From: an uncultured bacterium
GTDB taxonomy: Bacteria > Patescibacteriota > Minisyncoccia > Phycocordibacterales > PALSA-1337
Reading direction: 5' to 3'
NCBI GenBank assembly: GCA_903872035.1
Contig: CAIQIZ010000028.1
Location: 24,038-88,037 of the forward strand
Length of the DNA: 64,000 bases
Part shown: in pieces, positions 1 through 64,000 of the stretch
Numbering within the stretch: the first letter of the stretch is position 1
How the letters are laid out: the number at the start of each line of letters is the position of its first letter
Program-made: the position numbers and the translations under genes
The notes under the pieces: model-generated
What the model was told of the DNA's origin: nothing
The model's database searches: none
What the model saw: the letters and a program-made list of their open reading frames with translations, nothing else

Positions 1-1
1 T

Positions 2-418
2 GAGATATCACGAATTCAGACACAACTCGTAACAGTTAGAGCAAACATCGCCAATACCTCTGATACTTTGACGATAAGATCGCTTCGGGATCAAGAAACA
101 TCCTTAGTTAATCAGGACTCTGCACAAAGACAGAAGTTAACTTCCGAAAACAATAGCTACGCAGCCCAAAAACAGAACCTGGACAATCAGATCTCGAACC
201 TTAATAACAGTTTGACCAACATCAACAAGCAAGACACTCAGTTCACTAATAATGTAGAGACGGTAAATGGTTATGTTATGGTCAATTGGATTAGCTTGTG
301 GGACTTGGCAACGATATTCTCTCCCATATCCCCTGTTATAATCATTATCATTCTAGTAATAATTCTCTTGTTTTATCTCCAACGCTCTAGATTCGTACCT
401 CGTATTGAGTGGCAATAA
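2..418 (+). CDS. 5'-partial hypothetical protein; coiled-coil with Q/N-rich region and a C-terminal transmembrane anchor
   Basis: Frame is open from window position 2 with no upstream stop; the listed ORF begins at a TTG. C-terminal hydrophobic stretch PVIIIIILVIILLFYL is followed by basic residues. Confidence 0.45.
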   Translation, partial: EISRIQTQLVTVRANIANTSDTLTIRSLRDQETSLVNQDSAQRQKLTSENNSYAAQKQNLDNQISNLNNSLTNINKQDTQFTNNVETVNGYVMVNWISLWDLATIFSPISPVIIIIILVIILLFYLQRSRFVPRIEWQ

Positions 419-442
419 AAAAACCGCCAATGAATTTGGCGG
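415..442 (-). terminator. Rho-independent terminator hairpin for holA; possibly bidirectional
   Basis: Stem CCGCCAA / TTGGCGG at 424-430 and 436-442 with loop TGAAT. The adjacent A-run at 415-423 gives a U-tract on the minus strand directly after the hairpin. Confidence 0.5.
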
Positions 443-464
443 CCAGTGGCTTTGATCTTCAGGA

Positions 465-1199
465 TTATCTCCCTATCCTCAGCATCATCCTCTCTGTCGC
501 CAATTCCAAGTCGTTCATTCCCCTATGCCCATTGTGGTACATAGAGATAATATCTCCAGACAATTTCGCTAATTCATTCTCTGAATAATTGGCCGCATAT
601 CTCTTTGATTTACTAAAAACAAATGGACTCAAACCGCATTCGCTAGCAGTTTTTGCTTTGGCAGCTAAAAGCATCGACTTTACCTGCCAAAAAATTGTAC
701 CGAGAATGCTTTCTGATTCCAAGCCATCATCTACAGCCTGACGATAAATAGTCCAAGCTTTGAATGGATCGCGTGAACCGATAGCATCGGCTAGAGCAAA
801 TATGTTGAAATCTTGTTTCTTAAAAGACGTCGAACTGGCTGATTTCTCTTCGGATACGACCACTTTTTCTGCAGACTTCTCAAAAGCCTTCTTTAATTCC
901 ACATTCAACTTGCCCTCTAAAGCAACAAAGATATTCGGCGATTCATTCATGGCTGCCATAAAGCCAGAAATTCCCTCTTTTGCTTCGTCATTTTCCGTCA
1001 CGCGATCCAAAAATATAATGTACTTATTCGAAAATAATCCCTGGCCACCAAGATGGCTTTCAATAGTTGAGGTGTTCCAATTGTCGCCACTCACCTCTTC
1101 GAACGCAGCATCAGGCTTCTTGGCACGCAAAGAATCGATGAGCTTGTGAGCCTTCTCGCGCGATTGTCGTATGTCTAATCCATGAAAAACGTAGAGCAT
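465..1199 (-). CDS. holA: DNA polymerase III delta subunit
   Basis: 244 aa; N-terminus MLYVFHGLD and overall pattern typical of HolA. Confidence 0.75.
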   Translation of the reverse strand: MLYVFHGLDIRQSREKAHKLIDSLRAKKPDAAFEEVSGDNWNTSTIESHLGGQGLFSNKYIIFLDRVTENDEAKEGISGFMAAMNESPNIFVALEGKLNVELKKAFEKSAEKVVVSEEKSASSTSFKKQDFNIFALADAIGSRDPFKAWTIYRQAVDDGLESESILGTIFWQVKSMLLAAKAKTASECGLSPFVFSKSKRYAANYSENELAKLSGDIISMYHNGHRGMNDLELATERMMLRIGR

Positions 1200-1233
1200 T
1201 ATGATAAATTCTTAATGATTAATGCCAAATTAT

Positions 1234-3690
1234 TCACTTAAGTTCCCCCCAATTATTACCAACTGCTGCTGATGACTTCATAACTATACCTTTCGTATCT
1301 TTCGGATCGACGATCGATTCCATTATCTCCTCTATCTTTACCGCTATTTCCTTGGATTTTGATTCTCGAATTTCATATATCAGTTCATCATGGACCTGAA
1401 GCAAAGCATAAACGTCGTCCTCTAATTTATTGGCATGAATATATTCATCGATACGAATCATTGCGAGCTTTATAATATCTGCTTCTGTTCCCTGAATCGG
1501 CGCATTAATGGCCATACGCTCCGCTTGCGCTTTGATATATGGGATCCTGGAATTTATACCTTCGAAGTATCGTCGGCGACCGAAAAATGTTTCTGTGTAG
1601 CCACGCCGCGCAGTTTCCGCTTTTACCTTATTTAGATAATCGGCCAAGGTCGAAAATGTTGTAAAATAATCATTCAAGAAATTCTGCGCCTCCTCGCGGC
1701 TAGTGCCCAAGTTCTGTTTCAAAGCCAGCACTCCCATCCCATAAATGATTCCAAAGTTGATGACTTTGGCTCGTCTACGCATCTCGGGAGTAACCTGTTC
1801 CTTTGGTACCTTGAAAACGAATGAGGCAACCGATGTGTGAACATCCTCCCCTTTCTTGAATATATCTATAAGTTTTTCATCGCCTGAAAGAAAAGCTGCT
1901 ATGCGCAATTCTATTTGAGAATAATCGAAGCTGGCCAACTTGAATCCCTTTTCTGCAATGAAAGCGGTTCGAATAGCCTTTCCAAGATCACTCTTAATAG
2001 GAATGTTCTGTAGATTGGGATTGATTGAAGCCATACGACCAGTCGTCGTGCCAGATGGGACGAAATCTGTATGTAGGCGATCGTCAGCATCTAACTGCGG
2101 AGGAATAGAATCAATGTATGTCGACAACAACTTAGCGAGTTCTCGATATTCGAATAGAAGCGGCACGATCGGATGCAGGTCTCTCAATTTCTCCAATTCC
2201 GATTCTTTTGTAGATCGGGCTCCGCCGCCAGTTTTCTTCATATTCTTACCTTTGAGGCCGAGCTTGTCGAATAAAACATCACCTAACTGCTTCGGTGAAT
2301 TCACATTGAATTCCATTCCAGCCAATTTCCATATCTCTTTTTCCAACCGGGACAATTCCTTGTGATAAGTTTTGCCCAATTCAGCCAAAAGGGCTCGATC
2401 TATTTTAATCCCGCGCTTCTCCATGGCATGAGTAATGGGAATAAGCGGTAATTCAATAGTATCGTAAATTTTAATTAAATCTTTTTTCTTTAACTCGCCG
2501 AGAATTATCTCCTTGGCTTTCTCAAAATCATCCGTTCCAGCGAATTGTAAAATGTCTTCGATCTTTGGATTGGTTGTATCTGAATGGATGAGCCAGAGAG
2601 CAAGGCCAACTTTTTCGACTTCTTCAGGATTTACGTTCGAAGGAAACGATAGAGTCCCGTTGTTGATATTTTTTTCGCTAGTTTTGGTCTTTTCTGGTCT
2701 TTTTGTTTGTGATCTCTCTCCTTCCTCCTTCCTCCCTGCTCCTTGCTCTTTTCCGTCCCATCTACCCATAAGTTGTGCTAATCTCTGCGGCAAAGTCCGA
2801 AACTCTAGATCCCGCCACAGCGCTTCGACTTTCTTCACATCCAAACCTTCTTTGAAGTTCTTCTCTGGAAGTTTGAAATCAATGGGTGAATCGCGACGGA
2901 TCGTGGCTAGCATCTTACTGAATTCGGCTTCTTCCTTGTTATCTTTGAGCAATTGAATGATCCGTGGTTTTATTCCAGCTTTGAGAAATGCCTGGTCATT
3001 GCCAGCATCTAATTCTTTGAATAAGTTTTCAATAGTCCCAAATGATTTGATTAAAGTTGTTGCTGTGACATCACCTATTCCTTTTACGCCAATAATATTA
3101 TCCGATGGATCGCCTCGCAATCCTTTGTAGTCGGGAATAAGTTTTGGCCCAAAACCAAAACGATCATTCACAGCCTTTTCGTCGTACATGATGGTATCGT
3201 TTATTCCCTTCTTCAATGTGTAAACCTGAACTCTTTTGTCATCCACGAGTTGCAGAGTGTCCATGTCGCCAGAAGCTATGATGATATCTGTTCCAATTTC
3301 TCTCCGCTTTACTTGTTCCACAATAGTACCTAGCATGTCATCTGCCTCAAATCCTTCTTTTTGGTAAATGGGAATGTCAAAAGCCGCAAAAATGTTGCGT
3401 GAACTAATCATTTGCGCCACCAATGCATCATCAGCTTTCTTGCGGCCAGCTTTGTAGTCCTTGTAGGCCTCATGACGATAAGTCGGCCCTTTAACGTCGT
3501 AACAAGCGATAACATAATCCGGCTTCAAATCCTCGATTATCTTTAATAACATCGCTGATAGACCATAAAGGGCTCCAGTCGGCTCGCCTTTGGCCGTAGC
3601 AAAGTCCGGCAAAGCGTGATAAGCCCGATGCAGGATGGCGTGAGAATCAAGAAGCACTAGTTTCTTGTTATTTTTGGTGGAATCGCTCAT
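1234..3690 (-). CDS. polA: DNA polymerase I, 5'-3' exonuclease plus polymerase domains
   Basis: 818 aa; N-terminal FEN/5'-exo motifs (LLDSHAILHRAYHAL) and a C-terminal PolA palm/fingers region (DYSQIELR, QVHDE). Confidence 0.9.
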   Translation of the reverse strand: MSDSTKNNKKLVLLDSHAILHRAYHALPDFATAKGEPTGALYGLSAMLLKIIEDLKPDYVIACYDVKGPTYRHEAYKDYKAGRKKADDALVAQMISSRNIFAAFDIPIYQKEGFEADDMLGTIVEQVKRREIGTDIIIASGDMDTLQLVDDKRVQVYTLKKGINDTIMYDEKAVNDRFGFGPKLIPDYKGLRGDPSDNIIGVKGIGDVTATTLIKSFGTIENLFKELDAGNDQAFLKAGIKPRIIQLLKDNKEEAEFSKMLATIRRDSPIDFKLPEKNFKEGLDVKKVEALWRDLEFRTLPQRLAQLMGRWDGKEQGAGRKEEGERSQTKRPEKTKTSEKNINNGTLSFPSNVNPEEVEKVGLALWLIHSDTTNPKIEDILQFAGTDDFEKAKEIILGELKKKDLIKIYDTIELPLIPITHAMEKRGIKIDRALLAELGKTYHKELSRLEKEIWKLAGMEFNVNSPKQLGDVLFDKLGLKGKNMKKTGGGARSTKESELEKLRDLHPIVPLLFEYRELAKLLSTYIDSIPPQLDADDRLHTDFVPSGTTTGRMASINPNLQNIPIKSDLGKAIRTAFIAEKGFKLASFDYSQIELRIAAFLSGDEKLIDIFKKGEDVHTSVASFVFKVPKEQVTPEMRRRAKVINFGIIYGMGVLALKQNLGTSREEAQNFLNDYFTTFSTLADYLNKVKAETARRGYTETFFGRRRYFEGINSRIPYIKAQAERMAINAPIQGTEADIIKLAMIRIDEYIHANKLEDDVYALLQVHDELIYEIRESKSKEIAVKIEEIMESIVDPKDTKGIVMKSSAAVGNNWGELK

Positions 3691-3705
3691 AAATGCATTG
3701 TATCA

Positions 3706-4167
3706 CTAACTAATAGAAATATGATGGTTACCGTCGATGATTTCAAAATTTAGACTTGCTCCTTCTACAAATTCCTTCAATCCAACATTTTCCGGCCACT
3801 CGATCATAATCAGGTTGTTCGCATCGCTCACCAGCTGCTCGAAATTCAATGCCTCTAATTCCTGGCGTTTTTCCAGACGATAGGCATCGATGTGAATCAG
3901 ACGCATAGGTCTGACCTTGGAGGCATCATTTAGGTCTGACCTATCATATATTTTCATCAGTACGAACGTTGGGCTGGTCACAGTCTCAAGAACACCTAGT
4001 TCCTTGGCAATTGCCTTAACAAATGCCGTCTTCCCTGCCCCCAAGTGACCGGAAAGGCCGACCACCAAAGCTTCGTCTGATCCAGCGTGCGATTTGGCGA
4101 CTTCTGCCAGCCAATGGCTAGCAATTTTCTCCGTTTCTTCCATTGAATGGGAAATGAGGGTATTCAT
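3706..4167 (-). CDS. tsaE: tRNA t6A biosynthesis ATPase TsaE (YjeE)
   Basis: 153 aa; Walker A GHLGAGKT and a HIDAYRL motif. Confidence 0.75.
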   Translation of the reverse strand: MNTLISHSMEETEKIASHWLAEVAKSHAGSDEALVVGLSGHLGAGKTAFVKAIAKELGVLETVTSPTFVLMKIYDRSDLNDASKVRPMRLIHIDAYRLEKRQELEALNFEQLVSDANNLIMIEWPENVGLKEFVEGASLNFEIIDGNHHISIS

Positions 4168-4216
4168 GTTGATAATATAGCATTTTCATCAGCACATTTC
4201 TGGTATACTTAAACCA

Positions 4217-5890
4217 ATGACATTAGTCTTTGATGAAGATAAGCAAAAACGCCGATTAGACGACCTCTTACACAAAGAGGAGGAGGATCTGGTGCAGCTC
4301 TTATCCGGTAAATACGGCGTCGAGTATGTGAACCTCCAAACCATCAACACTAATGCTGATGCTCTGCGATTGATTGAAGAGGCGACTGCTCGAGCTGCCC
4401 AAGTCGCTGCCTACGCCCTCATAGACAAGAAAGTCAAAGTGGCGGCACGAAATCCGCAGGACGAAAAAGTAAAAGCTGTTCTAGAGACCCTCAAAACAAA
4501 GGGTTACACAACAGAACTACATATCACCTCTACACAGAGCTTGGAAAAAGCCTGGAAGACGTACAAGGACCTGTCATTCGCTTATGAAAGCAAAGCTGGT
4601 TCCTTGGAGATATCCAGTGAAGATATCGCTTCGATCATAGATAAGGCCAAAAACATGCCGGCGGTCATCGATATTCTGAAAGGGACCATGGCAGCAAAAA
4701 AAAGCTACCGTGTCTCGCGTATCCTGGAAACTATGGTGGCCGGTGCCTTAGCGGTAGACGCCTCCGACATACACTTGGAACCAGAGGAAACATTCATCCG
4801 TTTGCGTTATCGGTTGGATGGTGTACTCCAGGAACTCATTACCTTTGACGCCGAAACTTATGGCTTGCTTTTGTCGCGCATCAAACTGATCTCTGGCATG
4901 AAGCTCAATATCAAGAAGGATTCCCAGGACGGACGCTTCAGCATCAAACTAGCGATCGGCGAGATAGAGGTGCGCGTCTCCATCCTTCCCGGTGCTTATA
5001 ACGAATCAGTGGTCATGCGTATCTTGAACCCAAAGACCATAAGCGTTCCTTTGGAAGAGCTCGGTATCAATCCGAAATTGCTGACTCTTCTTCTCAAAGA
5101 AATGGACAGGCCTGATGGAATGATCCTTACGACCGGACCGACTGGTTCTGGAAAGACCACTACACTTTACGCATTCCTTAAGAAGATCCACACACCCCAG
5201 GTGAAGATCATCACCATCGAAGACCCGATCGAATACCATTTGCCCGGCATCGTTCAAACCCAAGTCAATGATAAGGGTTATACCTTCTTGGAAGGTTTGC
5301 GAGCCGCTGTCAGACAAGACCCGGATATCATCATGGTAGGTGAAATCCGCGACAACGAAACAGCCGATATTGCGATCAATTCCGCTCTGACCGGTCACAT
5401 GGTCTTTTCGACTCTACACACCAATGACGCCGCTGGCACCTTCCCCCGTCTCATCGACTTGGGTGTGAATTCAAAGGTCATAACCTCGGCCTTGCGCGTG
5501 GCCATGGCCCAACGCTTGGCACGCCGACTCTGTCAGTTCTGTAAAAAAGAAATCGTCCTAGCAGGCGACGCTCAACAAGCCATAGAGACTGTCGTAAATG
5601 ACATCGAGGACAAGGATCTCGTTCCGGCCGATCGTTCGAAGGTTTGGGAACCTGCAGGCTGTGATAAGTGCAACATGACTGGTTACAAAGGCCGTATCGG
5701 CATATATGAAGCTATTTCTACAGACGAGAAAATCGAAGACGCCATAGAACGGAATCCTAGCGAAAGAGAGATCTGGGCTGCAGCAAAAGGCCAAGGGTTA
5801 TTGACCATGAGACAAGATGGTGTCTTAAAGATATTGAAAGGTGTAACTTCCCTCTCAGAACTGGAGAGAGTGATTGCATTGACTGACTAG
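4217..5890 (+). CDS. pilB: Type IV pilus / type II secretion assembly ATPase (PilB/GspE family)
   Basis: 557 aa; Walker A GPTGSGKTT plus Asp and His boxes, and a C-terminal CxxC tetracysteine motif. TATACT lies 6 nt before the ATG. Confidence 0.85.
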   Translation: MTLVFDEDKQKRRLDDLLHKEEEDLVQLLSGKYGVEYVNLQTINTNADALRLIEEATARAAQVAAYALIDKKVKVAARNPQDEKVKAVLETLKTKGYTTELHITSTQSLEKAWKTYKDLSFAYESKAGSLEISSEDIASIIDKAKNMPAVIDILKGTMAAKKSYRVSRILETMVAGALAVDASDIHLEPEETFIRLRYRLDGVLQELITFDAETYGLLLSRIKLISGMKLNIKKDSQDGRFSIKLAIGEIEVRVSILPGAYNESVVMRILNPKTISVPLEELGINPKLLTLLLKEMDRPDGMILTTGPTGSGKTTTLYAFLKKIHTPQVKIITIEDPIEYHLPGIVQTQVNDKGYTFLEGLRAAVRQDPDIIMVGEIRDNETADIAINSALTGHMVFSTLHTNDAAGTFPRLIDLGVNSKVITSALRVAMAQRLARRLCQFCKKEIVLAGDAQQAIETVVNDIEDKDLVPADRSKVWEPAGCDKCNMTGYKGRIGIYEAISTDEKIEDAIERNPSEREIWAAAKGQGLLTMRQDGVLKILKGVTSLSELERVIALTD

Positions 5891-5906
5891 TCTAAAATAC
5901 CTACCT

Positions 5907-6716
5907 ATGAATAAAGCATCTCTGTATATCATCACATTAGTTGCAATCTACAGTATCTATTCAACCGCACATTCGTCAACTGGCACGTCACCGGATTATT
6001 ATTCTGGGCCAGATACTAATTGCACCTTTACGGCGAAGTACGACGCGACTTCATCCGCGATAGCTGGACCGGGTTATTTGATACTCGCGATCAATTCCGT
6101 GAGCAAACCCCCATCAGCTAGATGTCCGGTCATCGCAGGTAAATATTTTGGCGTCAGAAAAGACTACTTCAAAGATATAACATTTAATTCAACAGACGTA
6201 CTGGGATTTTCAGTCAGCCTGTCCTGCGGGGGCGCATGCTTTGTAGACATGCATTTGGCGTTAGTGAACGGAATAGCAACTACATCAATAATACGCGGAG
6301 GGATTAGCGGGTACAGCAAATACGAGCCCGAGATTACTCTCCAGAATGACATTATTCAAGGGCGCAATGATAACTGGTTCAAGTGGAACGGAACTCCTGT
6401 AGTCGCAAAGACAGAACCGCAAGTAACTACAACCTGTTCTTATAATTTAATGGCTGATGCAAAGTCACACATTGACCTATATGTCGGATCGAACAATGCC
6501 GTTGTACGAACACTCCAGCAGATATTGAACAGTGACCAAGACACAATGATTGCTACAAGCGGCCCAGGATCAAAAGGTCTGGAGACAACGTACTTCGGTT
6601 ATCTAACCAAACAAGCCGTAATCAAATTCCAGAAAAAATATTCCATAACTCCGGCTGCCGGCTTTGTTGGACCGAAGACACGGGCACAACTAAATATGGT
6701 CTGCACTTCTGTATAA
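5907..6716 (+). CDS. Secreted protein with C-terminal peptidoglycan-binding (PG_binding_1-like) domain
   Basis: Signal-peptide-like N-terminus; C-terminal YFGYLTKQAVIKFQKKY...GFVGPKTRAQL matches the PG-binding repeat pattern. Confidence 0.55.
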   Translation: MNKASLYIITLVAIYSIYSTAHSSTGTSPDYYSGPDTNCTFTAKYDATSSAIAGPGYLILAINSVSKPPSARCPVIAGKYFGVRKDYFKDITFNSTDVLGFSVSLSCGGACFVDMHLALVNGIATTSIIRGGISGYSKYEPEITLQNDIIQGRNDNWFKWNGTPVVAKTEPQVTTTCSYNLMADAKSHIDLYVGSNNAVVRTLQQILNSDQDTMIATSGPGSKGLETTYFGYLTKQAVIKFQKKYSITPAAGFVGPKTRAQLNMVCTSV

Positions 6717-6762
6717 TTCGGGATATAAAGATATCTCTAACCTTTAGTGAAAAACTCCTGAT

Positions 6763-8649
6763 TTACATCTGCACTATCGGGAATAATATCTCATTAATTC
6801 TCGGGAAGAATCCCGTCGTTTCGCTAGCGTTGCTGTGATAATATTTTCGATTATCGAACACCAACCCATTGTCGAGCACCTCCGCTCCGTTCGCGTATCC
6901 CCATCCATCTGGATGAATAAACGGGTATGCTTTACACTTTTCATAGAAACTTCCAAAGGCCATCAAACCTAACCCGCCACTAGCAGCTGGATATTGCTCT
7001 GCTAATGCAACCATCTCGGCCGCCGTAGCGGCACGATAACCGGCAGGAATTAAACCCGCCACTTCAGTTTGTGAAGTTCTACCACTCATTCCCGCACTCC
7101 TCACTCCAGTCTGAACAATCCTCAACAATTTCATTACTTGCTGTTGAGTTCCCGCACCTTGATAAGTATTCGTATACCCGTCCGTGTATGTGCTGTAATC
7201 AACTTGAACTGTATATTTTAGACTCGGAACAGCACTCAAAGCACCGTAGGTTAGGGCTGGAGCATTGGTGGCTGGAAGAGAATCCCGGGAGATCGGAACC
7301 CATATACTGTCCTCCACCACAATGACCGGCGCATTAGCATAGATATTCCCAAGCTTTGAAGTTGCAAAGATGAAATTTGTTGAAATATCCGTATTCCCAA
7401 TCGTTCTAATGCTTTTACCATTCGCGGTTGTTGTACGTTCGCTGACAAATGGGACAGAGAATCCGGTTTTATTGCCAGAATATGGACCATCAGCTGTATT
7501 GCTGAAGGTAGTAACAGAATTTACTTTTATCGTTGAACCGAATGCTGAACCGTAAATCTGTGGGTAGCGAGTGACGAGAACAACAAGTTCCTGAAGAGTA
7601 ATTGGCCTATACCCCTTTGCTTTTATTGCAGCGGCAAATTGATCATAAGTAACGTTGGTTAAAATATTCTGTTTGCATCCACATTTCGATATAGCCCCGC
7701 TATCTATAGTGCTAGTAACATTTGGAAACAACTCAGCCAGAGTTAATACTCTTGCGACGATATTTTTCTGACCGCTACCGGTATTTGAAAACATTCCCAG
7801 CGAAACATAGTCAGAAACACTTGTCGGTGCGAGCGCGGCAACTACAGAATCCAATGTTTGACCATAATTCACGGTTAGCGGATATGTACCGGGAGCTGCC
7901 ACGGCTGCTGGTACTGTCGGTGCCGCAACAGTATTCAAGTCAGCAGAGGCAGGAGCGACACTAACAGTTTCAGAAGATGTAACTGGTGGTATAGTAGCGG
8001 CTTGTTGTGAAGGATCGCTGGCAGTATTTGCATTGCCATTATAGACCGCCGGATCTAGGTAGGCTGAACTACCACCTGCGTTTAGTTGACCTATTAGTTG
8101 ACCGAGAAGTGCTGAACCATTTTGAGTATTGGCGGCACCAGTAGCTGAAGAAGTCAAGGTACAGGTATATCCTGCCGGACAGACCGGCGCAGTTGTTTGA
8201 GCAATAGGTGTACACGTGAATCCAGCCGGACACTGAACTACGCCCGTGCTCGCCCTAGGCACTGGTCCGCTTCTGACATTTGAAGCTGTTGTGGCACATC
8301 CATAAAGATTGTTCATCTTGTTTCTCGTATAATCTCCAAAATATCCGTTACCTGATGTCATGCCGTTGGGGACCAAAATAGTTGATGAGTATTTTTCCTG
8401 AAAAGCCTTTACCGCATCGGAAACAACAGTAGTATAGGAAGTAATGTTCACTCCCGAACTCCAAAGGCCTTCACTGACTAGATCTGCTTTCAGAGCAGCT
8501 GCTTCGGCGGAAGTCAACACTGCATTAAGTCCGAAATTTTTGGTAAAGGTGTAACAGGAGGTGGAGGCTTGAGTTCTTGATATTCCTGAGCTGCTAGCAA
8601 AAGAGGCGATCAGAAGTGTAAAAGTTAGATAAGTAATAGTCTTTTTCAT
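6763..8649 (-). CDS. Large secreted protein, N-terminal PG_binding_1-like domain followed by a Thr/Ser/Ala-rich region
   Basis: Signal peptide MKKTITYLTFTLLIASFA; motif AVKAFQEKYS...GNGYFGDYTRNKM. Confidence 0.55.
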   Translation of the reverse strand: MKKTITYLTFTLLIASFASSSGISRTQASTSCYTFTKNFGLNAVLTSAEAAALKADLVSEGLWSSGVNITSYTTVVSDAVKAFQEKYSSTILVPNGMTSGNGYFGDYTRNKMNNLYGCATTASNVRSGPVPRASTGVVQCPAGFTCTPIAQTTAPVCPAGYTCTLTSSATGAANTQNGSALLGQLIGQLNAGGSSAYLDPAVYNGNANTASDPSQQAATIPPVTSSETVSVAPASADLNTVAAPTVPAAVAAPGTYPLTVNYGQTLDSVVAALAPTSVSDYVSLGMFSNTGSGQKNIVARVLTLAELFPNVTSTIDSGAISKCGCKQNILTNVTYDQFAAAIKAKGYRPITLQELVVLVTRYPQIYGSAFGSTIKVNSVTTFSNTADGPYSGNKTGFSVPFVSERTTTANGKSIRTIGNTDISTNFIFATSKLGNIYANAPVIVVEDSIWVPISRDSLPATNAPALTYGALSAVPSLKYTVQVDYSTYTDGYTNTYQGAGTQQQVMKLLRIVQTGVRSAGMSGRTSQTEVAGLIPAGYRAATAAEMVALAEQYPAASGGLGLMAFGSFYEKCKAYPFIHPDGWGYANGAEVLDNGLVFDNRKYYHSNASETTGFFPRINEILFPIVQM

Positions 8650-8810
8650 GTTTATTATTGAAACAAAAATTAAGTAATAAGCCGCATCCCAGTAGTTTAC
8701 CTCACCCTATCACAAATTACCAAAGACATGATGGGGATATGAATAGGGTTCACCCCATAATTTAAGCAAGCGACAAATCAGAGACTGTTTCAAAGTGAAA
8801 AAATGGGGTG

Positions 8811-8905
8811 TAATCCGCTATCCCGACAAGCGAGGAGCGTATAAATGCTCACATTTATAACGTCCGAGCGAAGTCGGGAAAGGAGCGAAGCGACTATCCA
8901 CAGTT
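8811..8905 (-). repeat. Degenerate copy of the family-2 gene-upstream module
   Basis: Shares CAAGCGAGGA, a central hairpin, CCGAGCGAAG and GAGCGAAGCGA boxes with the copies at 26392, 32028 and 52251. Confidence 0.35.
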
Positions 8906-8956
8906 TTTGTGTTGCTTTTATATTTATGATGAGGGAGTATGCGAGAAGTGCTTCAA

Positions 8957-9111
8957 GCGCGTGAATCTCTAAGCAACATCTCCTCGCATGATGCGGAGAG
9001 CGAGGTAAAGTCCCGAGGATAATTTCAGTAGGTAACGACAAGCGTTACAACCAAAATGTCCTTAGAACTATACCCAAACCTGGGAAGGCCGTTGCTTAGA
9101 GATTCATGAGC
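8957..9111 (+). ncRNA. Candidate structured RNA or regulatory element upstream of ruvB
   Basis: An 18-bp closing stem, CGTGAATCTCTAAGCAAC at 8960-8977 pairing with GTTGCTTAGAGATTCATG at 9091-9108, has one G-U pair on the plus strand only and encloses at least two inner hairpins. Confidence 0.3.
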
Positions 9112-9147
9112 TTGACTAGGATTCAATGCTAGCATGATTCATCTAAA

Positions 9148-10158
9148 ATGTCAAGAACATCATCAAAACCCCAAACGGATGAGAAAGAGAGCGGTTTTCT
9201 CGACCAAACCCTACGCCCTTCACGTTGGGATGAATATATCGGTCAAAAAAACATCAAAGACAATCTGCATATCCTTCTAACAGCTGCCAAAGAGCGTAAA
9301 CACCCACCAGAACACATCTTATTCTATGGTCCTCCAGGTCTTGGAAAGACGACTTTGGCTTATTTGATAGCTAAGGAGACGGGGGCGCAGATGAAAGTTA
9401 CTTCGGGACCGGCAATCTTGAAAGTTGGCGACCTAGCGTCGGTCTTGACCAATCTATCATCTGGCGACATTTTGTTTATAGATGAAATTCATCGCCTTAA
9501 CAAAGCTATCGAGGAAGTCCTCTACCCTGCTATGGAAACTGGCAAACTCGATATCATCATCGGAAAAGGACCTTCCGCTAGAACAATACAGCTCGACCTG
9601 CCGCCGTTCACTTTGATAGCCGCCACAACCAGAATCGCTATGATTTCAGCACCTCTTCGGTCACGATTCTCCGGTGGCGTTTTCAAGCTCGAATTCTATT
9701 CTGATAATGAGATTGCTGAGATCGTCAAAAGATCAGCCAAGATTCTCGACATAGAAATCCATCCGGACGCAGTCAGAGAAATAGCTGTTCGTTCAAGATT
9801 TACACCCAGAACCGCCAATTATCATCTAAAAAGATGCCGTGATTATGCACAAATAAACAAAAGCCAGCTTTCACAGGAAATAGTCGAGAAAGCTTTGCTT
9901 ATGCTGGGTGTCGATATTATCGGCCTGACCGGTGCCGATCGTGACATATTAAAAGCCATCGTCACTAAATTTGGTGGCGGCCCCGTGGGGTTGAATACGA
10001 TAGCCGCTGCGCTTTCAGAGGAACAGGCAACGATCGAGGAAGTTTATGAACCTTATCTTATCCAGCTTGGCTTGCTTGAGCGCACGCCACGAGGTAGGGT
10101 CGCCACTGATAAAGCTTACGCGCACCTAGGTGAGAAAGGTGCGGCAAAGTTATTATAA
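9148..10158 (+). CDS. ruvB: Holliday junction branch migration helicase RuvB
   Basis: 336 aa; AAA+ Walker A GPPGLGKTTLA, classic RuvB N-terminus and a winged-helix C-terminus. Confidence 0.9.
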   Translation: MSRTSSKPQTDEKESGFLDQTLRPSRWDEYIGQKNIKDNLHILLTAAKERKHPPEHILFYGPPGLGKTTLAYLIAKETGAQMKVTSGPAILKVGDLASVLTNLSSGDILFIDEIHRLNKAIEEVLYPAMETGKLDIIIGKGPSARTIQLDLPPFTLIAATTRIAMISAPLRSRFSGGVFKLEFYSDNEIAEIVKRSAKILDIEIHPDAVREIAVRSRFTPRTANYHLKRCRDYAQINKSQLSQEIVEKALLMLGVDIIGLTGADRDILKAIVTKFGGGPVGLNTIAAALSEEQATIEEVYEPYLIQLGLLERTPRGRVATDKAYAHLGEKGAAKLL

Positions 10159-10363
10159 TTTTTTCTGGCTAAGTCAGCCGCTTAATGGTTCCCATTGAAA
10201 ATGGTCACCTGAACTAGTATTTGGTTCGATCGCGCAAAAATTGGCCACGTAATGGCGGTGGGGGTAAATAATGTTTTTAGCTTCTATTGGAAAGTGACCG
10301 TTTTTCAGACACTTTTTCAAAGTGACCAAAATGAGTGTGGCGACCCCACTCGTCATTCATGGC

Positions 10364-10660
10364 TTAACTGACCGTGCCAGCTTTAATTAACTGCCGACTA
10401 AACTTTGATTCCAGAAATTCTAAACCTTTCCTGTATTTCCAGTGAAACCTCTTGCCAGACAAGATCTTCTCAACCAGCCCCCTTCCCTCGAACCTCTTTA
10501 AAATCGCGAAGGTTGTGATTCTTGGCACACCGACGTCTACAGCAATCCTCGCCACAGTCCTTCCGATAGGATACTTAACGAGCATGTCAAAAACTTTCTT
10601 CTCATTTTCAGAGAATCCCAATGAATCAACGATCTTTGGATGTATGTCCACTTTTTGCAT
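10364..10660 (-). CDS. Small winged-helix / HTH transcriptional regulator
   Basis: 98 aa; HTH-like segment GRTVARIAVDVGVPRITTFAILKRFEGRGLV. Confidence 0.5.
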   Translation of the reverse strand: MQKVDIHPKIVDSLGFSENEKKVFDMLVKYPIGRTVARIAVDVGVPRITTFAILKRFEGRGLVEKILSGKRFHWKYRKGLEFLESKFSRQLIKAGTVS

Positions 10661-10720
10661 TTGCTTTTTTCTTTAACTGCGATACATTCATAGTATACTC
10701 ACACTAATAACCACATCAAC

Positions 10721-11251
10721 ATGTCAGGCCACAATAAATTCTCGAAGATCAAACACTTGAAAGCAAAGAATGACGCCCAGAAGAGCGCTCACTTCGGCAA
10801 GCTTGTACGTCTCATAACCGTAGAAGCCAAGAAAGCTGGCGGTAATCTCAAGTCACCAGGATTATCGGCCGCCATAGACAAGGCCCGCAAAGAGAACATG
10901 CCGAACGATACCATCGACCGTGCAGTCAAAAAGGCCATGACAGACAATTCAGCTTCGATGGAAACGATAGTCTATGAATCATATGGGCCAGGAGGCGTCG
11001 CCATCCTAGTTGAAGCTTTGACTGACAACCGCAACAAAGCTGCGCAGGAGATCAAGCATATACTTTCATTGAGCGGTTACGAACTCGCCTCCCCAGGCAG
11101 CGCTTCCTGGGCTTTCAAAAAGACTCATGAGGGTTGGGATGCGACCAGTACAACACCCTTAGAAGACGCTGACATCGAATTGCTTACCAAACTTGTAGAG
11201 GAACTCGAAGCCAACGAGGAAGTTCAGAACGTGTACACGAATGCCGAGTAA
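10721..11251 (+). CDS. yebC: YebC/PmpR family regulator, short form
   Basis: N-terminus MSGHNKFSKIKHLKAKND is characteristic of YebC/TACO1; it sits directly upstream of ruvC, the conserved yebC-ruvC arrangement. Confidence 0.75.
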   Translation: MSGHNKFSKIKHLKAKNDAQKSAHFGKLVRLITVEAKKAGGNLKSPGLSAAIDKARKENMPNDTIDRAVKKAMTDNSASMETIVYESYGPGGVAILVEALTDNRNKAAQEIKHILSLSGYELASPGSASWAFKKTHEGWDATSTTPLEDADIELLTKLVEELEANEEVQNVYTNAE

Positions 11252-11753
11252 TAGCTCAGTACGAATCCTGGGCATCGACCCTGGCTATGATCGCCTAGGC
11301 ATAGCGGTCATTGAAAAAAGCACCTCAACCAAAGAGGTTGTGCTTTATTCAAGTTGCCTACAGACTTCCGCTAAAGAAGACATCTATTCTCGCTTTAAGA
11401 AAGTTGGCGAGACAGTCGCTAAAGTATTCGATGAATACTCGCCTGATGTACTGGCGATCGAGAATCTATTCATAACAAAGAATCAAAAAACGGGTATGCG
11501 TGTTTCTGAGGTACGAGGCATCATCATATATGAAGCCGTCAAACGAAATATTCAAGTTCAAGAATATAGTCCCGTACAGATAAAGTCTTCCGTGACTGGA
11601 GACGGCACTAGCGACAAAGGACGTATGATCAAGATGGTTGGCCTGCTCGTCAAATTGCCAAAAAAGAAAATGATTGATGACGAATATGACGCTATAGCTG
11701 TAGCCCTCACCTGCTCAGCACGACTATCCACAGTTTTGAGTATTTGCAAATAA
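11241..11753 (+). CDS. ruvC: Holliday junction resolvase RuvC
   Basis: 170 aa; ILGIDPGYDRLGIAV catalytic Asp motif and RNase H fold pattern. Overlaps yebC by 11 nt. Confidence 0.85.
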   Translation: MPSNSSVRILGIDPGYDRLGIAVIEKSTSTKEVVLYSSCLQTSAKEDIYSRFKKVGETVAKVFDEYSPDVLAIENLFITKNQKTGMRVSEVRGIIIYEAVKRNIQVQEYSPVQIKSSVTGDGTSDKGRMIKMVGLLVKLPKKKMIDDEYDAIAVALTCSARLSTVLSICK

Positions 11754-11834
11754 TATAAAGTTTGTTACAAATGAGCTGTTACAAATCGTTCAGTGTATTT
11801 TAAATACACTTTATTAGCGTAATACTCAAGGAAT

Positions 11835-12116
11835 ATGCCCGTAAAAAGTCTTCAATCAAAAAAAGCTAAAGCTAAGCACGCCGTAGCTCGTTCAACGAAT
11901 ACACCAGAACAAATCGATCCCGAGGAAACCTTGGTCGCCATACCACTGAAATCAAAGATTCCGTTAGAGATAGAGGAAACCGATGTAGTAGTAGGCTTAG
12001 ACGAAAAACCGGAAGAAGAGGCTCCCGTCGTAGAAGAAGAGAGCGAAGAGCTCGGCCTCGATGATGCCGGAATGGAAGAGGAGATCGATCCGTTTAACGA
12101 CAAGTGGGAGGCGTAG
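11835..12116 (+). CDS. Small hypothetical protein with highly acidic C-terminus
   Basis: 93 aa; Lys-rich N-terminus and Glu/Asp-rich tail. The overlapping antisense ORF is Ser-rich low complexity. Confidence 0.35.
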   Translation: MPVKSLQSKKAKAKHAVARSTNTPEQIDPEETLVAIPLKSKIPLEIEETDVVVGLDEKPEEEAPVVEEESEELGLDDAGMEEEIDPFNDKWEA

Positions 12117-12139
12117 AACCTTGGTGCTATACTGTTCCT

Positions 12140-14704
12140 ATGCCGCATCCCCGCAAATCCAAGCTCCGTCACGTCAAAGCCATAATTTTACTCACCTTGT
12201 CCGCGGTGTTGGTCGCCGTAGGATTGACTTCCCTATGGGTCGCTACCCTACAAATGCCCGACCTGAATTCTTTTCAGAATAGGAAAATAGTAGAGTCTAC
12301 AAAGATCTATGACCGAACCGGTACGATATTGCTCTACGATACTGGTGCAAATGCTAAACTGACTGTCGTACCACTTTCCGAGATATCGCCGTACATTCAG
12401 AAAGCGACAGTGACCATCGAAGACTCAAACTTCTATTCCAACATCGGAATAGAGCCAATCTCCATAATGCGAGCCGTCCTAGCCGACCTGACAGCCGGTG
12501 GTTATAGCCAAGGAGCATCGACCATTACTCAACAAGTGGTAAAAAACTCATTACTGACGACTGATAAAACTGTGACCAGAAAGATCAAGGAGTGGGTTTT
12601 GGCCATCAAGTTGGCTCGCTTCATGAGCAAAGACCAGATCTTGGATACTTACTTAAACGAAACGCCCTATGGCGGCACCCTTTACGGTGTTGAGGAGGCT
12701 AGCCAGCAATTCTTTGGGAAATCGGCTAGTGATATCGACTTAGCCCAATCCGCCTATCTGGCCGCCATTCCACAAGCCCCGACATATTACTCTCCATACG
12801 GGACACACAAAGATGCGCTGACTGGTCGCCAACGCCTAGTCCTTTCCCGAATGAAGACGTTAGGGCTCATATCTGCTGATGAATACAAGGCCGCCTTGGC
12901 GGAAAAAGTCGACTTTCTTTCAAAGAACGCTGATGGGATTCGTGCGCCTCATTTCGTCATGTACGTCAGAGACTACCTCTTACAGAAGTATGGTGAAGAT
13001 GCGGTTGATAATGGCGGCCTCAAAGTCTTAACTACCCTTGATTATGGAATGCAACAAAAGGCTGAGGCGGTTATACAAAAATTCAGTCCAAGTTTGTCAG
13101 AGAATTTCAACGCCAGCAATACAGCAATGGTAGCTATAGACCCGAAAACCGGAGACATCCTGACCATGGTCGGTTCCAAGGATTATTTCGACAAGAAGAT
13201 AGATGGTAACTTCAACGTGGCTCTGGCAAGACGCCAACCTGGCTCAACTTTCAAACCATTCGTCTACTCAACTCTATTCAAAAAAGGATACACCCCAGAG
13301 ACCATCCTCTTCGACACCCAAACAGAATTCTCACAGTACTGCACACCTGATGGAAAGCCAAAGGACCCGAACATAACAAACACCAATTCTCTTGATCTGA
13401 GCCGATCCTGTTATATGCCGCAGGAATACGACAATGTCTTCGAGGGTCCGCTCACTGTTCGCCAAGCCCTAGCACAATCACGCAACGTTCCGGCGGTAAA
13501 AGCTCTGTACCTGGCCGGTGTCCCCGCTTCCATCCAAACAGCTGAAAGTCTAGGTGTGACCACGCTAACCGATCCGAACAGGTACGGTCTTACATTAGTC
13601 TTGGGCGGTGGCGAAGTCACATTACTGGACATGACCAGCGCTTATGGAGTGTTCGCTAATGACGGACTGCGCAATCCTTATCGTTCAATCTTGGAAGTCG
13701 ACGACAACAAAGGAAACGTCCTAGAGAAGGCGCTAGCATCGACAACCCCAACACAAGCTTTGCAACCGGAGATCGCCAGACAAATTTCGAGCATCCTTTC
13801 AGACACGTCCGTAAGAATGGAAAGTTTAAAACCGATCGGCGAGTCAGTCGGACGTCCGGTCGCCATCAAGACTGGTACCACCAACGACTACCGCGATGTC
13901 TGGACCATTGGTTACACACCAGACCTCGTGGTCGGAGCCTGGGCAGGCAACAATGACAATGTGCCCATGAAACACAATGTGGCTGGACTCATCATCACAC
14001 CGCTTTGGGGAGCTTTCATGTCGCAGGTGGCCAAGAACTATCCTACAGAAAACTTCAACCCTCCCCCACCACCCCTTACGAATGATAAACCGGTCTTGCG
14101 AGGAATCTGGCAGGGTGGCCAATCATATTTCGTAGATAGCGTATCGGGAAAAATAGCTACCGGTGACACTCCTGAACAAACAAAAAAGGAGGTGATCTTC
14201 AACAGTGTGCACACGATTTTGCAGTGGGTCAGCAAGGATGATCCGCGCGGACCGATTCCAACAAATCCTGCAGCCGATTCTCAATATCAATATTGGGAAT
14301 ACGGTGTACGCAAATGGTTCCAAACGTACGAGACTAGTCATCCCGACTTCAGAGAAACTTCTACGAGCAGTGCACCGACTACCACTGCTACCGATGATGT
14401 TCACACTGTAGACAAGGCGCCAAAGATAATCATAGTTTCACCAGTCGCGGGTACAACCGTTGATCCACAGCAACTTCTAAACGTCCAATTAGCTATCCAA
14501 AGTAGTTATCCGGCACAAAAAACCGAAGTTTATCTCAATGGTAAATACGTGCTGACGGCTACAGTTAACCCCCTAACCTTCTCCTTTACCCCCGCCGACG
14601 TAGGCGCTCTCTCCCCATCCGGAACAAACACCTTATCGGTGACTGTTTACGATCAGGTGTACAATCAAGGAAAGGCATCCGTTGATTTCAATGCTGCGCC
14701 ATAA
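12140..14704 (+). CDS. Class A penicillin-binding protein (transglycosylase plus transpeptidase)
   Basis: GT51 motifs (EDSNFYSN, GASTITQQ), transpeptidase STFK, SRN and KTGT motifs. Likely start is the ATG at 12140 (MPHPRKSK, TATACT 6 nt upstream) rather than the GTG at 12104. Confidence 0.85.
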   Translation: MPHPRKSKLRHVKAIILLTLSAVLVAVGLTSLWVATLQMPDLNSFQNRKIVESTKIYDRTGTILLYDTGANAKLTVVPLSEISPYIQKATVTIEDSNFYSNIGIEPISIMRAVLADLTAGGYSQGASTITQQVVKNSLLTTDKTVTRKIKEWVLAIKLARFMSKDQILDTYLNETPYGGTLYGVEEASQQFFGKSASDIDLAQSAYLAAIPQAPTYYSPYGTHKDALTGRQRLVLSRMKTLGLISADEYKAALAEKVDFLSKNADGIRAPHFVMYVRDYLLQKYGEDAVDNGGLKVLTTLDYGMQQKAEAVIQKFSPSLSENFNASNTAMVAIDPKTGDILTMVGSKDYFDKKIDGNFNVALARRQPGSTFKPFVYSTLFKKGYTPETILFDTQTEFSQYCTPDGKPKDPNITNTNSLDLSRSCYMPQEYDNVFEGPLTVRQALAQSRNVPAVKALYLAGVPASIQTAESLGVTTLTDPNRYGLTLVLGGGEVTLLDMTSAYGVFANDGLRNPYRSILEVDDNKGNVLEKALASTTPTQALQPEIARQISSILSDTSVRMESLKPIGESVGRPVAIKTGTTNDYRDVWTIGYTPDLVVGAWAGNNDNVPMKHNVAGLIITPLWGAFMSQVAKNYPTENFNPPPPPLTNDKPVLRGIWQGGQSYFVDSVSGKIATGDTPEQTKKEVIFNSVHTILQWVSKDDPRGPIPTNPAADSQYQYWEYGVRKWFQTYETSHPDFRETSTSSAPTTTATDDVHTVDKAPKIIIVSPVAGTTVDPQQLLNVQLAIQSSYPAQKTEVYLNGKYVLTATVNPLTFSFTPADVGALSPSGTNTLSVTVYDQVYNQGKASVDFNAAP

Positions 14705-14720
14705 ACGTTGGCCCGTAGCT

Positions 14721-14981
14721 CTACCTTATATCATTAAGAACTTTGATGTTCTGCTTCTCAGCGATCTCTTTGAGGATTGATCGCTTTTTTATATAAACGA
14801 CTGATTTCAAAGACTGGCTAACATTACTTAGAATAATTGCGTCTGATTTGAATGAAATAGAGTGGATAGGAACATCCCCCCCCGTTTGGTGCAGAACTGC
14901 TTGTCTTATAGCGTCACGAAGAAGGACCTCCTTGGCAAAAGTGCCCTGTATTTTCTTGAAGAACTCTCCTATTCCAAACAT
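14721..14981 (-). CDS. Small hypothetical protein downstream of dnaN, possibly DUF721/DciA-like
   Basis: 86 aa; position after dnaN and size fit, but similarity is judged by eye only. Confidence 0.3.
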   Translation of the reverse strand: MFGIGEFFKKIQGTFAKEVLLRDAIRQAVLHQTGGDVPIHSISFKSDAIILSNVSQSLKSVVYIKKRSILKEIAEKQNIKVLNDIR

Positions 14982-15010
14982 ATTGTCGATTTATAGCTAT
15001 TGATTTATCA

Positions 15011-16117
15011 CTATCGATTCATCGGCATGGCCAAGTACATGAAGGTTTGATCACCAGAAACCGGACGGACCACCATGGGACGATTCATACCGCTCAACTG
15101 AAGAGAGACGCTATCAGCGTCGATTGATTGAAAACAGTCAGAAATATATTTGTAATTGAAATTAATCTCTACCTTATCGCCAGTCAAAGCTGCGTCCACA
15201 TTTGTGACGTTCTCACCAACATCACTATTCTTTGTTTGTATCTGAAAGAGCTTTCCTTTTGGATCAACTGTCAGATGTACCTGATTGAATTTATCAGAGA
15301 AAATGTTAGAAATTTTGAGCGCGTTCATCAAATCTTGTTTCAAAACTACCACCTCTGTCGCATATCCTTTGGGAATGATCTGTCTATAGTCTGGGAAAAC
15401 ACCGTCGATAACCCTTGAGACTAGGTAAATGTCATCAGCTTTAAAAGAAATCAGGTTCTTGTTCATAGAGACCACAACCGTCTCCCCCATCGTCTCTAGG
15501 ACCCTGATTATATCGGGAATGTTTTTAAATGGGATAAGTAGATCGCCAATCTTCGCCGTTGTGGGGATCTTAATTTTTTTCTCGGCCAAACGGAAAGAGT
15601 CTGTAGCAGCAAAGACCATATAATCGCCGTCACGATAGATATACACGCTGGACAGCTCCGGCTTAACACTTGATACGGAAGAGCTGTACCAGACCGATTT
15701 TAAGCCTTTAATGAATAGGTTTGTTGGAAAGGAGACTTCTTCTCCATCGATAATTTTGGGTATGGTCGGAAAATCATCTGCGGATGTTGTTTTTATGACT
15801 CCTTGAGACTTACCAGCTGATATTGTGAGATTTCCAGAAGTGGTCTCTATTTTTACGACCTGGTTCTGGTCATATACTTGAGAAACGAAGGAAGAGATGA
15901 TGTTTCCCGGCACAGCCACGACGCCATCACCAGAAGATTTGACTGGCACCGAAACTTCTATTCCAACATCTAGATTTGTAGATTTGAAAACAGCCATATT
16001 CTTTTTGACTTCTATCAAGACACAAGAAAGTACTGGAAGTGTCATGTGTTTATTTGCGACACGTTCCACCATTAGGATAATATCTTTAATTTTTTGGAAA
16101 CTGATCTCAAACTTCAT
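15011..16117 (-). CDS. dnaN: DNA polymerase III beta sliding clamp
   Basis: 368 aa; typical DnaN N-terminus MKFEISFQKIKDII, three-domain length, and location downstream of dnaA. Confidence 0.9.
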   Translation of the reverse strand: MKFEISFQKIKDIILMVERVANKHMTLPVLSCVLIEVKKNMAVFKSTNLDVGIEVSVPVKSSGDGVVAVPGNIISSFVSQVYDQNQVVKIETTSGNLTISAGKSQGVIKTTSADDFPTIPKIIDGEEVSFPTNLFIKGLKSVWYSSSVSSVKPELSSVYIYRDGDYMVFAATDSFRLAEKKIKIPTTAKIGDLLIPFKNIPDIIRVLETMGETVVVSMNKNLISFKADDIYLVSRVIDGVFPDYRQIIPKGYATEVVVLKQDLMNALKISNIFSDKFNQVHLTVDPKGKLFQIQTKNSDVGENVTNVDAALTGDKVEINFNYKYISDCFQSIDADSVSLQLSGMNRPMVVRPVSGDQTFMYLAMPMNR

Positions 16118-16339
16118 GGTAGTAAGTATTTAGTATCTTATTAGATAAGTTTATTATTACTATTAGGACAGTGGATATGTGAATAACTTTTTTAATGGCT
16201 CTCAGGTTTAGTATTTTGTTTGGTCATTTCTTTTTGGTTGTTAATAAGTTTCACTATAACTTACCTTAGTTTTCTATCTCATCATTTCAACCTCAAGATA
16301 TCCACAACCTCTCAACAGCTTTCTCACATGGGGGGGTGT
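16118..16339. promoter_or_regulatory. AT-rich dnaA-dnaN intergenic region with DnaA-box-like sites; candidate oriC/DUE
   Basis: ATATCCACA (8 of 9 match to TTATCCACA) near 16297 and AGTGGATAT near 16172, with long A/T tracts between. Confidence 0.4.
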
Positions 16340-17689
16340 TTATAACATGGAACGTAATTGATTTATCTCCTGAGACAACAGGATATTTGTCTTAACTTCC
16401 TCCTTCATCTTTTCATATGAGTGAATAACTGTGGTGTGGTCGCGTCCGCCTAGCTTCTCACCGATCGAGGGGAAAGATATGCTGAAATCTTCACGAAGTA
16501 TATACATAACGACTTGGCGCGGGCGGACAACTTCTTTGCGACGCGTCTTGTTATAGATACTTTCCTCGTCAATGTTATAGAAGTCAGATACAACCTTGAC
16601 GATATCCTTGATAGATATGGTTTTCTTGGGCTTAGCGCTGTTCTTTAGGACATTTTTGATCTCATTCAAGTTCAGTTCCCTGTTACGGAGTTGGGTCTGG
16701 CAGGCGATTACATTTACAATACCTTCTATTTCTCGAATATTGTCTTCGATCGCTGAAGCAACACATTCCACTATTTCATTTGAGAGAGTGATGTTGTGTA
16801 CGGCACATTTGGTGCGCACAATAGCCATTCTCGATTCATTATCCGGTTCTGGAATATCGACGATCATTCCCACACTGAAACGTCCTCGGAGACGATCTTC
16901 AATTCCTGGAATGACGTTAGGATGTCGGTCTGATGAGAAAACAAGCTGTCTTCCTGTGTCATGGAAAGTATTGAAGAAATGGAACAATTCCTCCTGGAAC
17001 TTCTCTTTGTTTGAGAAGAACTGCACATCATCCATGATCATCACATCGTATTTGCGATAACGATCTTTGAATTGTTGAACCTTACCTTCATTGATAGCGA
17101 CGAAAAATTCTGATCCGAATCGCTCAGAAGTCAGGTAATAGACCTTTTTTTCTGGATGCAGGATCTTTATTTGGTTTCCAACTGCTTGGATCAGGTGAGT
17201 TTTGCCTCGGCCAGTGCTCCCATAGACGAAGAGGGGGTTATAGATGTGCCCGGGGTTCTTTATAACTGTTTGTGAAGCTGCATGAGCGACCTCATTGAAG
17301 GGTCCAATGACGAAATTCTCGAATGTGTAGCGTGGATTGAGGTTATCTTCCTTGTTTATGTAGAAATCTTGTAGCGGTATCGACATGGTTGGCGCCATGA
17401 TACCCCCCTTTCTCTTCGCATCTTTGTTTTTATTGTCGTTTTCCTTGGTAATGACATATTCCAAGGCTCGAACCTGGTCGTTCATCTGCCTCAAGATACG
17501 CAAAATAGTATTATGGAACTTCTTATAGAGCCATTCTTGGGTAAATGAGTTCGGGACACCGAGATATACAACCCCTTCTTCCTCTCGGATGATCCCAGTC
17601 TCCTTGAACCAAGTCGAAAAATTGGCTTGCGATACAGTCGACTCGATCTCGATCAGTGCCGTCTGCCACATTTTTGAAAAGTCTTGCAT
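16340..17689 (-). CDS. dnaA: Chromosomal replication initiator DnaA
   Basis: AAA+ Walker A GSTGRGKTHL and a C-terminal DnaA-box-binding HTH. The true start is probably MQDFSKMWQTAL at 17689, because the alignable DnaA domain I begins there; the listed ORF start at 17806 looks over-extended. Confidence 0.9.
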   Translation of the reverse strand: MQDFSKMWQTALIEIESTVSQANFSTWFKETGIIREEEGVVYLGVPNSFTQEWLYKKFHNTILRILRQMNDQVRALEYVITKENDNKNKDAKRKGGIMAPTMSIPLQDFYINKEDNLNPRYTFENFVIGPFNEVAHAASQTVIKNPGHIYNPLFVYGSTGRGKTHLIQAVGNQIKILHPEKKVYYLTSERFGSEFFVAINEGKVQQFKDRYRKYDVMIMDDVQFFSNKEKFQEELFHFFNTFHDTGRQLVFSSDRHPNVIPGIEDRLRGRFSVGMIVDIPEPDNESRMAIVRTKCAVHNITLSNEIVECVASAIEDNIREIEGIVNVIACQTQLRNRELNLNEIKNVLKNSAKPKKTISIKDIVKVVSDFYNIDEESIYNKTRRKEVVRPRQVVMYILREDFSISFPSIGEKLGGRDHTTVIHSYEKMKEEVKTNILLSQEINQLRSML

Positions 17690-17861
17690 AGGTGGTTTGG
17701 TTGAACGTAGTATATACCTGTTTATAGAATTGCAAACTTGTGGATGAACAAAAAATATGTTGATAAGGTGGGGACAATTGAAAGTTGACAGATTTTGACC
17801 GTTCACAAAGAAAAACTTTTTAACTTTTGACTTTATTGAGTTTATAAACTATAGTGTCCGC
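17690..17861. promoter_or_regulatory. Divergent dnaA/rpmH promoter region with a DnaA-box-like site
   Basis: TGTGGATGA at 17739-17747 (8 of 9), AT-rich. Confidence 0.35.
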
Positions 17862-17996
17862 ATGTCATTCACATACAATCCCAAGAAGCGGAAGCGTGCC
17901 AAGTCCCATGGCTATAGAGTACGCATGAAGACGACGTCTGGGCGCAAGGTTTTGGCCCGTCGTCGTGCCAAAGGACGCCACCGTGTGGCCGTTTAG
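17862..17996 (+). CDS. rpmH: 50S ribosomal protein L34
   Basis: 44 aa [44 protein letters not shown]; below the ORF-track length cutoff, found by manual translation. Confidence 0.85.
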
Positions 17997-18008
17997 AGAT
18001 CAATTTGC

Positions 18009-18350
18009 ATGCTCCCTCGTTCACAGAGGCTCTCTGTCGCAGACTTCAATCAGGTGATGGAAAAAGGGAGGGTTACTCACTCCCCTCTTTTCTTGTTACG
18101 CTCCCTAAAGATCGATTCGCTTGGCCAAACCAGGATCGCTGCCGTCGCTCCGCAAAAGATCTTCAAGAAAGCTGTACAGCGTAATAAGTTGCGTAGGCAG
18201 ATGTATGAAGCGGCTCGGCCCCTGTATGCAGATGTGAAACCGCAATTGCGTGTAGTCATCTTTGCCAAAGCGGTAGCTATGACCACAGATCACGTAACTC
18301 TCAAAAAAGAAATCAAGGAAATCTTTGTCAAAGCCGGTCTTTTGAAGTAG
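18009..18350 (+). CDS. rnpA: RNase P protein component
   Basis: 113 aa, basic; follows rpmH as in the conserved rpmH-rnpA-yidC cluster. Confidence 0.8.
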   Translation: MLPRSQRLSVADFNQVMEKGRVTHSPLFLLRSLKIDSLGQTRIAAVAPQKIFKKAVQRNKLRRQMYEAARPLYADVKPQLRVVIFAKAVAMTTDHVTLKKEIKEIFVKAGLLK

Positions 18351-18363
18351 TATGTATAAGCTC

Positions 18364-18419
18364 GTAACACTTTGCCAGTTTGAAACTGGCCCACAGTTAT
18401 CAAACTAGCAAAGTGTTAC
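18364..18419 (-). repeat. Family-1 palindromic extragenic element, copy A (subfamily with AACTGTGGGCCAGTTT apex)
   Basis: 12-bp perfect arms GTAACACTTTGC / GCAAAGTGTTAC around a loop containing CTGGCCCACAG. Confidence 0.6.
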
Positions 18420-18434
18420 TCGCTAAACTCATTC

Positions 18435-19199
18435 ATGTACAGCCAGTTCATCTTTCAACCTCTTTATAACGGCCTAGTCGGGATCATGGTTTTGATCCCA
18501 GGCATAGACGTAGGCATCGCAGTCATCATATTTACGATCATCATCCGGCTGATACTCTTTCCCCTGTCCAAGAGCGCCTTACTGACGCAGGTGCGAATGA
18601 AAGAGGTCGAACCAGATGCGGCTAAGATTCGCACACAGTATGCAGCTGACAAGCAGACGCAAGCTTTGAAAATAATGGAGCTTTACAAGGCCAGAAAAGT
18701 AAAACCTTTCTCGGGGATCCTATTGCTCATCATCCAACTGCCAATACTTCTAGCTCTTATCTCGGTCTTTTATAAAATCATCCCGACCATAGATACGCAC
18801 CTGCTTTACTCGTCGATCCTGAACGCATTCACGCATATGTCTGCGCCACGACCAACTCTCTTGGGCCTGGATCTGACGAGCAAGAATCTTGTCCTGGCTT
18901 TGATCACTGGTGCTGCACAGTTTTTCCAGCTCCATTTCTCGGTAGCAGCCAGACAGCAGAAAGAAATGGCTGCGAGCACTATTAAAAGCGGTGGTTCTTT
19001 GGACAAAGCGTCGCAACTATCGAACTCCATGAATTCGCAGATGAAGTTTCTTCTGCCGTTATTAGCCTTCGCCTCGATTTATTGGATTATTCCAGCCAGA
19101 TTCCCCCAGGCATCATCGATCATCGCAATATATTGGTCAGTTAGCGCCTTATTTACTCTAGGTCAGGAACTATATATCAAGAAGCGGCACCTGAAGTAG
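18435..19199 (+). CDS. yidC: Membrane protein insertase YidC (short form)
   Basis: 254 aa, multi-TM, KPFSGILLLIIQLPIL motif. Confidence 0.8.
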   Translation: MYSQFIFQPLYNGLVGIMVLIPGIDVGIAVIIFTIIIRLILFPLSKSALLTQVRMKEVEPDAAKIRTQYAADKQTQALKIMELYKARKVKPFSGILLLIIQLPILLALISVFYKIIPTIDTHLLYSSILNAFTHMSAPRPTLLGLDLTSKNLVLALITGAAQFFQLHFSVAARQQKEMAASTIKSGGSLDKASQLSNSMNSQMKFLLPLLAFASIYWIIPARFPQASSIIAIYWSVSALFTLGQELYIKKRHLK

Positions 19200-19219
19200 C
19201 ATATCAACCAGAAGACTCC

Positions 19220-19271
19220 GAAAATACTCCCGTTTGCCGCTGGCCCACAGCGCTCAAACAGGAGTATTTTC
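19220..19271 (-). repeat. Family-1 palindromic element, copy B
   Basis: 17-bp arms; the core, read on the minus strand, is GTTTGAGCGCTGTGGGCCAGCGGCAAAC, identical to copy F. Followed on the plus strand by TTTTCTTTG, so it may also terminate yidC. Confidence 0.7.
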
Positions 19272-19297
19272 TTTGTCTTCCAATCTTCGCTCAACTA

Positions 19298-20629
19298 TTA
19301 GTGTGAAGCGGAGAGATCATACGACCAGAAGCTTAGGTCGTTTTTGTTCATGAAGAATAGATAACCATCTTGGGGATCGAGTTTCAGGTTGAAAGCGTCG
19401 ATGACACGGTCGCTCTTGTCGACGATGGTAGAGACAAGGTTGATCTCACCGGTGCCTGCGTTCAACTTCCAGATCTTGTCGATCGTTGAAAGTGTTCCAG
19501 TATACCAATCGTCAGGATAGGTTCCGGAAACGGGTTGTGACGGCACGGCGCAGTAAACGCTATTCATATTGAGATTACCCCAAGCGCATTTGTCGGCCAA
19601 AGTACGGAATACGGCGCTGGAGAAGCTACCGGAAGAGACGGTATATATAGCGGTGTCGACGTTCTGATCATTGTTAGCCGAGGAGGCGAGCACGTAATGT
19701 GCGTCATGACTGGTTCTGGTGCTGAGGCCAGCGATCGGACCAAGGATCTTCTTCCAGATACCAGTCTTGGTGTTCACGAAGTACAAGTATCCCGGCTGAC
19801 CAGCAGAACCTTTGGTAGTAATGGCGATGGTATTGGTTTCCGTCCACTCGACGTTAACTTGAATAAGCGGGGTACTGAACAGTCTAGCCATGCTTGATCC
19901 ATCGAAATTCGAGATATATCCGACACCAGCACCGTTTTCATTGACGAGAGTGAACAACTTGTCTCCTTTTGGTGAGGCGGCGAAGGCTACGATATTATCT
20001 TGCAGGTTGTTGCCTTTCAATTGGAATGGAGTCGTTCCCACCGAGTTCTTGTTTGAGGCAGCTGCAGATGGGTCCTGGGCTTTAAGTTGGGCGTAAAGCG
20101 TGGTAGGTGTGTCGATCTTGCTGGAGAATATTGACCCGACGAAGGCGGTCAAATTCTTGTTCCAAACACTCTCATACATACGCGGAAGGATGGTATTGGA
20201 AAGAGTCGCGACTGTTTCCGAAGCGAGCGATAATTCGTAGACGTTTCCTCTTCCTCGGTCTATCCAACGGACTATCGTTGTTGAGGCGCTGGTGCTAGCC
20301 GAATATCCGCCTACTGGGGTTCCGCTTATCATGCGCAAAGTCGCGATCCTGACGGTTGATGGTTGAATAGAAACCGGAGTGTTGCTCAAGCTTGAAGGAG
20401 TCGAGCTTCCAGTTCGATTCGTTGAATTCGAATTGAGTGGAGCGAAACCGCTAACTGATTGTTGGCCCGGAGAGGTCAGAGCCACGGTCGGTTTCCCTGC
20501 CCCGTAGAAAAAGAAGTACCAATAGGCCAAGCCGGCGAGGACAAGGCAAGTGATGATCGCGATTGGAATTACAAGGGATTTGTTCATGGAAGGTTTACTT
20601 CTTGCAAGCTGGGTCATTGGGCGCGCCAA
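19298..20629 (-). CDS. Membrane-anchored hypothetical protein with a beta-rich (propeller-like) extracytoplasmic domain
   Basis: N-terminal TM helix; start may be the internal MNKSLV. Last gene of the minus-strand T4SS-like block. Confidence 0.45.
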   Translation of the reverse strand: MARPMTQLARSKPSMNKSLVIPIAIITCLVLAGLAYWYFFFYGAGKPTVALTSPGQQSVSGFAPLNSNSTNRTGSSTPSSLSNTPVSIQPSTVRIATLRMISGTPVGGYSASTSASTTIVRWIDRGRGNVYELSLASETVATLSNTILPRMYESVWNKNLTAFVGSIFSSKIDTPTTLYAQLKAQDPSAAASNKNSVGTTPFQLKGNNLQDNIVAFAASPKGDKLFTLVNENGAGVGYISNFDGSSMARLFSTPLIQVNVEWTETNTIAITTKGSAGQPGYLYFVNTKTGIWKKILGPIAGLSTRTSHDAHYVLASSANNDQNVDTAIYTVSSGSFSSAVFRTLADKCAWGNLNMNSVYCAVPSQPVSGTYPDDWYTGTLSTIDKIWKLNAGTGEINLVSTIVDKSDRVIDAFNLKLDPQDGYLFFMNKNDLSFWSYDLSASH

Positions 20630-21788
20630 AGTTTGGGTTGCACAGCTTGGCCATTGTAGTGGTAATACTGGCTTGCAGCTTAGCCTTATTTGGATCGTCA
20701 GCTGACATATTATTCAATATACCATTAATAACTTGTGAATTTACTTGTTTGATTCCATCGACAGGCGCATTTTGGAGTATGCTGTCTTGCAGCAGTAATT
20801 GACCATAATTATAATAGTAGGTGCTGTCTAGTTTCTTGATGTTATCTGGGGTATCGGCTCCAAGCAATTGAAGATTTTGGAGCCCTTCGTTATAGGCTTT
20901 ATTAACATTATCCTCATTGTTTCTTACGTCCTGCAATGTTTTTGTTTGAGTAACTGAGTCCCCCGATGAGTTAAAGTTGTTTGAGTTTCCCCCATTCATT
21001 TGAGCGCTTATTTCAGTTTGCGCAGTCAAGATAGTAGCTGCCGCCTGCGCATCTGCTATCTGGTTGGTGGTGTCTTGAATTTTGGCATTTACAGAAGCCA
21101 GACGTGGATCAGTGTCGCTAACGCCCTCAGAGTATAGTAATTCGTTTTGTTGGGCTTTTAAGCTCGTCAAATTTTGTTGAAGCGATGTTACTGTTGCCTT
21201 TTCTTGCGTCATTTGTTGTCCGTACTCGGAAGTTTGTGCATTATAGGCCTTTGCATCTTGAGTGAGTTGATCAAAAAAGTCTATTGTAACAGGTTGGGTT
21301 AGGTTAGGTTTCAATTGTGTTGACAATTGTGGTACCAATGTTGAAGGTATATTCACGAACGCTGGATTGATGGCGCCCAAGATTAGATATGAGCATAGTA
21401 CCAGAAGGAGGCCGATCAAGGCGTTCTGGACCTTTTTTATCCCGTCGCCCTTGCCTTGGAATGAGCCAGTGGTCATGTATTCAAGCCCGCCGTAAACGAT
21501 CATGAAGACCGCTGCCACAGCCGCTAAAGCGATGAGAAGATTCATGGCGTATAGAACGTACTGCTGAAACGATACGGTAGTTACGGTTGAACCTTGGGCA
21601 CAACCACCAGAAACCGATACTACACAAGGAAAAGGAGCAAGCAACTCATAATCTTTTGGCGCCATGGTGGCCGAATCGGCTGCCATCGTTTGGGGAGTCG
21701 CTGGAATTATCAGAATGCAGGTGGATAATATACAGCTGCACGCGGCGATGGCGATTACCTTTTTCAGTGATGAATATGAAAATCTCAT
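20595..21788 (-). CDS. VirB2/TrbC-like pilin domain fused to a long Q/N/T-rich coiled-coil tail
   Basis: Long signal peptide, then two hydrophobic helices separated by a short loop (LIALAAVAAVFMIVYGG...ALIGLLLVLCSYLILGA), typical of T4SS pilins. About 250 extra C-terminal residues. Confidence 0.4.
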   Translation of the reverse strand: MRFSYSSLKKVIAIAACSCILSTCILIIPATPQTMAADSATMAPKDYELLAPFPCVVSVSGGCAQGSTVTTVSFQQYVLYAMNLLIALAAVAAVFMIVYGGLEYMTTGSFQGKGDGIKKVQNALIGLLLVLCSYLILGAINPAFVNIPSTLVPQLSTQLKPNLTQPVTIDFFDQLTQDAKAYNAQTSEYGQQMTQEKATVTSLQQNLTSLKAQQNELLYSEGVSDTDPRLASVNAKIQDTTNQIADAQAAATILTAQTEISAQMNGGNSNNFNSSGDSVTQTKTLQDVRNNEDNVNKAYNEGLQNLQLLGADTPDNIKKLDSTYYYNYGQLLLQDSILQNAPVDGIKQVNSQVINGILNNMSADDPNKAKLQASITTTMAKLCNPNFGAPNDPACKK

Positions 21789-21792
21789 GGTA

Positions 21793-22836
21793 TTAATTGG
21801 TTATTGATGGCGCAGCATTTGAAGACGCTGCAGTGAACATGGCTGTAAAACCGGAATTGGCGCTCTGGAGGATCTGCTTATTGTTGGCGATACTCAAGGT
21901 GATATTAGAAGCTCCCGCTGTTCCTACGGGCGCACGCAAGATAACGGAATCATTTGTAGTCAATTCTGGATGCGCGACGTTGTTGATAAGCCAAGAAAAA
22001 GAAAGATCTCCAGATTTATTGGCCGGTTTATTGAAACCGTAAGGAATGGCTAGAATGTTGGCTTCCCTTTGCGAACCGATGCGATACGAAGAGTTGATAG
22101 CCAAGTTGAAGAGCGGACCATAGAGAGGATCGTTTATGTAAAAAGTGATCGAAGGCGATTGGGGGGTTATTGTGATCATGCTTTCAGCTTGGCCGGAGCC
22201 TGTGCGCGGTGTCACGTTCACGGACAGGTCATATGCTCGAGGGACTATATCCCCCACTAACATGATCGACTGTTTTCCATAACCAGACTGGTCTCCGAGG
22301 ATTTGGTTATTCTTGCTCCATTGGTAGATGAGAGTTTTTGGGTCGTATTCAACACCATCTGAATTGGCGATATGAGGAACAGCGACCACAGTAACGGAAT
22401 TTTGATAAACAACGGGCGCTTTTCCTCGGAAGGAAGGTGGCACGTAACCATCTGTTTCAGTTACTAGGTCGACCGAACCTGAACCGATCACGGTGCTTCC
22501 GGTGGTTGTTTGGCCATTATTCGTGACCATTGTGACTTTTATATTCAGTTTTTTACCGAGAGCTGGGGCGGTCACTGTGAGAGTCGTAAGACCGTTGCCG
22601 CTTTGAGCCACTTTACCATTGACCGACCAAGTAATCTTCGATGAATCGATACTGGCACTATAGCTCGCTGCTGTGATCGTTATTTGTTGTCCAGGTGCTG
22701 GATTTTCCGATGAAACCGAGAGGGTGACACCGCCGGATGAGGGAACACTTTGGGCGTGCGAGCAAGGAGCAAGAAGGAAGGAGCAAGAAGCGAGGAGGAC
22801 GCCGGCGGATACGATTGATAGAAAATGACGATTCAT
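21793..22836 (-). CDS. Secreted beta-rich hypothetical protein
   Basis: Signal peptide MNRHFLSIVSAGVLLASCSFLLAPCSHAQ, Thr/Ser-rich. Confidence 0.5.
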   Translation of the reverse strand: MNRHFLSIVSAGVLLASCSFLLAPCSHAQSVPSSGGVTLSVSSENPAPGQQITITAASYSASIDSSKITWSVNGKVAQSGNGLTTLTVTAPALGKKLNIKVTMVTNNGQTTTGSTVIGSGSVDLVTETDGYVPPSFRGKAPVVYQNSVTVVAVPHIANSDGVEYDPKTLIYQWSKNNQILGDQSGYGKQSIMLVGDIVPRAYDLSVNVTPRTGSGQAESMITITPQSPSITFYINDPLYGPLFNLAINSSYRIGSQREANILAIPYGFNKPANKSGDLSFSWLINNVAHPELTTNDSVILRAPVGTAGASNITLSIANNKQILQSANSGFTAMFTAASSNAAPSITN

Positions 22837-22897
22837 CAGTGTCTATTTTAACATGAATTAGTCGGATGGAATGAAGAGTTATCACCATTTGGAAACT

Positions 22898-23443
22898 TTA
22901 TGCAGAGAATGATGACTCGGCATTTTTTACCGATTTTCCAATCGTAGGTCCTGTTGCTTGTATATGGCCTCTAGGTCTTCCGACACCATCTACGTAGAAT
23001 CTAGAGGATTCGCTTGGTTGAAGCTGTTCGGTCCTAGCTCTACCCACACCATCCTCGACATATTTACGAGCCATTCCGGCCTGCAAAAATTCCTCCTGCT
23101 CCCGCTCAGCGTTCATTTGAGCCTCCTCTTTTTTTACATCGCTATGAATGTACCAGACATCCAAAATCCACAGCTGCGCTATTCCGCCGGTAACTGCGGA
23201 CAGCGCCTCCATACCAACTAAAGATGCTAATCGACTCGGGTGTTGGACGAGAGAGACCTTTTTTCCGAACTGGATCCACAGAGCAATGATGACACCGACG
23301 ATGGGATCCAAAATTTCATTTATTGCCACTCCAATACCAAAGACCCAGACGAGGATGCATTCGATGATGACGAACTGTATGAAGTCCATTCCGCCAGCAA
23401 AGAGATACAATAAAAACCAGCCTTTTGATTTGGGTTTTGCCAT
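22898..23443 (-). CDS. Small membrane protein with an internal YV(E/D)GVGR repeat
   Basis: Two TM helices followed by a charged tail. Confidence 0.45.
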   Translation of the reverse strand: MAKPKSKGWFLLYLFAGGMDFIQFVIIECILVWVFGIGVAINEILDPIVGVIIALWIQFGKKVSLVQHPSRLASLVGMEALSAVTGGIAQLWILDVWYIHSDVKKEEAQMNAEREQEEFLQAGMARKYVEDGVGRARTEQLQPSESSRFYVDGVGRPRGHIQATGPTIGKSVKNAESSFSA

Positions 23444-23473
23444 TGCGTTTCAATTATAACAGAAAGCATCCCC

Positions 23474-25288
23474 TTACTGCCCTGCTGCCTCGAGATCCTT
23501 CTTGGCTTTCTCGATCTGCATGACTTGAGCTGGATTTGTGGTGATGATCTGATCCTCTGTATAGGAGGCGACGATCTTGATGGCTACGTGTTTCAAGCCG
23601 ACGAAGAACATGCCTTCCCCGACATCTGATTCGAGCAACAAGTATTTCTCTTCGTCTGTTAAGTTGAATGTTTGCTGGATGTGATCGATTACGGTTGGCG
23701 ATTGTTTGAGCAGGATCTGAATTGAAGAGTTGGTAAGAATCGGCAAACCATAGGGAGATTTCAAGAAGTCATCCACGTCTTGGGTTATTGTCGCCAAGCC
23801 AAGGTAATATTTACGGCCACGTTTTGCCAATCCGAATAGGAATGAGGCCGTATCTTCGGATTTCATCATCCACCAAGCCTCATCGATGACTAGGAGCCTC
23901 TTCTTCCTGATCTTGCGCACGGCATTCCATATGAAGTGGGTGACTATATACATGGCTACCGGCTTGAGCTCGTCTTCCATGTCGCGGAGAGAGAAGACAA
24001 CGAACTTCTTGTTGATGTCCACGTTTGAAGGTCTGTTGATGAAGCCGGACCAGGTTCCTTTGGTGTACTTGGTCAATCTTTGTACTAATGATTCACCACC
24101 TTCCATTCCAGCTAGGACGAGCTCGAAGTCAGACAAAAGAGGCGGTTCGACTGTGCGAAAGTCGGATTCTGGAGATATATCCTTGAGCGCATATGTTTCG
24201 GTGATGGCACGATCGATGATAGCGTCCTCTTCTTGGGACAGGCCGCCCAACATGATACGGAAGAGGCCGACCAAGTTGATGATGTTAGATCGTAATACGT
24301 CCGCTGCCGATTCATCTTCGGCTGGTATAGGTAGATCGAATGGGTTGATATGGTGCTCAGAATTCAGAGAGATGTTGAAATACTTCCCTCCTGTAGCTTC
24401 CGACATGTATTCATATTCTTTTTCCGGATCGATGACGATCACATCGGTATCGAACATCAAAGTCCGAAGAATCTCCAGCTTTGTGCAGTATGATTTACCG
24501 GCACCAGCCACGGCGAACGTCACAGAATTGTAGTTTTCAAGAAGGTATCGGTCGAAAAGGACCAGCGATGAATTGTGGCGATTTATTCCATAAAGTATTC
24601 CTTTATCTGAAGTGAGGTCGAAAGAGACGAACGGGAATAGCGACGAGAGTGGCGAGGAGTTCAGCTTGGAATGTACCGCCAATTGGTCGTCGGCTATAGG
24701 AATGACTGATTTGAAGCCTTGTTCTTGTTGGAAAAGGGCTGGTTTGACGTAAACAAGTTTCGATTCAAGAATGGACTTGATCTCTGATTCCAACTTGTCG
24801 AGATCGCCATCAGAATCGGCAAAGATCGTAATATATACGCCAACGTCGAAGAGATGTTCTTGCGCTTGCATCAATTGGTCACGGAGCGCTTCCAGGTCCT
24901 GATATGCAGTGTCTAGGCCAGGATCGCGGACCAAACCCTTCTCTTCTCTCCTGGATATCTGGCTTTGCACCTCGGCCACTTTCTTTTGGAAGTGTCGGAG
25001 AATCTTGGCTGTTTCGACTGGGTGGATGAAAATAGAGACATTGAAGACTTTATCTAGGTTGATGATAGGTGCGAACCAGCTTTCATCGAGGAAACGCGGG
25101 TAAGAAATGACAAATAGAGTGCGGCCGACCTTCTCGCCAAGATTCAATTCCTTCGGGCTAACTTTCAAGGCTGATGGTGCGATGACGTCCTTCAGCTCCA
25201 ATACGCCCGCTTGGTAGATCTCATTAGGAAGCACCGAAACGATGGGGGCTTCTGTTTTTTTGCCGAAGAGTTTGTTAAATATAGACAT
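23474..25288 (-). CDS. VirB4/TrbE/CagE-family type IV secretion ATPase
   Basis: 604 aa; Walker A VAGAGKS, Walker B VIDEAWWMM, overall VirB4 architecture. Confidence 0.8.
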   Translation of the reverse strand: MSIFNKLFGKKTEAPIVSVLPNEIYQAGVLELKDVIAPSALKVSPKELNLGEKVGRTLFVISYPRFLDESWFAPIINLDKVFNVSIFIHPVETAKILRHFQKKVAEVQSQISRREEKGLVRDPGLDTAYQDLEALRDQLMQAQEHLFDVGVYITIFADSDGDLDKLESEIKSILESKLVYVKPALFQQEQGFKSVIPIADDQLAVHSKLNSSPLSSLFPFVSFDLTSDKGILYGINRHNSSLVLFDRYLLENYNSVTFAVAGAGKSYCTKLEILRTLMFDTDVIVIDPEKEYEYMSEATGGKYFNISLNSEHHINPFDLPIPAEDESAADVLRSNIINLVGLFRIMLGGLSQEEDAIIDRAITETYALKDISPESDFRTVEPPLLSDFELVLAGMEGGESLVQRLTKYTKGTWSGFINRPSNVDINKKFVVFSLRDMEDELKPVAMYIVTHFIWNAVRKIRKKRLLVIDEAWWMMKSEDTASFLFGLAKRGRKYYLGLATITQDVDDFLKSPYGLPILTNSSIQILLKQSPTVIDHIQQTFNLTDEEKYLLLESDVGEGMFFVGLKHVAIKIVASYTEDQIITTNPAQVMQIEKAKKDLEAAGQ

Positions 25289-25292
25289 ATGT

Positions 25293-25985
25293 TTATGTGA
25301 TCTGGATAGGCTTCTCTGTTTCTCCCGGATTGAATAGCTTGTAATACAATTCGACCACTTCTTCTGTTCCCAATTCTGCAGCCCTGATGCCGCAGCGGAC
25401 CAAGCCTTGTTCGACTACCGATACCCTCTGCTCGAGTTGGCTACGGTATTCTTGGAATTGAGCATCGGCTGTTTCAGTTTGATTCTTTCCTTGATTTTTT
25501 CCTGGTAAGAATTTTGTCAGAGGATTGTTGCTGGCACTTATCATCGCCGGATCGTACGGAATGACCACAAAGAAGCTCTTGGACATGATATTGGTGCTTT
25601 CCACGAATGTCTTGATGAATTCGATATATTCGCGCACCTGGATCTTCATAAGCTCGGTTAACTGTTCCTTGTAGCGATCTTCCAGAAGAGCAATATACGG
25701 CCGTATGTCTAGCTTTTTTGACTGGATGAATATTTGGATGGAAAAATCTAGAGAGTTCACGAAATTCTGGAATTGCATGAGAATGGAACTCTGCTCATCC
25801 TGCGATTTCAAGGCAAAGTTGAGCGATGAAGCCAGGATGATGGAGCGCATGCCCCCATTTCTCAAGATGACCACGCCGTCGCGGATCTCCTGGATAGGCA
25901 CGAAGTTTTGGGTGGTTTGTGATTTGACGTTTTTTGCCATAGGAATTATCGCTGATTTACCGCTGATTCTTATTCGAATAGACAC
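25293..25985 (-). CDS. VirB4 N-terminal-domain-like protein, translationally coupled to VirB4
   Basis: Stop TAA, then ACAT, then the VirB4 ATG (4-nt gap). Core pattern PIQEIRDGVVILRNGG...FQNFVNSLDFSIQIFIQSKKLD resembles the non-ATPase N-domain of VirB4-family proteins. Confidence 0.4.
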   Translation of the reverse strand: MSIRIRISGKSAIIPMAKNVKSQTTQNFVPIQEIRDGVVILRNGGMRSIILASSLNFALKSQDEQSSILMQFQNFVNSLDFSIQIFIQSKKLDIRPYIALLEDRYKEQLTELMKIQVREYIEFIKTFVESTNIMSKSFFVVIPYDPAMISASNNPLTKFLPGKNQGKNQTETADAQFQEYRSQLEQRVSVVEQGLVRCGIRAAELGTEEVVELYYKLFNPGETEKPIQIT

Positions 25986-26391
25986 TCTCTTTGATATCCA
26001 AGCTCCAGGTCAGGTCTTTGAGCTTGCTGTCAGAGATCTTTGGAACCATGATAGAAGCGTAGCTCTTGACCTCATCGCCGGTCACTTCGGCTGATTTTTC
26101 TGGTATCTTCTCCTCTTTCTTCCATATATATAGCTTGTTCCCCCACCAATATTTGAATGCTGCCTCCATGACATTGACAAAGGGTTTGTTGTTGATTTTG
26201 TAGAAGGCTAAAGCAGCCGATAGCGCCATGATGGCGACGATGGGAATGAACGATAAGATGATGCTTTTCAAGAATACGTAGACTACGAAAGACAATCCTC
26301 CCCCGCCGACCAAGTATATGAATTGCTTCAAAGTGAGCGGTCCGAAGATCTTGTCTTCTACTTCGATGAATTGAGGTACTTGAAAACGCAT
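25957..26391 (-). CDS. PrgI/VirB3-like small T4SS membrane protein
   Basis: N-terminus MRFQVPQFIEVEDKIFGPLTLKQFIYL followed by two TM helices, matching the PrgI family pattern. Confidence 0.5.
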   Translation of the reverse strand: MRFQVPQFIEVEDKIFGPLTLKQFIYLVGGGGLSFVVYVFLKSIILSFIPIVAIMALSAALAFYKINNKPFVNVMEAAFKYWWGNKLYIWKKEEKIPEKSAEVTGDEVKSYASIMVPKISDSKLKDLTWSLDIKESVYSNKNQR

Positions 26392-26483
26392 TATGGCCTA
26401 ATTATAGCGTCAAGCGAGGATTTGTGGAAGCGAGCCTCCACAAAATACGAGCGGAGACGATATATGAGTGGAGCGAATATAGC
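26392..26483 (-). promoter_or_regulatory. Family-2 gene-upstream module: tandem-repeat box, hairpin, -10 TATAAT; promoter of the prgI-virB4 operon
   Basis: On the minus strand TATAAT lies 9 nt before the ATG at 26391. The conserved distal box is GCTATATTCGCTCCACTCATATATCGTCTCCGCTCG. The element fills the entire 92-nt intergenic gap. Confidence 0.5.
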
Positions 26484-27302
26484 TTAGCTGATCGATTCTT
26501 TGTATGGATCACCTGGTTTTGGATTGCTGACATCGATTTTCTTCGGAGTTTGTGGTGTTGGTGGTGGGACTGGCTTCGGTACGACAGGTTGTGGAGCGGC
26601 TGGAACTGGTGTGGTCGCATTTGGTATCGCTGCTATTGAAGGTTGGGAATCTTTTGGTACGGTAAGCGGAAGAGTGCCTTTTTGGTTAATCGGCGTTTGT
26701 GATTCTTCAATTTTCGGTGGATTTTCCAGGATGGACGGGCACGTTGTCGGGTCCTCTACGCCAGCCAATATCTTTGCTCTGTCTGCGACAGTAATCCCGC
26801 TACTGCTTTCCAATATGCTGCTCGGCCTATCGATGCTGAAATCGCCAGCTGTTTCTACAGATGACATGGTCGATTCAGCATGATCGTTTTCCAAAGGTTG
26901 CTCTAGAGCAGCGATGTCTTGCTGTCCAGTGTCGTTCGTTTGTTCGTCGATCGCTCGTGCAGCATCTTCAGATTTTTTAGATTTCTCCTCTATCTCTCGC
27001 ATCTGGGTCTTTATTGTCGAAAACACCTGACTATTTATATCAGTTGCGATCATTTGAGAAAGTTTTGCGTCGATGGATAGCCGATCAGAAAGGTCACTTA
27101 CAAATGTGGATGCTTTGGCGAAACCCAGTATCACTAGAACGACTTGATCGACAAGATCACCAACCTGATCGATCATCAGTTCATATTTTTTTCCAATGGC
27201 CTGGATCGTGTTCAGAACTTCTTGCGATGAAATTGCTTTCTGCAGTTCCTTCGGCAGTTTCTCGAATTGGGCCTGGATTTGTTCGGTGGTGTAGTCTTTC
27301 AT
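26484..27302 (-). CDS. Hypothetical protein with Pro-rich C-terminus
   Basis: 272 aa, within the T4SS-like block. Confidence 0.45.
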   Translation of the reverse strand: MKDYTTEQIQAQFEKLPKELQKAISSQEVLNTIQAIGKKYELMIDQVGDLVDQVVLVILGFAKASTFVSDLSDRLSIDAKLSQMIATDINSQVFSTIKTQMREIEEKSKKSEDAARAIDEQTNDTGQQDIAALEQPLENDHAESTMSSVETAGDFSIDRPSSILESSSGITVADRAKILAGVEDPTTCPSILENPPKIEESQTPINQKGTLPLTVPKDSQPSIAAIPNATTPVPAAPQPVVPKPVPPPTPQTPKKIDVSNPKPGDPYKESIS

Positions 27303-27313
27303 GTCATTGATTG

Positions 27314-29305
27314 TTATTTCTTTGGCGCATCTTTCGGTGTATCCTTGGGTGCTGCTGACGCTTCAGACTTCGTCTCTCTTGCAACAGCCTTCGCCATTCC
27401 GTCAATTCGTTCCTTCTCGGCCTCTTCTTCCCCAGCATCGATATCTTTTTGTAGTCGTACTTGTTCTTTCTCAAGACGCTCAACATCTGCTAATTCCTCA
27501 GGGCTAGCCGGAATTCCCGGTTTAAAACCAATAGGTTTCCCCTTTGCCACAATCTTAGCTTTGAGTTCTTTAAGTTCATCATCCACTCTCGTTTTCTCAC
27601 GTTTGTTAGCTGCCAGGTCTGACTTCGCTTTTTTATCTCGAACTACCTTGTCCAATTTTGCTGCTGTTTGCCGATTTGCTCTGTTATCGATAGCGAAACC
27701 TATTGCACCACCAAGGTATAGATTACCCGGGCTAGCCTTCCAAGGAAGACTTTCACGATATTTCGCCTGATATGCTTTGGCTTTATCCTTAGCTACTCCA
27801 AAGGCCTTATCTCCTTCGGGGCCTTGGGCGAAATCACCACGGTCGACTTTATCCAACCTATCATGCATTCCTTCCTCGGCTTTTTTCTTTGCTGCTAAGC
27901 GAGCTTCGTATCCACCCGCTTTACCCCCACCGAAGCCGCCTGTGCTGACCTTAGACAGACCAGAAGAAGCTAAACCGCCGATGCCGGGCAAACGGCTTGC
28001 CAGGAATTTCATCGGAGCGCTTTCGTTCGCTCTGTAAGCCGCACGTCCGAGAGTTCGAGCACCAGCCTGGCTTCCGACACCCTTCCAAATATTTGCCGCG
28101 CTGAACTTCTTCATGGTTTTATCCATCCATCCAGTCGCAGATCCGCCCATCTTGAGGCCGACGATGAGAGGAAGGTTGAGCATGACTATGACCATGGCAA
28201 AATTGATGGCTAACACCATATAACTGAAAGTCCAATTGGTACCGGCTGGCAAGCTTGAAATATTGGAACTAGCCGCGCCCATGATGTTGCTTTCGTTGAG
28301 GACTTTCAAGGCTGCATACATAAGCAAAAGATACACGGGCATAAAGACTAATTGGGCCTCTAGTTGTGTCTTGAATTCTTTCATTTTGTCTGCTATTTGC
28401 GGGATGATCATACCGGCAAACCATATAGGTGAGAAGGCCAACAGAAATAGCAGGATAACCAATCTTGCGATGAATGCCGCCGCAGCCAAGAGAAAGCTGA
28501 AAGCGGCTGTTATCATTATGACAATGCCGACTATACCGACGACGATGATTGTGAAGGAATCTCCAAGTTTAGTTCCGATCCCGTTAGTCTTGGTATTAAA
28601 ATTGGTTTGGATCTTCAGGCTGTTCATGAAGATTTGAGAGATGCCATTTCCCGCGCTGACATTTGAGGTGCTTTGGGTCATTCCGGTTGCTGTCGCCAAA
28701 TCGGCTACGGTCGTCTTATCAGTCATGGTGATAGATGTTGGTACCATGGAGTTGAAAATAGCCAAAGAGACGACATTTGAAGCATCGATGAGGACGCTGA
28801 CTATGAAGAAACTGAAGTTGATCAGTATACCAGCGGTGACGATGGAGACTATCACTTTGCCATAATTGTTTCCAAGACCAAGGATGATTTGGAAGGCCGC
28901 GTATAGAAGGAAAAATATGAAGAATATGCCGGTCACGTCGCGGATAGTCTGCCAAATGGCGTAAATGGCGGGTGTGGCACTGACGAAGTCTTTGATGTGC
29001 ATGGTTATAACTATGGAAACGTTCAATATACCTCCGGCGAATGTGAGCATTATGCCCATAGCGTCTAAAGCAGTATTAACAATGTTTGATAGTACAGTAT
29101 TTATGCATTTCGTCGGATGAAGGACGTCACTCACGCTACATCCAGTTTGGCCACCGCCCGAACCTGGGTCAGGAGTGCTTGTTGGTGATGGAGACGCAGT
29201 TACAGACGGCGTTGGAGTCTGTGCGTTTACAGGAACTGCAAACAAAGAAAACACCGTAAGGACGAGGAAGAGTATCGGGATGATTTGTTTGAAATGCGAT
29301 TTCAT
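27314..29305 (-). CDS. Polytopic membrane protein, possibly VirB6/TrbL-like, with a charged C-terminal tail
   Basis: Signal peptide, six or more TM helices, then a Lys/Glu-rich hydrophilic C-terminus. Confidence 0.4.
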   Translation of the reverse strand: MKSHFKQIIPILFLVLTVFSLFAVPVNAQTPTPSVTASPSPTSTPDPGSGGGQTGCSVSDVLHPTKCINTVLSNIVNTALDAMGIMLTFAGGILNVSIVITMHIKDFVSATPAIYAIWQTIRDVTGIFFIFFLLYAAFQIILGLGNNYGKVIVSIVTAGILINFSFFIVSVLIDASNVVSLAIFNSMVPTSITMTDKTTVADLATATGMTQSTSNVSAGNGISQIFMNSLKIQTNFNTKTNGIGTKLGDSFTIIVVGIVGIVIMITAAFSFLLAAAAFIARLVILLFLLAFSPIWFAGMIIPQIADKMKEFKTQLEAQLVFMPVYLLLMYAALKVLNESNIMGAASSNISSLPAGTNWTFSYMVLAINFAMVIVMLNLPLIVGLKMGGSATGWMDKTMKKFSAANIWKGVGSQAGARTLGRAAYRANESAPMKFLASRLPGIGGLASSGLSKVSTGGFGGGKAGGYEARLAAKKKAEEGMHDRLDKVDRGDFAQGPEGDKAFGVAKDKAKAYQAKYRESLPWKASPGNLYLGGAIGFAIDNRANRQTAAKLDKVVRDKKAKSDLAANKREKTRVDDELKELKAKIVAKGKPIGFKPGIPASPEELADVERLEKEQVRLQKDIDAGEEEAEKERIDGMAKAVARETKSEASAAPKDTPKDAPKK

Positions 29306-29311
29306 AGAATA

Positions 29312-31072
29312 TTATGGGGCGGCTGTCGGCGTGGCCGTTCCACTGGTGCAAAGGGCTTGGTATGGCGCCAGAGTCGTCTGAAGCGTGGTGGCTGTTTGGG
29401 TGGCGGTAGTGAGATATGTTTGGGCAACTTGCGGATCTAGAACAGCCGTAGTTGACTGGGCTATGAGGTTGTTCAAACTATTTTGTTGGTCGGTCAACTG
29501 TTGGGCTGTTGTGGCGCTTTGCATCTGTGACACAGCGCTTTGGATGGCTAGCAAGACAGATTGCGTGCTGTTATAAGCGCTTTGATATTGGTTGACTGCT
29601 GGAGTCACAGTGATGGAGATGACGTTATTCAAAGCAGTGAGGCTCGTTTGCAGACTTGCCGCTGCTCCGGAAGCGCTGGCTCGCGTCTGTAGACAGGCTG
29701 AAGCCGCTGCATAAGCAGTTTGTTGTTGTTTTATGAGTGTGAGTGCCGAATTCAAAGTCGTCACTGATTGTTGGACTGATGCGACCGCAGTATTGATCGG
29801 AGCAACGGTCTGCTGTTTGAGATTGGTGAAGTTTGTTTGAAGTGCTGGGTCGCTGTTTGCGTATTGGTTGATGAATGATTGGGATGCTGCGTTGCTTCCA
29901 GAGCTTGAATTGCTAGAAGTTGTTTTCGTCAAAGACAACAATCCACCACCATTAGAGAGGACCTGATTGAAGAGCTGATTTGTCAAAGCGGTGGCTATCT
30001 CGTTTATATCGTGGGTCATGTTCAAAGTATCGGTTTGGGCACCGAGCTGTTTGTTGAGTGCGGCGGAAATGACTGAACCTGGCGTCTCGACGTGGCAGAC
30101 TTTGGTGGTTGCGGTGCTTCCAGAAGATGTTTGAACGTTGTCGCATTTTTGCCATGACAAGAATCCATTTCCCCTGTTCAGGTCATTATTGATCGCGTTC
30201 TGTTTTTTCTGTATCTGCACATCCAGGTCGCTCTTTGCTTGTAGGGCAGCCCCGAAAGCATTGTTTTGTGGCTCGGACACTAGAGCCATGAAAGCTGGCC
30301 AGCCACCTTGACGGAAATCGCCTCCCATGAAGCCGTCGACGCTGGCACCATTAATGCTTATATCGTTAGGGTTGTTCAGGACATTTCCTGACATTATATC
30401 TCCTAGATTTGTGCCATTCGAACTTCCCTTAACTGAGACGGAAACATTGCCGCTTTGTTTGGCTGTCTGTATCACCTTGCTCAAGGTACATGTATATCGT
30501 TGATTTAAGGTCGATGTTTGTCCCAATGCTAGCGAGAGACGAAGGTCGATATTGAATGGAGAACAGAGTGATTTACCTAACGGACCGAGGTCGCTGATGA
30601 ATGCCCCGGTAACTTGGTCGGCGGCATCCATGAAGAAACCTTCAGGATTCTTTAAGAACGCCGGTTCTCCTTTGAAGCCGGTATTGATCCAAGTTACTAC
30701 GCTATTCGTAAGTTGGTGCAGTATCACCTGGGCAGCTTGCCAGGCCAGGCCTTTCCATGTGCAGACGTCATCCTTCACGGCCGTAGTATTTGATCTAACC
30801 GTTGCGTCGGAAACAGGCACCGCATTCCCACCAATGATGCTCCCTACGCTACCGCTTCCACCACTGCCGCCACCGATACCTACTGCGCTTCCTATGCCAC
30901 TTAAAATCGATCCCATGTTACAAGCGATCAGTCCCGCCCCCACTCCCCCGACCGCTCCTGCTATTTGTGCCTGTGCTGTTGCGGGAAGATATACTGCCGA
31001 GGTCATGAATAGAATCGAAGTAACGAATGCTAGGCAGATCCCATTTTTGATTATGTTGTTCTTGATTGTCAT
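29312..31072 (-). CDS. Secreted Gly-rich then Q/T/S-rich protein
   Basis: Signal peptide; low-complexity repeats. Confidence 0.45.
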   Translation of the reverse strand: MTIKNNIIKNGICLAFVTSILFMTSAVYLPATAQAQIAGAVGGVGAGLIACNMGSILSGIGSAVGIGGGSGGSGSVGSIIGGNAVPVSDATVRSNTTAVKDDVCTWKGLAWQAAQVILHQLTNSVVTWINTGFKGEPAFLKNPEGFFMDAADQVTGAFISDLGPLGKSLCSPFNIDLRLSLALGQTSTLNQRYTCTLSKVIQTAKQSGNVSVSVKGSSNGTNLGDIMSGNVLNNPNDISINGASVDGFMGGDFRQGGWPAFMALVSEPQNNAFGAALQAKSDLDVQIQKKQNAINNDLNRGNGFLSWQKCDNVQTSSGSTATTKVCHVETPGSVISAALNKQLGAQTDTLNMTHDINEIATALTNQLFNQVLSNGGGLLSLTKTTSSNSSSGSNAASQSFINQYANSDPALQTNFTNLKQQTVAPINTAVASVQQSVTTLNSALTLIKQQQTAYAAASACLQTRASASGAAASLQTSLTALNNVISITVTPAVNQYQSAYNSTQSVLLAIQSAVSQMQSATTAQQLTDQQNSLNNLIAQSTTAVLDPQVAQTYLTTATQTATTLQTTLAPYQALCTSGTATPTAAP

Positions 31073-31078
31073 AGTGAT

Positions 31079-31945
31079 TTATCGGACTAGCGCATTCAAA
31101 GCGTTCTGATTGATCATGAATGGAACCCCCTCGCCCTCCAGTACAGCGTTCATATCTTGTAGGCCGGTGATGATCTGTTGGGCCCCGGTCACGTGCATAG
31201 ACATACCGGATAGGCCGCTTACGGAGTCAGTGTCAAAGCCGCGAAAATCTACAGCTGCGGATTTCATCGTGCTCAGGGCGTTCACAAGTTCTAGATATTG
31301 GGATGAAATGATCTCGGGTGTAGGGATAGCAAGAAGTGAAGAGATCATCCTCTTGTATGCAGCGATGATCGGGTCGATATTTTTGAGTACGGATGGATCA
31401 TTCTTGGAAATATATGATTGGACGATTGAAGATTGGCTAGTTCTTATATTATATGAATCGAGGACCGTGGTGACTGCCTGGCTGAAGGTTAGTAGCGTAT
31501 TTTTATCGTTTGCGGCGATCGTATGCAAATCACCGACAACATATAATTTTGTTGGATTTGTATTGATATGCTCAGCCGCAATATTTGCTGTCGTTTGGTC
31601 TATAGCGTCCTGATCATTCACCAAATCTGCTTGTTTCAGTCCGATATAGCTGGTAAAGAAATCTCTCGCTAAGTTATCAGTTGCTGTAAGCTTCTCTTTT
31701 GTGATGGCGGAATCGCTGTTCGGAGGTGTCTTAACTGTCCCCTCGAACTGTTTCTTCCAGTCACCATTGTCGGTGCTAGTATTTGGTTGCAAATCTGTCA
31801 CCACAGCAGCCGAGTTGTTGTTGCCAGCGCCATTTATTTGGCCAGCGTTTGCGTTTAACGAGGCGTAATGGGTTGTTCCCCAGACGGCCAAAACGCAAAC
31901 CACGAATATTATTACCGTCTGCTTACGCGGGTAGAAAATCGCCAT
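31079..31945 (-). CDS. N-terminally membrane-anchored hypothetical protein; first gene of the minus-strand block
   Basis: Single N-terminal TM helix. Tandem TATACT TATACT directly before the ATG. Confidence 0.45.
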   Translation of the reverse strand: MAIFYPRKQTVIIFVVCVLAVWGTTHYASLNANAGQINGAGNNNSAAVVTDLQPNTSTDNGDWKKQFEGTVKTPPNSDSAITKEKLTATDNLARDFFTSYIGLKQADLVNDQDAIDQTTANIAAEHINTNPTKLYVVGDLHTIAANDKNTLLTFSQAVTTVLDSYNIRTSQSSIVQSYISKNDPSVLKNIDPIIAAYKRMISSLLAIPTPEIISSQYLELVNALSTMKSAAVDFRGFDTDSVSGLSGMSMHVTGAQQIITGLQDMNAVLEGEGVPFMINQNALNALVR

Positions 31946-32027
31946 AGTATAAGTATACCAGCGTGAGGCTTTAAAATCTTATAAATTTGGGGATAATGAT
32001 ATTAGATCAGGAGTAATCCGAATGCGT

Positions 32028-32113
32028 GATATATTCGCTTCGCTCATATATCGTCTTCGCTCGAATCTCAAAAATGCGAGCATTTACGAGATTCTCGCTA
32101 GCCGCTATAATTA
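32028..32113 (+). promoter_or_regulatory. Family-2 gene-upstream module in plus orientation; promoter of the 32120 gene
   Basis: GATATATTCGCTTCGCTCATATATCGTCTTCGCTCG box, a hairpin of different sequence, -35 TTTACG at 32083-32088, 17-nt spacer, -10 TATAAT at 32106-32111, and the ATG 8 nt later. Confidence 0.5.
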
Positions 32114-32119
32114 CTTCAC

Positions 32120-33226
32120 ATGACTAAGTCGATCTTATTGTCTATTGTTGCAGTCTCTTGTCTCTTGGTTGGCATAGCGAGCGTTTCTGCGAGTACGACC
32201 TTCCGTCGGAATCTCTCCATCGGTGCTCAGGGTCCAGATGTCAGAGAATTACAAGTTATTCTCAATAAAGACCCACTGACAGCGGTTTCCTCAACCGGTT
32301 CTGGGTCGCCAGGCTTGGAAACTGCATATTTTGGGGTCAAAACTGCCAAAGCCGTGGCTAGATTTCAAGAGAAATATGCCAAGGACATTCTCACACCGAA
32401 CAATTTGACGTCGGGAACCGGATTTGTTGGCTTAAAAACAAGGGAAAAGCTGGAAAGTTTGATAAATTTGAGTATTTCTTCTTCGAATACTCCTCAGGTG
32501 AGTGTTGTCCCCGCCGTTTCGCCAGCAAGCACAGCGGTGAGTCCTGTGGTAATTCCTTCTGTGCCCATTCCAGGCATAAATACGGCCGGTTCTTTGAGTA
32601 GTGCAGATATTCAGAAATATCTGTCCCGTGGCGTTATTCCCCAAAGTCTTGCATTTGACCGAGTTTTTCCGAATGACCTTATGATTTTTGGGCTTTCTCA
32701 TAATAAGGCCAAACCCGGCGATCAATTGCAGGTCACTGGCGGCGGTTTTGCGAATACCATGATATTTCACCTTGGTCCGGCGAATAGTGTCAATGTTCAG
32801 GCAACTACTGCCGATCAATTCTCGATTACGGTGCCGAATATTTCATTCGGACAATACAAGGTTTGGCTTACGGATGCGACCAGAACTACCGAAAACGCGA
32901 CCCCACTCTTTCTCACTATCGGAAATATTACTGACGATCGCCCCCTCATCGCTTCCGTGTCACCTATACAAGCCGATAGAAATAGCCAGATTGTCGTAAC
33001 TGCCGACTCGCTCGACACCACTGGCAATACGGTTTACTCGAATATTGGTATAATCAGATCAGTCAGCTCGCCTGATGGCCATAGTCTGACATTCAAAGTA
33101 AGTGATTTGCCCAATGCTGCAGTATTCTTCAGTGATACGAATATAAATCAGTTCACAGTTACGTTCAGCATCGGAACATCCAAAGGAAAGAGCTTAAATT
33201 ACGGATATTTTCATTTAACGAAATAA
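32120..33226 (+). CDS. Secreted protein with N-terminal PG_binding_1-like domain and Ig-like repeats
   Basis: Signal peptide; motif AVARFQEKYAKDILTPNNLTSGTGFVGLKTREKL. Confidence 0.55.
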   Translation: MTKSILLSIVAVSCLLVGIASVSASTTFRRNLSIGAQGPDVRELQVILNKDPLTAVSSTGSGSPGLETAYFGVKTAKAVARFQEKYAKDILTPNNLTSGTGFVGLKTREKLESLINLSISSSNTPQVSVVPAVSPASTAVSPVVIPSVPIPGINTAGSLSSADIQKYLSRGVIPQSLAFDRVFPNDLMIFGLSHNKAKPGDQLQVTGGGFANTMIFHLGPANSVNVQATTADQFSITVPNISFGQYKVWLTDATRTTENATPLFLTIGNITDDRPLIASVSPIQADRNSQIVVTADSLDTTGNTVYSNIGIIRSVSSPDGHSLTFKVSDLPNAAVFFSDTNINQFTVTFSIGTSKGKSLNYGYFHLTK

Positions 33227-33232
33227 CTCATC

Positions 33233-33739
33233 ATGGGATTTTCTGCAAATACAATAAATAGTCGCTCGCAAGGTTGTGTCAAAGCACTTATTTCTATAAT
33301 AGCCATTGTTTCCTTGGTTTTACCGCTTACTGCGAAGGCTTACGGTAGGATGTTCGATGGAGGCATGTTGTTAGGAATAGAAGAAAAGTGTACGTGTAGT
33401 GGAGGCACTAATATAAATACCATGAGCTATGTTGATAATAGTTATCATGTTTATCTATATCAGCCAGGAGTGACTCAGTTATATCCCAATTACAATATTA
33501 TGAGCTCCGATGCGTATTTTTTGACAACTCTGACACCGGTTGCAATTTGTCTGGTGTATCAAGGAGAAGATTGTGGTGATAGCGCCCAAAATCCGGAAGG
33601 AGTATTTCGTTTGATCGGGACTTCTTTCAATAATGGAAAGAATAGTTTTGCAACTCTTTTCGATTCGTTGCCCGGATCGTCGCTTATTTCTAACACCGCG
33701 TCTAGACTTACCCCGACTTTTTCTTGGAAAGGCCCATAG
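33233..33739 (+). CDS. Small secreted Cys-containing hypothetical protein
   Basis: 168 aa with signal peptide. Confidence 0.4.
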   Translation: MGFSANTINSRSQGCVKALISIIAIVSLVLPLTAKAYGRMFDGGMLLGIEEKCTCSGGTNINTMSYVDNSYHVYLYQPGVTQLYPNYNIMSSDAYFLTTLTPVAICLVYQGEDCGDSAQNPEGVFRLIGTSFNNGKNSFATLFDSLPGSSLISNTASRLTPTFSWKGP

Positions 33740-34535
33740 TGGCTATTTGTAGCCATTGCTCGACAGTCAAATCCTCTGCGCGGATTTTTTCATTTAAGTT
33801 CAATCCTCCCCAGAGCGACTTTAATGCATCTTTGTCCATGAGAATTTCGAGATTTCTTATCAAGAATTTTCTCTTGTGAGCAAAACCGGCTTTGACGATA
33901 CTGAAGAAGAATCTGATCGCAACATCCGATGACTCTTCGCTAGAAAATGTATCGGCCGAGATATTTTCAATCGAAAGAATAGCCGAATCTACTGTTGGTG
34001 GAGGTGTGAATGCCCCCGGTGGAACGGTAGCGATGATCTTCGGCGTGCCGAAAGATTTTACCGAGATTGAAAGAACGCTCTCCTTCCCCTCACCGCCAGG
34101 AAGCGAGCCCAAGATCCGTTTGGCGACTTCCTTCTGAACCAATAGGACCATTCGACTTGGTCGCGGTTCGTGTTCGAGGAACTTTTCAAGGATTGCTCCG
34201 GTTATGTAGTAAGGAATGTTGGCGATGATTGAAAAGGAAGGAGGAAGGAGGAAGGAGGAAGGAGCAAGGATATCACCGCGAATCAATTGTAATTGGCTGG
34301 CGGAAATCTCCTTTGAGAATTTTTCTTTAAGCATGTCGACAGAGCGTTCATCCATTTCAACGGCGACAACCTTTGCGCCGGAGGTAATCAAGGCTTCAGT
34401 AAGGACTCCTGTACCTGGCCCTATTTCCAAGATATTTTCATCAGCTTTGATGTCGGCAGCCGAAATGATCTGATCCAGAACATGTTTTGAATTCAAGAAG
34501 TGTTGACCGAGCGATTTTTTTGGTCTAAGAGTCAT
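33708..34535 (-). CDS. rsmA: 16S rRNA (adenine1518/1519-N6)-dimethyltransferase
   Basis: SLGQHFL N-terminus, SAM motif LEIGPGTG and NIPYYIT. Contains an in-frame PSSFLLPPSF insertion encoded by a GGAAGGA tandem repeat. Confidence 0.85.
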   Translation of the reverse strand: MTLRPKKSLGQHFLNSKHVLDQIISAADIKADENILEIGPGTGVLTEALITSGAKVVAVEMDERSVDMLKEKFSKEISASQLQLIRGDILAPSSFLLPPSFSIIANIPYYITGAILEKFLEHEPRPSRMVLLVQKEVAKRILGSLPGGEGKESVLSISVKSFGTPKIIATVPPGAFTPPPTVDSAILSIENISADTFSSEESSDVAIRFFFSIVKAGFAHKRKFLIRNLEILMDKDALKSLWGGLNLNEKIRAEDLTVEQWLQIATMGLSKKKSG

Positions 34536-34599
34536 GCAGAAGATACTAATTCATGGGCGGGCATTAAGCAATCGAGAGCGATAAATCGAGAGCGAAAAA

Positions 34600-36594
34600 T
34601 TAAAAATCAATGAATATCGCCTTGGCGCCGGTAGGCTTTGCTGGTGGCCGATCATCGAGCAGATCCTTTTCAATATCTTCGATGAATTCTGATGGCAAGT
34701 TGACTCTTTGGGCTCCATAGACAGTTCGGAGCACGGTGTAGCTCAGGTAAACCTTCTTCTTGGCTCGTGTCAGAGCCACGTAAAAGAGGCGACGCTCCTC
34801 CTCCTCTTCTGATTTACTGATCTCGCCTTCATCCATATGTTTTAAAGGAAACAGATCTTGTTCAAGGCCGGAAATGAAGACATGATCGAACTCGAGCCCT
34901 TTGGAGGCATGCACAGTCATCAGTTTGACAGCATCCTTATCTTTTTGTAGCTCATCCTGGTCAGTAGCTAGGGCGGCGTTTTCTAGGAGTGCTTCAATGC
35001 CGGCGAATCCTTTGGGCTCCGCGGTTCCGACGTACGTCGGGACGCTTTGTCCAGCGGGCTCGATTGTATCCGTACCAAAATTGTCATATTGCGCCGCCAC
35101 AGAAACCAATTCTTGGACGTTCAGCAACCTTTCTTCATCTTCAGTATCGCCGCTGCGGAGCTGATTCTCAATGCCGGTTTCTTGGATGATGAACTTTATT
35201 ACTTCTGATGGCTTCTTCTCCTCAATCTCGTGACGGATATCGTCGAGTAATTTCCAGAATTGAGATATTTTCGCCTGCATTCCCAGCGGTAAGAGATCTT
35301 CCCTCTTGGACATTATCTTGGCAACTGTAGCTTTGCCTATACCTCGGATTGGAACGTTTATGACGCGACCTATGTCAGCCCAACTCTCTCTATTTAAAGC
35401 CGCTTTTACGTACGAGAGAACGTCTTTTACCTCCTTTCTTTCGAAGAATCTGACTCCGATCAATTGGTACGGCACATTTTTCTTGATGAAAGACTCCTCG
35501 AGCACTCGCGACTGGAAGTTTGTGCGGTAAAGGACAGCCATGCTTCGCGGCGATGTACCGGAGTCGATGAGAGCTCGAGAGATTTCGGCAATGTTTCGCG
35601 CTTCTTCGATTTCTGTATAGGCAACAATCAGCGAAATCTTCTCGCCATGCTCGTTGTCTGTATAGAGCGTCTTCTTTTTGCGTATGAGGTTCTTTTCAAT
35701 GATGTTATTGGCGGCTTTCAGAATAGTCTTGGTAGAACGATAGTTCTTTTCCAAGGTGATGACGATCGCCTCAGGATAGTCTTTCTCGAAGTTGAGGATG
35801 TTCTCTATGGTGGCGCCGCGCCAACTGTAGATATTTTGGTCGGCGTCGCCGACTACACAGATATTGTGATGCGATTCGGCCAAGTACTTGGCGATCTGAT
35901 ACTGAACGTGGTTAGTGTCCTGGTATTCATCGATGTGGATGTATTTCCAGATCGAACCGTATCGTTTTCGGAGATCCAAATGGTCTCGTAGCAGCGTCAT
36001 TGTTTTCAAAAGGAGATCGTCGAAGTCGAGGGCTTTTTCTTTGGCTAGAATGGAGTCGTATTTTTCCCAAACCTGGGCCACCAGCTCTTCCATGTTATCT
36101 CTAGCACGGTCGGTGTATTCCAGATAGCTGATCCCGTCGCCTTTGGCTCTGGATATCATGTTTAAGACGGTGCCGGGGTCGAATTTCTTTGGGTCGATAG
36201 AAGATTGGACCATCGATTCTTTGATGGCTCGGCGAGAATCAGCGCGGTCGTAGATCGTAAAATGTCTGGTAAGTCCCAATAGTTGAGCGTTTTCTTTGAT
36301 GATATGTACTCCGAGAGCGTGGAATGTGCTCATGAAAGGTCTTTCGTTGAAAGAAATGGGAATATTGAGATCCTTATCTTCTTTGAGAAGCGTGCCGACG
36401 CGCTCCCGCATCTCCTTGGCGGACTTATTAGTAAAGGTGATGGCCAATATTGAATGCGGTGCCACCCCTTTTTTAATGAGATTGAGTATTCTGTGAGTTA
36501 TCACCCTGGTTTTCCCGGCTCCGGCGCCAGCCACGATCAAAACCGGTCCTTCTGTGGTCTCTACCGCCCTCTGCTGCGCATCATTCAATGACAT
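34600..36594 (-). CDS. pcrA: ATP-dependent DNA helicase PcrA/UvrD (SF1)
   Basis: LNDAQQRAV, Walker A AGAGAGKT, SF1 helicase motifs. Confidence 0.85.
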   Translation of the reverse strand: MSLNDAQQRAVETTEGPVLIVAGAGAGKTRVITHRILNLIKKGVAPHSILAITFTNKSAKEMRERVGTLLKEDKDLNIPISFNERPFMSTFHALGVHIIKENAQLLGLTRHFTIYDRADSRRAIKESMVQSSIDPKKFDPGTVLNMISRAKGDGISYLEYTDRARDNMEELVAQVWEKYDSILAKEKALDFDDLLLKTMTLLRDHLDLRKRYGSIWKYIHIDEYQDTNHVQYQIAKYLAESHHNICVVGDADQNIYSWRGATIENILNFEKDYPEAIVITLEKNYRSTKTILKAANNIIEKNLIRKKKTLYTDNEHGEKISLIVAYTEIEEARNIAEISRALIDSGTSPRSMAVLYRTNFQSRVLEESFIKKNVPYQLIGVRFFERKEVKDVLSYVKAALNRESWADIGRVINVPIRGIGKATVAKIMSKREDLLPLGMQAKISQFWKLLDDIRHEIEEKKPSEVIKFIIQETGIENQLRSGDTEDEERLLNVQELVSVAAQYDNFGTDTIEPAGQSVPTYVGTAEPKGFAGIEALLENAALATDQDELQKDKDAVKLMTVHASKGLEFDHVFISGLEQDLFPLKHMDEGEISKSEEEEERRLFYVALTRAKKKVYLSYTVLRTVYGAQRVNLPSEFIEDIEKDLLDDRPPAKPTGAKAIFIDF

Positions 36595-36698
36595 GGAGGT
36601 ATCTTACAGGAAGAATGATGAATGAGGAATGATCGGCGGTGCAGTAAAAGTTCCTACTACGTCGTTTGGCTCTAGGAGATTATGTTTTAGAAGGCGAA

Positions 36699-36750
36699 GG
36701 AAATCTTTTTGTTTGAGCGCTGGGGGCCAGCGGCAAACAGAAAGATTTCC
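36699..36750 (+). repeat. Family-1 palindromic element, copy C
   Basis: GGAAATCTTTTTGTTTGAGCGCTGGGGGCCAGCGGCAAACAGAAAGATTTCC. Flanks (GAAGGCGAAGG on the 5' side, CGGAGTCTTC on the 3' side) are shared with copies F and B. Confidence 0.7.
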
Positions 36751-36975
36751 GGAGTCTTCGACAATACTTTATTTGACAGTTCGTCAATAAAGGTTATTAA
36801 AAGTAAGGTGTGCATATCTCTCGTTGACAATAAATCCTTGCCTGATAACCTAGAGAGATATCCTACAATAAGTAAGTAAAAAAATGGCCACACAGAGCCA
36901 TTTATTGTATAGGAATAAACACACTGGACGTATGGATGGCAGATCTGGCTGACTTGCGGAAAGAAAAAATTTATT

Positions 36976-38112
36976 ATGCAATTATACAACCGTTCTACAA
37001 AGAAATACGTCTCCCCTTTGAAGCGTCTCATGACTTGGACAGCCGTCTATTTGTTCCCGGTTATTATTGTCGTCATCCTATTCTCGAAGACCGCCCACGC
37101 CGGTCTTCTTTCGTTCGTTAATTCTATTATGGGAGGAGAACAAGCATCGGCTAGCGTCACTGTTCCTCGATCAGCTTTGAACTCGCAGACTATACCCCTA
37201 TTAAAAGGAAACGTCGCTTTCAATCCTACGTCAGTGCTGGCCGATGAGACGATTCCTGTAGGTGATGATGGTCAGACTCTTATGCCAGATATGGCTGCCA
37301 ATAATACGGATAGCACCGATGCTGGCAATTTGCAGAAAAGCACATATATTGTCCAACAAGGTGATAATATTTCGAGCATCGCCGATATGTTCGATGTAAC
37401 TGTTGATACTGTAAAGCAAGCGAACGATTTGACGGGAAATACTGTAAGAGTTGGTCAGACTCTCACAATCCTTCCGGTCTCTGGTATTTTGTATACAGTC
37501 CAGTCCAAAGATACGCTTCAGTCGATCGCCAACAAAACAAAGGCTAATATTGACGATATTCTTGTATATAATGACCTTTCCTTATCTTCAAAGATCAAAC
37601 AAGGACAACAGTTGATCATTCCGCACGGAAAGCCGTCAGCTTCGGATATCCGGACATACCTTTCCAGTCAGAAGATGAAAGTACCTTCATTTGAACCTAT
37701 TCTCGACGCTGTCTGGAATTGGCCGTCATACCCAGGATTCTTCTCTTGTCCGGTGCCAGGAGGGCGCTTGACCCAAGGATTACATGGTCACAACGCTATC
37801 GACTTGGCTGCTCCACGAGGCACGCCTATACGAGCAGCCGCCGCTGGGACCGTGATCGTGAGCAAATCTAATATTCAAGATGGCCATAACGGCAATGGTG
37901 GTTACGGAAATTTTGTCATGGTCTCACATTCGAATGGTTCGGAAACGTTATATGCCCATATGTCGAAGCCGACGGTTTCTTCTGGTGAGCAGGTTTCCAA
38001 GGGAGAGACCATCGGATACATCGGAATGACAGGGCTCAGTACTGGTCCACATACTCACTTTGAGATCCGTAAGGCCCAGAACCCGTTCGTCAATCCTGTC
38101 CTCTGTCAGTAG
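36976..38112 (+). CDS. LysM-domain M23 family peptidoglycan endopeptidase
   Basis: N-terminal TM helix, two LysM repeats, C-terminal M23 motifs HNAIDLAAPRGTPI and HTHFEI. Confidence 0.8.
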   Translation: MQLYNRSTKKYVSPLKRLMTWTAVYLFPVIIVVILFSKTAHAGLLSFVNSIMGGEQASASVTVPRSALNSQTIPLLKGNVAFNPTSVLADETIPVGDDGQTLMPDMAANNTDSTDAGNLQKSTYIVQQGDNISSIADMFDVTVDTVKQANDLTGNTVRVGQTLTILPVSGILYTVQSKDTLQSIANKTKANIDDILVYNDLSLSSKIKQGQQLIIPHGKPSASDIRTYLSSQKMKVPSFEPILDAVWNWPSYPGFFSCPVPGGRLTQGLHGHNAIDLAAPRGTPIRAAAAGTVIVSKSNIQDGHNGNGGYGNFVMVSHSNGSETLYAHMSKPTVSSGEQVSKGETIGYIGMTGLSTGPHTHFEIRKAQNPFVNPVLCQ

Positions 38113-38121
38113 TTCCATATC

Positions 38122-39663
38122 TCAATTAATCTTTTGTCTATATTGTAGAGTTTCTAGGACATGTTCTTTTTCTATGGACAGGTTTCCTCCAAGATCGGCG
38201 ATCGTTCTGGCGACTTTGATGACTCGGTGGAATCCCCTGCCGGAAAGTCCGAGATTTTTTGCTGAGGCAGTGAGGAGTGATCGGGCATCGTCACTCAGCA
38301 TAATGCATTTCTCTATATCAGAGGCGTCCATTTCACTGTTGTATTGTTTGCGAATTCCGTGTTCAGTAAAACGTTTTTGCTGCGTATCTCTGGCCGCTAT
38401 GACGCGGGCTCTGACGGTTTCCGAATCTTCCGCGTCAGATGTCGGTGCGGCTAGCTTCTCATATTCGATCTTGTGGATATTGAGCCAAATATCCAGCCTG
38501 TCTATGATCGGCCCTGACATCTTGCGTCGATAGTTTTCCAGGGCTTTGGTCGTGCAGGTACATCCTTGGTCCCGACCCTTACCACAAGGGCATGGATTCA
38601 TAGAAGCGATGAGGATGCATTGGGCTGGAAATGTCACGGTGCCGCGGGCGCGGGATATCGTGATATGCCTATCTTCAAGCGGTTGACGCAAGGCTTCGAT
38701 AACCGCCCGATCGAATTCCGGAAATTCATCCATGAAAAGAACGCCGCGATGCGCCAAAGATATCTCGCCGGGCTTGGGTATATTGCCTCCGCCGACTATC
38801 GAAGGATATGAAGCTGTGTGATGAGGCGAACGGAATGGAGGTTCGGTTACCATGAAATCCCCCAGGATGTGAGCAGCGGAATGGACACTGGTAACTTCGA
38901 TCGATTGTTCATAAGAAAGCGGCGGAAGGATCGAGGAAAAGCTTTGGGCTAGCATGGTCTTACCTGTCCCTGGAGGTCCATACATGAGGATGTTGTGGGC
39001 GCCGGCAGCAGCGATCTCTAGCCCACGTTTACTAGATTTGTTACCTCGAATGGCGCGCATGTCCATGATGTAGACCCCCTTTTTCGGCATAGCGGACGGC
39101 AGCCGTGGAGTGAGCGGGATAACTCCTGCCCTGCCCATAAGATGGTCGATCGTCTCCCCAAGTGACGAGACGGGGAATATGGTCAATCCTTGGGCGAGCG
39201 ACGCCTCCTCTTGGTTTTCTTTAGGAATATACACTTGAGTAAATCCTTGCGCAGTCGCCTGACAAAGGATCGGCAATAAGCCGGCGACTCGTCGCACTTT
39301 TCCCTCCAAGGATAGTTCGCCTATAAAGAGCTTATGTTCGGTCTCAAGTTCAATATCTCCGGCTGCAGCTAGATACGCGAGTGCCATAGCTAGATCAAAC
39401 GACGGGCCTTCTTTGCGCAAGTCAGCTGGTGCCAGTGAGATAACCACCTTTTGGTTCTTTTGTTTTGGTGAAACGAATCCCGTGTTTTTGATAGCGGCGG
39501 CGATACGGTCCTTTGATTCTTCAATAGAACGATCCCCCAAACCGACCACGGAAAAGGAGTGAAGTCCATTTGAGATATCTACTTCAACGGTAATGATTTC
39601 CGATGTCAGGCCGATGAGTTCAGCGCAGTATGATTTTGCTAGGCTCATACTCGCATCATACAA
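38122..39663 (-). CDS. YifB/ComM family Mg-chelatase-like AAA+ ATPase
   Basis: 513 aa; Walker A GPPGTGKT, Lon-like N-domain, C4 zinc motif. Confidence 0.85.
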   Translation of the reverse strand: MYDASMSLAKSYCAELIGLTSEIITVEVDISNGLHSFSVVGLGDRSIEESKDRIAAAIKNTGFVSPKQKNQKVVISLAPADLRKEGPSFDLAMALAYLAAAGDIELETEHKLFIGELSLEGKVRRVAGLLPILCQATAQGFTQVYIPKENQEEASLAQGLTIFPVSSLGETIDHLMGRAGVIPLTPRLPSAMPKKGVYIMDMRAIRGNKSSKRGLEIAAAGAHNILMYGPPGTGKTMLAQSFSSILPPLSYEQSIEVTSVHSAAHILGDFMVTEPPFRSPHHTASYPSIVGGGNIPKPGEISLAHRGVLFMDEFPEFDRAVIEALRQPLEDRHITISRARGTVTFPAQCILIASMNPCPCGKGRDQGCTCTTKALENYRRKMSGPIIDRLDIWLNIHKIEYEKLAAPTSDAEDSETVRARVIAARDTQQKRFTEHGIRKQYNSEMDASDIEKCIMLSDDARSLLTASAKNLGLSGRGFHRVIKVARTIADLGGNLSIEKEHVLETLQYRQKIN

Positions 39664-39736
39664 GATGGAGATGAAGAAACTGTGAAGAAACCCTCAAAAA
39701 ATGATAAAAAGAGGTTCAAGAAACAATGAAGATTAT

Positions 39737-39807
39737 GGGGCAACGTAAATATGTACTGTTCCATAACTGTGGGCCAGTTTGAAACAGTACATATTTACGT
39801 TGCCCCA
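39737..39807 (+). repeat. Family-1 element, copy D: 24-bp perfect hairpin with AACTGTGGGCCAGTTTGAA apex
   Basis: GGGGCAACGTAAATATGTACTGTT at 39737-39760 pairs perfectly with AACAGTACATATTTACGTTGCCCC at 39784-39807. Confidence 0.7.
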
Positions 39808-39821
39808 CTCTTAATTATTGA

Positions 39822-40202
39822 TTATTTTGTCACAGAAGAATCGTGTCTGTGTTTGATGGAAATACGAGATGAAGGGTTTGCTTCGAGGCGTTCCCTCTCA
39901 ATCGGTTTACCGCAGGTTTCGCAGATGCCGTAGGTTCCATTTTTGATACGTTCTAGAGCGGCGACGACTTCGGTACGTTGTCCTTCAAGTTGAGTTAATA
40001 TGCCGCTATTACCCTCATATTCTTCGAGTTTGTCGGCTACCTCATTTTCGTCTGCGGGATCCACCTCGATATCGGCGGTAGTGACCTGCCAATCATTGGG
40101 ATTACCAGGGTTTTTTTGGCCAACGCCAGAGAGCTCCTGCTCCAAGCGGACCTTTTCGGCCGAAAGTTTTTGTTCGAAATACTCGATGTCTTTCTTGTTC
40201 AT
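39822..40202 (-). CDS. DksA/TraR-family C4 zinc-finger protein
   Basis: C-terminal CETCGKPI...R motif plus a coiled-coil N-terminus. Confidence 0.6.
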   Translation of the reverse strand: MNKKDIEYFEQKLSAEKVRLEQELSGVGQKNPGNPNDWQVTTADIEVDPADENEVADKLEEYEGNSGILTQLEGQRTEVVAALERIKNGTYGICETCGKPIERERLEANPSSRISIKHRHDSSVTK

Positions 40203-40211
40203 AATCCAATA

Positions 40212-41690
40212 TTAACGCATATATGATTGGTTTTCAAGCCGGGTCAGGATTTCCGAAAGAGATGATTCGTTCCCAGTTATAACGAGCGTGCCGCTATTCA
40301 CGAATGAATAAAGGAATGAGACCTGTCCGTCTGCGTTCTTGTATTCGCGCACATCTTTATTATCGACGATCTTGTTGATGAATTGTCCGCGCAGTGTGAC
40401 AGACGGAACTGGCGTGGCTGTGAATGTTGAAAAAGCGGTAGCTATCGTGGAAGTTGCGATCTTTGCTGAGGTGTGTGCTTTTGAGGATGTCGTGGCTGCT
40501 GTCGGTACGGCTATGGGAGATGGTGTCGGCAAGACTGCCGCGTTTGGACTCGTCGGCAAAACGGGAAGATATGGTTTCAAGTCATCTGGCATGCGATTTT
40601 CCCACTGCAACATGCCAGCAAAGCTGTTTTGGAAGAAGTTGTTTTGAGTTACGACAAAGACATTCCTTTGACCACGGGAATCCATATAGACGCCTAGCAT
40701 CCATGAGTCCTTGAGAGAACGGGACAAGATGTCCGGAGCCGGTATGCCCATGATCGAGAGCATGGTCGAGGCGGAGACGCGTACTTTGATGTTGTTTTGT
40801 GTGACGACCGGGACTATTTCCTTAACCGTATTTGCTGCTTGCGGTTTGGATATTTCATCTTGGACTCTGGATATGATGGTTTTCGCATTGAGGCCATCGA
40901 TTGGCAAGATAGATGAAATATCAGCAGTGACCAAGGCAGAGGTTGTTGGTTGATTGACTGCGAGAGGGGCTGTTTGTTTGACTGGAGCTATAGGGCTCTG
41001 TAGATATAGGTAATATGCTCCAAAGGCTCCGCCGCCCAAGAGTAGCAAAGATACGAGAGTCAGCAGCAAATTCTTGACTGTATGCGACTGGATGTATGGT
41101 TCGCGACGTTCGTGAGTGGCCATTTTTTCTTCACCTGTTTGTTTTTTGGTTTCAGCGATAGCGATAGAGGCGGTCGAAACGTGGGTGTGTGACATAAGGT
41201 CAGCCACGTCGCTTTCATAAGTGCGAATCGGTTTTATTTCAGGACTGTCCAGTGGAGTTGTCGGTTGCTTTGGGGGAGCTACGATCGGATCGCCAGTCAA
41301 TTTCTCGATCTCTGCGGAAAGCTTGCTTGCGGTCGTTTCGGCAGATAGGACGGTTTTTGTTGGTGGGTTCGCTGGACCTGTTCGGGCCGTTGGCGAAGCA
41401 GGATTTTGGTTTGGAGCTGCTGTATATGTTGGTGGAAATTCTTGAGGCGGGATCGGCGAAGGCGTTTCTTGTACGGTTTGTTGATTGACCAGCGAAGATA
41501 CCAAGACATCTCCAGATATTGGAACAGTCGGATCGGTGTCCGGAGATTCGTTTTCGTCCACCGGGGAAATGTTTAGGTCAGCCGTGATGTCAAAAACTTG
41601 TGGAGAGTGCGGACTATCATCCGGATCATCGTTCCCACCGTTTTGGTCAGGCACCGGAGTACTTTGAGGCTTGATTGTGTTCTCTTCCAT
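40212..41690 (-). CDS. Hypothetical bitopic membrane protein with an acidic, Pro-rich N-terminal region
   Basis: Central TM helix LLLTLVSLLLLGGGAFGAYYLYL. Confidence 0.45.
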   Translation of the reverse strand: MEENTIKPQSTPVPDQNGGNDDPDDSPHSPQVFDITADLNISPVDENESPDTDPTVPISGDVLVSSLVNQQTVQETPSPIPPQEFPPTYTAAPNQNPASPTARTGPANPPTKTVLSAETTASKLSAEIEKLTGDPIVAPPKQPTTPLDSPEIKPIRTYESDVADLMSHTHVSTASIAIAETKKQTGEEKMATHERREPYIQSHTVKNLLLTLVSLLLLGGGAFGAYYLYLQSPIAPVKQTAPLAVNQPTTSALVTADISSILPIDGLNAKTIISRVQDEISKPQAANTVKEIVPVVTQNNIKVRVSASTMLSIMGIPAPDILSRSLKDSWMLGVYMDSRGQRNVFVVTQNNFFQNSFAGMLQWENRMPDDLKPYLPVLPTSPNAAVLPTPSPIAVPTAATTSSKAHTSAKIATSTIATAFSTFTATPVPSVTLRGQFINKIVDNKDVREYKNADGQVSFLYSFVNSGTLVITGNESSLSEILTRLENQSYMR

Positions 41691-41839
41691 TTGTTGTAAG
41701 TATAACGTTTTCTGCGCCGCTCTTCAAAGGTTGAAGGAATCATTGGATGGCTATATCTGAACACTGGTTCCAAATAACCCCCTCTGGAAGTGTTTCCGAG
41801 GGGATCATAATGGAATCATGTAACGAATTTTACCTGTTC

Positions 41840-43996
41840 CTAGAACCGACGCTTGAATTCTGGTCGAGGTTTTGGAACCTCTTCTTTTTTGTGGAAGAAA
41901 TCAGGATTTGCTTGTTTTATTGAGAGGTTTATGCGACCTTTGTCATCAACTTCCTTGACTACGACTGGTACCTTATCTCCCTCTTTGACATAAGTCTCAA
42001 CTCTCTCAACTCGGAATGGAGCAATTTCGGATACGTGCACCAATCCTTCAGCATTTGGTCCGATCTTAACGAATGCACCGAAATCCATGAGGCGCGTGAC
42101 TTCTCCGTCGAATTTTTCTCCAGGCATGTATTCACGAGTCATATTGAATATGATCTCTTTGGCTTTTTGAGCCGTCTCATTCTTTCCTGTGATGAAGATC
42201 GATCCATCATCTTCGATCGTTATATCTTCGACATGAGTGACATCACGAATCTCGTTGATAGTTTTTCCGCCAGAACCGATAACCAATCCGATCTGGTCAG
42301 GTTTGATCTTCATGACAATGATCTCTGGAGCGCTCGGAGAAATCTTGGCTCGCGGCACGGCTATCTCTTTTTCGATGACATCTAGGATCTGGAAACGAGC
42401 TTTCTTAGCTTTTTCAAAAGCTTCGCCTAAGATTTTCAATGGAATACCTCCAACCTTCACATCCATTTGGACTGCGGTGATTCCAGTACGAGTACCTGCA
42501 ACTTTAAAGTCCATATCTCCATGATGGTCTTCTGGGCCTTGGATGTCGGTCAGGACTTTGTATTCCAGATCCTTTCCTTGTTTACCACCCTTTCTCATCA
42601 TGAGCCCAGAGGCGATGCCTGCTACAGGTGCTTTTATGGGAACGCCGCCATCCATTAGAGCTAATGTTGAACCGCAGACCGACCCCATGGAAGTTGATCC
42701 GTTCGAAGCCATGGCTTCGGAGACGATACGAATGGTATATGGGAATTTGTCTTTCTCTGGAATCACAGGGTACAAAGCTTTTTCGGCTAAGGCGCCGTGT
42801 CCGATCATTCTCCTGTTGGTCCCGCCCATGCGCCCGGTCTCTCCTGTCGAAAACGGCGGGAAGTTGTAATGGTGCATGAACCTCTTGTTCTCTTCAACTG
42901 TGACACCCTCTATGACTTGGGCGTCGCCAGGTGAGCCAAGGGTAAGGACTGACATTATATGTGTGCCGCCGCGGTAGAATGTTCCGGAACCGTGAAGGAT
43001 TGGAGAAATCCCGCCGGCCTTGGCAAATAATGGGCGGATCTCATCCATTGTTCTACCATCTGGGCGTTTGTCGCTATCTATGGCTTGGTCGTGGATAAGG
43101 TCATTTACAGAACTCTCGAATGTTTCTAGAGCCATGCCAGCATTGCCATCCGGCAGCTTGTCTTTGAAGAGTTTCATCCATTCATCGGAAATTTCTTCCA
43201 GTTTTTTCTTACCAGGACCGCTGAAAACGTATTTAAGTAGCTTCGGTGCGATCTCTTTATCGAACAATTCCTTGGTGCCGGCCGTGGCTTTTGGTAATTC
43301 AACCTCTTTCTTTTCCTGACCGATGTCTTTGATTATCTTCTTTTGCCAGTCTTGGATGGTCTCGATTACTTCTGAGGCCTTAGCTAAGGCAGCGCTGACG
43401 ACATCCTCGCCGAGCTCCTTGCTGCCAACTTCGATCATATTGATCATCCCATCTTTTCCACAGGCGATAAGATCCAAAGTATTGCCAACCAAGTCACGAT
43501 CGGTGAAATTCGGATTGACTAGCCAGTCCGAATTCTTGCCGATGCGAACGGCTGAAACCGGACCATTCCAAGGAATATCTGAAGTTCCAAGCGCTAGAGA
43601 GGCGGCGATAACAGCCGCTATATCAGGATCATCTTGGTCGATTGAAAGAGTTGTTAATACAACTTGAACTTCGTGGCGCATCAATTGGTTAAAAAGAGGG
43701 CGAATCGTACGATCGACGATGCGTCCAGAAAGTATAGCCTCTGTTGAAGGTCTCCCCTCTCTGCGCATGAATCGGGATCCTAGAATTCTTCCTGTTGCAT
43801 AAAAACGCTCTTCGTAGTCGACTGTCAACGGAAAAAAGTCCCCTTCCTTGGGTTCTTTTCCCATCACAGCGGTGGCCATGACGGCGGTGTTTCCATAACG
43901 GACTATGACTGAGCCGTTCGCTTGGTCGGCTAGGTCATTGAATTCAGCGGAGAGAGTTCGTCCACCAACTTCCATGGAATATTGTTTTGTTTTCAT
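41840..43996 (-). CDS. pnp: Polyribonucleotide nucleotidyltransferase (PNPase)
   Basis: 718 aa; two RNase PH domains, KH and S1 domains. Confidence 0.9.
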   Translation of the reverse strand: MKTKQYSMEVGGRTLSAEFNDLADQANGSVIVRYGNTAVMATAVMGKEPKEGDFFPLTVDYEERFYATGRILGSRFMRREGRPSTEAILSGRIVDRTIRPLFNQLMRHEVQVVLTTLSIDQDDPDIAAVIAASLALGTSDIPWNGPVSAVRIGKNSDWLVNPNFTDRDLVGNTLDLIACGKDGMINMIEVGSKELGEDVVSAALAKASEVIETIQDWQKKIIKDIGQEKKEVELPKATAGTKELFDKEIAPKLLKYVFSGPGKKKLEEISDEWMKLFKDKLPDGNAGMALETFESSVNDLIHDQAIDSDKRPDGRTMDEIRPLFAKAGGISPILHGSGTFYRGGTHIMSVLTLGSPGDAQVIEGVTVEENKRFMHHYNFPPFSTGETGRMGGTNRRMIGHGALAEKALYPVIPEKDKFPYTIRIVSEAMASNGSTSMGSVCGSTLALMDGGVPIKAPVAGIASGLMMRKGGKQGKDLEYKVLTDIQGPEDHHGDMDFKVAGTRTGITAVQMDVKVGGIPLKILGEAFEKAKKARFQILDVIEKEIAVPRAKISPSAPEIIVMKIKPDQIGLVIGSGGKTINEIRDVTHVEDITIEDDGSIFITGKNETAQKAKEIIFNMTREYMPGEKFDGEVTRLMDFGAFVKIGPNAEGLVHVSEIAPFRVERVETYVKEGDKVPVVVKEVDDKGRINLSIKQANPDFFHKKEEVPKPRPEFKRRF

Positions 43997-44173
43997 AATG
44001 AGTGCTCGCCTACAGATTTCAGCTTTGAAGTAAAAACTTCAATTCTGTTTATCTACAGGCGAAATTATCTATTAATGTACTTCGAACAAGCCTAATGTAG
44101 CACATCGATTCGTGATTTGACAACAAACAAGGTCACGACTGTGACCTTGAATTTGAAATAATTGAATCTAATC

Positions 44174-44698
44174 TTACCTCTTCCCACCCCCACCGCTCCT
44201 TAAGAGATATTTATGAGAAGCTTCGTCGAGATCCATGAAATTGTCAGCAGCCTCGATAAGTTTAGCTGATGTTGATTTGCCGAATGACACTACTTCGACT
44301 TGGCAACCTTGATTCATCTGCAAGTATTCAACTAGAGGTACGAAATCACCATCACCTGTTATAAGGATGACGGCATCTAGTTTTGGTGACAATTTGACGG
44401 CATCTATAGCTAGTCCGACGTCCCAGTCGGCTTTCTTGGCGCCAGAGCTGAAGATTTGTAAGTCTTTGACCTTTGTTTCTATACCCATCTTCGTTAAGGC
44501 TTCGAAGAAGGCGTTCTCTTCACCTGATTCCGTAGCGATGACATAGGCGACTGCCCTCACGAGCTTGCGACCATCCAGCGAATCCTTGACGATTTGGCCG
44601 AAATTGACCTTGGAATGATATAGATTCTTGCCGCTATGGTAGAGGTTTTGTGCGTCGATATAAACGCCGACGCGTTGTTCTTTGTGTTTTATGATCAT
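44174..44698 (-). CDS. NYN/LabA-like PIN-fold nuclease domain protein
   Basis: RVGVYIDAQNLYHS N-terminus and ILITGDGDF motif. Confidence 0.65.
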   Translation of the reverse strand: MIIKHKEQRVGVYIDAQNLYHSGKNLYHSKVNFGQIVKDSLDGRKLVRAVAYVIATESGEENAFFEALTKMGIETKVKDLQIFSSGAKKADWDVGLAIDAVKLSPKLDAVILITGDGDFVPLVEYLQMNQGCQVEVVSFGKSTSAKLIEAADNFMDLDEASHKYLLRSGGGGKR

Positions 44699-44809
44699 AA
44701 AAAATGATTACGATTAATTTATTAAAAAATTCTGTAAGTATTATAGTCCAAAAATCCAATAAAGTCCTGAAAGTCGGCTTTATGAACTTTCTAACTTGAA
44801 ACTTGATAA

Positions 44810-45076
44810 TTATTTCTTGAGTTCCAACTTCTTAATGATAGCTGAGTAGCGTCGAGGATAATTCTTTTTGAGATAGCCCAAATGTGTCTGGCGATCGGCG
44901 ACCATACCTAGAAGACCACGGCGAGAGTGATTGTCCTTGCGATGTTTGCGTAAATGACCTGTCAATTCATCTATCCTTTTGGTCAAAAGAGCGACCTGGA
45001 CTTCAGGAGATCCGCTGTCCTTCTCGTGTATGCCGGTTTCCTTGATAATCTTGGTCTTTTGTCTGGCTGTTAACAT
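44810..45076 (-). CDS. rpsO: 30S ribosomal protein S15
   Basis: 88 aa; typical S15 sequence; upstream of pnp. Confidence 0.85.
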   Translation of the reverse strand: MLTARQKTKIIKETGIHEKDSGSPEVQVALLTKRIDELTGHLRKHRKDNHSRRGLLGMVADRQTHLGYLKKNYPRRYSAIIKKLELKK

Positions 45077-45126
45077 GATGGCTTATAGTAGCATGAATAG
45101 GTAGTGGGCGCAAGATACCAATATGT

Positions 45127-46074
45127 TTGCCTAGGTCTTACAATACATGTATGTCGCACAATATACACGAGCTCAAACAGCAATTTTTGGAGTATTTGGA
45201 GATTGAAAAGGGTCGGTCGCTGAAGACTGTGATCAATTATGATCATTATTTGACGAGATTCTTGCAGTACGCCAAGCTCAAAAAGACGGAGGACATTACT
45301 GCTGACGTGGTCCGTGAATACCGTCTGTGGCTTAACCGCCAATTGACGGGTCGTAGCAGGACGAATAAGGGCGAAACTCTGAAGAAGAAGACACAGAACT
45401 TCCACTTGATCGCTTTGCGGGCATTTCTGAAGTTTTTGGCTAAAAGAGACATCCCTACTCTTTCACCAGAGCGAATCGAACTGGCGAAAGTTGGTGAAAG
45501 AGGCCTTGATCTAATTACTCCTGAAGAATTACGCCGGTTACTGGATGCGCCTAAGGGTAATGACTTAAAATCGTTGAGAGATAAGGCTATTTTGGAATGT
45601 CTATTCTCCACAGGCCTTCGCGTTTCCGAGCTCTGTTCCCTTCCAAGCGACATTAATTTGAATCGAGATGAGCTGTCAGTCAGAGGAAAGGGAGAGAAGA
45701 TCCGGGTAGTCTTTCTTTCGCCAGATGCCAAAGCTGCAATTAAGAGATATTTGGATAAACGCACTGATATGGACGATGCTCTATTCGTCAGATTAAATCG
45801 TGAGGAGGCCAAGAATGGTGATTTGGCTATGGACAAGCGGTCTGTCGAAAGAACCGTGAAGTATTGGGCTATAAAAACGGGAATATCAAAGAAAGTCACT
45901 CCACACGTTATTCGCCACTGCTTTGCAACGGACTTGCTATCAAATGGTGCCGATTTACGTTCAGTTCAAATGCTTCTTGGTCACGCAAACATCAATACTA
46001 CTCAGATTTACACCCATATTACAGACAGCCAGTTGCAGAAGGTGCATAAACAGTTTCATAATCGAAAAAACTAG
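45127..46074 (+). CDS. Tyrosine site-specific recombinase XerC/XerD family
   Basis: C-terminal R...HxxR...Y motif (VIRHCFATDLL...NTTQIYTH). The start may instead be MSHNIHEL at 45151. Confidence 0.8.
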   Translation: MPRSYNTCMSHNIHELKQQFLEYLEIEKGRSLKTVINYDHYLTRFLQYAKLKKTEDITADVVREYRLWLNRQLTGRSRTNKGETLKKKTQNFHLIALRAFLKFLAKRDIPTLSPERIELAKVGERGLDLITPEELRRLLDAPKGNDLKSLRDKAILECLFSTGLRVSELCSLPSDINLNRDELSVRGKGEKIRVVFLSPDAKAAIKRYLDKRTDMDDALFVRLNREEAKNGDLAMDKRSVERTVKYWAIKTGISKKVTPHVIRHCFATDLLSNGADLRSVQMLLGHANINTTQIYTHITDSQLQKVHKQFHNRKN

Positions 46075-46107
46075 CCATTTGGTTAATTAATATCTTATAC
46101 TAACCAT

Positions 46108-46902
46108 ATGCGAATCATCTCCTGGAATGTGAACGGTATCAGATCTGTAGTAAAAAAAGGCTTATTTACTCCGTTTATTGAAAAATATCAGCCGGATATT
46201 TTGTGCTTGCAGGAAACCAAAGCCGAACAAGGTCAAGCAGTCATCGATCTAAGCGGATACGAGGAATACTGGAATTCGGCCAAGAAGAAGGGTTATTCTG
46301 GAACAGCAATTTTCACGAAATTAAAACCGATCGCTGTTTTTAATGATCTACCGGAGAATATTTGCACAAAATTTGGCTTGAAGGAGGACAAGTTTGGCGA
46401 TTCCAGGACCGAAGGCCGTGTGATCGCCGCCGAATTCGACAGATTCTTCGTTGTTACGGTTTATACGCCAAACGCAAAGGATGATCTTGGCAGGATTTCC
46501 CTACGTCACAAGCAATGGGACCCCGCATTCTTGGCCTATTGTAAAGAACTCGAATCAAAGAAGCCGGTTATTTTTTGTGGTGACTTGAATGTGGCGCACA
46601 CTCCAGATGATCTGGCGCGGCCGAAGGAAAATGAGGGATTGAAAGGCTTCACCAAAGAAGAACGAGAAGGGTTCCAGAATTTCATCGACGCCGGATTCAT
46701 CGATACATTCAGGATGTTCAATAAAGGCAATGGTTTTTACACATGGTGGTCTCATTGGTCCAATGCCCGAGCCCGAAATATTGGTTGGAGGATAGATTAC
46801 ATGATGGTCTCAAATACGTTGAAGAACAAGGTTGAATCAGCGGCTATTCACAGCGAGGTTTTGGGATCCGACCACTGCCCTATTGAAGTTGTTATCAAGT
46901 GA
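46108..46902 (+). CDS. xthA: Exodeoxyribonuclease III
   Basis: MRIISWNVNGIRS N-terminus; EEP-fold catalytic motifs. Confidence 0.85.
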   Translation: MRIISWNVNGIRSVVKKGLFTPFIEKYQPDILCLQETKAEQGQAVIDLSGYEEYWNSAKKKGYSGTAIFTKLKPIAVFNDLPENICTKFGLKEDKFGDSRTEGRVIAAEFDRFFVVTVYTPNAKDDLGRISLRHKQWDPAFLAYCKELESKKPVIFCGDLNVAHTPDDLARPKENEGLKGFTKEEREGFQNFIDAGFIDTFRMFNKGNGFYTWWSHWSNARARNIGWRIDYMMVSNTLKNKVESAAIHSEVLGSDHCPIEVVIK

Positions 46903-46910
46903 ATACGGAT

Positions 46911-46958
46911 CATCTTACTCATTTGGGCGCTGTGGGCCAGCGACAAATGAGTAAGATG
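46911..46958 (+). repeat. Family-1 palindromic element, copy E
   Basis: 15-bp perfect arms CATCTTACTCATTTG / CAAATGAGTAAGATG around GGCGCTGTGGGCCAGCGA; begins 9 nt after the xthA stop. Confidence 0.65.
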
Positions 46959-47467
46959 TGAGTATTCACTGTAGAGTTTCATGTAAAAGTAAAATCGCCA
47001 GAGGCGAGTTCAGATAGAATCCCGCATGGCGATTTTTGAAACACGCGGAATCTAAAGAACTCTTGGGTCTGTTGACCCCTCAGACCCTAAATGTTTGGAT
47101 CTGATTTCATCCACACCATTCCTGATAATTAGACGCACAGACTAATTATTGTAGTAGGTGATAGTGTGCTCTGTCTTTTTTTTTAGGTGCTCTCTCGTTC
47201 GAGGAGCTATAATTTTTTGAGACAAGATGCACTATCATCCTTAGCAACGGAAGGATGATATTTTAAATTGATTCCGCAAGCTTCGTGACACTGAGTAGTG
47301 TGAAGCCTACCTGACCATATATGAATGAACTGTAGTTTATCTTGTCCGACTTTCTGTCGAACACCTCGGTGACAAACTGGTCTGCGACTATTGTATGTCT
47401 TATAAAGGACAATGTAAAGGTCATAACTGTGGATAACTCGAGAATAAGTATGTCCTATATAAATAAT

Positions 47468-48970
47468 CTATGAGACATAGTGTTTTGCCCTTATTTCTCC
47501 TAGCTCTTTTTGCTCTTCTTGTTCTTTCTTCTCCTTCCCTTTCTCTGCTATTTTTCTCAATTCAGCTTCCGGGAGAGCTAAAAATTCCTTAGTTCTTTGC
47601 ACTAAATAATCTTCTGTATTTAATTTCGGATCATCCAAAACTTCCTCCATTAACGCATTCAATATCACGCCTATCTTTGGACCCGGACTCATCTTACCAA
47701 CCTCCATAATTTTCTGTCCATCGATCTTCAGCATTTTTACCGATACTGGATCTCTAAGTGCTTCTTCAATCATAGATTTGTATTTCCTTAGTCGGTAAGG
47801 ATTTTCCTTAGGTCTGCCGGTTCCTATGCGGTCGCAAGCACGGAGGTTCATTAGGTCCCATATATTCTCTTTACCGACGTTTACGATCATTCTTCGGACG
47901 GCAGAAAGGCTAATTGTAGCCGTATCAGCGAAAAACATGTGCCAACGCACCAGTTTCGTCACTTTTTCTATTGTTCCACGTGAAAACTTGAGTTTTTCAA
48001 GGATTTTATGTGTTTCACGTGAACCAACTACTTCGTGGCCGTAGAACGTTGGTTGCTTTGTTTCGTGTGAAAACCCCTTCGTATTTGGCTTACCAACGTC
48101 ATGAAATAGGGCTGCTAGACGCATTTCAAGGCTAAAATCTTTGTCAGCAGCGTGCTGAACGGTTCTGAGGAGGTGTTCCCAGACGTCGAAAGCATGAGCA
48201 GATGGCTGCTTAACTCCCATACCAAGTTCTAATTCAGGGATAATGTATTGAAGTAGACCTGTACCGTGAAGCATTTCCAGGCCAGTTTTGGGGTTTGGCG
48301 ATAAAAGGATCTTTGTAAACTCATCACGAACTCGTTCTGCCGAGACGTCCTTTATGTGAGAATTAAGGCTCTGTATAGCCGTTAGAGTATCCTGATTACA
48401 CGTGAAACGTAGTTCAACAGCCAAACGAACGGCACGCATCATACGAAGTGCGTCCTCGTTAAAGCGGTCAGCTGGGTTCCCTACGGTTCTAATGATTTTG
48501 TCCTTTATATCCTGAAAGCCGCCAAATAGGTCGGTGATGTCCTTGATAGCTCCCTTAGACAAATTGACCGCAATGGCATTTATCGTAAAATCCCGCCTTT
48601 TCAGGTCATCTTCTAGAGATTTGCTGAATTTGACTTGATCTGGATGGCGTCGGTCAGAATAGCCTGATTCCAAGCGATAAGGGGTCACTTCTACGGCTTT
48701 GAGGGTCTCACCTTCAGTTTGCTCGTTTATGACTGCTACAGTGCCAAATTTGTTCTCGTAGACGGTTTTAGGAAAAAGTGACTGTATTTGCTCCGGCGTG
48801 GCATTTGTTGTTATGTCCCAGTCTCGAGGCTCCCTCCCTAGGAAGATGTCACGTACACAGCCACCAACTAGGTACGCTTCAAAACCACCCTTTTCCAGGG
48901 CTTCGACAATGTTGACAATTTCAGCAGGTATTACACTATTTTCGGCTTTTTTCACCTTATAATTGTACAA
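47468..48970 (-). CDS. cca: CCA-adding tRNA nucleotidyltransferase with HD domain
   Basis: N-terminal GGCVRD motif and HD phosphohydrolase domain. Confidence 0.85.
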   Translation of the reverse strand: MYNYKVKKAENSVIPAEIVNIVEALEKGGFEAYLVGGCVRDIFLGREPRDWDITTNATPEQIQSLFPKTVYENKFGTVAVINEQTEGETLKAVEVTPYRLESGYSDRRHPDQVKFSKSLEDDLKRRDFTINAIAVNLSKGAIKDITDLFGGFQDIKDKIIRTVGNPADRFNEDALRMMRAVRLAVELRFTCNQDTLTAIQSLNSHIKDVSAERVRDEFTKILLSPNPKTGLEMLHGTGLLQYIIPELELGMGVKQPSAHAFDVWEHLLRTVQHAADKDFSLEMRLAALFHDVGKPNTKGFSHETKQPTFYGHEVVGSRETHKILEKLKFSRGTIEKVTKLVRWHMFFADTATISLSAVRRMIVNVGKENIWDLMNLRACDRIGTGRPKENPYRLRKYKSMIEEALRDPVSVKMLKIDGQKIMEVGKMSPGPKIGVILNALMEEVLDDPKLNTEDYLVQRTKEFLALPEAELRKIAEKGKEKKEQEEQKELGEIRAKHYVS

Positions 48971-49042
48971 TAATTTGGGATTTTTGCCAGTTTGAGCTAG
49001 TATTACACAGCAGCTTGTTTGATGACGGTAATAGCAAATCAG

Positions 49043-49114
49043 GCGCCCGTAGTGAAATGGATATCACATCAGTCTTCGGAACTGACGTTGCAGGTTCGAG
49101 TCCTGCCGGGCGCA
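49043..49114 (+). tRNA. tRNA-Arg (anticodon TCG); CCA not encoded
   Basis: Manual cloverleaf: 7-bp acceptor stem, D-arm, anticodon loop CTTCGGA, T-loop TTCGAGT. Confidence 0.8.
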
Positions 49115-49231
49115 CAAATTAGTTAGAGATCCGTACGTCATAAGTCCATAGAATTATGCGTTAATTTAGGCAATTTCTAGGTCGTTTTTGTCGCTTGAAA
49201 GTGAACCATTGACGCAGTATAATACAAGTCT

Positions 49232-49918
49232 ATGAAAAAAGATAAGGAACAGGCCACGGTCTTGAGACAGTCCGGAATGAGCTATTCTGACATCAGAGAG
49301 CGAATGGCTGTGCCGCTAAGCACTTTGTCAAAATGGTTTCACGATCAAAAGTGGTCAAACGACATTGCGATGGAGTCTGCCAAGAGGGCAAGAAGCTCGG
49401 CAGCCATACGGTTGACAGTGCTTAATACCGTCAGGGGCAGTCGACTTCGAAAGATATATGATGATGCCAGTCAAGATGCTCTGATTGACTATTCTGAGTT
49501 GAAGTTTCACCCGCTGTTCATGGCCGGGGTCATGATGTATTGGAGTCATGGTGATAAGACATCGAAGCAACGAATCTCTTTATCGAGCACGGATCCGAAA
49601 GTTATATCGATATTCAAGCTATTCCTGGAAAAGGTCTGTTCTGTAACAAATATGCGGGTACAAGTTTTGATTAGTCGTGAATACAATAGGGAAGTCGAAA
49701 TTCGAGGTTATTGGCAGGAAAACTGTCGTTTGCAGCCACAAAATTTCATTAAAACTATACAGAGCAAACAAATTAAGCCAAAAAAGCAAAGTAATAAGCC
49801 ATATTTCGGTGTTTGCAATCTTATAGTGAATAGTGCATACTTGAAAAACAAAATTTTGAAATGGGTTGAATTGATGTCAGAAGAGATAGTTCAAGAAAAA
49901 TACTTGAGTACAGTTTAG
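49232..49918 (+). CDS. Hypothetical protein with N-terminal HTH, located between tRNA genes
   Basis: LRQSGMSYSDIRERMAVPLSTLSKW resembles a resolvase-type HTH. Leaderless: TTGAAA, 17-nt spacer, TATAAT, 8 nt, ATG. Confidence 0.45.
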   Translation: MKKDKEQATVLRQSGMSYSDIRERMAVPLSTLSKWFHDQKWSNDIAMESAKRARSSAAIRLTVLNTVRGSRLRKIYDDASQDALIDYSELKFHPLFMAGVMMYWSHGDKTSKQRISLSSTDPKVISIFKLFLEKVCSVTNMRVQVLISREYNREVEIRGYWQENCRLQPQNFIKTIQSKQIKPKKQSNKPYFGVCNLIVNSAYLKNKILKWVELMSEEIVQEKYLSTV

Positions 49919-49934
49919 GGAAAGGGAGTCTAAT

Positions 49935-50005
49935 GCGGGTATAGTTTAGTGGTAGAACGTATCGTTGCCAACGATAAGATGGGAGTCCGATTCTCCCTAC
50001 CCGCA
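49935..50005 (+). tRNA. tRNA-Gly (anticodon GCC); CCA not encoded; atypical T-loop TCCGATT
   Basis: Manual cloverleaf with perfect 7-bp acceptor stem and anticodon loop TTGCCAA. Confidence 0.75.
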
Positions 50006-50217
50006 CAGGAAGAAGGTGTTGCAGAACAATCATCGAAATTACGCATAGATCCATGTTTCAGGGACGATTTTTTGTTGTCTGTTAACAATGTCTCTGGAAA
50101 ATGGCTTACCACCGTAGATTAAAAGACAAACAGTGGATAAACCTGTGTACAGAGGTGATAAGAGACACGGAATATGGCTAACAATCGTTAATTTCTACTA
50201 ATTAATGACTTATTGAC

Positions 50218-50673
50218 ATGACTTTATCAACAAAAAGTGACCCAGATTATCAAAACGTTCGCGCTAGAAACAGACTAAAGGGAAACTTGGGTGAGAATAT
50301 AGCCTGTAAATACTTGATGGAAAGGGGATTTGATATTTCTGACAGGAATTATAGAAAACCATGGGGAGAATTGGACATTATTGCGGTCAAAGACAGTGTT
50401 ATTCATTTCGTTGAGGTAAAAAGTGTTGCAGTTAGGGGATTACCGTCGCTTAGATTAGAAAAGGGTTCAATTCATGATGGTTTGCCGGCTCATAGTCCCG
50501 AGGAAAATGTTCACGCTTTCAAATTGAAGCAAATCAGGAAGATGATAAGGACCTATTTTAGTGAGAGGGAGGTTGAATGCGAAAGAGAATTCCGGTTCCA
50601 TGTCATTTGCGTGTACCTAAATATGGATACTCGTTTGGCCCGCGTCCGCTGGATCGAAAATATTATTATATAA
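50218..50673 (+). CDS. YraN-family (UPF0102) endonuclease-like protein
   Basis: GENIACKYLMERGF...GELDIIAV pattern. Confidence 0.65.
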   Translation: MTLSTKSDPDYQNVRARNRLKGNLGENIACKYLMERGFDISDRNYRKPWGELDIIAVKDSVIHFVEVKSVAVRGLPSLRLEKGSIHDGLPAHSPEENVHAFKLKQIRKMIRTYFSEREVECEREFRFHVICVYLNMDTRLARVRWIENIII

Positions 50674-50755
50674 TTTTTGCCTTTTATGCTAGGATAGTTT
50701 CCATTGATGCTGGATTGCTGGTTGTTGTTAGCAGTAGGGGTCTGGTCTTTCAAAT

Positions 50756-50828
50756 CGGGGCGTGGTGTAACGGCTAACATGCCTCTTTTGGGAAGAGGTG
50801 ACTCCGGGTTCGAATCCCGGCGCCCCGA
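50756..50828 (+). tRNA. tRNA-Pro (anticodon TGG); CCA not encoded
   Basis: Perfect 7-bp acceptor stem, anticodon loop TTTGGGA, T-loop TTCGAAT. Confidence 0.8.
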
Positions 50829-50860
50829 CAAGCTTAGTGTGCTAAAATTACGAGAACATC

Positions 50861-51376
50861 ATGGTTCAAGATCCTGGAAATCCATATAAGAAAGTGATGA
50901 ATTTCTTTGATAAGTTTGAGGACCATGTTCGTGCTCGATTAAGCAGGTTTCCGATTCTCTATACATTTATTGGCGGCGTAGCCATTGTCTTGTTCTGGCG
51001 CGGTGTCTGGCATACGGCTGATATCTTGGAAGGACAGGGAGGGTGGCTCGGCTGGATATTCTATGAACCGATCAATTTGATCATTGTGGTCCTGATCCTG
51101 TTGGCGACTGGTCTCTTCGTCTCATACTTTATCGGAGACACGATTCTTATGAGTGGAATTAAGCAAGAAAAAAAGACGACTGATCGAACGGAGAAGGAGA
51201 TCAAGGAAGAGGAAGAAGAGATCAAAAAAGAGGATGCGGAAATCGCCAAGTTACGGACGAATATATCGGAAATGAAAACTGAGGTGGACGAAATCCGTGA
51301 TTTTGTCGAGCATGTCAGCAAAGAGCATTTAAAGCACGACAATAAGGCTGGAGAGAAAGGGAAGCTGTCAGAGTAG
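50861..51376 (+). CDS. Hypothetical membrane protein with coiled-coil C-terminus
   Basis: Two TM helices followed by a Glu/Lys-rich helix. Confidence 0.45.
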   Translation: MVQDPGNPYKKVMNFFDKFEDHVRARLSRFPILYTFIGGVAIVLFWRGVWHTADILEGQGGWLGWIFYEPINLIIVVLILLATGLFVSYFIGDTILMSGIKQEKKTTDRTEKEIKEEEEEIKKEDAEIAKLRTNISEMKTEVDEIRDFVEHVSKEHLKHDNKAGEKGKLSE

Positions 51377-51414
51377 TGAAATATCCTAACTTTTGCTAGT
51401 ATATCTCACACAAA

Positions 51415-51485
51415 GCGGGATTAGTTAAATGGTATAATAACAGTTTTCCAAACTGTGGTCGGGAGTTCGATTCTCCCATCCCGCA
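51415..51485 (+). tRNA. tRNA-Gly (anticodon TCC); CCA not encoded
   Basis: Acceptor GCGGGAT / ATCCCGC, anticodon loop TTTCCAA, T-loop TTCGATT. Confidence 0.8.
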
Positions 51486-51496
51486 CAAATTAAAAT

Positions 51497-52207
51497 CTAC
51501 ACATACTTCTCAAGCATCACATTGCCTTTGTCATCGATAGCGGCGAATGTTGAAGGTGTATGCGTCCAACAGCCTACATTCACGTAGTGGATGTGTGAAT
51601 CACCGTCATTGTGGATCTTTTCCATAGGCACGTGCGTATGGCCACAGAAAACGATCTCAGCATCTTGGGTCTTGGCATAAGCGATCGCACCGGTAGAGAC
51701 CTTCTTGGAAAGGCGTCGCAGGAACGCGTTAGATCTGTCCACGTACTTGATGAGATGCTGACCTTTTGGATCTAGACGTTGAAGATAGAGGAAGAATGAA
51801 TGGGCCATAGCATTGGTGCGGCTGTTGCTCTCGATGAAACCGTCGAATTGGTCGCCATGAACGGCTAGAAACTTCTTGTGGTTGTGTTCCCAGGCATAAT
51901 GTTCGTGTACAGGTATGCCGATTAGCTTCTTAACCGATCCTCTCATCTTGCGGTCGTGATTGCCTGAAATCCAGATGACCTCACAGCCGCTCTCGGGAGC
52001 TGCCAGTTTACGGATCATTTCCATAAATGATAGGTGGTCCTTATCAAGATGGTCAAAGGCGGAATTGTCTATGATATCTCCAAGAAGGATCAGCCGCTTG
52101 AATTTGTGCTGTTTGAGCAGGGAAGCGATCTGGCGGGCCTTGCCGACAGGAGATCCGAGGTGTGTATCAGACAGGATAAGTGTGTCGATTTTTGTATGGG
52201 GTGACAT
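51497..52207 (-). CDS. Calcineurin-like metallophosphoesterase
   Basis: LILSDTHLG, GDIID and GNHD motifs. Confidence 0.7.
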   Translation of the reverse strand: MSPHTKIDTLILSDTHLGSPVGKARQIASLLKQHKFKRLILLGDIIDNSAFDHLDKDHLSFMEMIRKLAAPESGCEVIWISGNHDRKMRGSVKKLIGIPVHEHYAWEHNHKKFLAVHGDQFDGFIESNSRTNAMAHSFFLYLQRLDPKGQHLIKYVDRSNAFLRRLSKKVSTGAIAYAKTQDAEIVFCGHTHVPMEKIHNDGDSHIHYVNVGCWTHTPSTFAAIDDKGNVMLEKYV

Positions 52208-52250
52208 AAGGGTTGTTATAGCCTTCGCCTCGGTCTAGTTTGGTATTGGC

Positions 52251-52334
52251 TAGTATAGCGGCAAGCGAGGATTTGTGGAAGCTTGCTTCCACAAGATCCG
52301 AGCGCAGACGACGTATGAGCGAAGCGATTATAGC
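52251..52334 (-). promoter_or_regulatory. Family-2 gene-upstream module upstream of the metallophosphoesterase gene
   Basis: Shares both conserved boxes and the ATTTGTGGAAGC hairpin arm with the copy at 26392. The -10 is TATACT, 44 nt before the ATG. Confidence 0.5.
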
Positions 52335-52346
52335 AAAAATGCCAAC

Positions 52347-52396
52347 AAAAAACCGCCTTTATGTGATTCAGTAGAATCGCTTATGGCGGCCTTTTG
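52347..52396 (-). terminator. Candidate rho-independent terminator of hup
   Basis: GC stem GGCCGCC...GGCGG followed by TTTTTT on the minus strand. Confidence 0.35.
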
Positions 52397-52444
52397 CTCG
52401 ATAGCAACAGCAGGAGTGCTGTTGTGTAAAATACACTAAAACTA

Positions 52445-52717
52445 CTATTTAACTGCGTCCTTGAGGGCCTTTGCGGCGCGGAACTTCGGAACCTTCATAG
52501 CCGGAACCTTGATGGCTTCGCCGGTGCGAGGATTGCGAGCTTCACGGGCAGCACGCTGCTTGACTGAGAAGATACCGAGACCGGCAATTGAGACCTCATC
52601 GCCCTTCTTGAGCGAGTCGATGATGCTGTTAATGGCTGTCTCGACCGCTTGCTCGGCTTGAACCTTGGTTCCTCCGAGAACTGCATGAACTGCGTCTACG
52701 ATTCCTGCTTTGTTCAT
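52445..52717 (-). CDS. hup: HU-family nucleoid protein
   Basis: 90 aa; typical HU sequence with RNPRTGE arm. Confidence 0.85.
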   Translation of the reverse strand: MNKAGIVDAVHAVLGGTKVQAEQAVETAINSIIDSLKKGDEVSIAGLGIFSVKQRAAREARNPRTGEAIKVPAMKVPKFRAAKALKDAVK

Positions 52718-52906
52718 AGTTATATTATTAGTCTATTAAGTGGTCTCGCCCGCCCGCACGCCACTGACGGCGGTCGGATGAGTTACGTACCATGGCTCAT
52801 ATTATACGTTAAGCCGTATTTTAGGCAATGGGGGAGTAAAGGTTGACGATATACAAGAAATAAGGCCGAATTGACGGCCTATTTCTGTGAATTGACTAGA
52901 AGAAGC

Positions 52907-53158
52907 CTACGAAATATGTTTGGAGATGGCTCCTGCCATTTTCATCATGTTTATCGGCTCATTACCGAGGACCTTGGCCAATTTTTCGTCAGGTTTGATC
53001 ATACGCTTGTCCTTGGAGTCCTGAAGATTGTTTGCCTTGATGTATACCCAGATCTTGGAAACGACCTCAGTTCTGGCCATTGGACCAGGACCGACTACCG
53101 CCGCCAGCTCTGGACTGACATTCTTGGGCTTCATGAATGCACTGTTTTCTTTTGCCAT
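52907..53158 (-). CDS. SWIB/MDM2-domain protein
   Basis: 83 aa; pattern SPELAAVVG...MARTEVVSKIWVYIKANNLQD...KPDEKLAKVLG typical of the SWIB domain. Confidence 0.55.
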   Translation of the reverse strand: MAKENSAFMKPKNVSPELAAVVGPGPMARTEVVSKIWVYIKANNLQDSKDKRMIKPDEKLAKVLGNEPINMMKMAGAISKHIS

Positions 53159-53167
53159 GTGATTGTT

Positions 53168-53255
53168 GTTAACTATTAATCGTAGTGGCTAATAGTAGCA
53201 CAGATTATGACGATGAGCTTTGAGCTGTTGTATTAATAGTTAACTTATGTTAACC
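53168..53255. promoter_or_regulatory. Pair of 13-bp inverted-repeat operators upstream of the HTH-Doc operon
   Basis: GTTAACTATTAAT at 53168-53180 and its exact reverse complement ATTAATAGTTAAC at 53232-53244, plus a third GTTAAC at 53250. Confidence 0.4.
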
Positions 53256-53263
53256 TTTAAAGC

Positions 53264-53527
53264 ATGAATAATATAGAAAACAAGCCATATTACTCAACAG
53301 TCGAGGCGGCCAAGATTCTCGGAATGAGCAGGATCGCCGTATTCAAAAAGATCCGATCCGGCCAGCTAAAGAGCGAGCGTTTTGGACGTAATTACCTTAT
53401 CCCTCAAGATTCTTTAGCTTACAGTGCAGGTTTTTTGACTGCACTTAGGCGGAAGGAGTTGGATTCAGATGTTCGACGAATCATCAAGCAATATGGAGAC
53501 GCGCTAAGGAGGCTTTCTAAGGAATAG
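53264..53527 (+). CDS. Excisionase/MerR-type HTH DNA-binding protein; putative antitoxin
   Basis: YSTVEAAKILGMSRIAVFKKIRSGQL HTH; 4 nt upstream of doc. Confidence 0.55.
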   Translation: MNNIENKPYYSTVEAAKILGMSRIAVFKKIRSGQLKSERFGRNYLIPQDSLAYSAGFLTALRRKELDSDVRRIIKQYGDALRRLSKE

Positions 53528-53530
53528 GTC

Positions 53531-53944
53531 ATGAAGATCAAGCGTTTATCGATCGAAGATGTCGAGTTCATTGCGCATACATATGCCCAAACCTATTCTG
53601 ATTGGCATGAACCGATTCCAAGCTTCAAAGCTCGTTACGTGGGCGTGCTTGAACGGTGCTTGGCTGCGCCGCACCAGACATTTGAAGGTCAGCTATATGG
53701 CGGTCTAGTCAAGAAAGCGGCCATCTTGTTCTATCTCATGATAAAGAATCATCCTTTTCATGACGGAAACAAGAGACTGGCCTTGATCGCACTGCTTGTT
53801 TTTCTAGTCCGAAATGGAAAATGGCTAAATGCCAGCAATGATGAGCTCTATTTGCTAGCAATATCTATTGCCGGTAGTGAGGCCAAATCAAAAAGCTCGA
53901 CTGTGAAAGCAATCGAGCGATTTTTGAGGAAACATGTCTCTTGA
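53531..53944 (+). CDS. doc: Doc-family (Fic fold) toxin
   Basis: Motif HPFHDGNKRLA matches the Doc-type HxFx(D/N)GNKR. Confidence 0.8.
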   Translation: MKIKRLSIEDVEFIAHTYAQTYSDWHEPIPSFKARYVGVLERCLAAPHQTFEGQLYGGLVKKAAILFYLMIKNHPFHDGNKRLALIALLVFLVRNGKWLNASNDELYLLAISIAGSEAKSKSSTVKAIERFLRKHVS

Positions 53945-54055
53945 GGATTACCTCTTTATGCTATTAAAACAAAAATCCGCCTCGCGACGAATTTTCGTGC
54001 GAAGCGGAGGGGCAAGGTTCGCCCGGCTTACGTAGTTATCGAGTAGTGGTGCCGG

Positions 54056-54436
54056 TCAGTCTGGTTTTGGCACCATCGCCTTCACGTATCGCTCGCAGGC
54101 ATGGGTATATGTGATGCCCTCGTTTTGGTGAATAACCCTAAAGACAGATTGCGCGAGGTCTTGGATAGTACGGTCCTGGGTCATTACGTCCATTGGCCTT
54201 CTGAACCCGATCCTCTTTGGTGTTGTCACCGTAATGACGCATGTCACGTCGTTCGTTAATACGATGATGTCGCCAGGTTTTGTGCCAGCTAACTCGAGCG
54301 CGTGGTACTCGTCAATCTTTGATTGGGGCAACGGTTTAGAGTTGCAGCCAACGAGGATTAGGGCAACGGTGACGAGTAGAATCTGTAATGCAATTTTCAT
54401 AATTTTTCCTTTCAGTCGTTTCTTTGGGGCTGCCAT
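54056..54436 (-). CDS. Hypothetical lipoprotein
   Basis: Signal peptide with lipobox LVGC. Confidence 0.45.
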   Translation of the reverse strand: MAAPKKRLKGKIMKIALQILLVTVALILVGCNSKPLPQSKIDEYHALELAGTKPGDIIVLTNDVTCVITVTTPKRIGFRRPMDVMTQDRTIQDLAQSVFRVIHQNEGITYTHACERYVKAMVPKPD

Positions 54437-54637
54437 TCATTGGCAGGGCGTATGCTATTTAGCCGAACCCACTTCAAATTACTGCGTATATTATAGCACA
54501 GTCAGTGCTTAATAGTCAAGCAAAATGGCAAAAAAGGCCTCATTACAAGGCCAATTTGCGAATCTTACGAGGTTTAACCTAAAACATTGTTAGTAGGTTA
54601 AACCTAAATCTGCTGTTTTAGGTCTGACCTATGTAGC

Positions 54638-56167
54638 CTACCTCGCAAACTCCATAGTTCTAGTCTCGCGAATGACGATAACCTTTATTTCACCAGGATA
54701 TTTGAGGTCCTTCTCGATTTTTACCGCGATGTTGCGAGCCAATTCTTTGGCTTCAACGTCAGTGATCACGTCAGGTTTGACGAAGACGCGGATCTCGCGG
54801 CCAGCTTGAAGGGCATAAGACTTCTCGATGCCAGGGAAGGAATTGGCGGTAGCTTCAAGGTCGCCGAGGCGCTTCAGGTAATTCTCGATATTGTCGCGGC
54901 GAGCACCAGGACGAGCGCCGGAAATGGCGTCGGCAGTCTGAACGATACGGGATTCGACGGTTTCGTAAGGATACTCCTCATGATGTGATTGCATAGCCTT
55001 CACTATATCTTCGGAAGCACCGAACTTTTGCAGAATACGACGACCGATCTCAACGTGAGTACCGGCAACTTCATGATCTAGAGCTTTGCCGAGATCGTGT
55101 AGAAGGGCACCGGCTTTGGCTACTTGGACGTTGGCTCCCAATTCTTCAGCGATCATTCCAGCGATATGGGCCATTTCAATTGAGTGTTGGAGGACATTCT
55201 GGCCGAAGCTGGTGCGGAAATGTAGGCGACCGAGAATGAGGAGAATACGTGGATCGAGACCGATGATGCCACATTCGTAAGCGGCAGCCTCACCCTTTTC
55301 TTTTATGGTCTTGTTGATATCTTGTTTGGCTTTTTCTACGACCTGCTCGATCTTGGCGGGCTGTATGCGGCCATCTTTGATGAGCTCAAGCAATGCCAGG
55401 CGAGCCACATGACGTCTCACTGGATCAAATGAGGAAATCGTGATTGCGCCAGGTGTATCGTCCACCATGACTTCAACGCCAGTTATGCGTTCGAAGGCTT
55501 TGATATTTCGGCCTTCCTTGCCGATGATTTTTCCTTTAACATCATCACTAGGGATTTCCACGATAGTAGACATGACGTCCTGAGAAACAGACGAAGCTAG
55601 GCGCTGGATAGAGGTGGAAAGGATATCCTGAGCTTTTCTCTGAAGCATCTCCTCGCCGTGAGTTTCCAGCTTATTCATAAGCACCAAGAAGTCTTCCTCA
55701 CTCTGCTTTTCTATGAGTTTGATCAGTTGACCCTTGGCCTCCTCGGCGGAAAGCTTGGATATCTTCTCGAGCTCCTTTTTGCGGTCTTCTTCGAGTTTAT
55801 CGGCCTTTTCTCGGATAGCCTTGATCTCGACGACGCGCATCTTTATGAGCTCGACTTCCTTGTCGAGGTCTGATTGGCGTTTGTCTATGAGATCTTCACG
55901 TTTTACCAAGCGTTCTTCAGCTTGGCGATTTTTCTCCTCTTTTTCCCTTATCTCTTTTCTAGCTTGTTCGGCGATTTGACCTGTTTTGGCCTCGGCATCA
56001 GCGGTGATCTTCTTGGCCTCTTCTTTGGCAGCCAGAAGCATCTCCTTGATCTCGAGCTCCATTGAACCCTTCTTGCCAAGGGAAATGATCAATCTTAGGT
56101 AATAACCAATGGCGACGCCGACGACGCCGGCGATGGCCAGGAATAACGCGACTAATTTTAATGACAT
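54638..56167 (-). CDS. rny: Ribonuclease Y
   Basis: N-terminal TM helix, coiled-coil, KH domain and HD domain (HDLGK). Confidence 0.85.
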   Translation of the reverse strand: MSLKLVALFLAIAGVVGVAIGYYLRLIISLGKKGSMELEIKEMLLAAKEEAKKITADAEAKTGQIAEQARKEIREKEEKNRQAEERLVKREDLIDKRQSDLDKEVELIKMRVVEIKAIREKADKLEEDRKKELEKISKLSAEEAKGQLIKLIEKQSEEDFLVLMNKLETHGEEMLQRKAQDILSTSIQRLASSVSQDVMSTIVEIPSDDVKGKIIGKEGRNIKAFERITGVEVMVDDTPGAITISSFDPVRRHVARLALLELIKDGRIQPAKIEQVVEKAKQDINKTIKEKGEAAAYECGIIGLDPRILLILGRLHFRTSFGQNVLQHSIEMAHIAGMIAEELGANVQVAKAGALLHDLGKALDHEVAGTHVEIGRRILQKFGASEDIVKAMQSHHEEYPYETVESRIVQTADAISGARPGARRDNIENYLKRLGDLEATANSFPGIEKSYALQAGREIRVFVKPDVITDVEAKELARNIAVKIEKDLKYPGEIKVIVIRETRTMEFAR

Positions 56168-56373
56168 ATGCGGATGGACCCGCCTTTCCGACTATGGAGA
56201 TATGAACGTATGAGACGCTCTCTTTAAGATTCGAGGCTCTTTTCGGCCGTGAATGGCAATGGGACTGATTTTATAAAGAAGTTTCATAAGTAGGCTATCG
56301 CGATTGATCAGAAAAACGGAATCGAAATTAAATGGTTAACATTGGTAGCATACAATAGATGTGTGGGGGAGTG

Positions 56374-56503
56374 CAAGTTTCGTGAGAACATGTCACTTCT
56401 CGAGACACGGAGAAATTCTGCAGAATTTCTCCTAGTCCTCGACGATTTCTTGCTAGAAATCATCTGCGGAGTCTCTCGAAATGACATGTTCGCACGAAAC
56501 TTG
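56374..56503. promoter_or_regulatory. Large multi-hairpin structured element upstream of rny
   Basis: An imperfect outer stem of about 33 bp (56374-56406 with 56471-56503) encloses a perfect 24-nt palindrome GGAGAAATTCTGCAGAATTTCTCC at 56409-56432 and the hairpin GATTTCT-TGCT-AGAAATC. Confidence 0.35.
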
Positions 56504-56580
56504 TCGCTTGAATGGACAATAAGGTAATAAAAATGGCGACCCGCGGGGAGGTGCGGTGCGCCTGACGAACAATGTACTGA

Positions 56581-56946
56581 TTACCTGCTATTGGCAGACC
56601 AGAAGCTCTGATGGTCGGCACCTCTTACGACGATCGGTTTGTTGGGCATTGAAAGAAGAATGCCGACCAAAGCATCAGCCTCGTGGCGATTGGCGGAGTG
56701 GACGACTATGTAAGGCGCTTTCGCGTAAGCCATCAACGTGTGTGATATTGTTTGATGATGGCCCACGAGGATCGTGCCGCGTAGGATGCCATCTATCAAG
56801 TCGTCGCGACCAGGTATTTCGTCTAGTCTCTTCCTTAGGAAAGTTCTAACTATATCCTTCTTCTGTTCCGTTTCTTCTCCAAAACCAATAAAATGCAATT
56901 CCAGCATAGGTATCCTCTCATTCGTTTGGTTGACTGACCTTGCCAA
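56581..56946 (-). CDS. Hypothetical protein
   Basis: 121 aa, no recognised motif. Confidence 0.4.
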   Translation of the reverse strand: MARSVNQTNERIPMLELHFIGFGEETEQKKDIVRTFLRKRLDEIPGRDDLIDGILRGTILVGHHQTISHTLMAYAKAPYIVVHSANRHEADALVGILLSMPNKPIVVRGADHQSFWSANSR

Positions 56947-57054
56947 AAACTAACATTTAATGTATATTGTGTCAATAACGAGCGACGAACCGATATGGTA
57001 CAGTAATCGTACAGATATTAGTTTAATTCAGAATAATTAATTCCAATCAATACC

Positions 57055-57639
57055 ATGCTTATACCAACCGTCATTGAGAAGTCTTCATTCGGCGAACGTG
57101 CCTACGATATCTATTCACGCCTCCTTAAAGAGAATCTTATTTTCTTGGGTGGACCGATAGACGATCATGTAGCTAACCTTATCATCGCTCAACTTCTATT
57201 TTTGCAGTCGGAAGATTCAAAGAAGGATATTTCGCTTTACATCAATTCTCCGGGCGGGTCAGTAACAGCGACCATGGCGATCATAGATACTATGCAGCAT
57301 ATCAAGAACGAGATTTCGACAGTCTGTGTCGGTATCGCCGCTTCTGGTGCGGCCTTAGTCCTCTCAGCTGGAACCAAAGGAAAGCGCAGAGCATTGCCGA
57401 ATGCTGAGGTCATGATCCATCAACCACTCGGAGGTGCAGAGGGTCAGGCTTCAGATATCGAGATTAGCGCAAAGCATATCCTGAAGACCCGCGCGATCCT
57501 AAATAAGATGTTGGCCAAGCATACCGGACAGCCGCTCTCACGTATCGAGAAGGACGTCGATCGTGACTTCTTCATGGATGCAGACGAAGCCAAGAAGTAT
57601 GGGATCATTGACGAAGTTGTAATTGGGAAGAAGATCTAG
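57055..57639 (+). CDS. clpP: ATP-dependent Clp protease proteolytic subunit
   Basis: Catalytic Ser/His/Asp context (GAASGAA, HQPLGG). Confidence 0.9.
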
Positions 57640-57704
57640 ATAATGGTCAATGAATAATGCTTAATGACTAATGTGCGGCTATCGAAGACAGTGATACAAC
57701 AAAT

Positions 57705-58457
57705 ATGAGACTTCATCGGTTCTACGTAAATCAGGAAATTGGAAATCAAACCGAACTCACGATCAACTCGGCTGAACTTGTTAATCAGGTTCGCCGGGTT
57801 TTTCGTTTGAAGCCGGGCGACTCGATCATCGTCTTCAATGGAACAGGGATCGACTACGAATGCAAGATTGACAATTACGGAGAGAAGAATACTATAATTA
57901 GCGATAGTGTTATCCGTCTCCTAGTCGCGAGTTCTAGTCCAAGTCGATTTATTCCGAAGAATAAATTGTTTTTATGCACAGCAATCGTTAAGAAAGATAC
58001 ATTCGAATGGATAACGGAGAAGGCGACTGAACTGGGGGTGACTGGCATTATTCCCATAGCTGCAGAGCGGAGCGAAAAGAAATCGCTGAACGAAGAGCGG
58101 CTACGGAAGATCGCCATCGAGGCCAGCGAACAGTCGGGACGCGGCACTACTCCTATGGTCTATTCGATCATGGGACCGGGGGAGGCGGTTGCACTTCTAA
58201 AAAAAGAAAAATCAGAAATTAAAATAGTGGCGTTTCACACGGAAGGGGAACTGTTTCGTAAGTCGGAAATCTTTGGAAAGTCGACTGATGTGGGGACGCT
58301 GGCGGTTTTCATAGGCCCAGAAGGCGGCTGGTCTCCGAGTGAGATAGAGATGTTTCACAAGCTAAACATCCCAGTCCGATGTCTTGGTTCGCAGGTTTTA
58401 CGTACAGAAACAGCCGTTATTGCTGCCCTCTCGCAGGTGGTGTTCGATAGTAAATAG
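57705..58457 (+). CDS. rsmE: 16S rRNA m3U1498 methyltransferase
   Basis: MRLHRFYV N-terminus, SPOUT fold pattern. Confidence 0.75.
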   Translation: MRLHRFYVNQEIGNQTELTINSAELVNQVRRVFRLKPGDSIIVFNGTGIDYECKIDNYGEKNTIISDSVIRLLVASSSPSRFIPKNKLFLCTAIVKKDTFEWITEKATELGVTGIIPIAAERSEKKSLNEERLRKIAIEASEQSGRGTTPMVYSIMGPGEAVALLKKEKSEIKIVAFHTEGELFRKSEIFGKSTDVGTLAVFIGPEGGWSPSEIEMFHKLNIPVRCLGSQVLRTETAVIAALSQVVFDSK

Positions 58458-58481
58458 ATTTCATTCTCAAATTGTTTCACA

Positions 58482-59138
58482 TCAGCCTATCTTGATTCCC
58501 AAGACTTGCAGAACGTAGACGGATTGAGAATAGTCTATAGTTGTCCCCCTCAACTGCTCGATACCTATCCTTGCACCTTCTAGTTTTGAACCGCTCAGGT
58601 CGACGTTCTTGAATTTAGTTTGTGAAAACTCGGCATTGGTCAGGTCACAACTATTGAAAGAAACATTCTCCAATTCTGCGCCAAGGAAATCAGCTTCAGA
58701 CAAAATACAATTGTCAAAAATAACTTTGGTAAGTTTACAGAAACGAAAGTTGGCCAGATTTGCTTTACAGTTACGAAAAGTTACGTCAGTCAATTTTCCA
58801 TTGGAAACTCTCCACCCAGTAAGTCTTGCATCAACGATCTCGACTCTATGAAGTTGGGCGCTATCGAATAGGGCATTGGCGAAACTTGAATGTTTCACGA
58901 TGACGTCGATTAGCGAAGCTCCTTTAGCCTTGGCTGCGTCACATTTGGCATTTTCAATTATCGTTGATTCGATTTTAGCGTCCGTGAAATCAAAATCGCC
59001 CACATTCAAATCTTTGATGTGGAGCGATTCTATATCTGACAGATTTCTAATTTCTCCTCCTACCGCATCCCCGATCTGGTCTCGGTGGATGATCGGCAAT
59101 CTCGGCTTTGAACCTTTCGATTTTTGACTATTCGACAT
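58482..59138 (-). CDS. Pentapeptide-repeat protein
   Basis: Repeated A(D/N)LxxA-type pentapeptides across most of the protein. Confidence 0.75.
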   Translation of the reverse strand: MSNSQKSKGSKPRLPIIHRDQIGDAVGGEIRNLSDIESLHIKDLNVGDFDFTDAKIESTIIENAKCDAAKAKGASLIDVIVKHSSFANALFDSAQLHRVEIVDARLTGWRVSNGKLTDVTFRNCKANLANFRFCKLTKVIFDNCILSEADFLGAELENVSFNSCDLTNAEFSQTKFKNVDLSGSKLEGARIGIEQLRGTTIDYSQSVYVLQVLGIKIG

Positions 59139-59142
59139 TCAA

Positions 59143-60315
59143 TTATTTTCCACTTTCCAAAAACTGGAATACTTTCTCGTTAGTCAAAACAGTTTCAGCA
59201 TACACAGCTGCTCTTTCGCGATCGGCTTCTTTGTAGTGTTCGACGATATGATCTACTTCGGCCTCAATCTCTTTCTGATCAGGCTGGATCTTCTCGGTAA
59301 CAGCTATCGAATTTAAGATCAATTGAAGCTTGGCTTTTTTCTCCGCATGTGGTCTCCATTCTTTGCGGATCTCCTCAAGCGACTTTTTGGCATGTTTCAA
59401 GTAATCTTCCATCTTCACGCCCATACGTTCGATGTCTTGTTCGAATTGCACTTGAGTCCGATTGAGTTCGGTTTCGATCATGATATCGGGTAATTCGATT
59501 TTGGTCGCTTCTGTGATAGCGTCAGCGATACGTAGACGAGATTTTTCCCTGGCTTCATCTTTCTTGTTCTCGCCGATCATGACGCGGACTTTCTTTTTGA
59601 AGTCTTCAATATCCGTAAAGTCGCTGCCCAAACCGCGGACGAATTCGTCATTGAATTCTGGTAACGAATCCATGATAGCCTTCTCATGTTCCTCGGCAGA
59701 CATTTTTGCGTGGTCATGACCTTCATGGGAGGCACGGGATTTGCGCAGTCGAAGTATAGCCTCGTCTACATCCTTGTCAGTCACTTCCAATTCTTTCGGT
59801 GCAGATTTCTTCACGGCCTGTGCAGCCAGCTTCTTGTAATCCGGAAGCTTTACGTCCGGGATTATGGATGTAGTGGCTTTGAATTCTAGAGGATTGCCGC
59901 TGGCTAGCTTGGTGATGGTCACTTGTGGCTTGCCTATAGCATCGATCTTGTTCTCAATGAGAATCTCTACGTATGCTCGCGAAAGCGCCATCTCGGCCAT
60001 TTCTTCATTTACTGCCGCCTCTCCGACTTTGGCAACTAAGACGTTCTCCGGGATCATGCCTTTGCGGAAGCCGTCTATCGTTATAGACTCATTGATATTC
60101 TTTATTGCTTCCTTGCGGTATTTTTCCCAGGTCTCTGAGGGGATGGTCCCAACGATCTCAACTTTGGATCCGTCGAGTTTATTAATAGTTGCCGAGCTGA
60201 AGGACTTGTTAGATGCCGCTTGAGCTGCGGTGGGAGCGGTGGGCGTATTGGCCGGCTCCTGTGGATTTGAGTTGGTCATGAAAAGCAGTCTACAAGAAGA
60301 AGGGGTAAGGAGCAA
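59143..60315 (-). CDS. tig: Trigger factor (N-terminal ribosome-binding and C-terminal chaperone domains; PPIase domain apparently absent)
   Basis: GFRKGMIPENV signature. N-terminal extension; the start may be MTNSNPQE at 60279. Confidence 0.7.
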   Translation of the reverse strand: MLLTPSSCRLLFMTNSNPQEPANTPTAPTAAQAASNKSFSSATINKLDGSKVEIVGTIPSETWEKYRKEAIKNINESITIDGFRKGMIPENVLVAKVGEAAVNEEMAEMALSRAYVEILIENKIDAIGKPQVTITKLASGNPLEFKATTSIIPDVKLPDYKKLAAQAVKKSAPKELEVTDKDVDEAILRLRKSRASHEGHDHAKMSAEEHEKAIMDSLPEFNDEFVRGLGSDFTDIEDFKKKVRVMIGENKKDEAREKSRLRIADAITEATKIELPDIMIETELNRTQVQFEQDIERMGVKMEDYLKHAKKSLEEIRKEWRPHAEKKAKLQLILNSIAVTEKIQPDQKEIEAEVDHIVEHYKEADRERAAVYAETVLTNEKVFQFLESGK

Positions 60316-60422
60316 GCAGGGCGGAGCAAGGAGCGAGGAGGAATAACTACGAAAAAAAGAGAGCCAAATGACCCTCCTTTTAATTTGCGATTCTCCTTGC
60401 TTCTTACTCCTTGTTTCCTGCC

Positions 60423-60767
60423 TTAGAAATTCTGTTGATCCAATCCCTTTGTCGAAGCATTTAGGTCTGATTGCAGGGAAGCTGGGTCATCAGCCTTATT
60501 GGTCACCGGTTGGACCGAGGTAGGTGTTTCAACTGGTGCATTCATGGCGGTAGCGGGAGAGTCGCTTGGAACAGCCTCGGTATTCATCCGTGAAGCAATG
60601 AAATACAGTACGGCGATGATCAGTATAAGAACGATGACCAGGGTCGTGACTATAGGCCCGACTTTCTTTGGAGTCTTAACGGATACAGTTGGATTCATCG
60701 AAGTAATAGGCGCGACGGCTGGTGTCGGTGGTGTGACGATTGTAGGGTTTTGTCTATTTGGTTCCAT
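60423..60767 (-). CDS. Small bitopic membrane protein
   Basis: Single TM helix, Pro/Thr-rich. Confidence 0.4.
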   Translation of the reverse strand: MEPNRQNPTIVTPPTPAVAPITSMNPTVSVKTPKKVGPIVTTLVIVLILIIAVLYFIASRMNTEAVPSDSPATAMNAPVETPTSVQPVTNKADDPASLQSDLNASTKGLDQQNF

Positions 60768-60794
60768 GCTATTTGTTATTAGATTTTAATAATA

Positions 60795-61748
60795 TTAAGG
60801 GGTACTTGTGGCTGTTGTAGTAGATGTTGTTGAATTCGTGCTTGTGGCAGTAATCGTTCCGTCTTGGCCGACTTTGAATCCCATGGAATGAGCAATAGCT
60901 ACTACAACATCATTCAGGGCTTTTTTAGCATCGCCGATGGCCTTTATGGCAGCTGCGCCGACTTGGCGGGGCTTACCCAGATCGATAGAACTGGATGTTG
61001 TGGAAGCTGTGTCTGTCGTCGAGGCGGTGATGGGCTTGAGATTGGTTAGGGTGTCGATGGCGGTTTTAGCAGCGGCTAGCTTGGCATCCGCTGTGATGAG
61101 CAAGGCTTTGGCGTTCGTCATGTCCCTTCCGTTTGTTTCAGCTTTGGTAATACGTTCGGCGATGCGTCCTCGAACTTGGCTCAAGTTGGTCAAGGCTTGA
61201 TTTAATTGGGAGATCAGATGATTCTTCTGCTGGTCGTAAATATCCTTACGGACTTTTGGCAGGTTTTTTGTCGCTTGGTCGCCACGATCGGTTGTAGAAG
61301 CATTAGGCCGTTGTTCGATCGTACCATGACCGTTTCCAAGGACGGGGCCTCTATTCGGCTTGCCTATACCTTCAGTAGGTCCGCGTCTGTCGGTTGTGCT
61401 GGCAGTTGTGCTGGCCAAACCCCTTCTAAGTTTATCGCCATTAATTGGTCCAGGATGATAACCTGTAGTGGTTGAAGATGTTGTTGAAGCCAGTCTCATA
61501 AAGTGCGTTCCCAGGGCATTGTTCCTGATATTTTGGTTGTTCTTGATGTTCTCATCCCTCGCCTTTAGATTATTGACTATACGGTCGCGCATAGTGCCTA
61601 CGCCTGGAGTTCCTGGCCCGTTGTCCAGTGAAGCACCGATGCCAGTAGCAGCGCCGGTGTCCATGAGCGTCTGGGAATGACTCACCGCCGGAATGGCGAG
61701 TATGAGCGCCAAAGCGGTAATTCCGTAGAAATAATGAGATATTTTCAT
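60795..61748 (-). CDS. Secreted protein with ASTT-type repeats
   Basis: Signal peptide; repeated ASTT(S/A)STT motifs. Confidence 0.45.
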   Translation of the reverse strand: MKISHYFYGITALALILAIPAVSHSQTLMDTGAATGIGASLDNGPGTPGVGTMRDRIVNNLKARDENIKNNQNIRNNALGTHFMRLASTTSSTTTGYHPGPINGDKLRRGLASTTASTTDRRGPTEGIGKPNRGPVLGNGHGTIEQRPNASTTDRGDQATKNLPKVRKDIYDQQKNHLISQLNQALTNLSQVRGRIAERITKAETNGRDMTNAKALLITADAKLAAAKTAIDTLTNLKPITASTTDTASTTSSSIDLGKPRQVGAAAIKAIGDAKKALNDVVVAIAHSMGFKVGQDGTITATSTNSTTSTTTATSTP

Positions 61749-61883
61749 AGTTCAGTTAGAAATTATGTAGATTAAGCCACGCTTGGTGGTGGCGTCAATT
61801 ATAGCATAGCGATAGAAAAAGCCTCTGGGAGTTGGCTGACCAGCAACCTGATCATGTAGTTTGTAGAAGTTCCGAGGTTTTTC

Positions 61884-63320
61884 TTATTTATTAAACATTC
61901 CCAAAAGCATTTGCCAGATAGAAGACGGTGAATCCCAGGCCTGTATCACATTAGCGGAATTCGGAGAAGTTGTAGGACTTGGTCTGGAAGTTGTCGTTGG
62001 GGTAGGTTGTGTTGAAGCTGTCGGAGTTGGTGAGACTGGTGCGGAAGCTGTTGGCGTGGTTGCCGGTTTAACTACCGGGGACGTGTTTAGAGTTGGGGTC
62101 GGATTTGGTAACTGGGAAAATGTTGAACCGGACCTATAGTATATTGGTGCTGAGGTTTGCGTTGGAATAGGTGTGTATGAAGGTAGCGGGTTTGAAGATG
62201 TGGTTACGTATGGAGAGTAGGTTGGAGTTGGCGACGAAGTGGACTGAGCTTTGAGATCACTCTTGTAACGAGCCATAGCCGCCACTGTTGATGGTCCGTA
62301 ATATCCAGTGTTATTATCTATTCCCAAATATCCCATTTGAATCAAATAATTCTGCAAAGTGACAATATCAGATCCAGTAGAACCTGGCACGAGAAAGAAT
62401 AGATTCGTTGGAATTTGAGTAAATGTGGTTCTGGCTTGTTGATTCGAAACTGGAGATGCTGTTGGTGTGGGGGATGAAGTTTGGTTCGGAGTCGATGTTG
62501 TTATGGGAATTTGCTGGATAGGAACTATCGGTAAAGGCGTGGAAAAAGCCGGGGTAGTAGTCGTTTCTACTGATATAACATAAGCAGTGTATTGGTAACT
62601 TTGTTTATCTGCACTGGGGGTGATATCTACCGTTGTCCCCCCTTTCATTATTATGTAGAAATTATCAGATAAAGCACTTTTTCCATTAATCAAGAACGAG
62701 ACGTTTGATTGACTTATGTAATTGCCTGAAGCTATGTCCTCTCCTTTTCCGTTGAATGTAAATTTAATCAAGAAATTTTGAGCTGGATCAAGATCGGCGA
62801 ACAGCCTAATCCGAGTATCGGCGTCAGTGGTGTGCTTCTGGATCGTCATATTATCAGGATTTGATATGGGATAATAAATAAGGTGTTCGTGTCGGTAATT
62901 ATCAATACCAAATGGTGGGACCGGATAGGTCCTAGGTGCCGGTGCCTTAGCGCCTGTATATATGGTGCTCGCTTCTCCATTCTGAATCGGAGGCCAAGGT
63001 TCTTTTGGATAGGTTGTGTTCGTAGAAACAGTTGAAATTCCATATCTCTTGATGTAATCATCCCCATACAAAGTATTGCTACTACCAGTCCCGCCGTCTT
63101 GTTCAGTCCATTTTTGTTTTTGCGTGATTGAATTTTGTATGATGACGCAAGGATTGGCGTTTGGTTGACACGTCGTCCAAGTCTTATCGGTACTAGTGAA
63201 GTATGTTGGAATGATCTGGGGTCCGGTATATGTTTGGGCGGAAGAACTATAAGGATGTGATAGCAAAAAAACAATCGTGCTGAGAATCAGTGCGCTAGGG
63301 AGAGAGAAGTGTATTTTCAT
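61884..63320 (-). CDS. Secreted protein with PG_binding_1-like domain and Pro/Thr-rich C-terminal tail
   Basis: Probable start MKIHFSLPSALILSTIVFLLS at 63320, which has a signal peptide, so the listed ORF is likely over-extended. PG-binding motif SDIVTLQNYLIQMGYLG...GPSTVAAMARYK. Confidence 0.5.
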   Translation of the reverse strand: MKIHFSLPSALILSTIVFLLSHPYSSSAQTYTGPQIIPTYFTSTDKTWTTCQPNANPCVIIQNSITQKQKWTEQDGGTGSSNTLYGDDYIKRYGISTVSTNTTYPKEPWPPIQNGEASTIYTGAKAPAPRTYPVPPFGIDNYRHEHLIYYPISNPDNMTIQKHTTDADTRIRLFADLDPAQNFLIKFTFNGKGEDIASGNYISQSNVSFLINGKSALSDNFYIIMKGGTTVDITPSADKQSYQYTAYVISVETTTTPAFSTPLPIVPIQQIPITTSTPNQTSSPTPTASPVSNQQARTTFTQIPTNLFFLVPGSTGSDIVTLQNYLIQMGYLGIDNNTGYYGPSTVAAMARYKSDLKAQSTSSPTPTYSPYVTTSSNPLPSYTPIPTQTSAPIYYRSGSTFSQLPNPTPTLNTSPVVKPATTPTASAPVSPTPTASTQPTPTTTSRPSPTTSPNSANVIQAWDSPSSIWQMLLGMFNK

Positions 63321-63415
63321 TTTTTGAGCATAAGCTAATAATTCTTGAGCATATTTTACCATGTTTCTGGCAAGTGGGTAATTATGAAAGCTTCGTAGGT
63401 TGATTGAAGGCGAAA

Positions 63416-63465
63416 GAAATCCTGCTGTTTGAGCGCTGTGGGCCAGCGGCAAACGGCAGGATTTC
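63416..63465 (+). repeat. Family-1 palindromic element, copy F
   Basis: GAAATCCTGCTGTTTGAGCGCTGTGGGCCAGCGGCAAACGGCAGGATTTC; 5' flank GAAGGCGAAAG as in copy C. Confidence 0.7.
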
Positions 63466-63487
63466 TAGAGCCTTTAGTAAGTTTTGA

Positions 63488-64000
63488 TTATTTGATAAGG
63501 AAAGCGACGATGAGCAACGCCACGATGTTCAATATCTTGATCATCGGATTGATGGCCGGACCGGCAGTGTCCTTGTAAGGATCTCCGACGGTATCGCCAG
63601 TAACAGCAGCTTTGTGAGCGTCTGAACCCTTACCGCCATGAGCACCTCCTTCGATGTGTTTCTTGGCATTGTCCCAAGCTCCGCCACCGGAAGTCATGGA
63701 GATGGCCACGAATAAGCCGGTGACTATGGAACCGACAAGCAAGCCGCCGAGAGCGACAGGACCGAGGATGAAGCCGACTACTATTGGCGCAAGTACTGGA
63801 ATGAGTGCTGGCAGGATCATTTCTTTGATAGCGGCTGAAGTGACGATGTCTACACAGCGAGCGTAATCAGGCTTGGCAGTGCCTTGCATGATGCCTTTGA
63901 TCTCGCGGAATTGGCGGCGAACTTCCTCGACGACTTTACCAGCGGCTTTGCCAACAGCTTCCATGGAAAGGGCGGCGAAGTAATAGGGGAGAAGGCCTCC
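63488..64000 (-). CDS. hppA: Membrane-bound H+-translocating pyrophosphatase, C-terminal part (5'-partial; continues past the window end)
   Basis: [21 protein letters not shown] signature; the frame is open to position 64000. Confidence 0.8.

Follow-up and report, generated by a model that had tools for sequence, protein, structure and literature searches.

The window analysed here is a stretch of 64,000 nt, to whose positions all coordinates refer. Within the 173-nt spacer between its dksA/yteA-like gene and yifB (38122-39648, - strand) lies a long hairpin, designated copy D, and the question is whether this is an ordinary signal at the end of a gene, a local duplication or one member of a dispersed element. 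The window is a piece of bacterial chromosome around dnaA (16340-17806), dnaN, rnpA and yidC with about 45% G+C, and the best named homologues of its YifB come from Candidatus Paceibacterota / Patescibacteria MAGs. Repeats and mobile DNA are usually said to be scarce in the very small genomes of Patescibacteria (CPR). Several freshwater metagenomes contain the same strain, and copy D was identical in all five contigs read. In the following, the strand of a hairpin is the strand that reads the TGGGC loop, L-numbers denote loci on related metagenome contigs or strains, and P-numbers denote proteins of relatives.

Copy D begins 14 nt past the stop codon of the dksA/yteA-like gene (Table 1). It had been described in a first-pass annotation as a 24-bp perfect inverted repeat around a loop, and this was confirmed, with arms at 39737-39760 and 39783-39806 enclosing an apex of 22 nt. 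The apex is composed of a C·A mismatch, CA/TG pairs, a bulged T, a 5-bp stem AACTG/CAGTT and the pentaloop TGGGC, and the pairing as a whole reaches 28 nt at 96% with one mismatch (39736-39763 with 39780-39807). Folded as single-stranded DNA, the element gave -32.1 kcal/mol on the + strand and -35.3 kcal/mol on the - strand (z = -10.9 and -14.6), and as RNA -49.8 and -56.0 kcal/mol; none of 200 shuffles was as stable. The arm sequence is absent elsewhere in the window, the partner arm excepted, and D was therefore not duplicated from neighbouring sequence. A simple local inverted duplication, which had been named beforehand as the alternative to an element-borne hairpin, was ruled out on this ground. 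An intrinsic (Rho-independent) terminator was likewise rejected, as no terminator-like sites were found between 39400 and 40300 and no T-run follows D on either strand.

Table 1. Coordinates, strand and supporting data of copy D, its surroundings, the other hairpins in the window and the copies within genes of related contigs
Feature	Position	Strand	Evidence or remark
Copy D, whole hairpin element	39736..39807	+	covariance model 73.6 bits; folding
Copy D, left arm, 24 nt, GGGGCAACGTAAATATGTACTGTT	39737..39760	+	perfect complement of 39783-39806
Copy D, apex, 22 nt, CCATAACTGTGGGCCAGTTTGA	39761..39782	+	read from sequence, folding
Copy D, right arm, exact reverse complement of left	39783..39806	+	read from sequence
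dksA/yteA-like zinc-finger gene	39822..40202	-	3' end occupied by copy D
Promoter-like module upstream of yifB, abutting D	39649..39735	-	host sequence, outside element
Copy A, AACTG/CAGTT apex subfamily, between rnpA and yidC	18356..18427	-	73.2 bits
Master-type copy, between convergent yidC and ORF 19298-20629	19210..19281	-	82.6 bits
Master-type copy, loop GGGGC, between uvrD/rep and LysM-M23 peptidase gene	36689..36760	+	75.3 bits
Copy with 15-bp perfect inner arms, 9 nt past Exo_endo_phos stop	46898..46970	+	62.8 bits
Master-type copy, 14 nt past Na+-pyrophosphatase stop	63405..63476	+	78.9 bits
In-gene copies, smc, two (L021)		sense	in frame
In-gene copy, tsaD (L017)		sense	in frame
In-gene copy, dihydroorotate dehydrogenase, DHODH (L029)		sense	in frame
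In-gene copy, TraG/VirD4-like gene (L019)		sense	in frame
In-gene copy, rsmH (L025)		opposite	in frame
In-gene copy, SAM-dependent methyltransferase (L019)		opposite	in frame
Second palindrome AGGTYWRACCT	3907-3942		in frame in tsaE
Second palindrome AGGTYWRACCT	54570-54630		just past rny

The search for the apex that had been proposed with the first description of D found six hairpins of one family in the window and further members on related metagenome contigs. A total of 20 distinct copies is now known, 14 of them from these contigs and from the flank of the window's own contig. For the core CTGKGGGCCAG, 0.97 occurrences would be expected in the window and six were counted, a number reached in none of 100 shuffles; all six form the tips of long hairpins. 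With a covariance model of 17 distinct copies, the six window copies scored 63-83 bits and the next window match only 15.9 bits, from which it follows that the window holds no decayed copies. The model also added three copies in related loci, one of them with the apical stem CGCCG/CGGCG. When metagenome contigs were scanned, true members were found in L017/L018, L019, L021/L025, L024 and L029, together with chance matches within unrelated genes. Left of the window, at a distance of about 6.5 kb, the same genome has a seventh copy. This genome thus carries seven copies per 79 kb, or roughly one per 10 kb, all of them intergenic without exception, and five of the six window copies begin 9-18 nt downstream of a stop codon.

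The TGGGC hairpin family, found in tiny-genome Paceibacteria (CPR bacteria), is previously undescribed; no literature on palindromic elements in Patescibacteria or Parcubacteria was found. In a search of Rfam, only tRNAs reached the gathering threshold, and D gave sub-threshold matches to generic hairpin models, at most 35 bits against cutoffs of at least 62. Phage and plasmid records contained no match to the family and a scan of viral contigs returned nothing. A collection of genome contigs, in which the source genome is apparently not included, gave four chance-level matches to TTTGRNNNCTGKGGGCCAGNNNCAAA in unrelated phyla, and a protein search with the in-frame peptide ..LSAVGQRQ.. gave 25 word-sharing candidates, none with E <= 10. 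TIGR systems consist of stem-loop arrays with box C/D motifs near a Tas gene (PMC12045711). An assignment of the family to these or to CRISPR repeats was rejected, the copies being dispersed singletons with no arrays, box C/D motifs, cas or tas genes.

Common to all copies are a 5-bp apical stem, the TGGGC pentaloop (GGGGC in the copy at 36689) and a 2x1 internal loop. From the outside inwards, the rod-like hairpin consists of an outer stem, a purine-rich 3x3 internal loop in many copies, a middle stem of free sequence, the base GTTTG/CAAAC, the 2x1 internal loop with AG opposite G, the apical stem and the pentaloop; the commonest form of the apex is GTTTG-AG-CGCTG-TGGGC-CAGCG-G-CAAAC. The structural alignment of 17 distinct copies is ungapped, with 72 columns and 32 pairs, and includes a modelled outer helix of 27 bp. 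In this alignment 88.2% of the cells are paired as against 38-43% when the partner is slid by 1-3 columns, double-sided changes amount to 162 cells as against 30-46 in the slid controls, and the covariation score is 0.77 as against 0.12-0.17; the observed values were reached in none of 500 shuffles. The apical stem itself occurs in the compensatory variants CGCTG/CAGCG, AACTG/CAGTT and CGCCG/CGGCG. This is a multi-copy family in which pairing has been kept through massive covariation. Sequence constraint peaks at the apex, mean pairwise column identity being 0.82 there, 0.60 in the GTTTG/CAAAC base, 0.41-0.48 in the inner arms and 0.33-0.34 in the outer arms, compared with 0.27 in the flanks.

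This gradient bears on how D and copy A are related. It had been noticed from the start that A carries the same apex subfamily, and AACTGTGGGCCAGTT is indeed identical in both, occurring exactly twice in the window, in D (+) and in A at 18384-18398 (-). The arms, described as unrelated, do differ (37% identity), but they retain a residual family homology that decays outward from the apex. Likewise, a conserved apex within paired arms of differing sequence does recur, in six window copies and 20 copies in total, but the arms cannot be called arbitrary, since similarity fades only gradually, from 0.82 at the apex to 0.33 as against 0.27 in the flanks. The notion of D and A as a related pair was correct as to the common apex but too narrow, both belonging to a larger family whose main apex is GCGCTG-TGGGC-CAGCG and of which AACTG/CAGTT is a double compensatory variant. 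Within this family, D and A are diverged singletons. The master cluster is made up of the copies at 36689, 63405 and 19210, the L035 copy and L029 13305-13376, and its arms are 61-87% identical at non-orthologous loci in at least two genomes, L029 being a separate metagenome contig. In L017 and L019 the copies have the inner arms in common but not the outer ones, and in the copy at L024 543-632 the pentaloop is split by a nested mini-hairpin of 20 nt.

The two strands of the element are not equivalent. Among the non-Watson-Crick cells read on the TGGGC strand, G·T outnumbers A·C by 22 to 5 (binomial p = 0.0015) and A·G outnumbers C·T by 40 to 3, a bias which indicates that the TGGGC strand is the one that folds. 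This strand has been kept foldable, and in most copies it folds markedly better than its complement (for example, -49.6 vs -38.6 kcal/mol at 63405). D is an exception because its single mismatch is a C·A on that strand. The flanking mRNAs do not account for this asymmetry, the TGGGC strand being antisense to the neighbouring genes at A, D and 63405 but sense at 46898.

In relatives with 71-80% identity in YifB the gene order is preserved, and the element is absent from the orthologous sites: no copy was found in these syntenic relatives at the sites of D, 36689 and 46898, nor elsewhere in their loci. The site of 36689 is empty in L010 and L013. At the site of D, L010 carries a small hairpin, TGAAGAT-16 nt-ATCTTCA, and L015 a stem of 14-18 bp, and D itself is flanked by remnants of both halves of the L010-type hairpin. 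Near-perfect hairpins of 14-25 bp without the family apex occur in the relatives at the same kinds of positions. Long near-perfect hairpins at gene 3' ends are therefore normal in this clade, contrary to the earlier view that stems of such length are unusual for terminators, and what is special here is the common apex. The promoter-like module that abuts D also precedes yifB in relatives without the hairpin, and it recurs upstream of dprA (L024) and of a RAYT-like gene (L025).

A comparison of D with L024 1694-1765 illustrates how differently apex and arms behave. Both belong to the AACTG subfamily and are identical in 20 of 20 apex bases (AACTGTGGGCCAGTTTGAAA). Arm identity, by contrast, is only about 58%, although neither stem contains a mismatch (24/24 and 25/25 bp). 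The same promoter-like module adjoins each of them, with identity in all 23 adjacent bases. As this module recurs before different genes, the orthology of the two copies is uncertain; either the arms turn over fast and symmetrically in place, or the two are independent insertions beside the same module. Another copy of that locus, L024 1521-1592, was considered as the orthologue of copy A and dropped, since L024 lacks rnpA and yidC.

Copies of the family lie not only after stop codons but also in frame within conserved housekeeping genes. Seven such copies were found in genes of related contigs, five in sense and two in antisense orientation (Table 1). Compared with insertion-free orthologues, TsaD and RsmH gain about 22 residues (about 66 nt), which corresponds to both arms plus the apex. 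The segment inserted in TsaD includes the peptide SDLSAVGQRQSG. In the DHODH copy, the base reads GTTTC/GGAAC instead of the usual GTTTG/CAAAC, by which an in-frame TGA is removed and pairing is kept. The TsaD insertion of L017 is also present in P0122 (TsaD 77% identical), with D for R in the left arm and I for T in the right; as judged from the protein only, these changes are consistent with a compensatory replacement of CGT/ACG by GAT/ATC. Other Paceibacteria have insertions of many different lengths in the same loop of TsaD, or in several cases no insertion, and the TsaD P0125 has a similar outer insertion which lacks the apex and no longer folds. The tsaD genes of L031 and L033 (96.8% identical) provide the one clean case of presence and absence: where one has ATCA, the other has a 94-nt hairpin with another apex and is 90 nt (30 codons) longer. 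This indicates that in-frame palindromic insertion is ongoing in this group.

Three analogies had been drawn for the hairpin, namely REP elements, IS200/IS605 ends and integron attC sites. The closest of these is REP/REPIN-RAYT, in that both systems consist of short multi-copy imperfect palindromes which are mostly extragenic at gene 3' ends and have strand-specific hairpin features, and in that a RAYT-like gene occurs in a genome carrying the TGGGC family. The analogy fails at the GTAG/CTAC foot, which the family lacks; foot and flank columns have identities of 0.27-0.33 and no GTAG is present in the alignment. Conservation is concentrated in the loop and apical stem, as opposed to stem and foot in REPs. 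At about 72 nt, the element is longer than classical REPs and occurs as single hairpins instead of REPIN doublets, and seven copies, in related genomes, lie inside ORFs. Moreover, the RAYT-like gene is flanked by another palindrome, and no RAYT is encoded in the 79 kb of the window genome. The other two analogies were discarded. Like attC sites and IS200/IS605 ends, the family would consist of single-strand hairpins of the kind that are recognised through their structure and owe their strand selectivity to unpaired bases. However, in attC the outer core sites (R''/L''-L'/R') are conserved and the centre is variable, which is the opposite of what is seen here, and attC sites form cassette arrays next to intI, whereas the TGGGC copies are dispersed with no intI or array. 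In IS200/IS605, pairs of LE and RE hairpins bracket tnpA/tnpB; the TGGGC copies are solitary, with no tnpA/tnpB between paired ends, and none of the window copies has a Y1 or TnpB ORF beside it. A Xer-like gene at 45127-46074, the only tyrosine recombinase, is also present in relatives without the element.

Palindromic elements of Rickettsia (RPE) were reportedly described by Ogata et al. in 2000, and to our knowledge the behaviour of coding palindromes has so far been known mainly from that genus. RPEs, which are discussed in PMC6649704 and PMC10969869, resemble the TGGGC family as palindromic repeats of a reduced-genome bacterium that are found both between genes and in frame inside conserved protein genes. 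In both cases a hydrophilic peptide is added to a variable loop of the host protein, and compensatory change keeps the pairing. In-frame copies with the ORF preserved, as in RPEs, thus occur in the family, copy D itself being intergenic. RPEs belong to another phylum, in view of which homology is not expected, and measure about 100-150 nt as compared with about 66-72 nt here, and the TGGGC family differs further in its strongly conserved apex, its variable arms and its several copies with perfect arms. RPEs have been reported to lose repeat identity with time (PMC6649704). In the coding palindromes of Nematomorpha mitochondria, perfect inverted repeats are likewise tolerated in coding sequence, and the identity of their arms is seemingly actively maintained, for which conversion by template switching has been proposed (PMC6649704). 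These have neither a conserved apex motif nor a dispersed family with a common core, and both of their arms encode conserved protein regions, whereas the TGGGC hairpin is an extra insertion.

A candidate enzyme was found in L025, which holds four family copies. Searches by tblastn with approximate IS608 TnpA and E. coli RAYT queries gave only matches with E > 1; the weakest of these leads, L025 5287-5583, was then backed by Pfam and NCBIfam. It falls in a RAYT-like ORF of 200 aa at 5155-5757, 850 nt from the rsmH copy, which matches Pfam Y1_Tnp with 31.4 bits (E = 2.3e-7). Its best NCBIfam match is the REP-associated tyrosine transposase (REP_Tyr_transpos) with 38.4 bits, below the curated cutoff of 80, and the motifs YHVYNRG, LMPNHIHIV, WQGSY and YVHLNP are intact. 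An HUH single-strand transposase is thus available in at least one carrier genome, and on the basis of sequence the RAYT-like protein is a candidate enzyme for the TGGGC hairpin. The gene is flanked by the palindrome AGGTYWRACCT, in units 25 nt apart, and not by the TGGGC hairpin. This second palindrome family also occurs in the window (Table 1) and, within the sequence examined, only in genomes that carry TGGGC hairpins as well.

It is judged probable, with considerable reserve, that copy D is a diverged member of a family of selfish, strand-specific and non-autonomous palindromic elements of about 72 nt in a Candidatus Paceibacterota lineage, similar to REP and RPE. Such an element would spread as the single-stranded hairpin of the TGGGC strand, with the apex and internal loops recognised by an enzyme acting in trans, for which a RAYT-type Y1/HUH transposase is the most plausible candidate, and with arms that would need only to pair. 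Perfect arms, such as the 24 bp of D, may be kept or restored by symmetric conversion, that is, by template switching within quasi-palindromes; perfect arms without intermediates point in this direction. Template switching of quasi-palindromes is an established mechanism and has been invoked for coding palindromes elsewhere (PMC6649704). Insertions would survive only at tolerated places, either at gene 3' ends or, if in frame and free of stops, in surface loops. Since D sits where relatives carry an ordinary 3'-end hairpin, it has perhaps been co-opted and probably now doubles as the 3'-end hairpin of the dksA-like gene. Several observations count against a selfish element. The 79 kb available of the window genome (the window and two extensions) contain no transposase gene, and given the flanks of the RAYT-like gene its cognate repeat may be the AGGTYWRACCT family. 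The target-site pattern that had been suggested for inspection did not emerge, neither a target-site duplication nor a foot motif of the GTAG/CTAC type being definable around the copies. Near-identical genomes were not seen to differ in the presence of any TGGGC copy, the hairpin that distinguishes L031 from L033 having another apex. Neither the conservation of the apex in situ nor a window free of decayed copies would be expected of a purely selfish copy that cannot move.

According to the main rival, the hairpins are signals with a host function, whose apex binds a cellular protein and which look mobile only through signal turnover. Their role, in RNA or in DNA, might be that of a factor-dependent terminator, a stabiliser or processing site of mRNA 3' ends or a chromosome-organising site. 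The spacing of five of the six window copies from a stop codon, the hairpin that relatives too carry at the position of D, the apex that stays unchanged as the arms diverge (D vs L024 1694-1765) and the window free of decayed copies would all fit a signal, as would internal loops that are purine-rich on one strand, like protein-binding RNA motifs. Three things weaken this rival: copies are oriented both ways, some lie within genes, and syntenic relatives have none. Relative to the flanking mRNA, the folding strand is antisense at A, D and 63405 but sense at 46898, and among the in-gene copies five are sense and two antisense. Strong hairpins that terminated transcription or triggered cleavage would do damage in smc, tsaD and rsmH. 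There is also no U-tract, and the apex is missing altogether from relatives that have the same genes in the same order. A host signal is considered unlikely. That D reflects chance, a local inverted duplication or an ordinary intrinsic terminator, with no family behind it, has next to no probability: its place at a gene 3' end, where long hairpins are common in the clade, would suit such an origin, but its arm sequence is found nowhere else nearby, its apex is common to 19 other copies, and the score of 73.6 bits, the fold z of -11 to -15 and the missing T-run after the hairpin all speak against it.

A further possibility is that only the apex, of about 28-40 nt, is mobile and inserts into the tips of hairpins already in place, whether terminators or palindromes inserted earlier. 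In D, A and 46898 the arms would then be older host hairpins, and the structure would grow in layers from the inside. Several features can be read in this way, namely the outward decay of similarity, the likeness of L017 and L019 in inner but not outer arms, the split pentaloop of L024 543-632, the position of D between the halves of a small hairpin (TGAAGAT/ATCTTCA) that is intact in L010, the apex-less outer insertion in the TsaD P0125 and the long apex-less hairpins of relatives. Arm homology nevertheless exceeds background along the whole length (0.33-0.48 vs 0.27), master-type copies have arms as well as apex in common across loci and genomes, and the in-gene insertions comprise the whole hairpin of about 66 nt when set against insertion-free orthologues. 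The insertion in P0125 no longer folds, which leaves the order of states ambiguous. Insertion of the apex alone was accordingly regarded as distinctly unlikely. It is conceivable, though not what we would expect, that the family is a new class of strand-specific hairpin element in CPR, in which the apex and purine-rich loops are read by a dedicated protein and the stem is actively re-symmetrised, and which colonises gene 3' ends and the surface loops of essential proteins, either by a novel HUH-independent mobility or as a domesticated genome-wide signal. If so, the in-situ conservation of the apex and the missing decayed copies would reflect function.

One Paceibacteria lineage thus combines a hairpin repeat family, a second palindrome family with a RAYT-like gene and repeated in-frame palindromic insertions in essential genes (tsaD, smc, rsmH, tsaE). 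If the selfish, REP/RPE-like reading is confirmed, it could account for some of the many lineage-specific insertions in CPR proteins, warn annotators that hairpins may extend or split ORF calls, supply strain markers and offer a tractable pair of substrate and enzyme for the study of single-strand hairpin transposition in uncultured bacteria.

Two minor observations concern the placement of individual copies. The idea that the element always lies on the lagging-strand template fitted all six window copies, which are on the locally G-rich strand around the cumulative-skew minimum near 19.5 kb, but the seventh copy is opposite, so that six of seven in the window genome follow the skew; in other loci, skew is confounded by gene strand. 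The copy at 63405-63476 is identical in strain L037, and in the window it is swallowed by a gene called at 61884-63452.

A second palindromic repeat family, distinct from the TGGGC hairpins, was recognized by the 11-mer AGGTYWRACCT, whose units are spaced at 25 nt; the window has five matches, where 0.08 would be expected. In tsaE a cluster sits in frame and adds about 12 residues, and another lies 8 nt past the rny stop codon. The same palindromes bracket the RAYT-like gene of contig L025, and this family is therefore considered the better candidate for the cognate REP of the RAYT-like enzyme. L025, a Paceibacteria contig which also has four TGGGC hairpins, carries this gene with mraZ-rsmH on one side and the gene for a class II aminoacyl-tRNA synthetase on the other.

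Repeat copies and associated features in the window and in related metagenome contigs (L handles)
Feature	Location	Strand	Remarks
AGGTYWRACCT copies	Window 3907-3942; 54570-54630; L017 2082-2190; L025 5029-5064; 5776-5786
RAYT-like Y1/HUH transposase gene	L025 5155-5757	+	200 aa, motifs intact
Promoter-like module, ~90 nt	Window 39649-39735	-
Promoter-like module, other loci	L010 9395-9500; L024 1600-1690; L025 5066-5150
TGGGC hairpin family member, split pentaloop	L024 543-632
tsaD hairpin insertion	L031 10652-10745		Comparison with L033
33-nt inverted repeat	Window 56374-56503		88% complementary, arms 64 nt apart
Noncoding stretch, ~500 nt	Window 46971-47467		Between Exo_endo_phos and CCA-adding enzyme genes
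Inverted repeat TTGGTTCACGTGAAA ... TTTCACGTG.AACAA	Window 47971-48027; L010 1037-1093; L015 1516-1572

The RAYT-like gene, yifB and dprA are each preceded by a recurring promoter-like module with the sequence AATCTTCATTGTTTCTTGA..TTTTTATC..TTCTTCATCTCCATC.TGTATGAT, which occurs as a tandem duplicate in L010, a syntenic relative of the window. Only some 6 nt separate the end of its TATGAT from the ATG, which suggests that the mRNAs are leaderless or have a very short leader.

In the family member on contig L024, a nested mini-hairpin, CCTGCCTGCCGGTAGGCAGG, splits the TGGGC pentaloop between TG and GGC, suggesting that the hairpin tips themselves are sites of insertion or expansion. Palindromic sequence was also found within tsaD, where the genes of contigs L031 and L033 are 96.8% identical and differ by a 94-nt hairpin with an apex unlike that of the TGGGC family. 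The hairpin stands in place of ATCA, with a net gain of 30 codons in L031, and the difference is a palindromic insertion, recent and in frame. Across Paceibacteria, insertions of many lengths occur in this TsaD loop, which follows GGHTELV. Gene annotation can be affected as well: the 522-aa protein of the window (61884-63452), a longest-ORF or gene call, starts within the TGGGC hairpin copy at 63405-63476, and the same protein was called at 478 aa in another strain (L037). Hence, TGGGC hairpins can distort the annotation of start codons.

The 33-nt inverted repeat upstream of rny encloses a central palindrome, GGAGAAATTCTGCAGAATTTCTCC; it scored 15.9 bits with the covariance model R1 of the TGGGC family, to which it is unrelated. 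The inverted repeat shared by the window, L010 and L015 lies within the CCA-adding enzyme gene and is kept in all three lineages. The noncoding stretch, which includes a DnaA-box-like sequence, TTATCCACA, is conserved in two relatives, L010 and L015. Rfam returned nothing for it at E ≤ 0.1, and it holds neither a tRNA nor a tmRNA; it may represent a structured RNA not described before or a region connected with replication.

Cumulative GC skew reaches its minimum near 19.5 kb, within the spacer between the convergent yidC and ORF 19298 that houses the TGGGC copy at 19210-19281; the minimum lies about 1.7 kb from dnaA and outside the dnaA-dnaN and dnaA-rnpA spacers. A TraG P-loop ATPase and a T4SS-pilin-like protein are encoded in the long series of minus-strand ORFs at 19298-31945, most of which have no Pfam match; the series is a cluster of the type IV secretion or conjugation-like kind and adjoins the origin region. 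L015 has a similar cluster, placed after the syntenic block.

Follow-up and report, generated by a model that had tools for sequence, protein, structure and literature searches.

A dispersed family of short palindromic repeats with a conserved apex and compensated stems in a Paceibacteria (Patescibacteria/CPR) group

The window, i.e. the whole 64-kb stretch of DNA that was analysed, contains ordinary housekeeping genes according to its Pfam annotation. It is part of a metagenome contig of 93.4 kb (JGI 3300009175, Ga0073936_10000159). The genes of the organism include dnaA-dnaN, rpmH-rnpA, a short yidC and a secretion cluster of the PrgI/TraC/TraG type; homologs of its YidC carry the source labels Patescibacteria, Paceibacterota or Parcubacteria. 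Positions 63416-63465 of this window read GAAATCCTGCTGTTTGAGCGCTGTGGGCCAGCGGCAAACGGCAGGATTTC and represent the main stem-loop within a hairpin that extends from 63406 to 63475. It lies between an H+-pyrophosphatase gene on the minus strand, whose stop codon is at 63488, and the start of a gene for a protein with a PG-binding domain. This hairpin, here named copy F, is one of seven related elements on the same contig, six of which are situated inside the window:

Copy A: 18359..18424, minus strand; core at 18386-18396; member of the subfamily with the apical stem AACTG/CAGTT
Copy B: 19206..19285, minus strand; core at 19240-19250; member of the C/F subfamily
Copy C: 36690..36759, plus strand; core variant CTGGGGGCCAG at 36720-36730
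Copy D: 39736..39807, plus strand; core at 39767-39777; AACTG/CAGTT subfamily
Copy E: 46899..46970, plus strand; core at 46930-46940
Copy F: 63406..63475, plus strand; palindromic element of ~70 nt with the core CTGTGGGCCAG at 63436-63446, the main stem at 63416-63465 and the outer stem GAAGGC/GCCTTT
Copy G: seventh copy, at a distance of 6.5 kb from the window on the same contig

All seven copies on this contig are intergenic, and three of them (B, E and G) lie between convergent genes. The genes on either side of copy A, rnpA and yidC, are both plus-strand genes, hence an mRNA at this site would carry the complementary strand of the element. At copy B, yidC and a gene of unknown function converge from either side, while copy C separates two divergent genes, uvrD/pcrA on the minus strand and an M23 peptidase gene on the plus strand. 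Copy D is flanked by a dksA-like gene and comM, both on the minus strand, and adjoins a conserved leader of ~90 nt upstream of comM. The convergent neighbours of copy E are an xth-like gene and the gene of a CCA-adding enzyme, and the TGA stop codon of xth (46900-46902) is itself part of the first bases of the element.

When up to one mismatch is permitted, the 11-mer CTGTGGGCCAG occurs six times in the window compared to 0.48 expected occurrences, and none of 100 shuffled sequences reached six. All six window copies fold into hairpins of 25-35 bp, for which the free energies lie between -42 and -52 kcal/mol and the z-scores between -6.7 and -11. For copy F, a dG of -49, a z-score of -7.7 and a covariance-model score of 80.8 bits were obtained; in copy D, whose stem of 27 bp contains a single C·A mismatch (column 35/56), the dG is -51.6 and the z-score -11. 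A covariance-model search over the entire window with the filters turned off returned the same six copies and nothing else that was convincing. The core never appears in the window without the long hairpin (six of six cores are accompanied by it), and the density of the element is low with about 1 per 11 kb.

The preliminary description of this DNA had proposed that compensatory base changes between copies C and F keep the stem paired. This observation is real, but it is only partly confirmed in its details and has to be corrected. Copies C and F belong to one subfamily (84% identity across 69 nt), and the strings that had been quoted are correct: copy C has CTTTTTG/CAGAAAG where copy F has CCTGCTG/CGGCAGG. 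In contrast to what had been stated, the two cores are not identical, since copy C carries CTGGGGGCCAG, in which one base of the loop has changed from T to G. It had also been said that four positions changed on both arms at once. In fact three bases per arm differ, by which four pairs are affected; the second half of that statement, that pairing is preserved, holds. Within the 7-nt stretch, true double changes are found at columns 27/64 and 29/62, while columns 30/61 and 31/60 differ by single changes via T·G. Across the whole element, the ungapped alignment shows 12 differing positions and zero broken pairs. Three pairs are changed on both sides (20/71, from G-C to A-T, besides 27/64 and 29/62), four show single changes, all of them giving G·T on the CTGTGGGCCAG strand (15/76 and 11/80 besides 30/61 and 31/60), and two changes fall on unpaired positions (loop column 44 and internal loop column 72). 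As no difference between C and F breaks a pair, the case for compensation is stronger than originally presented. The rule that mismatched stem positions always have T opposite G is valid for copies B, C and F, and also for copy A, but it fails for copy D with its C·A mismatch.

The complete family comprises 20 non-redundant copies, seven on the contig of the window and 13 in other metagenome contigs. A scan of metagenome contigs with a 38-bit pattern gave ten loci, with true members in 7 of them, and two further divergent copies were recovered by the covariance model. All 20 copies align on the core without gaps, the clean ones are 66-72 nt long, the z-scores of the hairpins range from -6.5 to -11 over the family, and the 11-nt core is invariant in 17 of the 20 copies. 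The apical module is nearly invariant: the loop of 5 nt (TGGGC) is closed by a stem of 5 bp, below which come a 2x1 internal loop and, in most cases, GTTTG/CAAAC. The 5-bp apical stem reads either CGCTG/CAGCG or AACTG/CAGTT and thus covaries itself. Beneath the apex, a lower stem of 12-20 bp follows, which is often accompanied by an internal loop rich in purines and by an outer stem of 6 bp. In the subfamily formed by copies B, C, F and G the purine-rich loop is of the 3x3 type; a recurrent wobble T30·G61 and tandem G·A pairs occur in the family as well. The copies from other contigs present the common apex on differing stems. An exchange of modular stems beneath a fixed apex was considered as the source of these differences and rejected, because the identity of the lower stems forms a continuum from 0.9 to ~0.2, which means homology of the whole element with gradual divergence.

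Searches of larger collections returned little. A 14-base pattern gave only chance matches in a genome collection of 596 Gb, none of them with a hairpin, the pattern being too short for a collection of this size. The pattern scan of viral contigs gave one chance match, which has no hairpin. A six-frame pseudo-protein profile of 144 aa compared with 5.8 billion proteins resulted in nothing at E≤10, since such short matches do not stand out among so many sequences. Profiles of the peptides encoded by the element, applied to a set of 240 proteins, had as their sole match the SMC protein of L136, i.e. of the relative that itself carries the element in this gene.

Pairing was quantified for a core structure of 22 pairs in the 20 copies, which corresponds to 440 cells. 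Standard pairs are present in 95.9% of these cells, compared to 37-43% when the partners are slid by 1-3 columns. Changes on both sides are found in 20 of the 22 pairs (124 cells), and none of 500 shuffles matched any of the observed pairing measures. The compensation that had been noticed between two copies is hence borne out when it is scored over all aligned copies. Moreover, stem and loop do not accumulate uncompensated changes at the same rate: the per-column diversity rises from 0.02 in the loop to ~0.2 in the apical stem, to ~0.6 in the lower stem, where pairing is kept, and to 0.71 in the flanks. The ends of the element are its most variable part (0.67-0.69). Since the diversity of the lower stem approaches that of the flanks and the stem is paired nonetheless, the lower stem is nearly as free in sequence as non-homologous flanking DNA.

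Compensation was also observed in place, within one orthologous copy. The RsmH site of L141 contains a decayed copy in the same orientation as copy L138d, in which the loop has changed from TGGGC to TCGAT, while the 20-bp lower stem is still paired at 18 of 20 positions. The two orthologs differ at 8 of 40 stem positions, which are composed of two compensated double changes (four positions), two changes from G-C to G·T and two mismatches. In simulations with 4+4 random substitutions, at least two compensated doubles arose with P≈0.02 and the retention of 18 pairs with P≈0.01. This evidence is modest, as it comes from a single pair of orthologs, and it shows that pairing is more than the mark of a recent insertion. 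At the same site, L145 has only a short unrelated segment, and synteny is lost in L146-L148. The constraint on a folded, self-complementary nucleic acid, which had been claimed at the outset, is therefore supported by pairing, by diversity and by compensation in place.

Between close relatives, copies have been gained or are lacking. The orthologous yidC loci of the closest relatives, whose YidC proteins are 87%, 84% and 76% identical, contain neither copy A nor copy B. The gap between rnpA and yidC measures 84 nt with copy A versus 30 nt in L125 (10-35 nt across L125, L126 and L129), and the gap behind yidC measures 98 nt with copy B versus 3 nt in L125. L136 possesses three copies in and just past smc, at which the 81%-identical ortholog of L141 shows clean gaps, the first of 72 nt (24 codons), the second, within a variable linker, of 45 nt net, and the third of 97 nt. 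Among 120 SMC orthologs, the element is confined to the cluster of L136 itself, and zero copies were found in 68 kb from further relatives. This presence/absence pattern could in principle include precise losses.

Direct repeats border some of the copies (CTCG at copy A, and GGCGCC, itself palindromic, at copy L136a), and they are inconsistent in length and position. In TsaD and RsmH, the net insert of 63-66 nt is close to the palindrome of 66-68 nt, which leaves room for a target duplication of 0-2 bp at most. Such a small or absent target duplication would fit a mechanism of the HUH type. The 3' arm at SMC site b resembles the native sequence of L141, and the stem might accordingly have been copied from the host flank. 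This idea was rejected in view of the full-length inserts at SMC site a, TsaD and RsmH, the homology of the arms of L136b to other copies and the location of SMC site b in a length-variable acidic linker.

The family includes both intergenic copies and in-frame genic copies, in either orientation. Seven copies reside inside long open frames of related contigs, and the host genes as identified by Pfam encode TsaD, RsmH, SMC (two copies), dihydroorotate dehydrogenase (PyrD), a SAM methyltransferase and a VirD4/TraG-like ATPase. In TsaD, residues 206-232 stand against five residues of 8iey_A, which means ~22 extra amino acids exactly at the element. In RsmH, residues 37-58 stand against one residue of 1m6y_A (~21 extra amino acids, again at the element), and here the element lies in the opposite orientation. 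The insert positions agree with comparisons to Pfam and PDB homologs. The gene-borne copies use at least three reading frames and both orientations, and in most copies four or five of the six frames stand open. One of the frames is normally closed by a TGA (GTTTGAGCG); in L139b, the sole copy that its host reads in this frame, the TGA has been lost (GTTTCAGCG). The family is best described as dispersed, short, non-autonomous palindromic repeats in a Paceibacteria (Patescibacteria/CPR) group. It does not represent a stand-alone or novel RNA gene, but belongs to the RPE/REP/MITE kind of repeats, here with a new host lineage.

A further suggestion of the preliminary description, namely that the hairpin has a defined functional strand, can be upheld in part. 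In the 22 pairs of the 20 copies, the non-Watson-Crick cells comprise 14 G·T versus 4 A·C and 13 purine·purine versus 1 pyrimidine·pyrimidine, and the CTGTGGGCCAG strand is more stable than its complement in 14 of 19 copies when RNA parameters are used (mean -3.5 kcal/mol) and in 16 of 19 when DNA parameters are used (-2.3 kcal/mol), all of which statistics are uncorrected for shared ancestry and overstate the independence of the copies. The excess of G·T and the better folding speak for a preferred strand, but the effect is modest and many of the underlying events are inherited; T30·G61, T31·G60 in copies B and F, and the apex itself are common by descent. Part of the energy difference between the strands is located in the shared apex.

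Taken together, we regard it as probable, with reservations, that the element belongs to a mobile palindromic repeat family, in which pairing is kept by compensation and which spreads as selfish DNA. It would be mobilised in trans, probably with an ssDNA hairpin as intermediate, and the candidate enzyme would recognise the conserved apex. A transposase of the HUH/Y1 type may be seen as the leading candidate class. Only copies with folding stems would propagate or be tolerated, and such a folding requirement could produce the covariation as well as the bias of one strand towards G·T and purine·purine mismatches. Copies that landed in genes would survive only if they provide an open reading frame and a permissive loop. 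As a counter-point to the selfish view, sites between convergent genes, which several copies occupy, are also those at which a hairpin useful for mRNA 3' end protection or termination would be kept.

Regarding the mobilising enzyme, none of the genes that Pfam annotation identified in the 64 kb of the window encodes a transposase, an HUH protein or a reverse transcriptase. The sole recombinase there is XerC/D-like, and an insertion sequence with the ends of the element was found neither in the window nor in the loci of the relatives that were examined. L138 and L141 contain a syntenic gene for a RAYT-like Y1_Tnp protein (PF01797) of ~200 aa with an HUH motif. This gene is flanked by the repeat TAGGTCTGACCT in L138 and by the repeat GGAGGTTTAACCTAAC in L141, and TAGGTCTGACCT recurs downstream of tsaD in L131. 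These repeats constitute a separate REP-like family that accompanies the RAYT-like gene. The Y1_Tnp protein as a demonstrated mobiliser of the CTGTGGGCCAG element is unsupported, as the repeats next to its gene are not copies of that element, which makes the proposed enzyme class a conjecture. Furthermore, HUH systems such as IS200/IS605 and REP/RAYT have their conserved recognition features at the foot of the hairpin and not at the apex, hence the conservation of the apex counts against mobilisation by an HUH/Y1 enzyme. In these genomes, the conserved leader of ~90 nt precedes comM, dprA and the RAYT-like Y1 gene. The upstream edge of this leader is exactly where copies D and L137c are located.

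Pairing could also be kept without any selection on the fold. Quasipalindrome correction by intramolecular template switching is an established mutational mechanism in bacteria; it would make compensated changes, and the covariation would then be a mutational by-product. Such a process would act on coding and intergenic DNA in any orientation, as is seen for the pairing here, and it would account for the double changes in the L141 copy, the loop motif of which has decayed, so that a sequence-specific function seems lost there. However, the copying of one arm onto the other would erase the asymmetric 2x1 loop, the G·A pairs, the 3x3 loop and T30·G61, all of which persist. Moreover, a strand-symmetric process is not expected to yield the observed ratios of G·T to A·C (14 to 4) and of purine·purine to pyrimidine·pyrimidine (13 to 1). 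We therefore judge this explanation to be unlikely.

The same asymmetry would be expected for functional RNA elements, e.g. a small RNA, an RNase III site or a cis-acting hairpin for 3' ends or stability, in which the CTGTGGGCCAG strand is active and selection takes place at each locus. The very strong covariation, the invariant loop, as expected for a contact with protein or RNA, the prevalence of G·T over A·C and of purine·purine mismatches on one strand, the higher stability of the top strand (3.5 kcal/mol with RNA parameters) and the position of the window copies where genes end, with three placed between convergent genes, are in line with this assumption. As to the covariation, a palindrome in DNA would show it equally well. 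But over the family, the element has the same orientation as host transcription in about 6 cases and the opposite one in about 6, and in the co-directional contexts of copies A, D and F the mRNA would contain the complementary strand, on which the wobbles become C·A. Seven insertions into housekeeping genes would be translated through, in three frames and both orientations. The even orientation and the intragenic copies are evidence against a dedicated RNA function, and the corresponding part of the earlier interpretation, in which RNA was one option, is not supported. In addition, copy C occupies a promoter region between divergent genes, 18 of 19 copies lack a run of five or more T on either side, the Rfam search gave no family match but only sub-threshold hits to miRNA-like or generic long-hairpin models, and copies are absent at the same gene junctions in close relatives. 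The strand asymmetry follows the orientation of the element and not the host transcript; it suits an ssDNA hairpin, the type of intermediate that HUH/Y1 transposases use, or inherited family features better than RNA selection at each site. Hence, we give RNA elements under selection at each locus only a slight chance.

A similarly small chance is assigned to an undescribed, CPR-specific hairpin-borne mobile element, for which the apex would be the sole sequence handle, with a stem at liberty to evolve, and which would move as ssDNA, possibly coupled to natural transformation. Such a coupling is suggested by the leader in front of comM, dprA and the RAYT-like Y1 gene, with copies D and L137c at its edge.

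It appears very improbable that the apex serves the host as a site in double-stranded or cruciform DNA for one of its own proteins, which might function in nucleoid organisation or segregation, as reader of an uptake signal or as recombinase. The invariance of the 11-nt core in 17 of 20 copies would agree with a protein site, as would the presence of genes of the competence type, namely comM in the window and dprA in L137, and of the XerC/D-type recombinase, and the uptake sequences of Neisseria and Haemophilus are also found in coding regions and in terminator-like inverted repeats. Nevertheless, the core never appears without the hairpin, and 25-30 paired bases of free sequence are not needed for a signal. 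A density of only ~1 per 11 kb and the absence from close relatives are likewise difficult to reconcile with such a role, and the loop is not palindromic, which makes a site for a symmetric dimer unlikely. Finally, ordinary intrinsic (bidirectional) terminators that share their loop by chance are hardly credible, since, despite the location of B, E and G between convergent genes and of F and L136c just past stop codons, 18 of 19 copies miss a T-tract on both sides, the stems far exceed the length of terminators and some copies are genic or lie in a divergent promoter region. The readings as terminator, as known RNA family and as uptake signal were thus rejected on the basis of the missing T-tracts, the missing Rfam family and the missing hairpin-free core.

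Among known systems, the Rickettsia palindromic elements (RPEs), palindromic repeats that are found in frame within genes (PMC10969869), may be regarded as the closest analogue of the mobile repeat family that we favour, in a comparison that concerns behaviour and not sequence homology, which is not expected in view of the different host lineage and element size. Both are dispersed palindromes in a host-dependent lineage with reduced genomes, both occur between genes and in frame within unrelated housekeeping genes with the frames kept open, both have no transposase of their own and both show a patchy presence. In contrast, RPEs are about 100-150 bp long and are recognised by their sequence and a conserved encoded peptide, whereas the element described here has 66-72 nt, of which only the apical ~30 nt are conserved, and its stems are near background in sequence and paired all the same. 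Furthermore, the host belongs to the Paceibacteria and not to the alphaproteobacteria, and none of the seven copies in the genome of the window is genic.

With REP/REPIN-RAYT systems and palindromic elements derived from IS200/IS605 the element shares the short imperfect palindromes and a target duplication that seems to be small or absent. In those systems, function needs the ssDNA hairpin of one strand, the strands being distinguished by wobbles and bulges, and the related genomes do encode the syntenic RAYT-like Y1_Tnp with its HUH motif. However, REPs are extragenic and carry their motif at the foot of the hairpin, while the element has its conserved part at the apex, shows no conserved motif flanking the foot and enters genes, with seven copies in that position; also, the Y1_Tnp gene is flanked by TAGGTCTGACCT (L138) or GGAGGTTTAACCTAAC (L141) and not by the CTGTGGGCCAG element.

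MITEs such as Correia/NEMIS, ERIC, Nezha and QMITE resemble the family as small non-autonomous repeats with inverted-repeat ends and stable hairpins, which are occasionally fused in frame with host genes. But MITEs keep constant terminal inverted repeats, which are bound by the transposase, and target-site duplications, whereas in our element the ends are most variable and neither a consistent duplication nor a parent insertion sequence was found. The attC sites of integrons are similar in that structure is kept while sequence is free, and in that the folded single strand is functional, with the choice of strand made via unpaired bases. They differ from the apex-conserved element in that their stem base carries the R and L boxes (R''/L'' and L'/R') and that they flank gene cassettes next to an integron integrase; no integron cassettes or IntI were found in the window, where the sole tyrosine recombinase is XerC/D-like. 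The restriction of sequence conservation to the apex is unusual.

Patescibacteria have tiny genomes and are thought to be poor in repetitive or selfish DNA, and a description of MITE- or RPE-like elements in Patescibacteria/CPR was not found in the literature searched. The family shows that selfish DNA of the Rickettsia style inside genes recurs in an unrelated lineage with reduced genomes, and the element can be used as a marker of recent genome dynamics in uncultivated lineages. For genome annotation it is a warning that insertions of ~22 aa in CPR proteins can result from read-through of a repeat. Stems that are saturated with compensated changes, combined with a fixed loop, provide a clean natural data set on how hairpin pairing is maintained in DNA, and the apical stem-loop is a defined bait for the mobilising enzyme. 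If the element were indeed a CPR-specific mobile hairpin, it would be a recurrent source of insertions of ~22 residues in the essential proteins of ultra-small bacteria.

Copy E of the palindromic CTGTGGGCCAG element provides, with its first bases (window 46899-46902), the TGA at which the xth-like gene (ORF 46108-46902) stops, and therefore the insertion of this copy appears to have redefined the 3' end of the gene. On L137, a short contig of a related genome, dprA (632-1516, minus strand) is broken into three overlapping ORFs and is flanked by two copies of the element, one on either side; a frameshifted pseudogene is one possible explanation of this split, and an error in the assembly is another.

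The comparison of the window with L137 and two further related contigs, L138 and L141, also revealed a conserved leader of approximately 90 nt with the pattern AATCTTCAT..TTGAGnCTTT..TTTTATC..TTTTGAG..TTTCTTCATCT..GTATGAT, which occurs only once within the window:

window 39640-39745, minus strand: leader directly upstream of comM
L137, 1610-1700: leader directly upstream of dprA
L138, 5050-5160: leader directly upstream of the RAYT-like Y1_Tnp gene
L141, 18650-18780: leader directly upstream of the RAYT-like Y1_Tnp gene

Single-stranded DNA handling is common to comM, dprA and Y1_Tnp. A CTGTGGGCCAG hairpin is located at the upstream edge of the leader in the window (comM) and in L137 (dprA); in L138 this place is taken by a different hairpin. 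The leader may represent a shared promoter or 5' UTR, and it possibly belongs to a competence-type regulon.

The two Y1_Tnp genes are syntenic, and their proteins are 65% identical:

L138, 5155-5757: IS200/RAYT-like Y1_Tnp gene, about 200 aa, HUH motif HIH, between mraZ and aspS
L141, 18064-18657: IS200/RAYT-like Y1_Tnp gene, about 200 aa, HUH motif HIH, between mraZ and aspS

The inverted repeats on their flanks are lineage-specific, namely TAGGTCTGACCT in L138 and GGAGGTTTAACCTAAC in L141, the former of which is also dispersed in the related contig L131. Together, gene and flanking repeats look like a REP/RAYT-type system in Patescibacteria.

The window contains other repeats and palindromes as well:

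window 26403-26483 and 52254-52334, and L139 (another related contig) ~5197-5285: second repeat of 81 nt, unrelated to the CTGTGGGCCAG element
window 22750-22799, 34224-34273 and 60293-60363: purine-rich short repeats of the AAGGAGCAAG type (family D1), tandem or dispersed, close to gene boundaries
window 56400-56435: separate near-perfect palindrome GGAGAAATTCTGCAGAATTTCTCC inside a longer hairpin (z -3.9)

Both window copies of the 81-nt repeat are intergenic and share 85% identity; the repeat includes the hairpin TTTGTGGA/TCCACAAA and has TATAGC at either end. The GGAGAAATTCTGCAGAATTTCTCC palindrome, which reached just 14 bits with the covariance model of the CTGTGGGCCAG element, is unrelated to this family. 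An unusual interleaved arrangement was found at window 49043-51486, where four tRNA genes (Arg-TCG, Gly-GCC, Pro-TGG and Gly-TCC) alternate with small protein genes encoding an HTH-like 228-aa, a UPF0102/YraN-type 151-aa and a 171-aa protein.

Among the SMC orthologs, two (P0171 and P0223) contain inteins. Six others from Paceibacteria (P0159, P0189, P0161, P0207, P0174 and P0175) carry insertions of 14-31 aa, unrelated to the CTGTGGGCCAG element, at alignment columns 688 and 866, i.e. at the two sites where smc of the related contig L136 carries this element in frame. In some of them there are peptides, for example SFPRKRESS and AGIQ..PRLRGDD, that have the appearance of read-through products of other palindromic repeats rich in G+C. 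Repeats may therefore insert in frame quite commonly at these hot spots in the SMC coiled coil.
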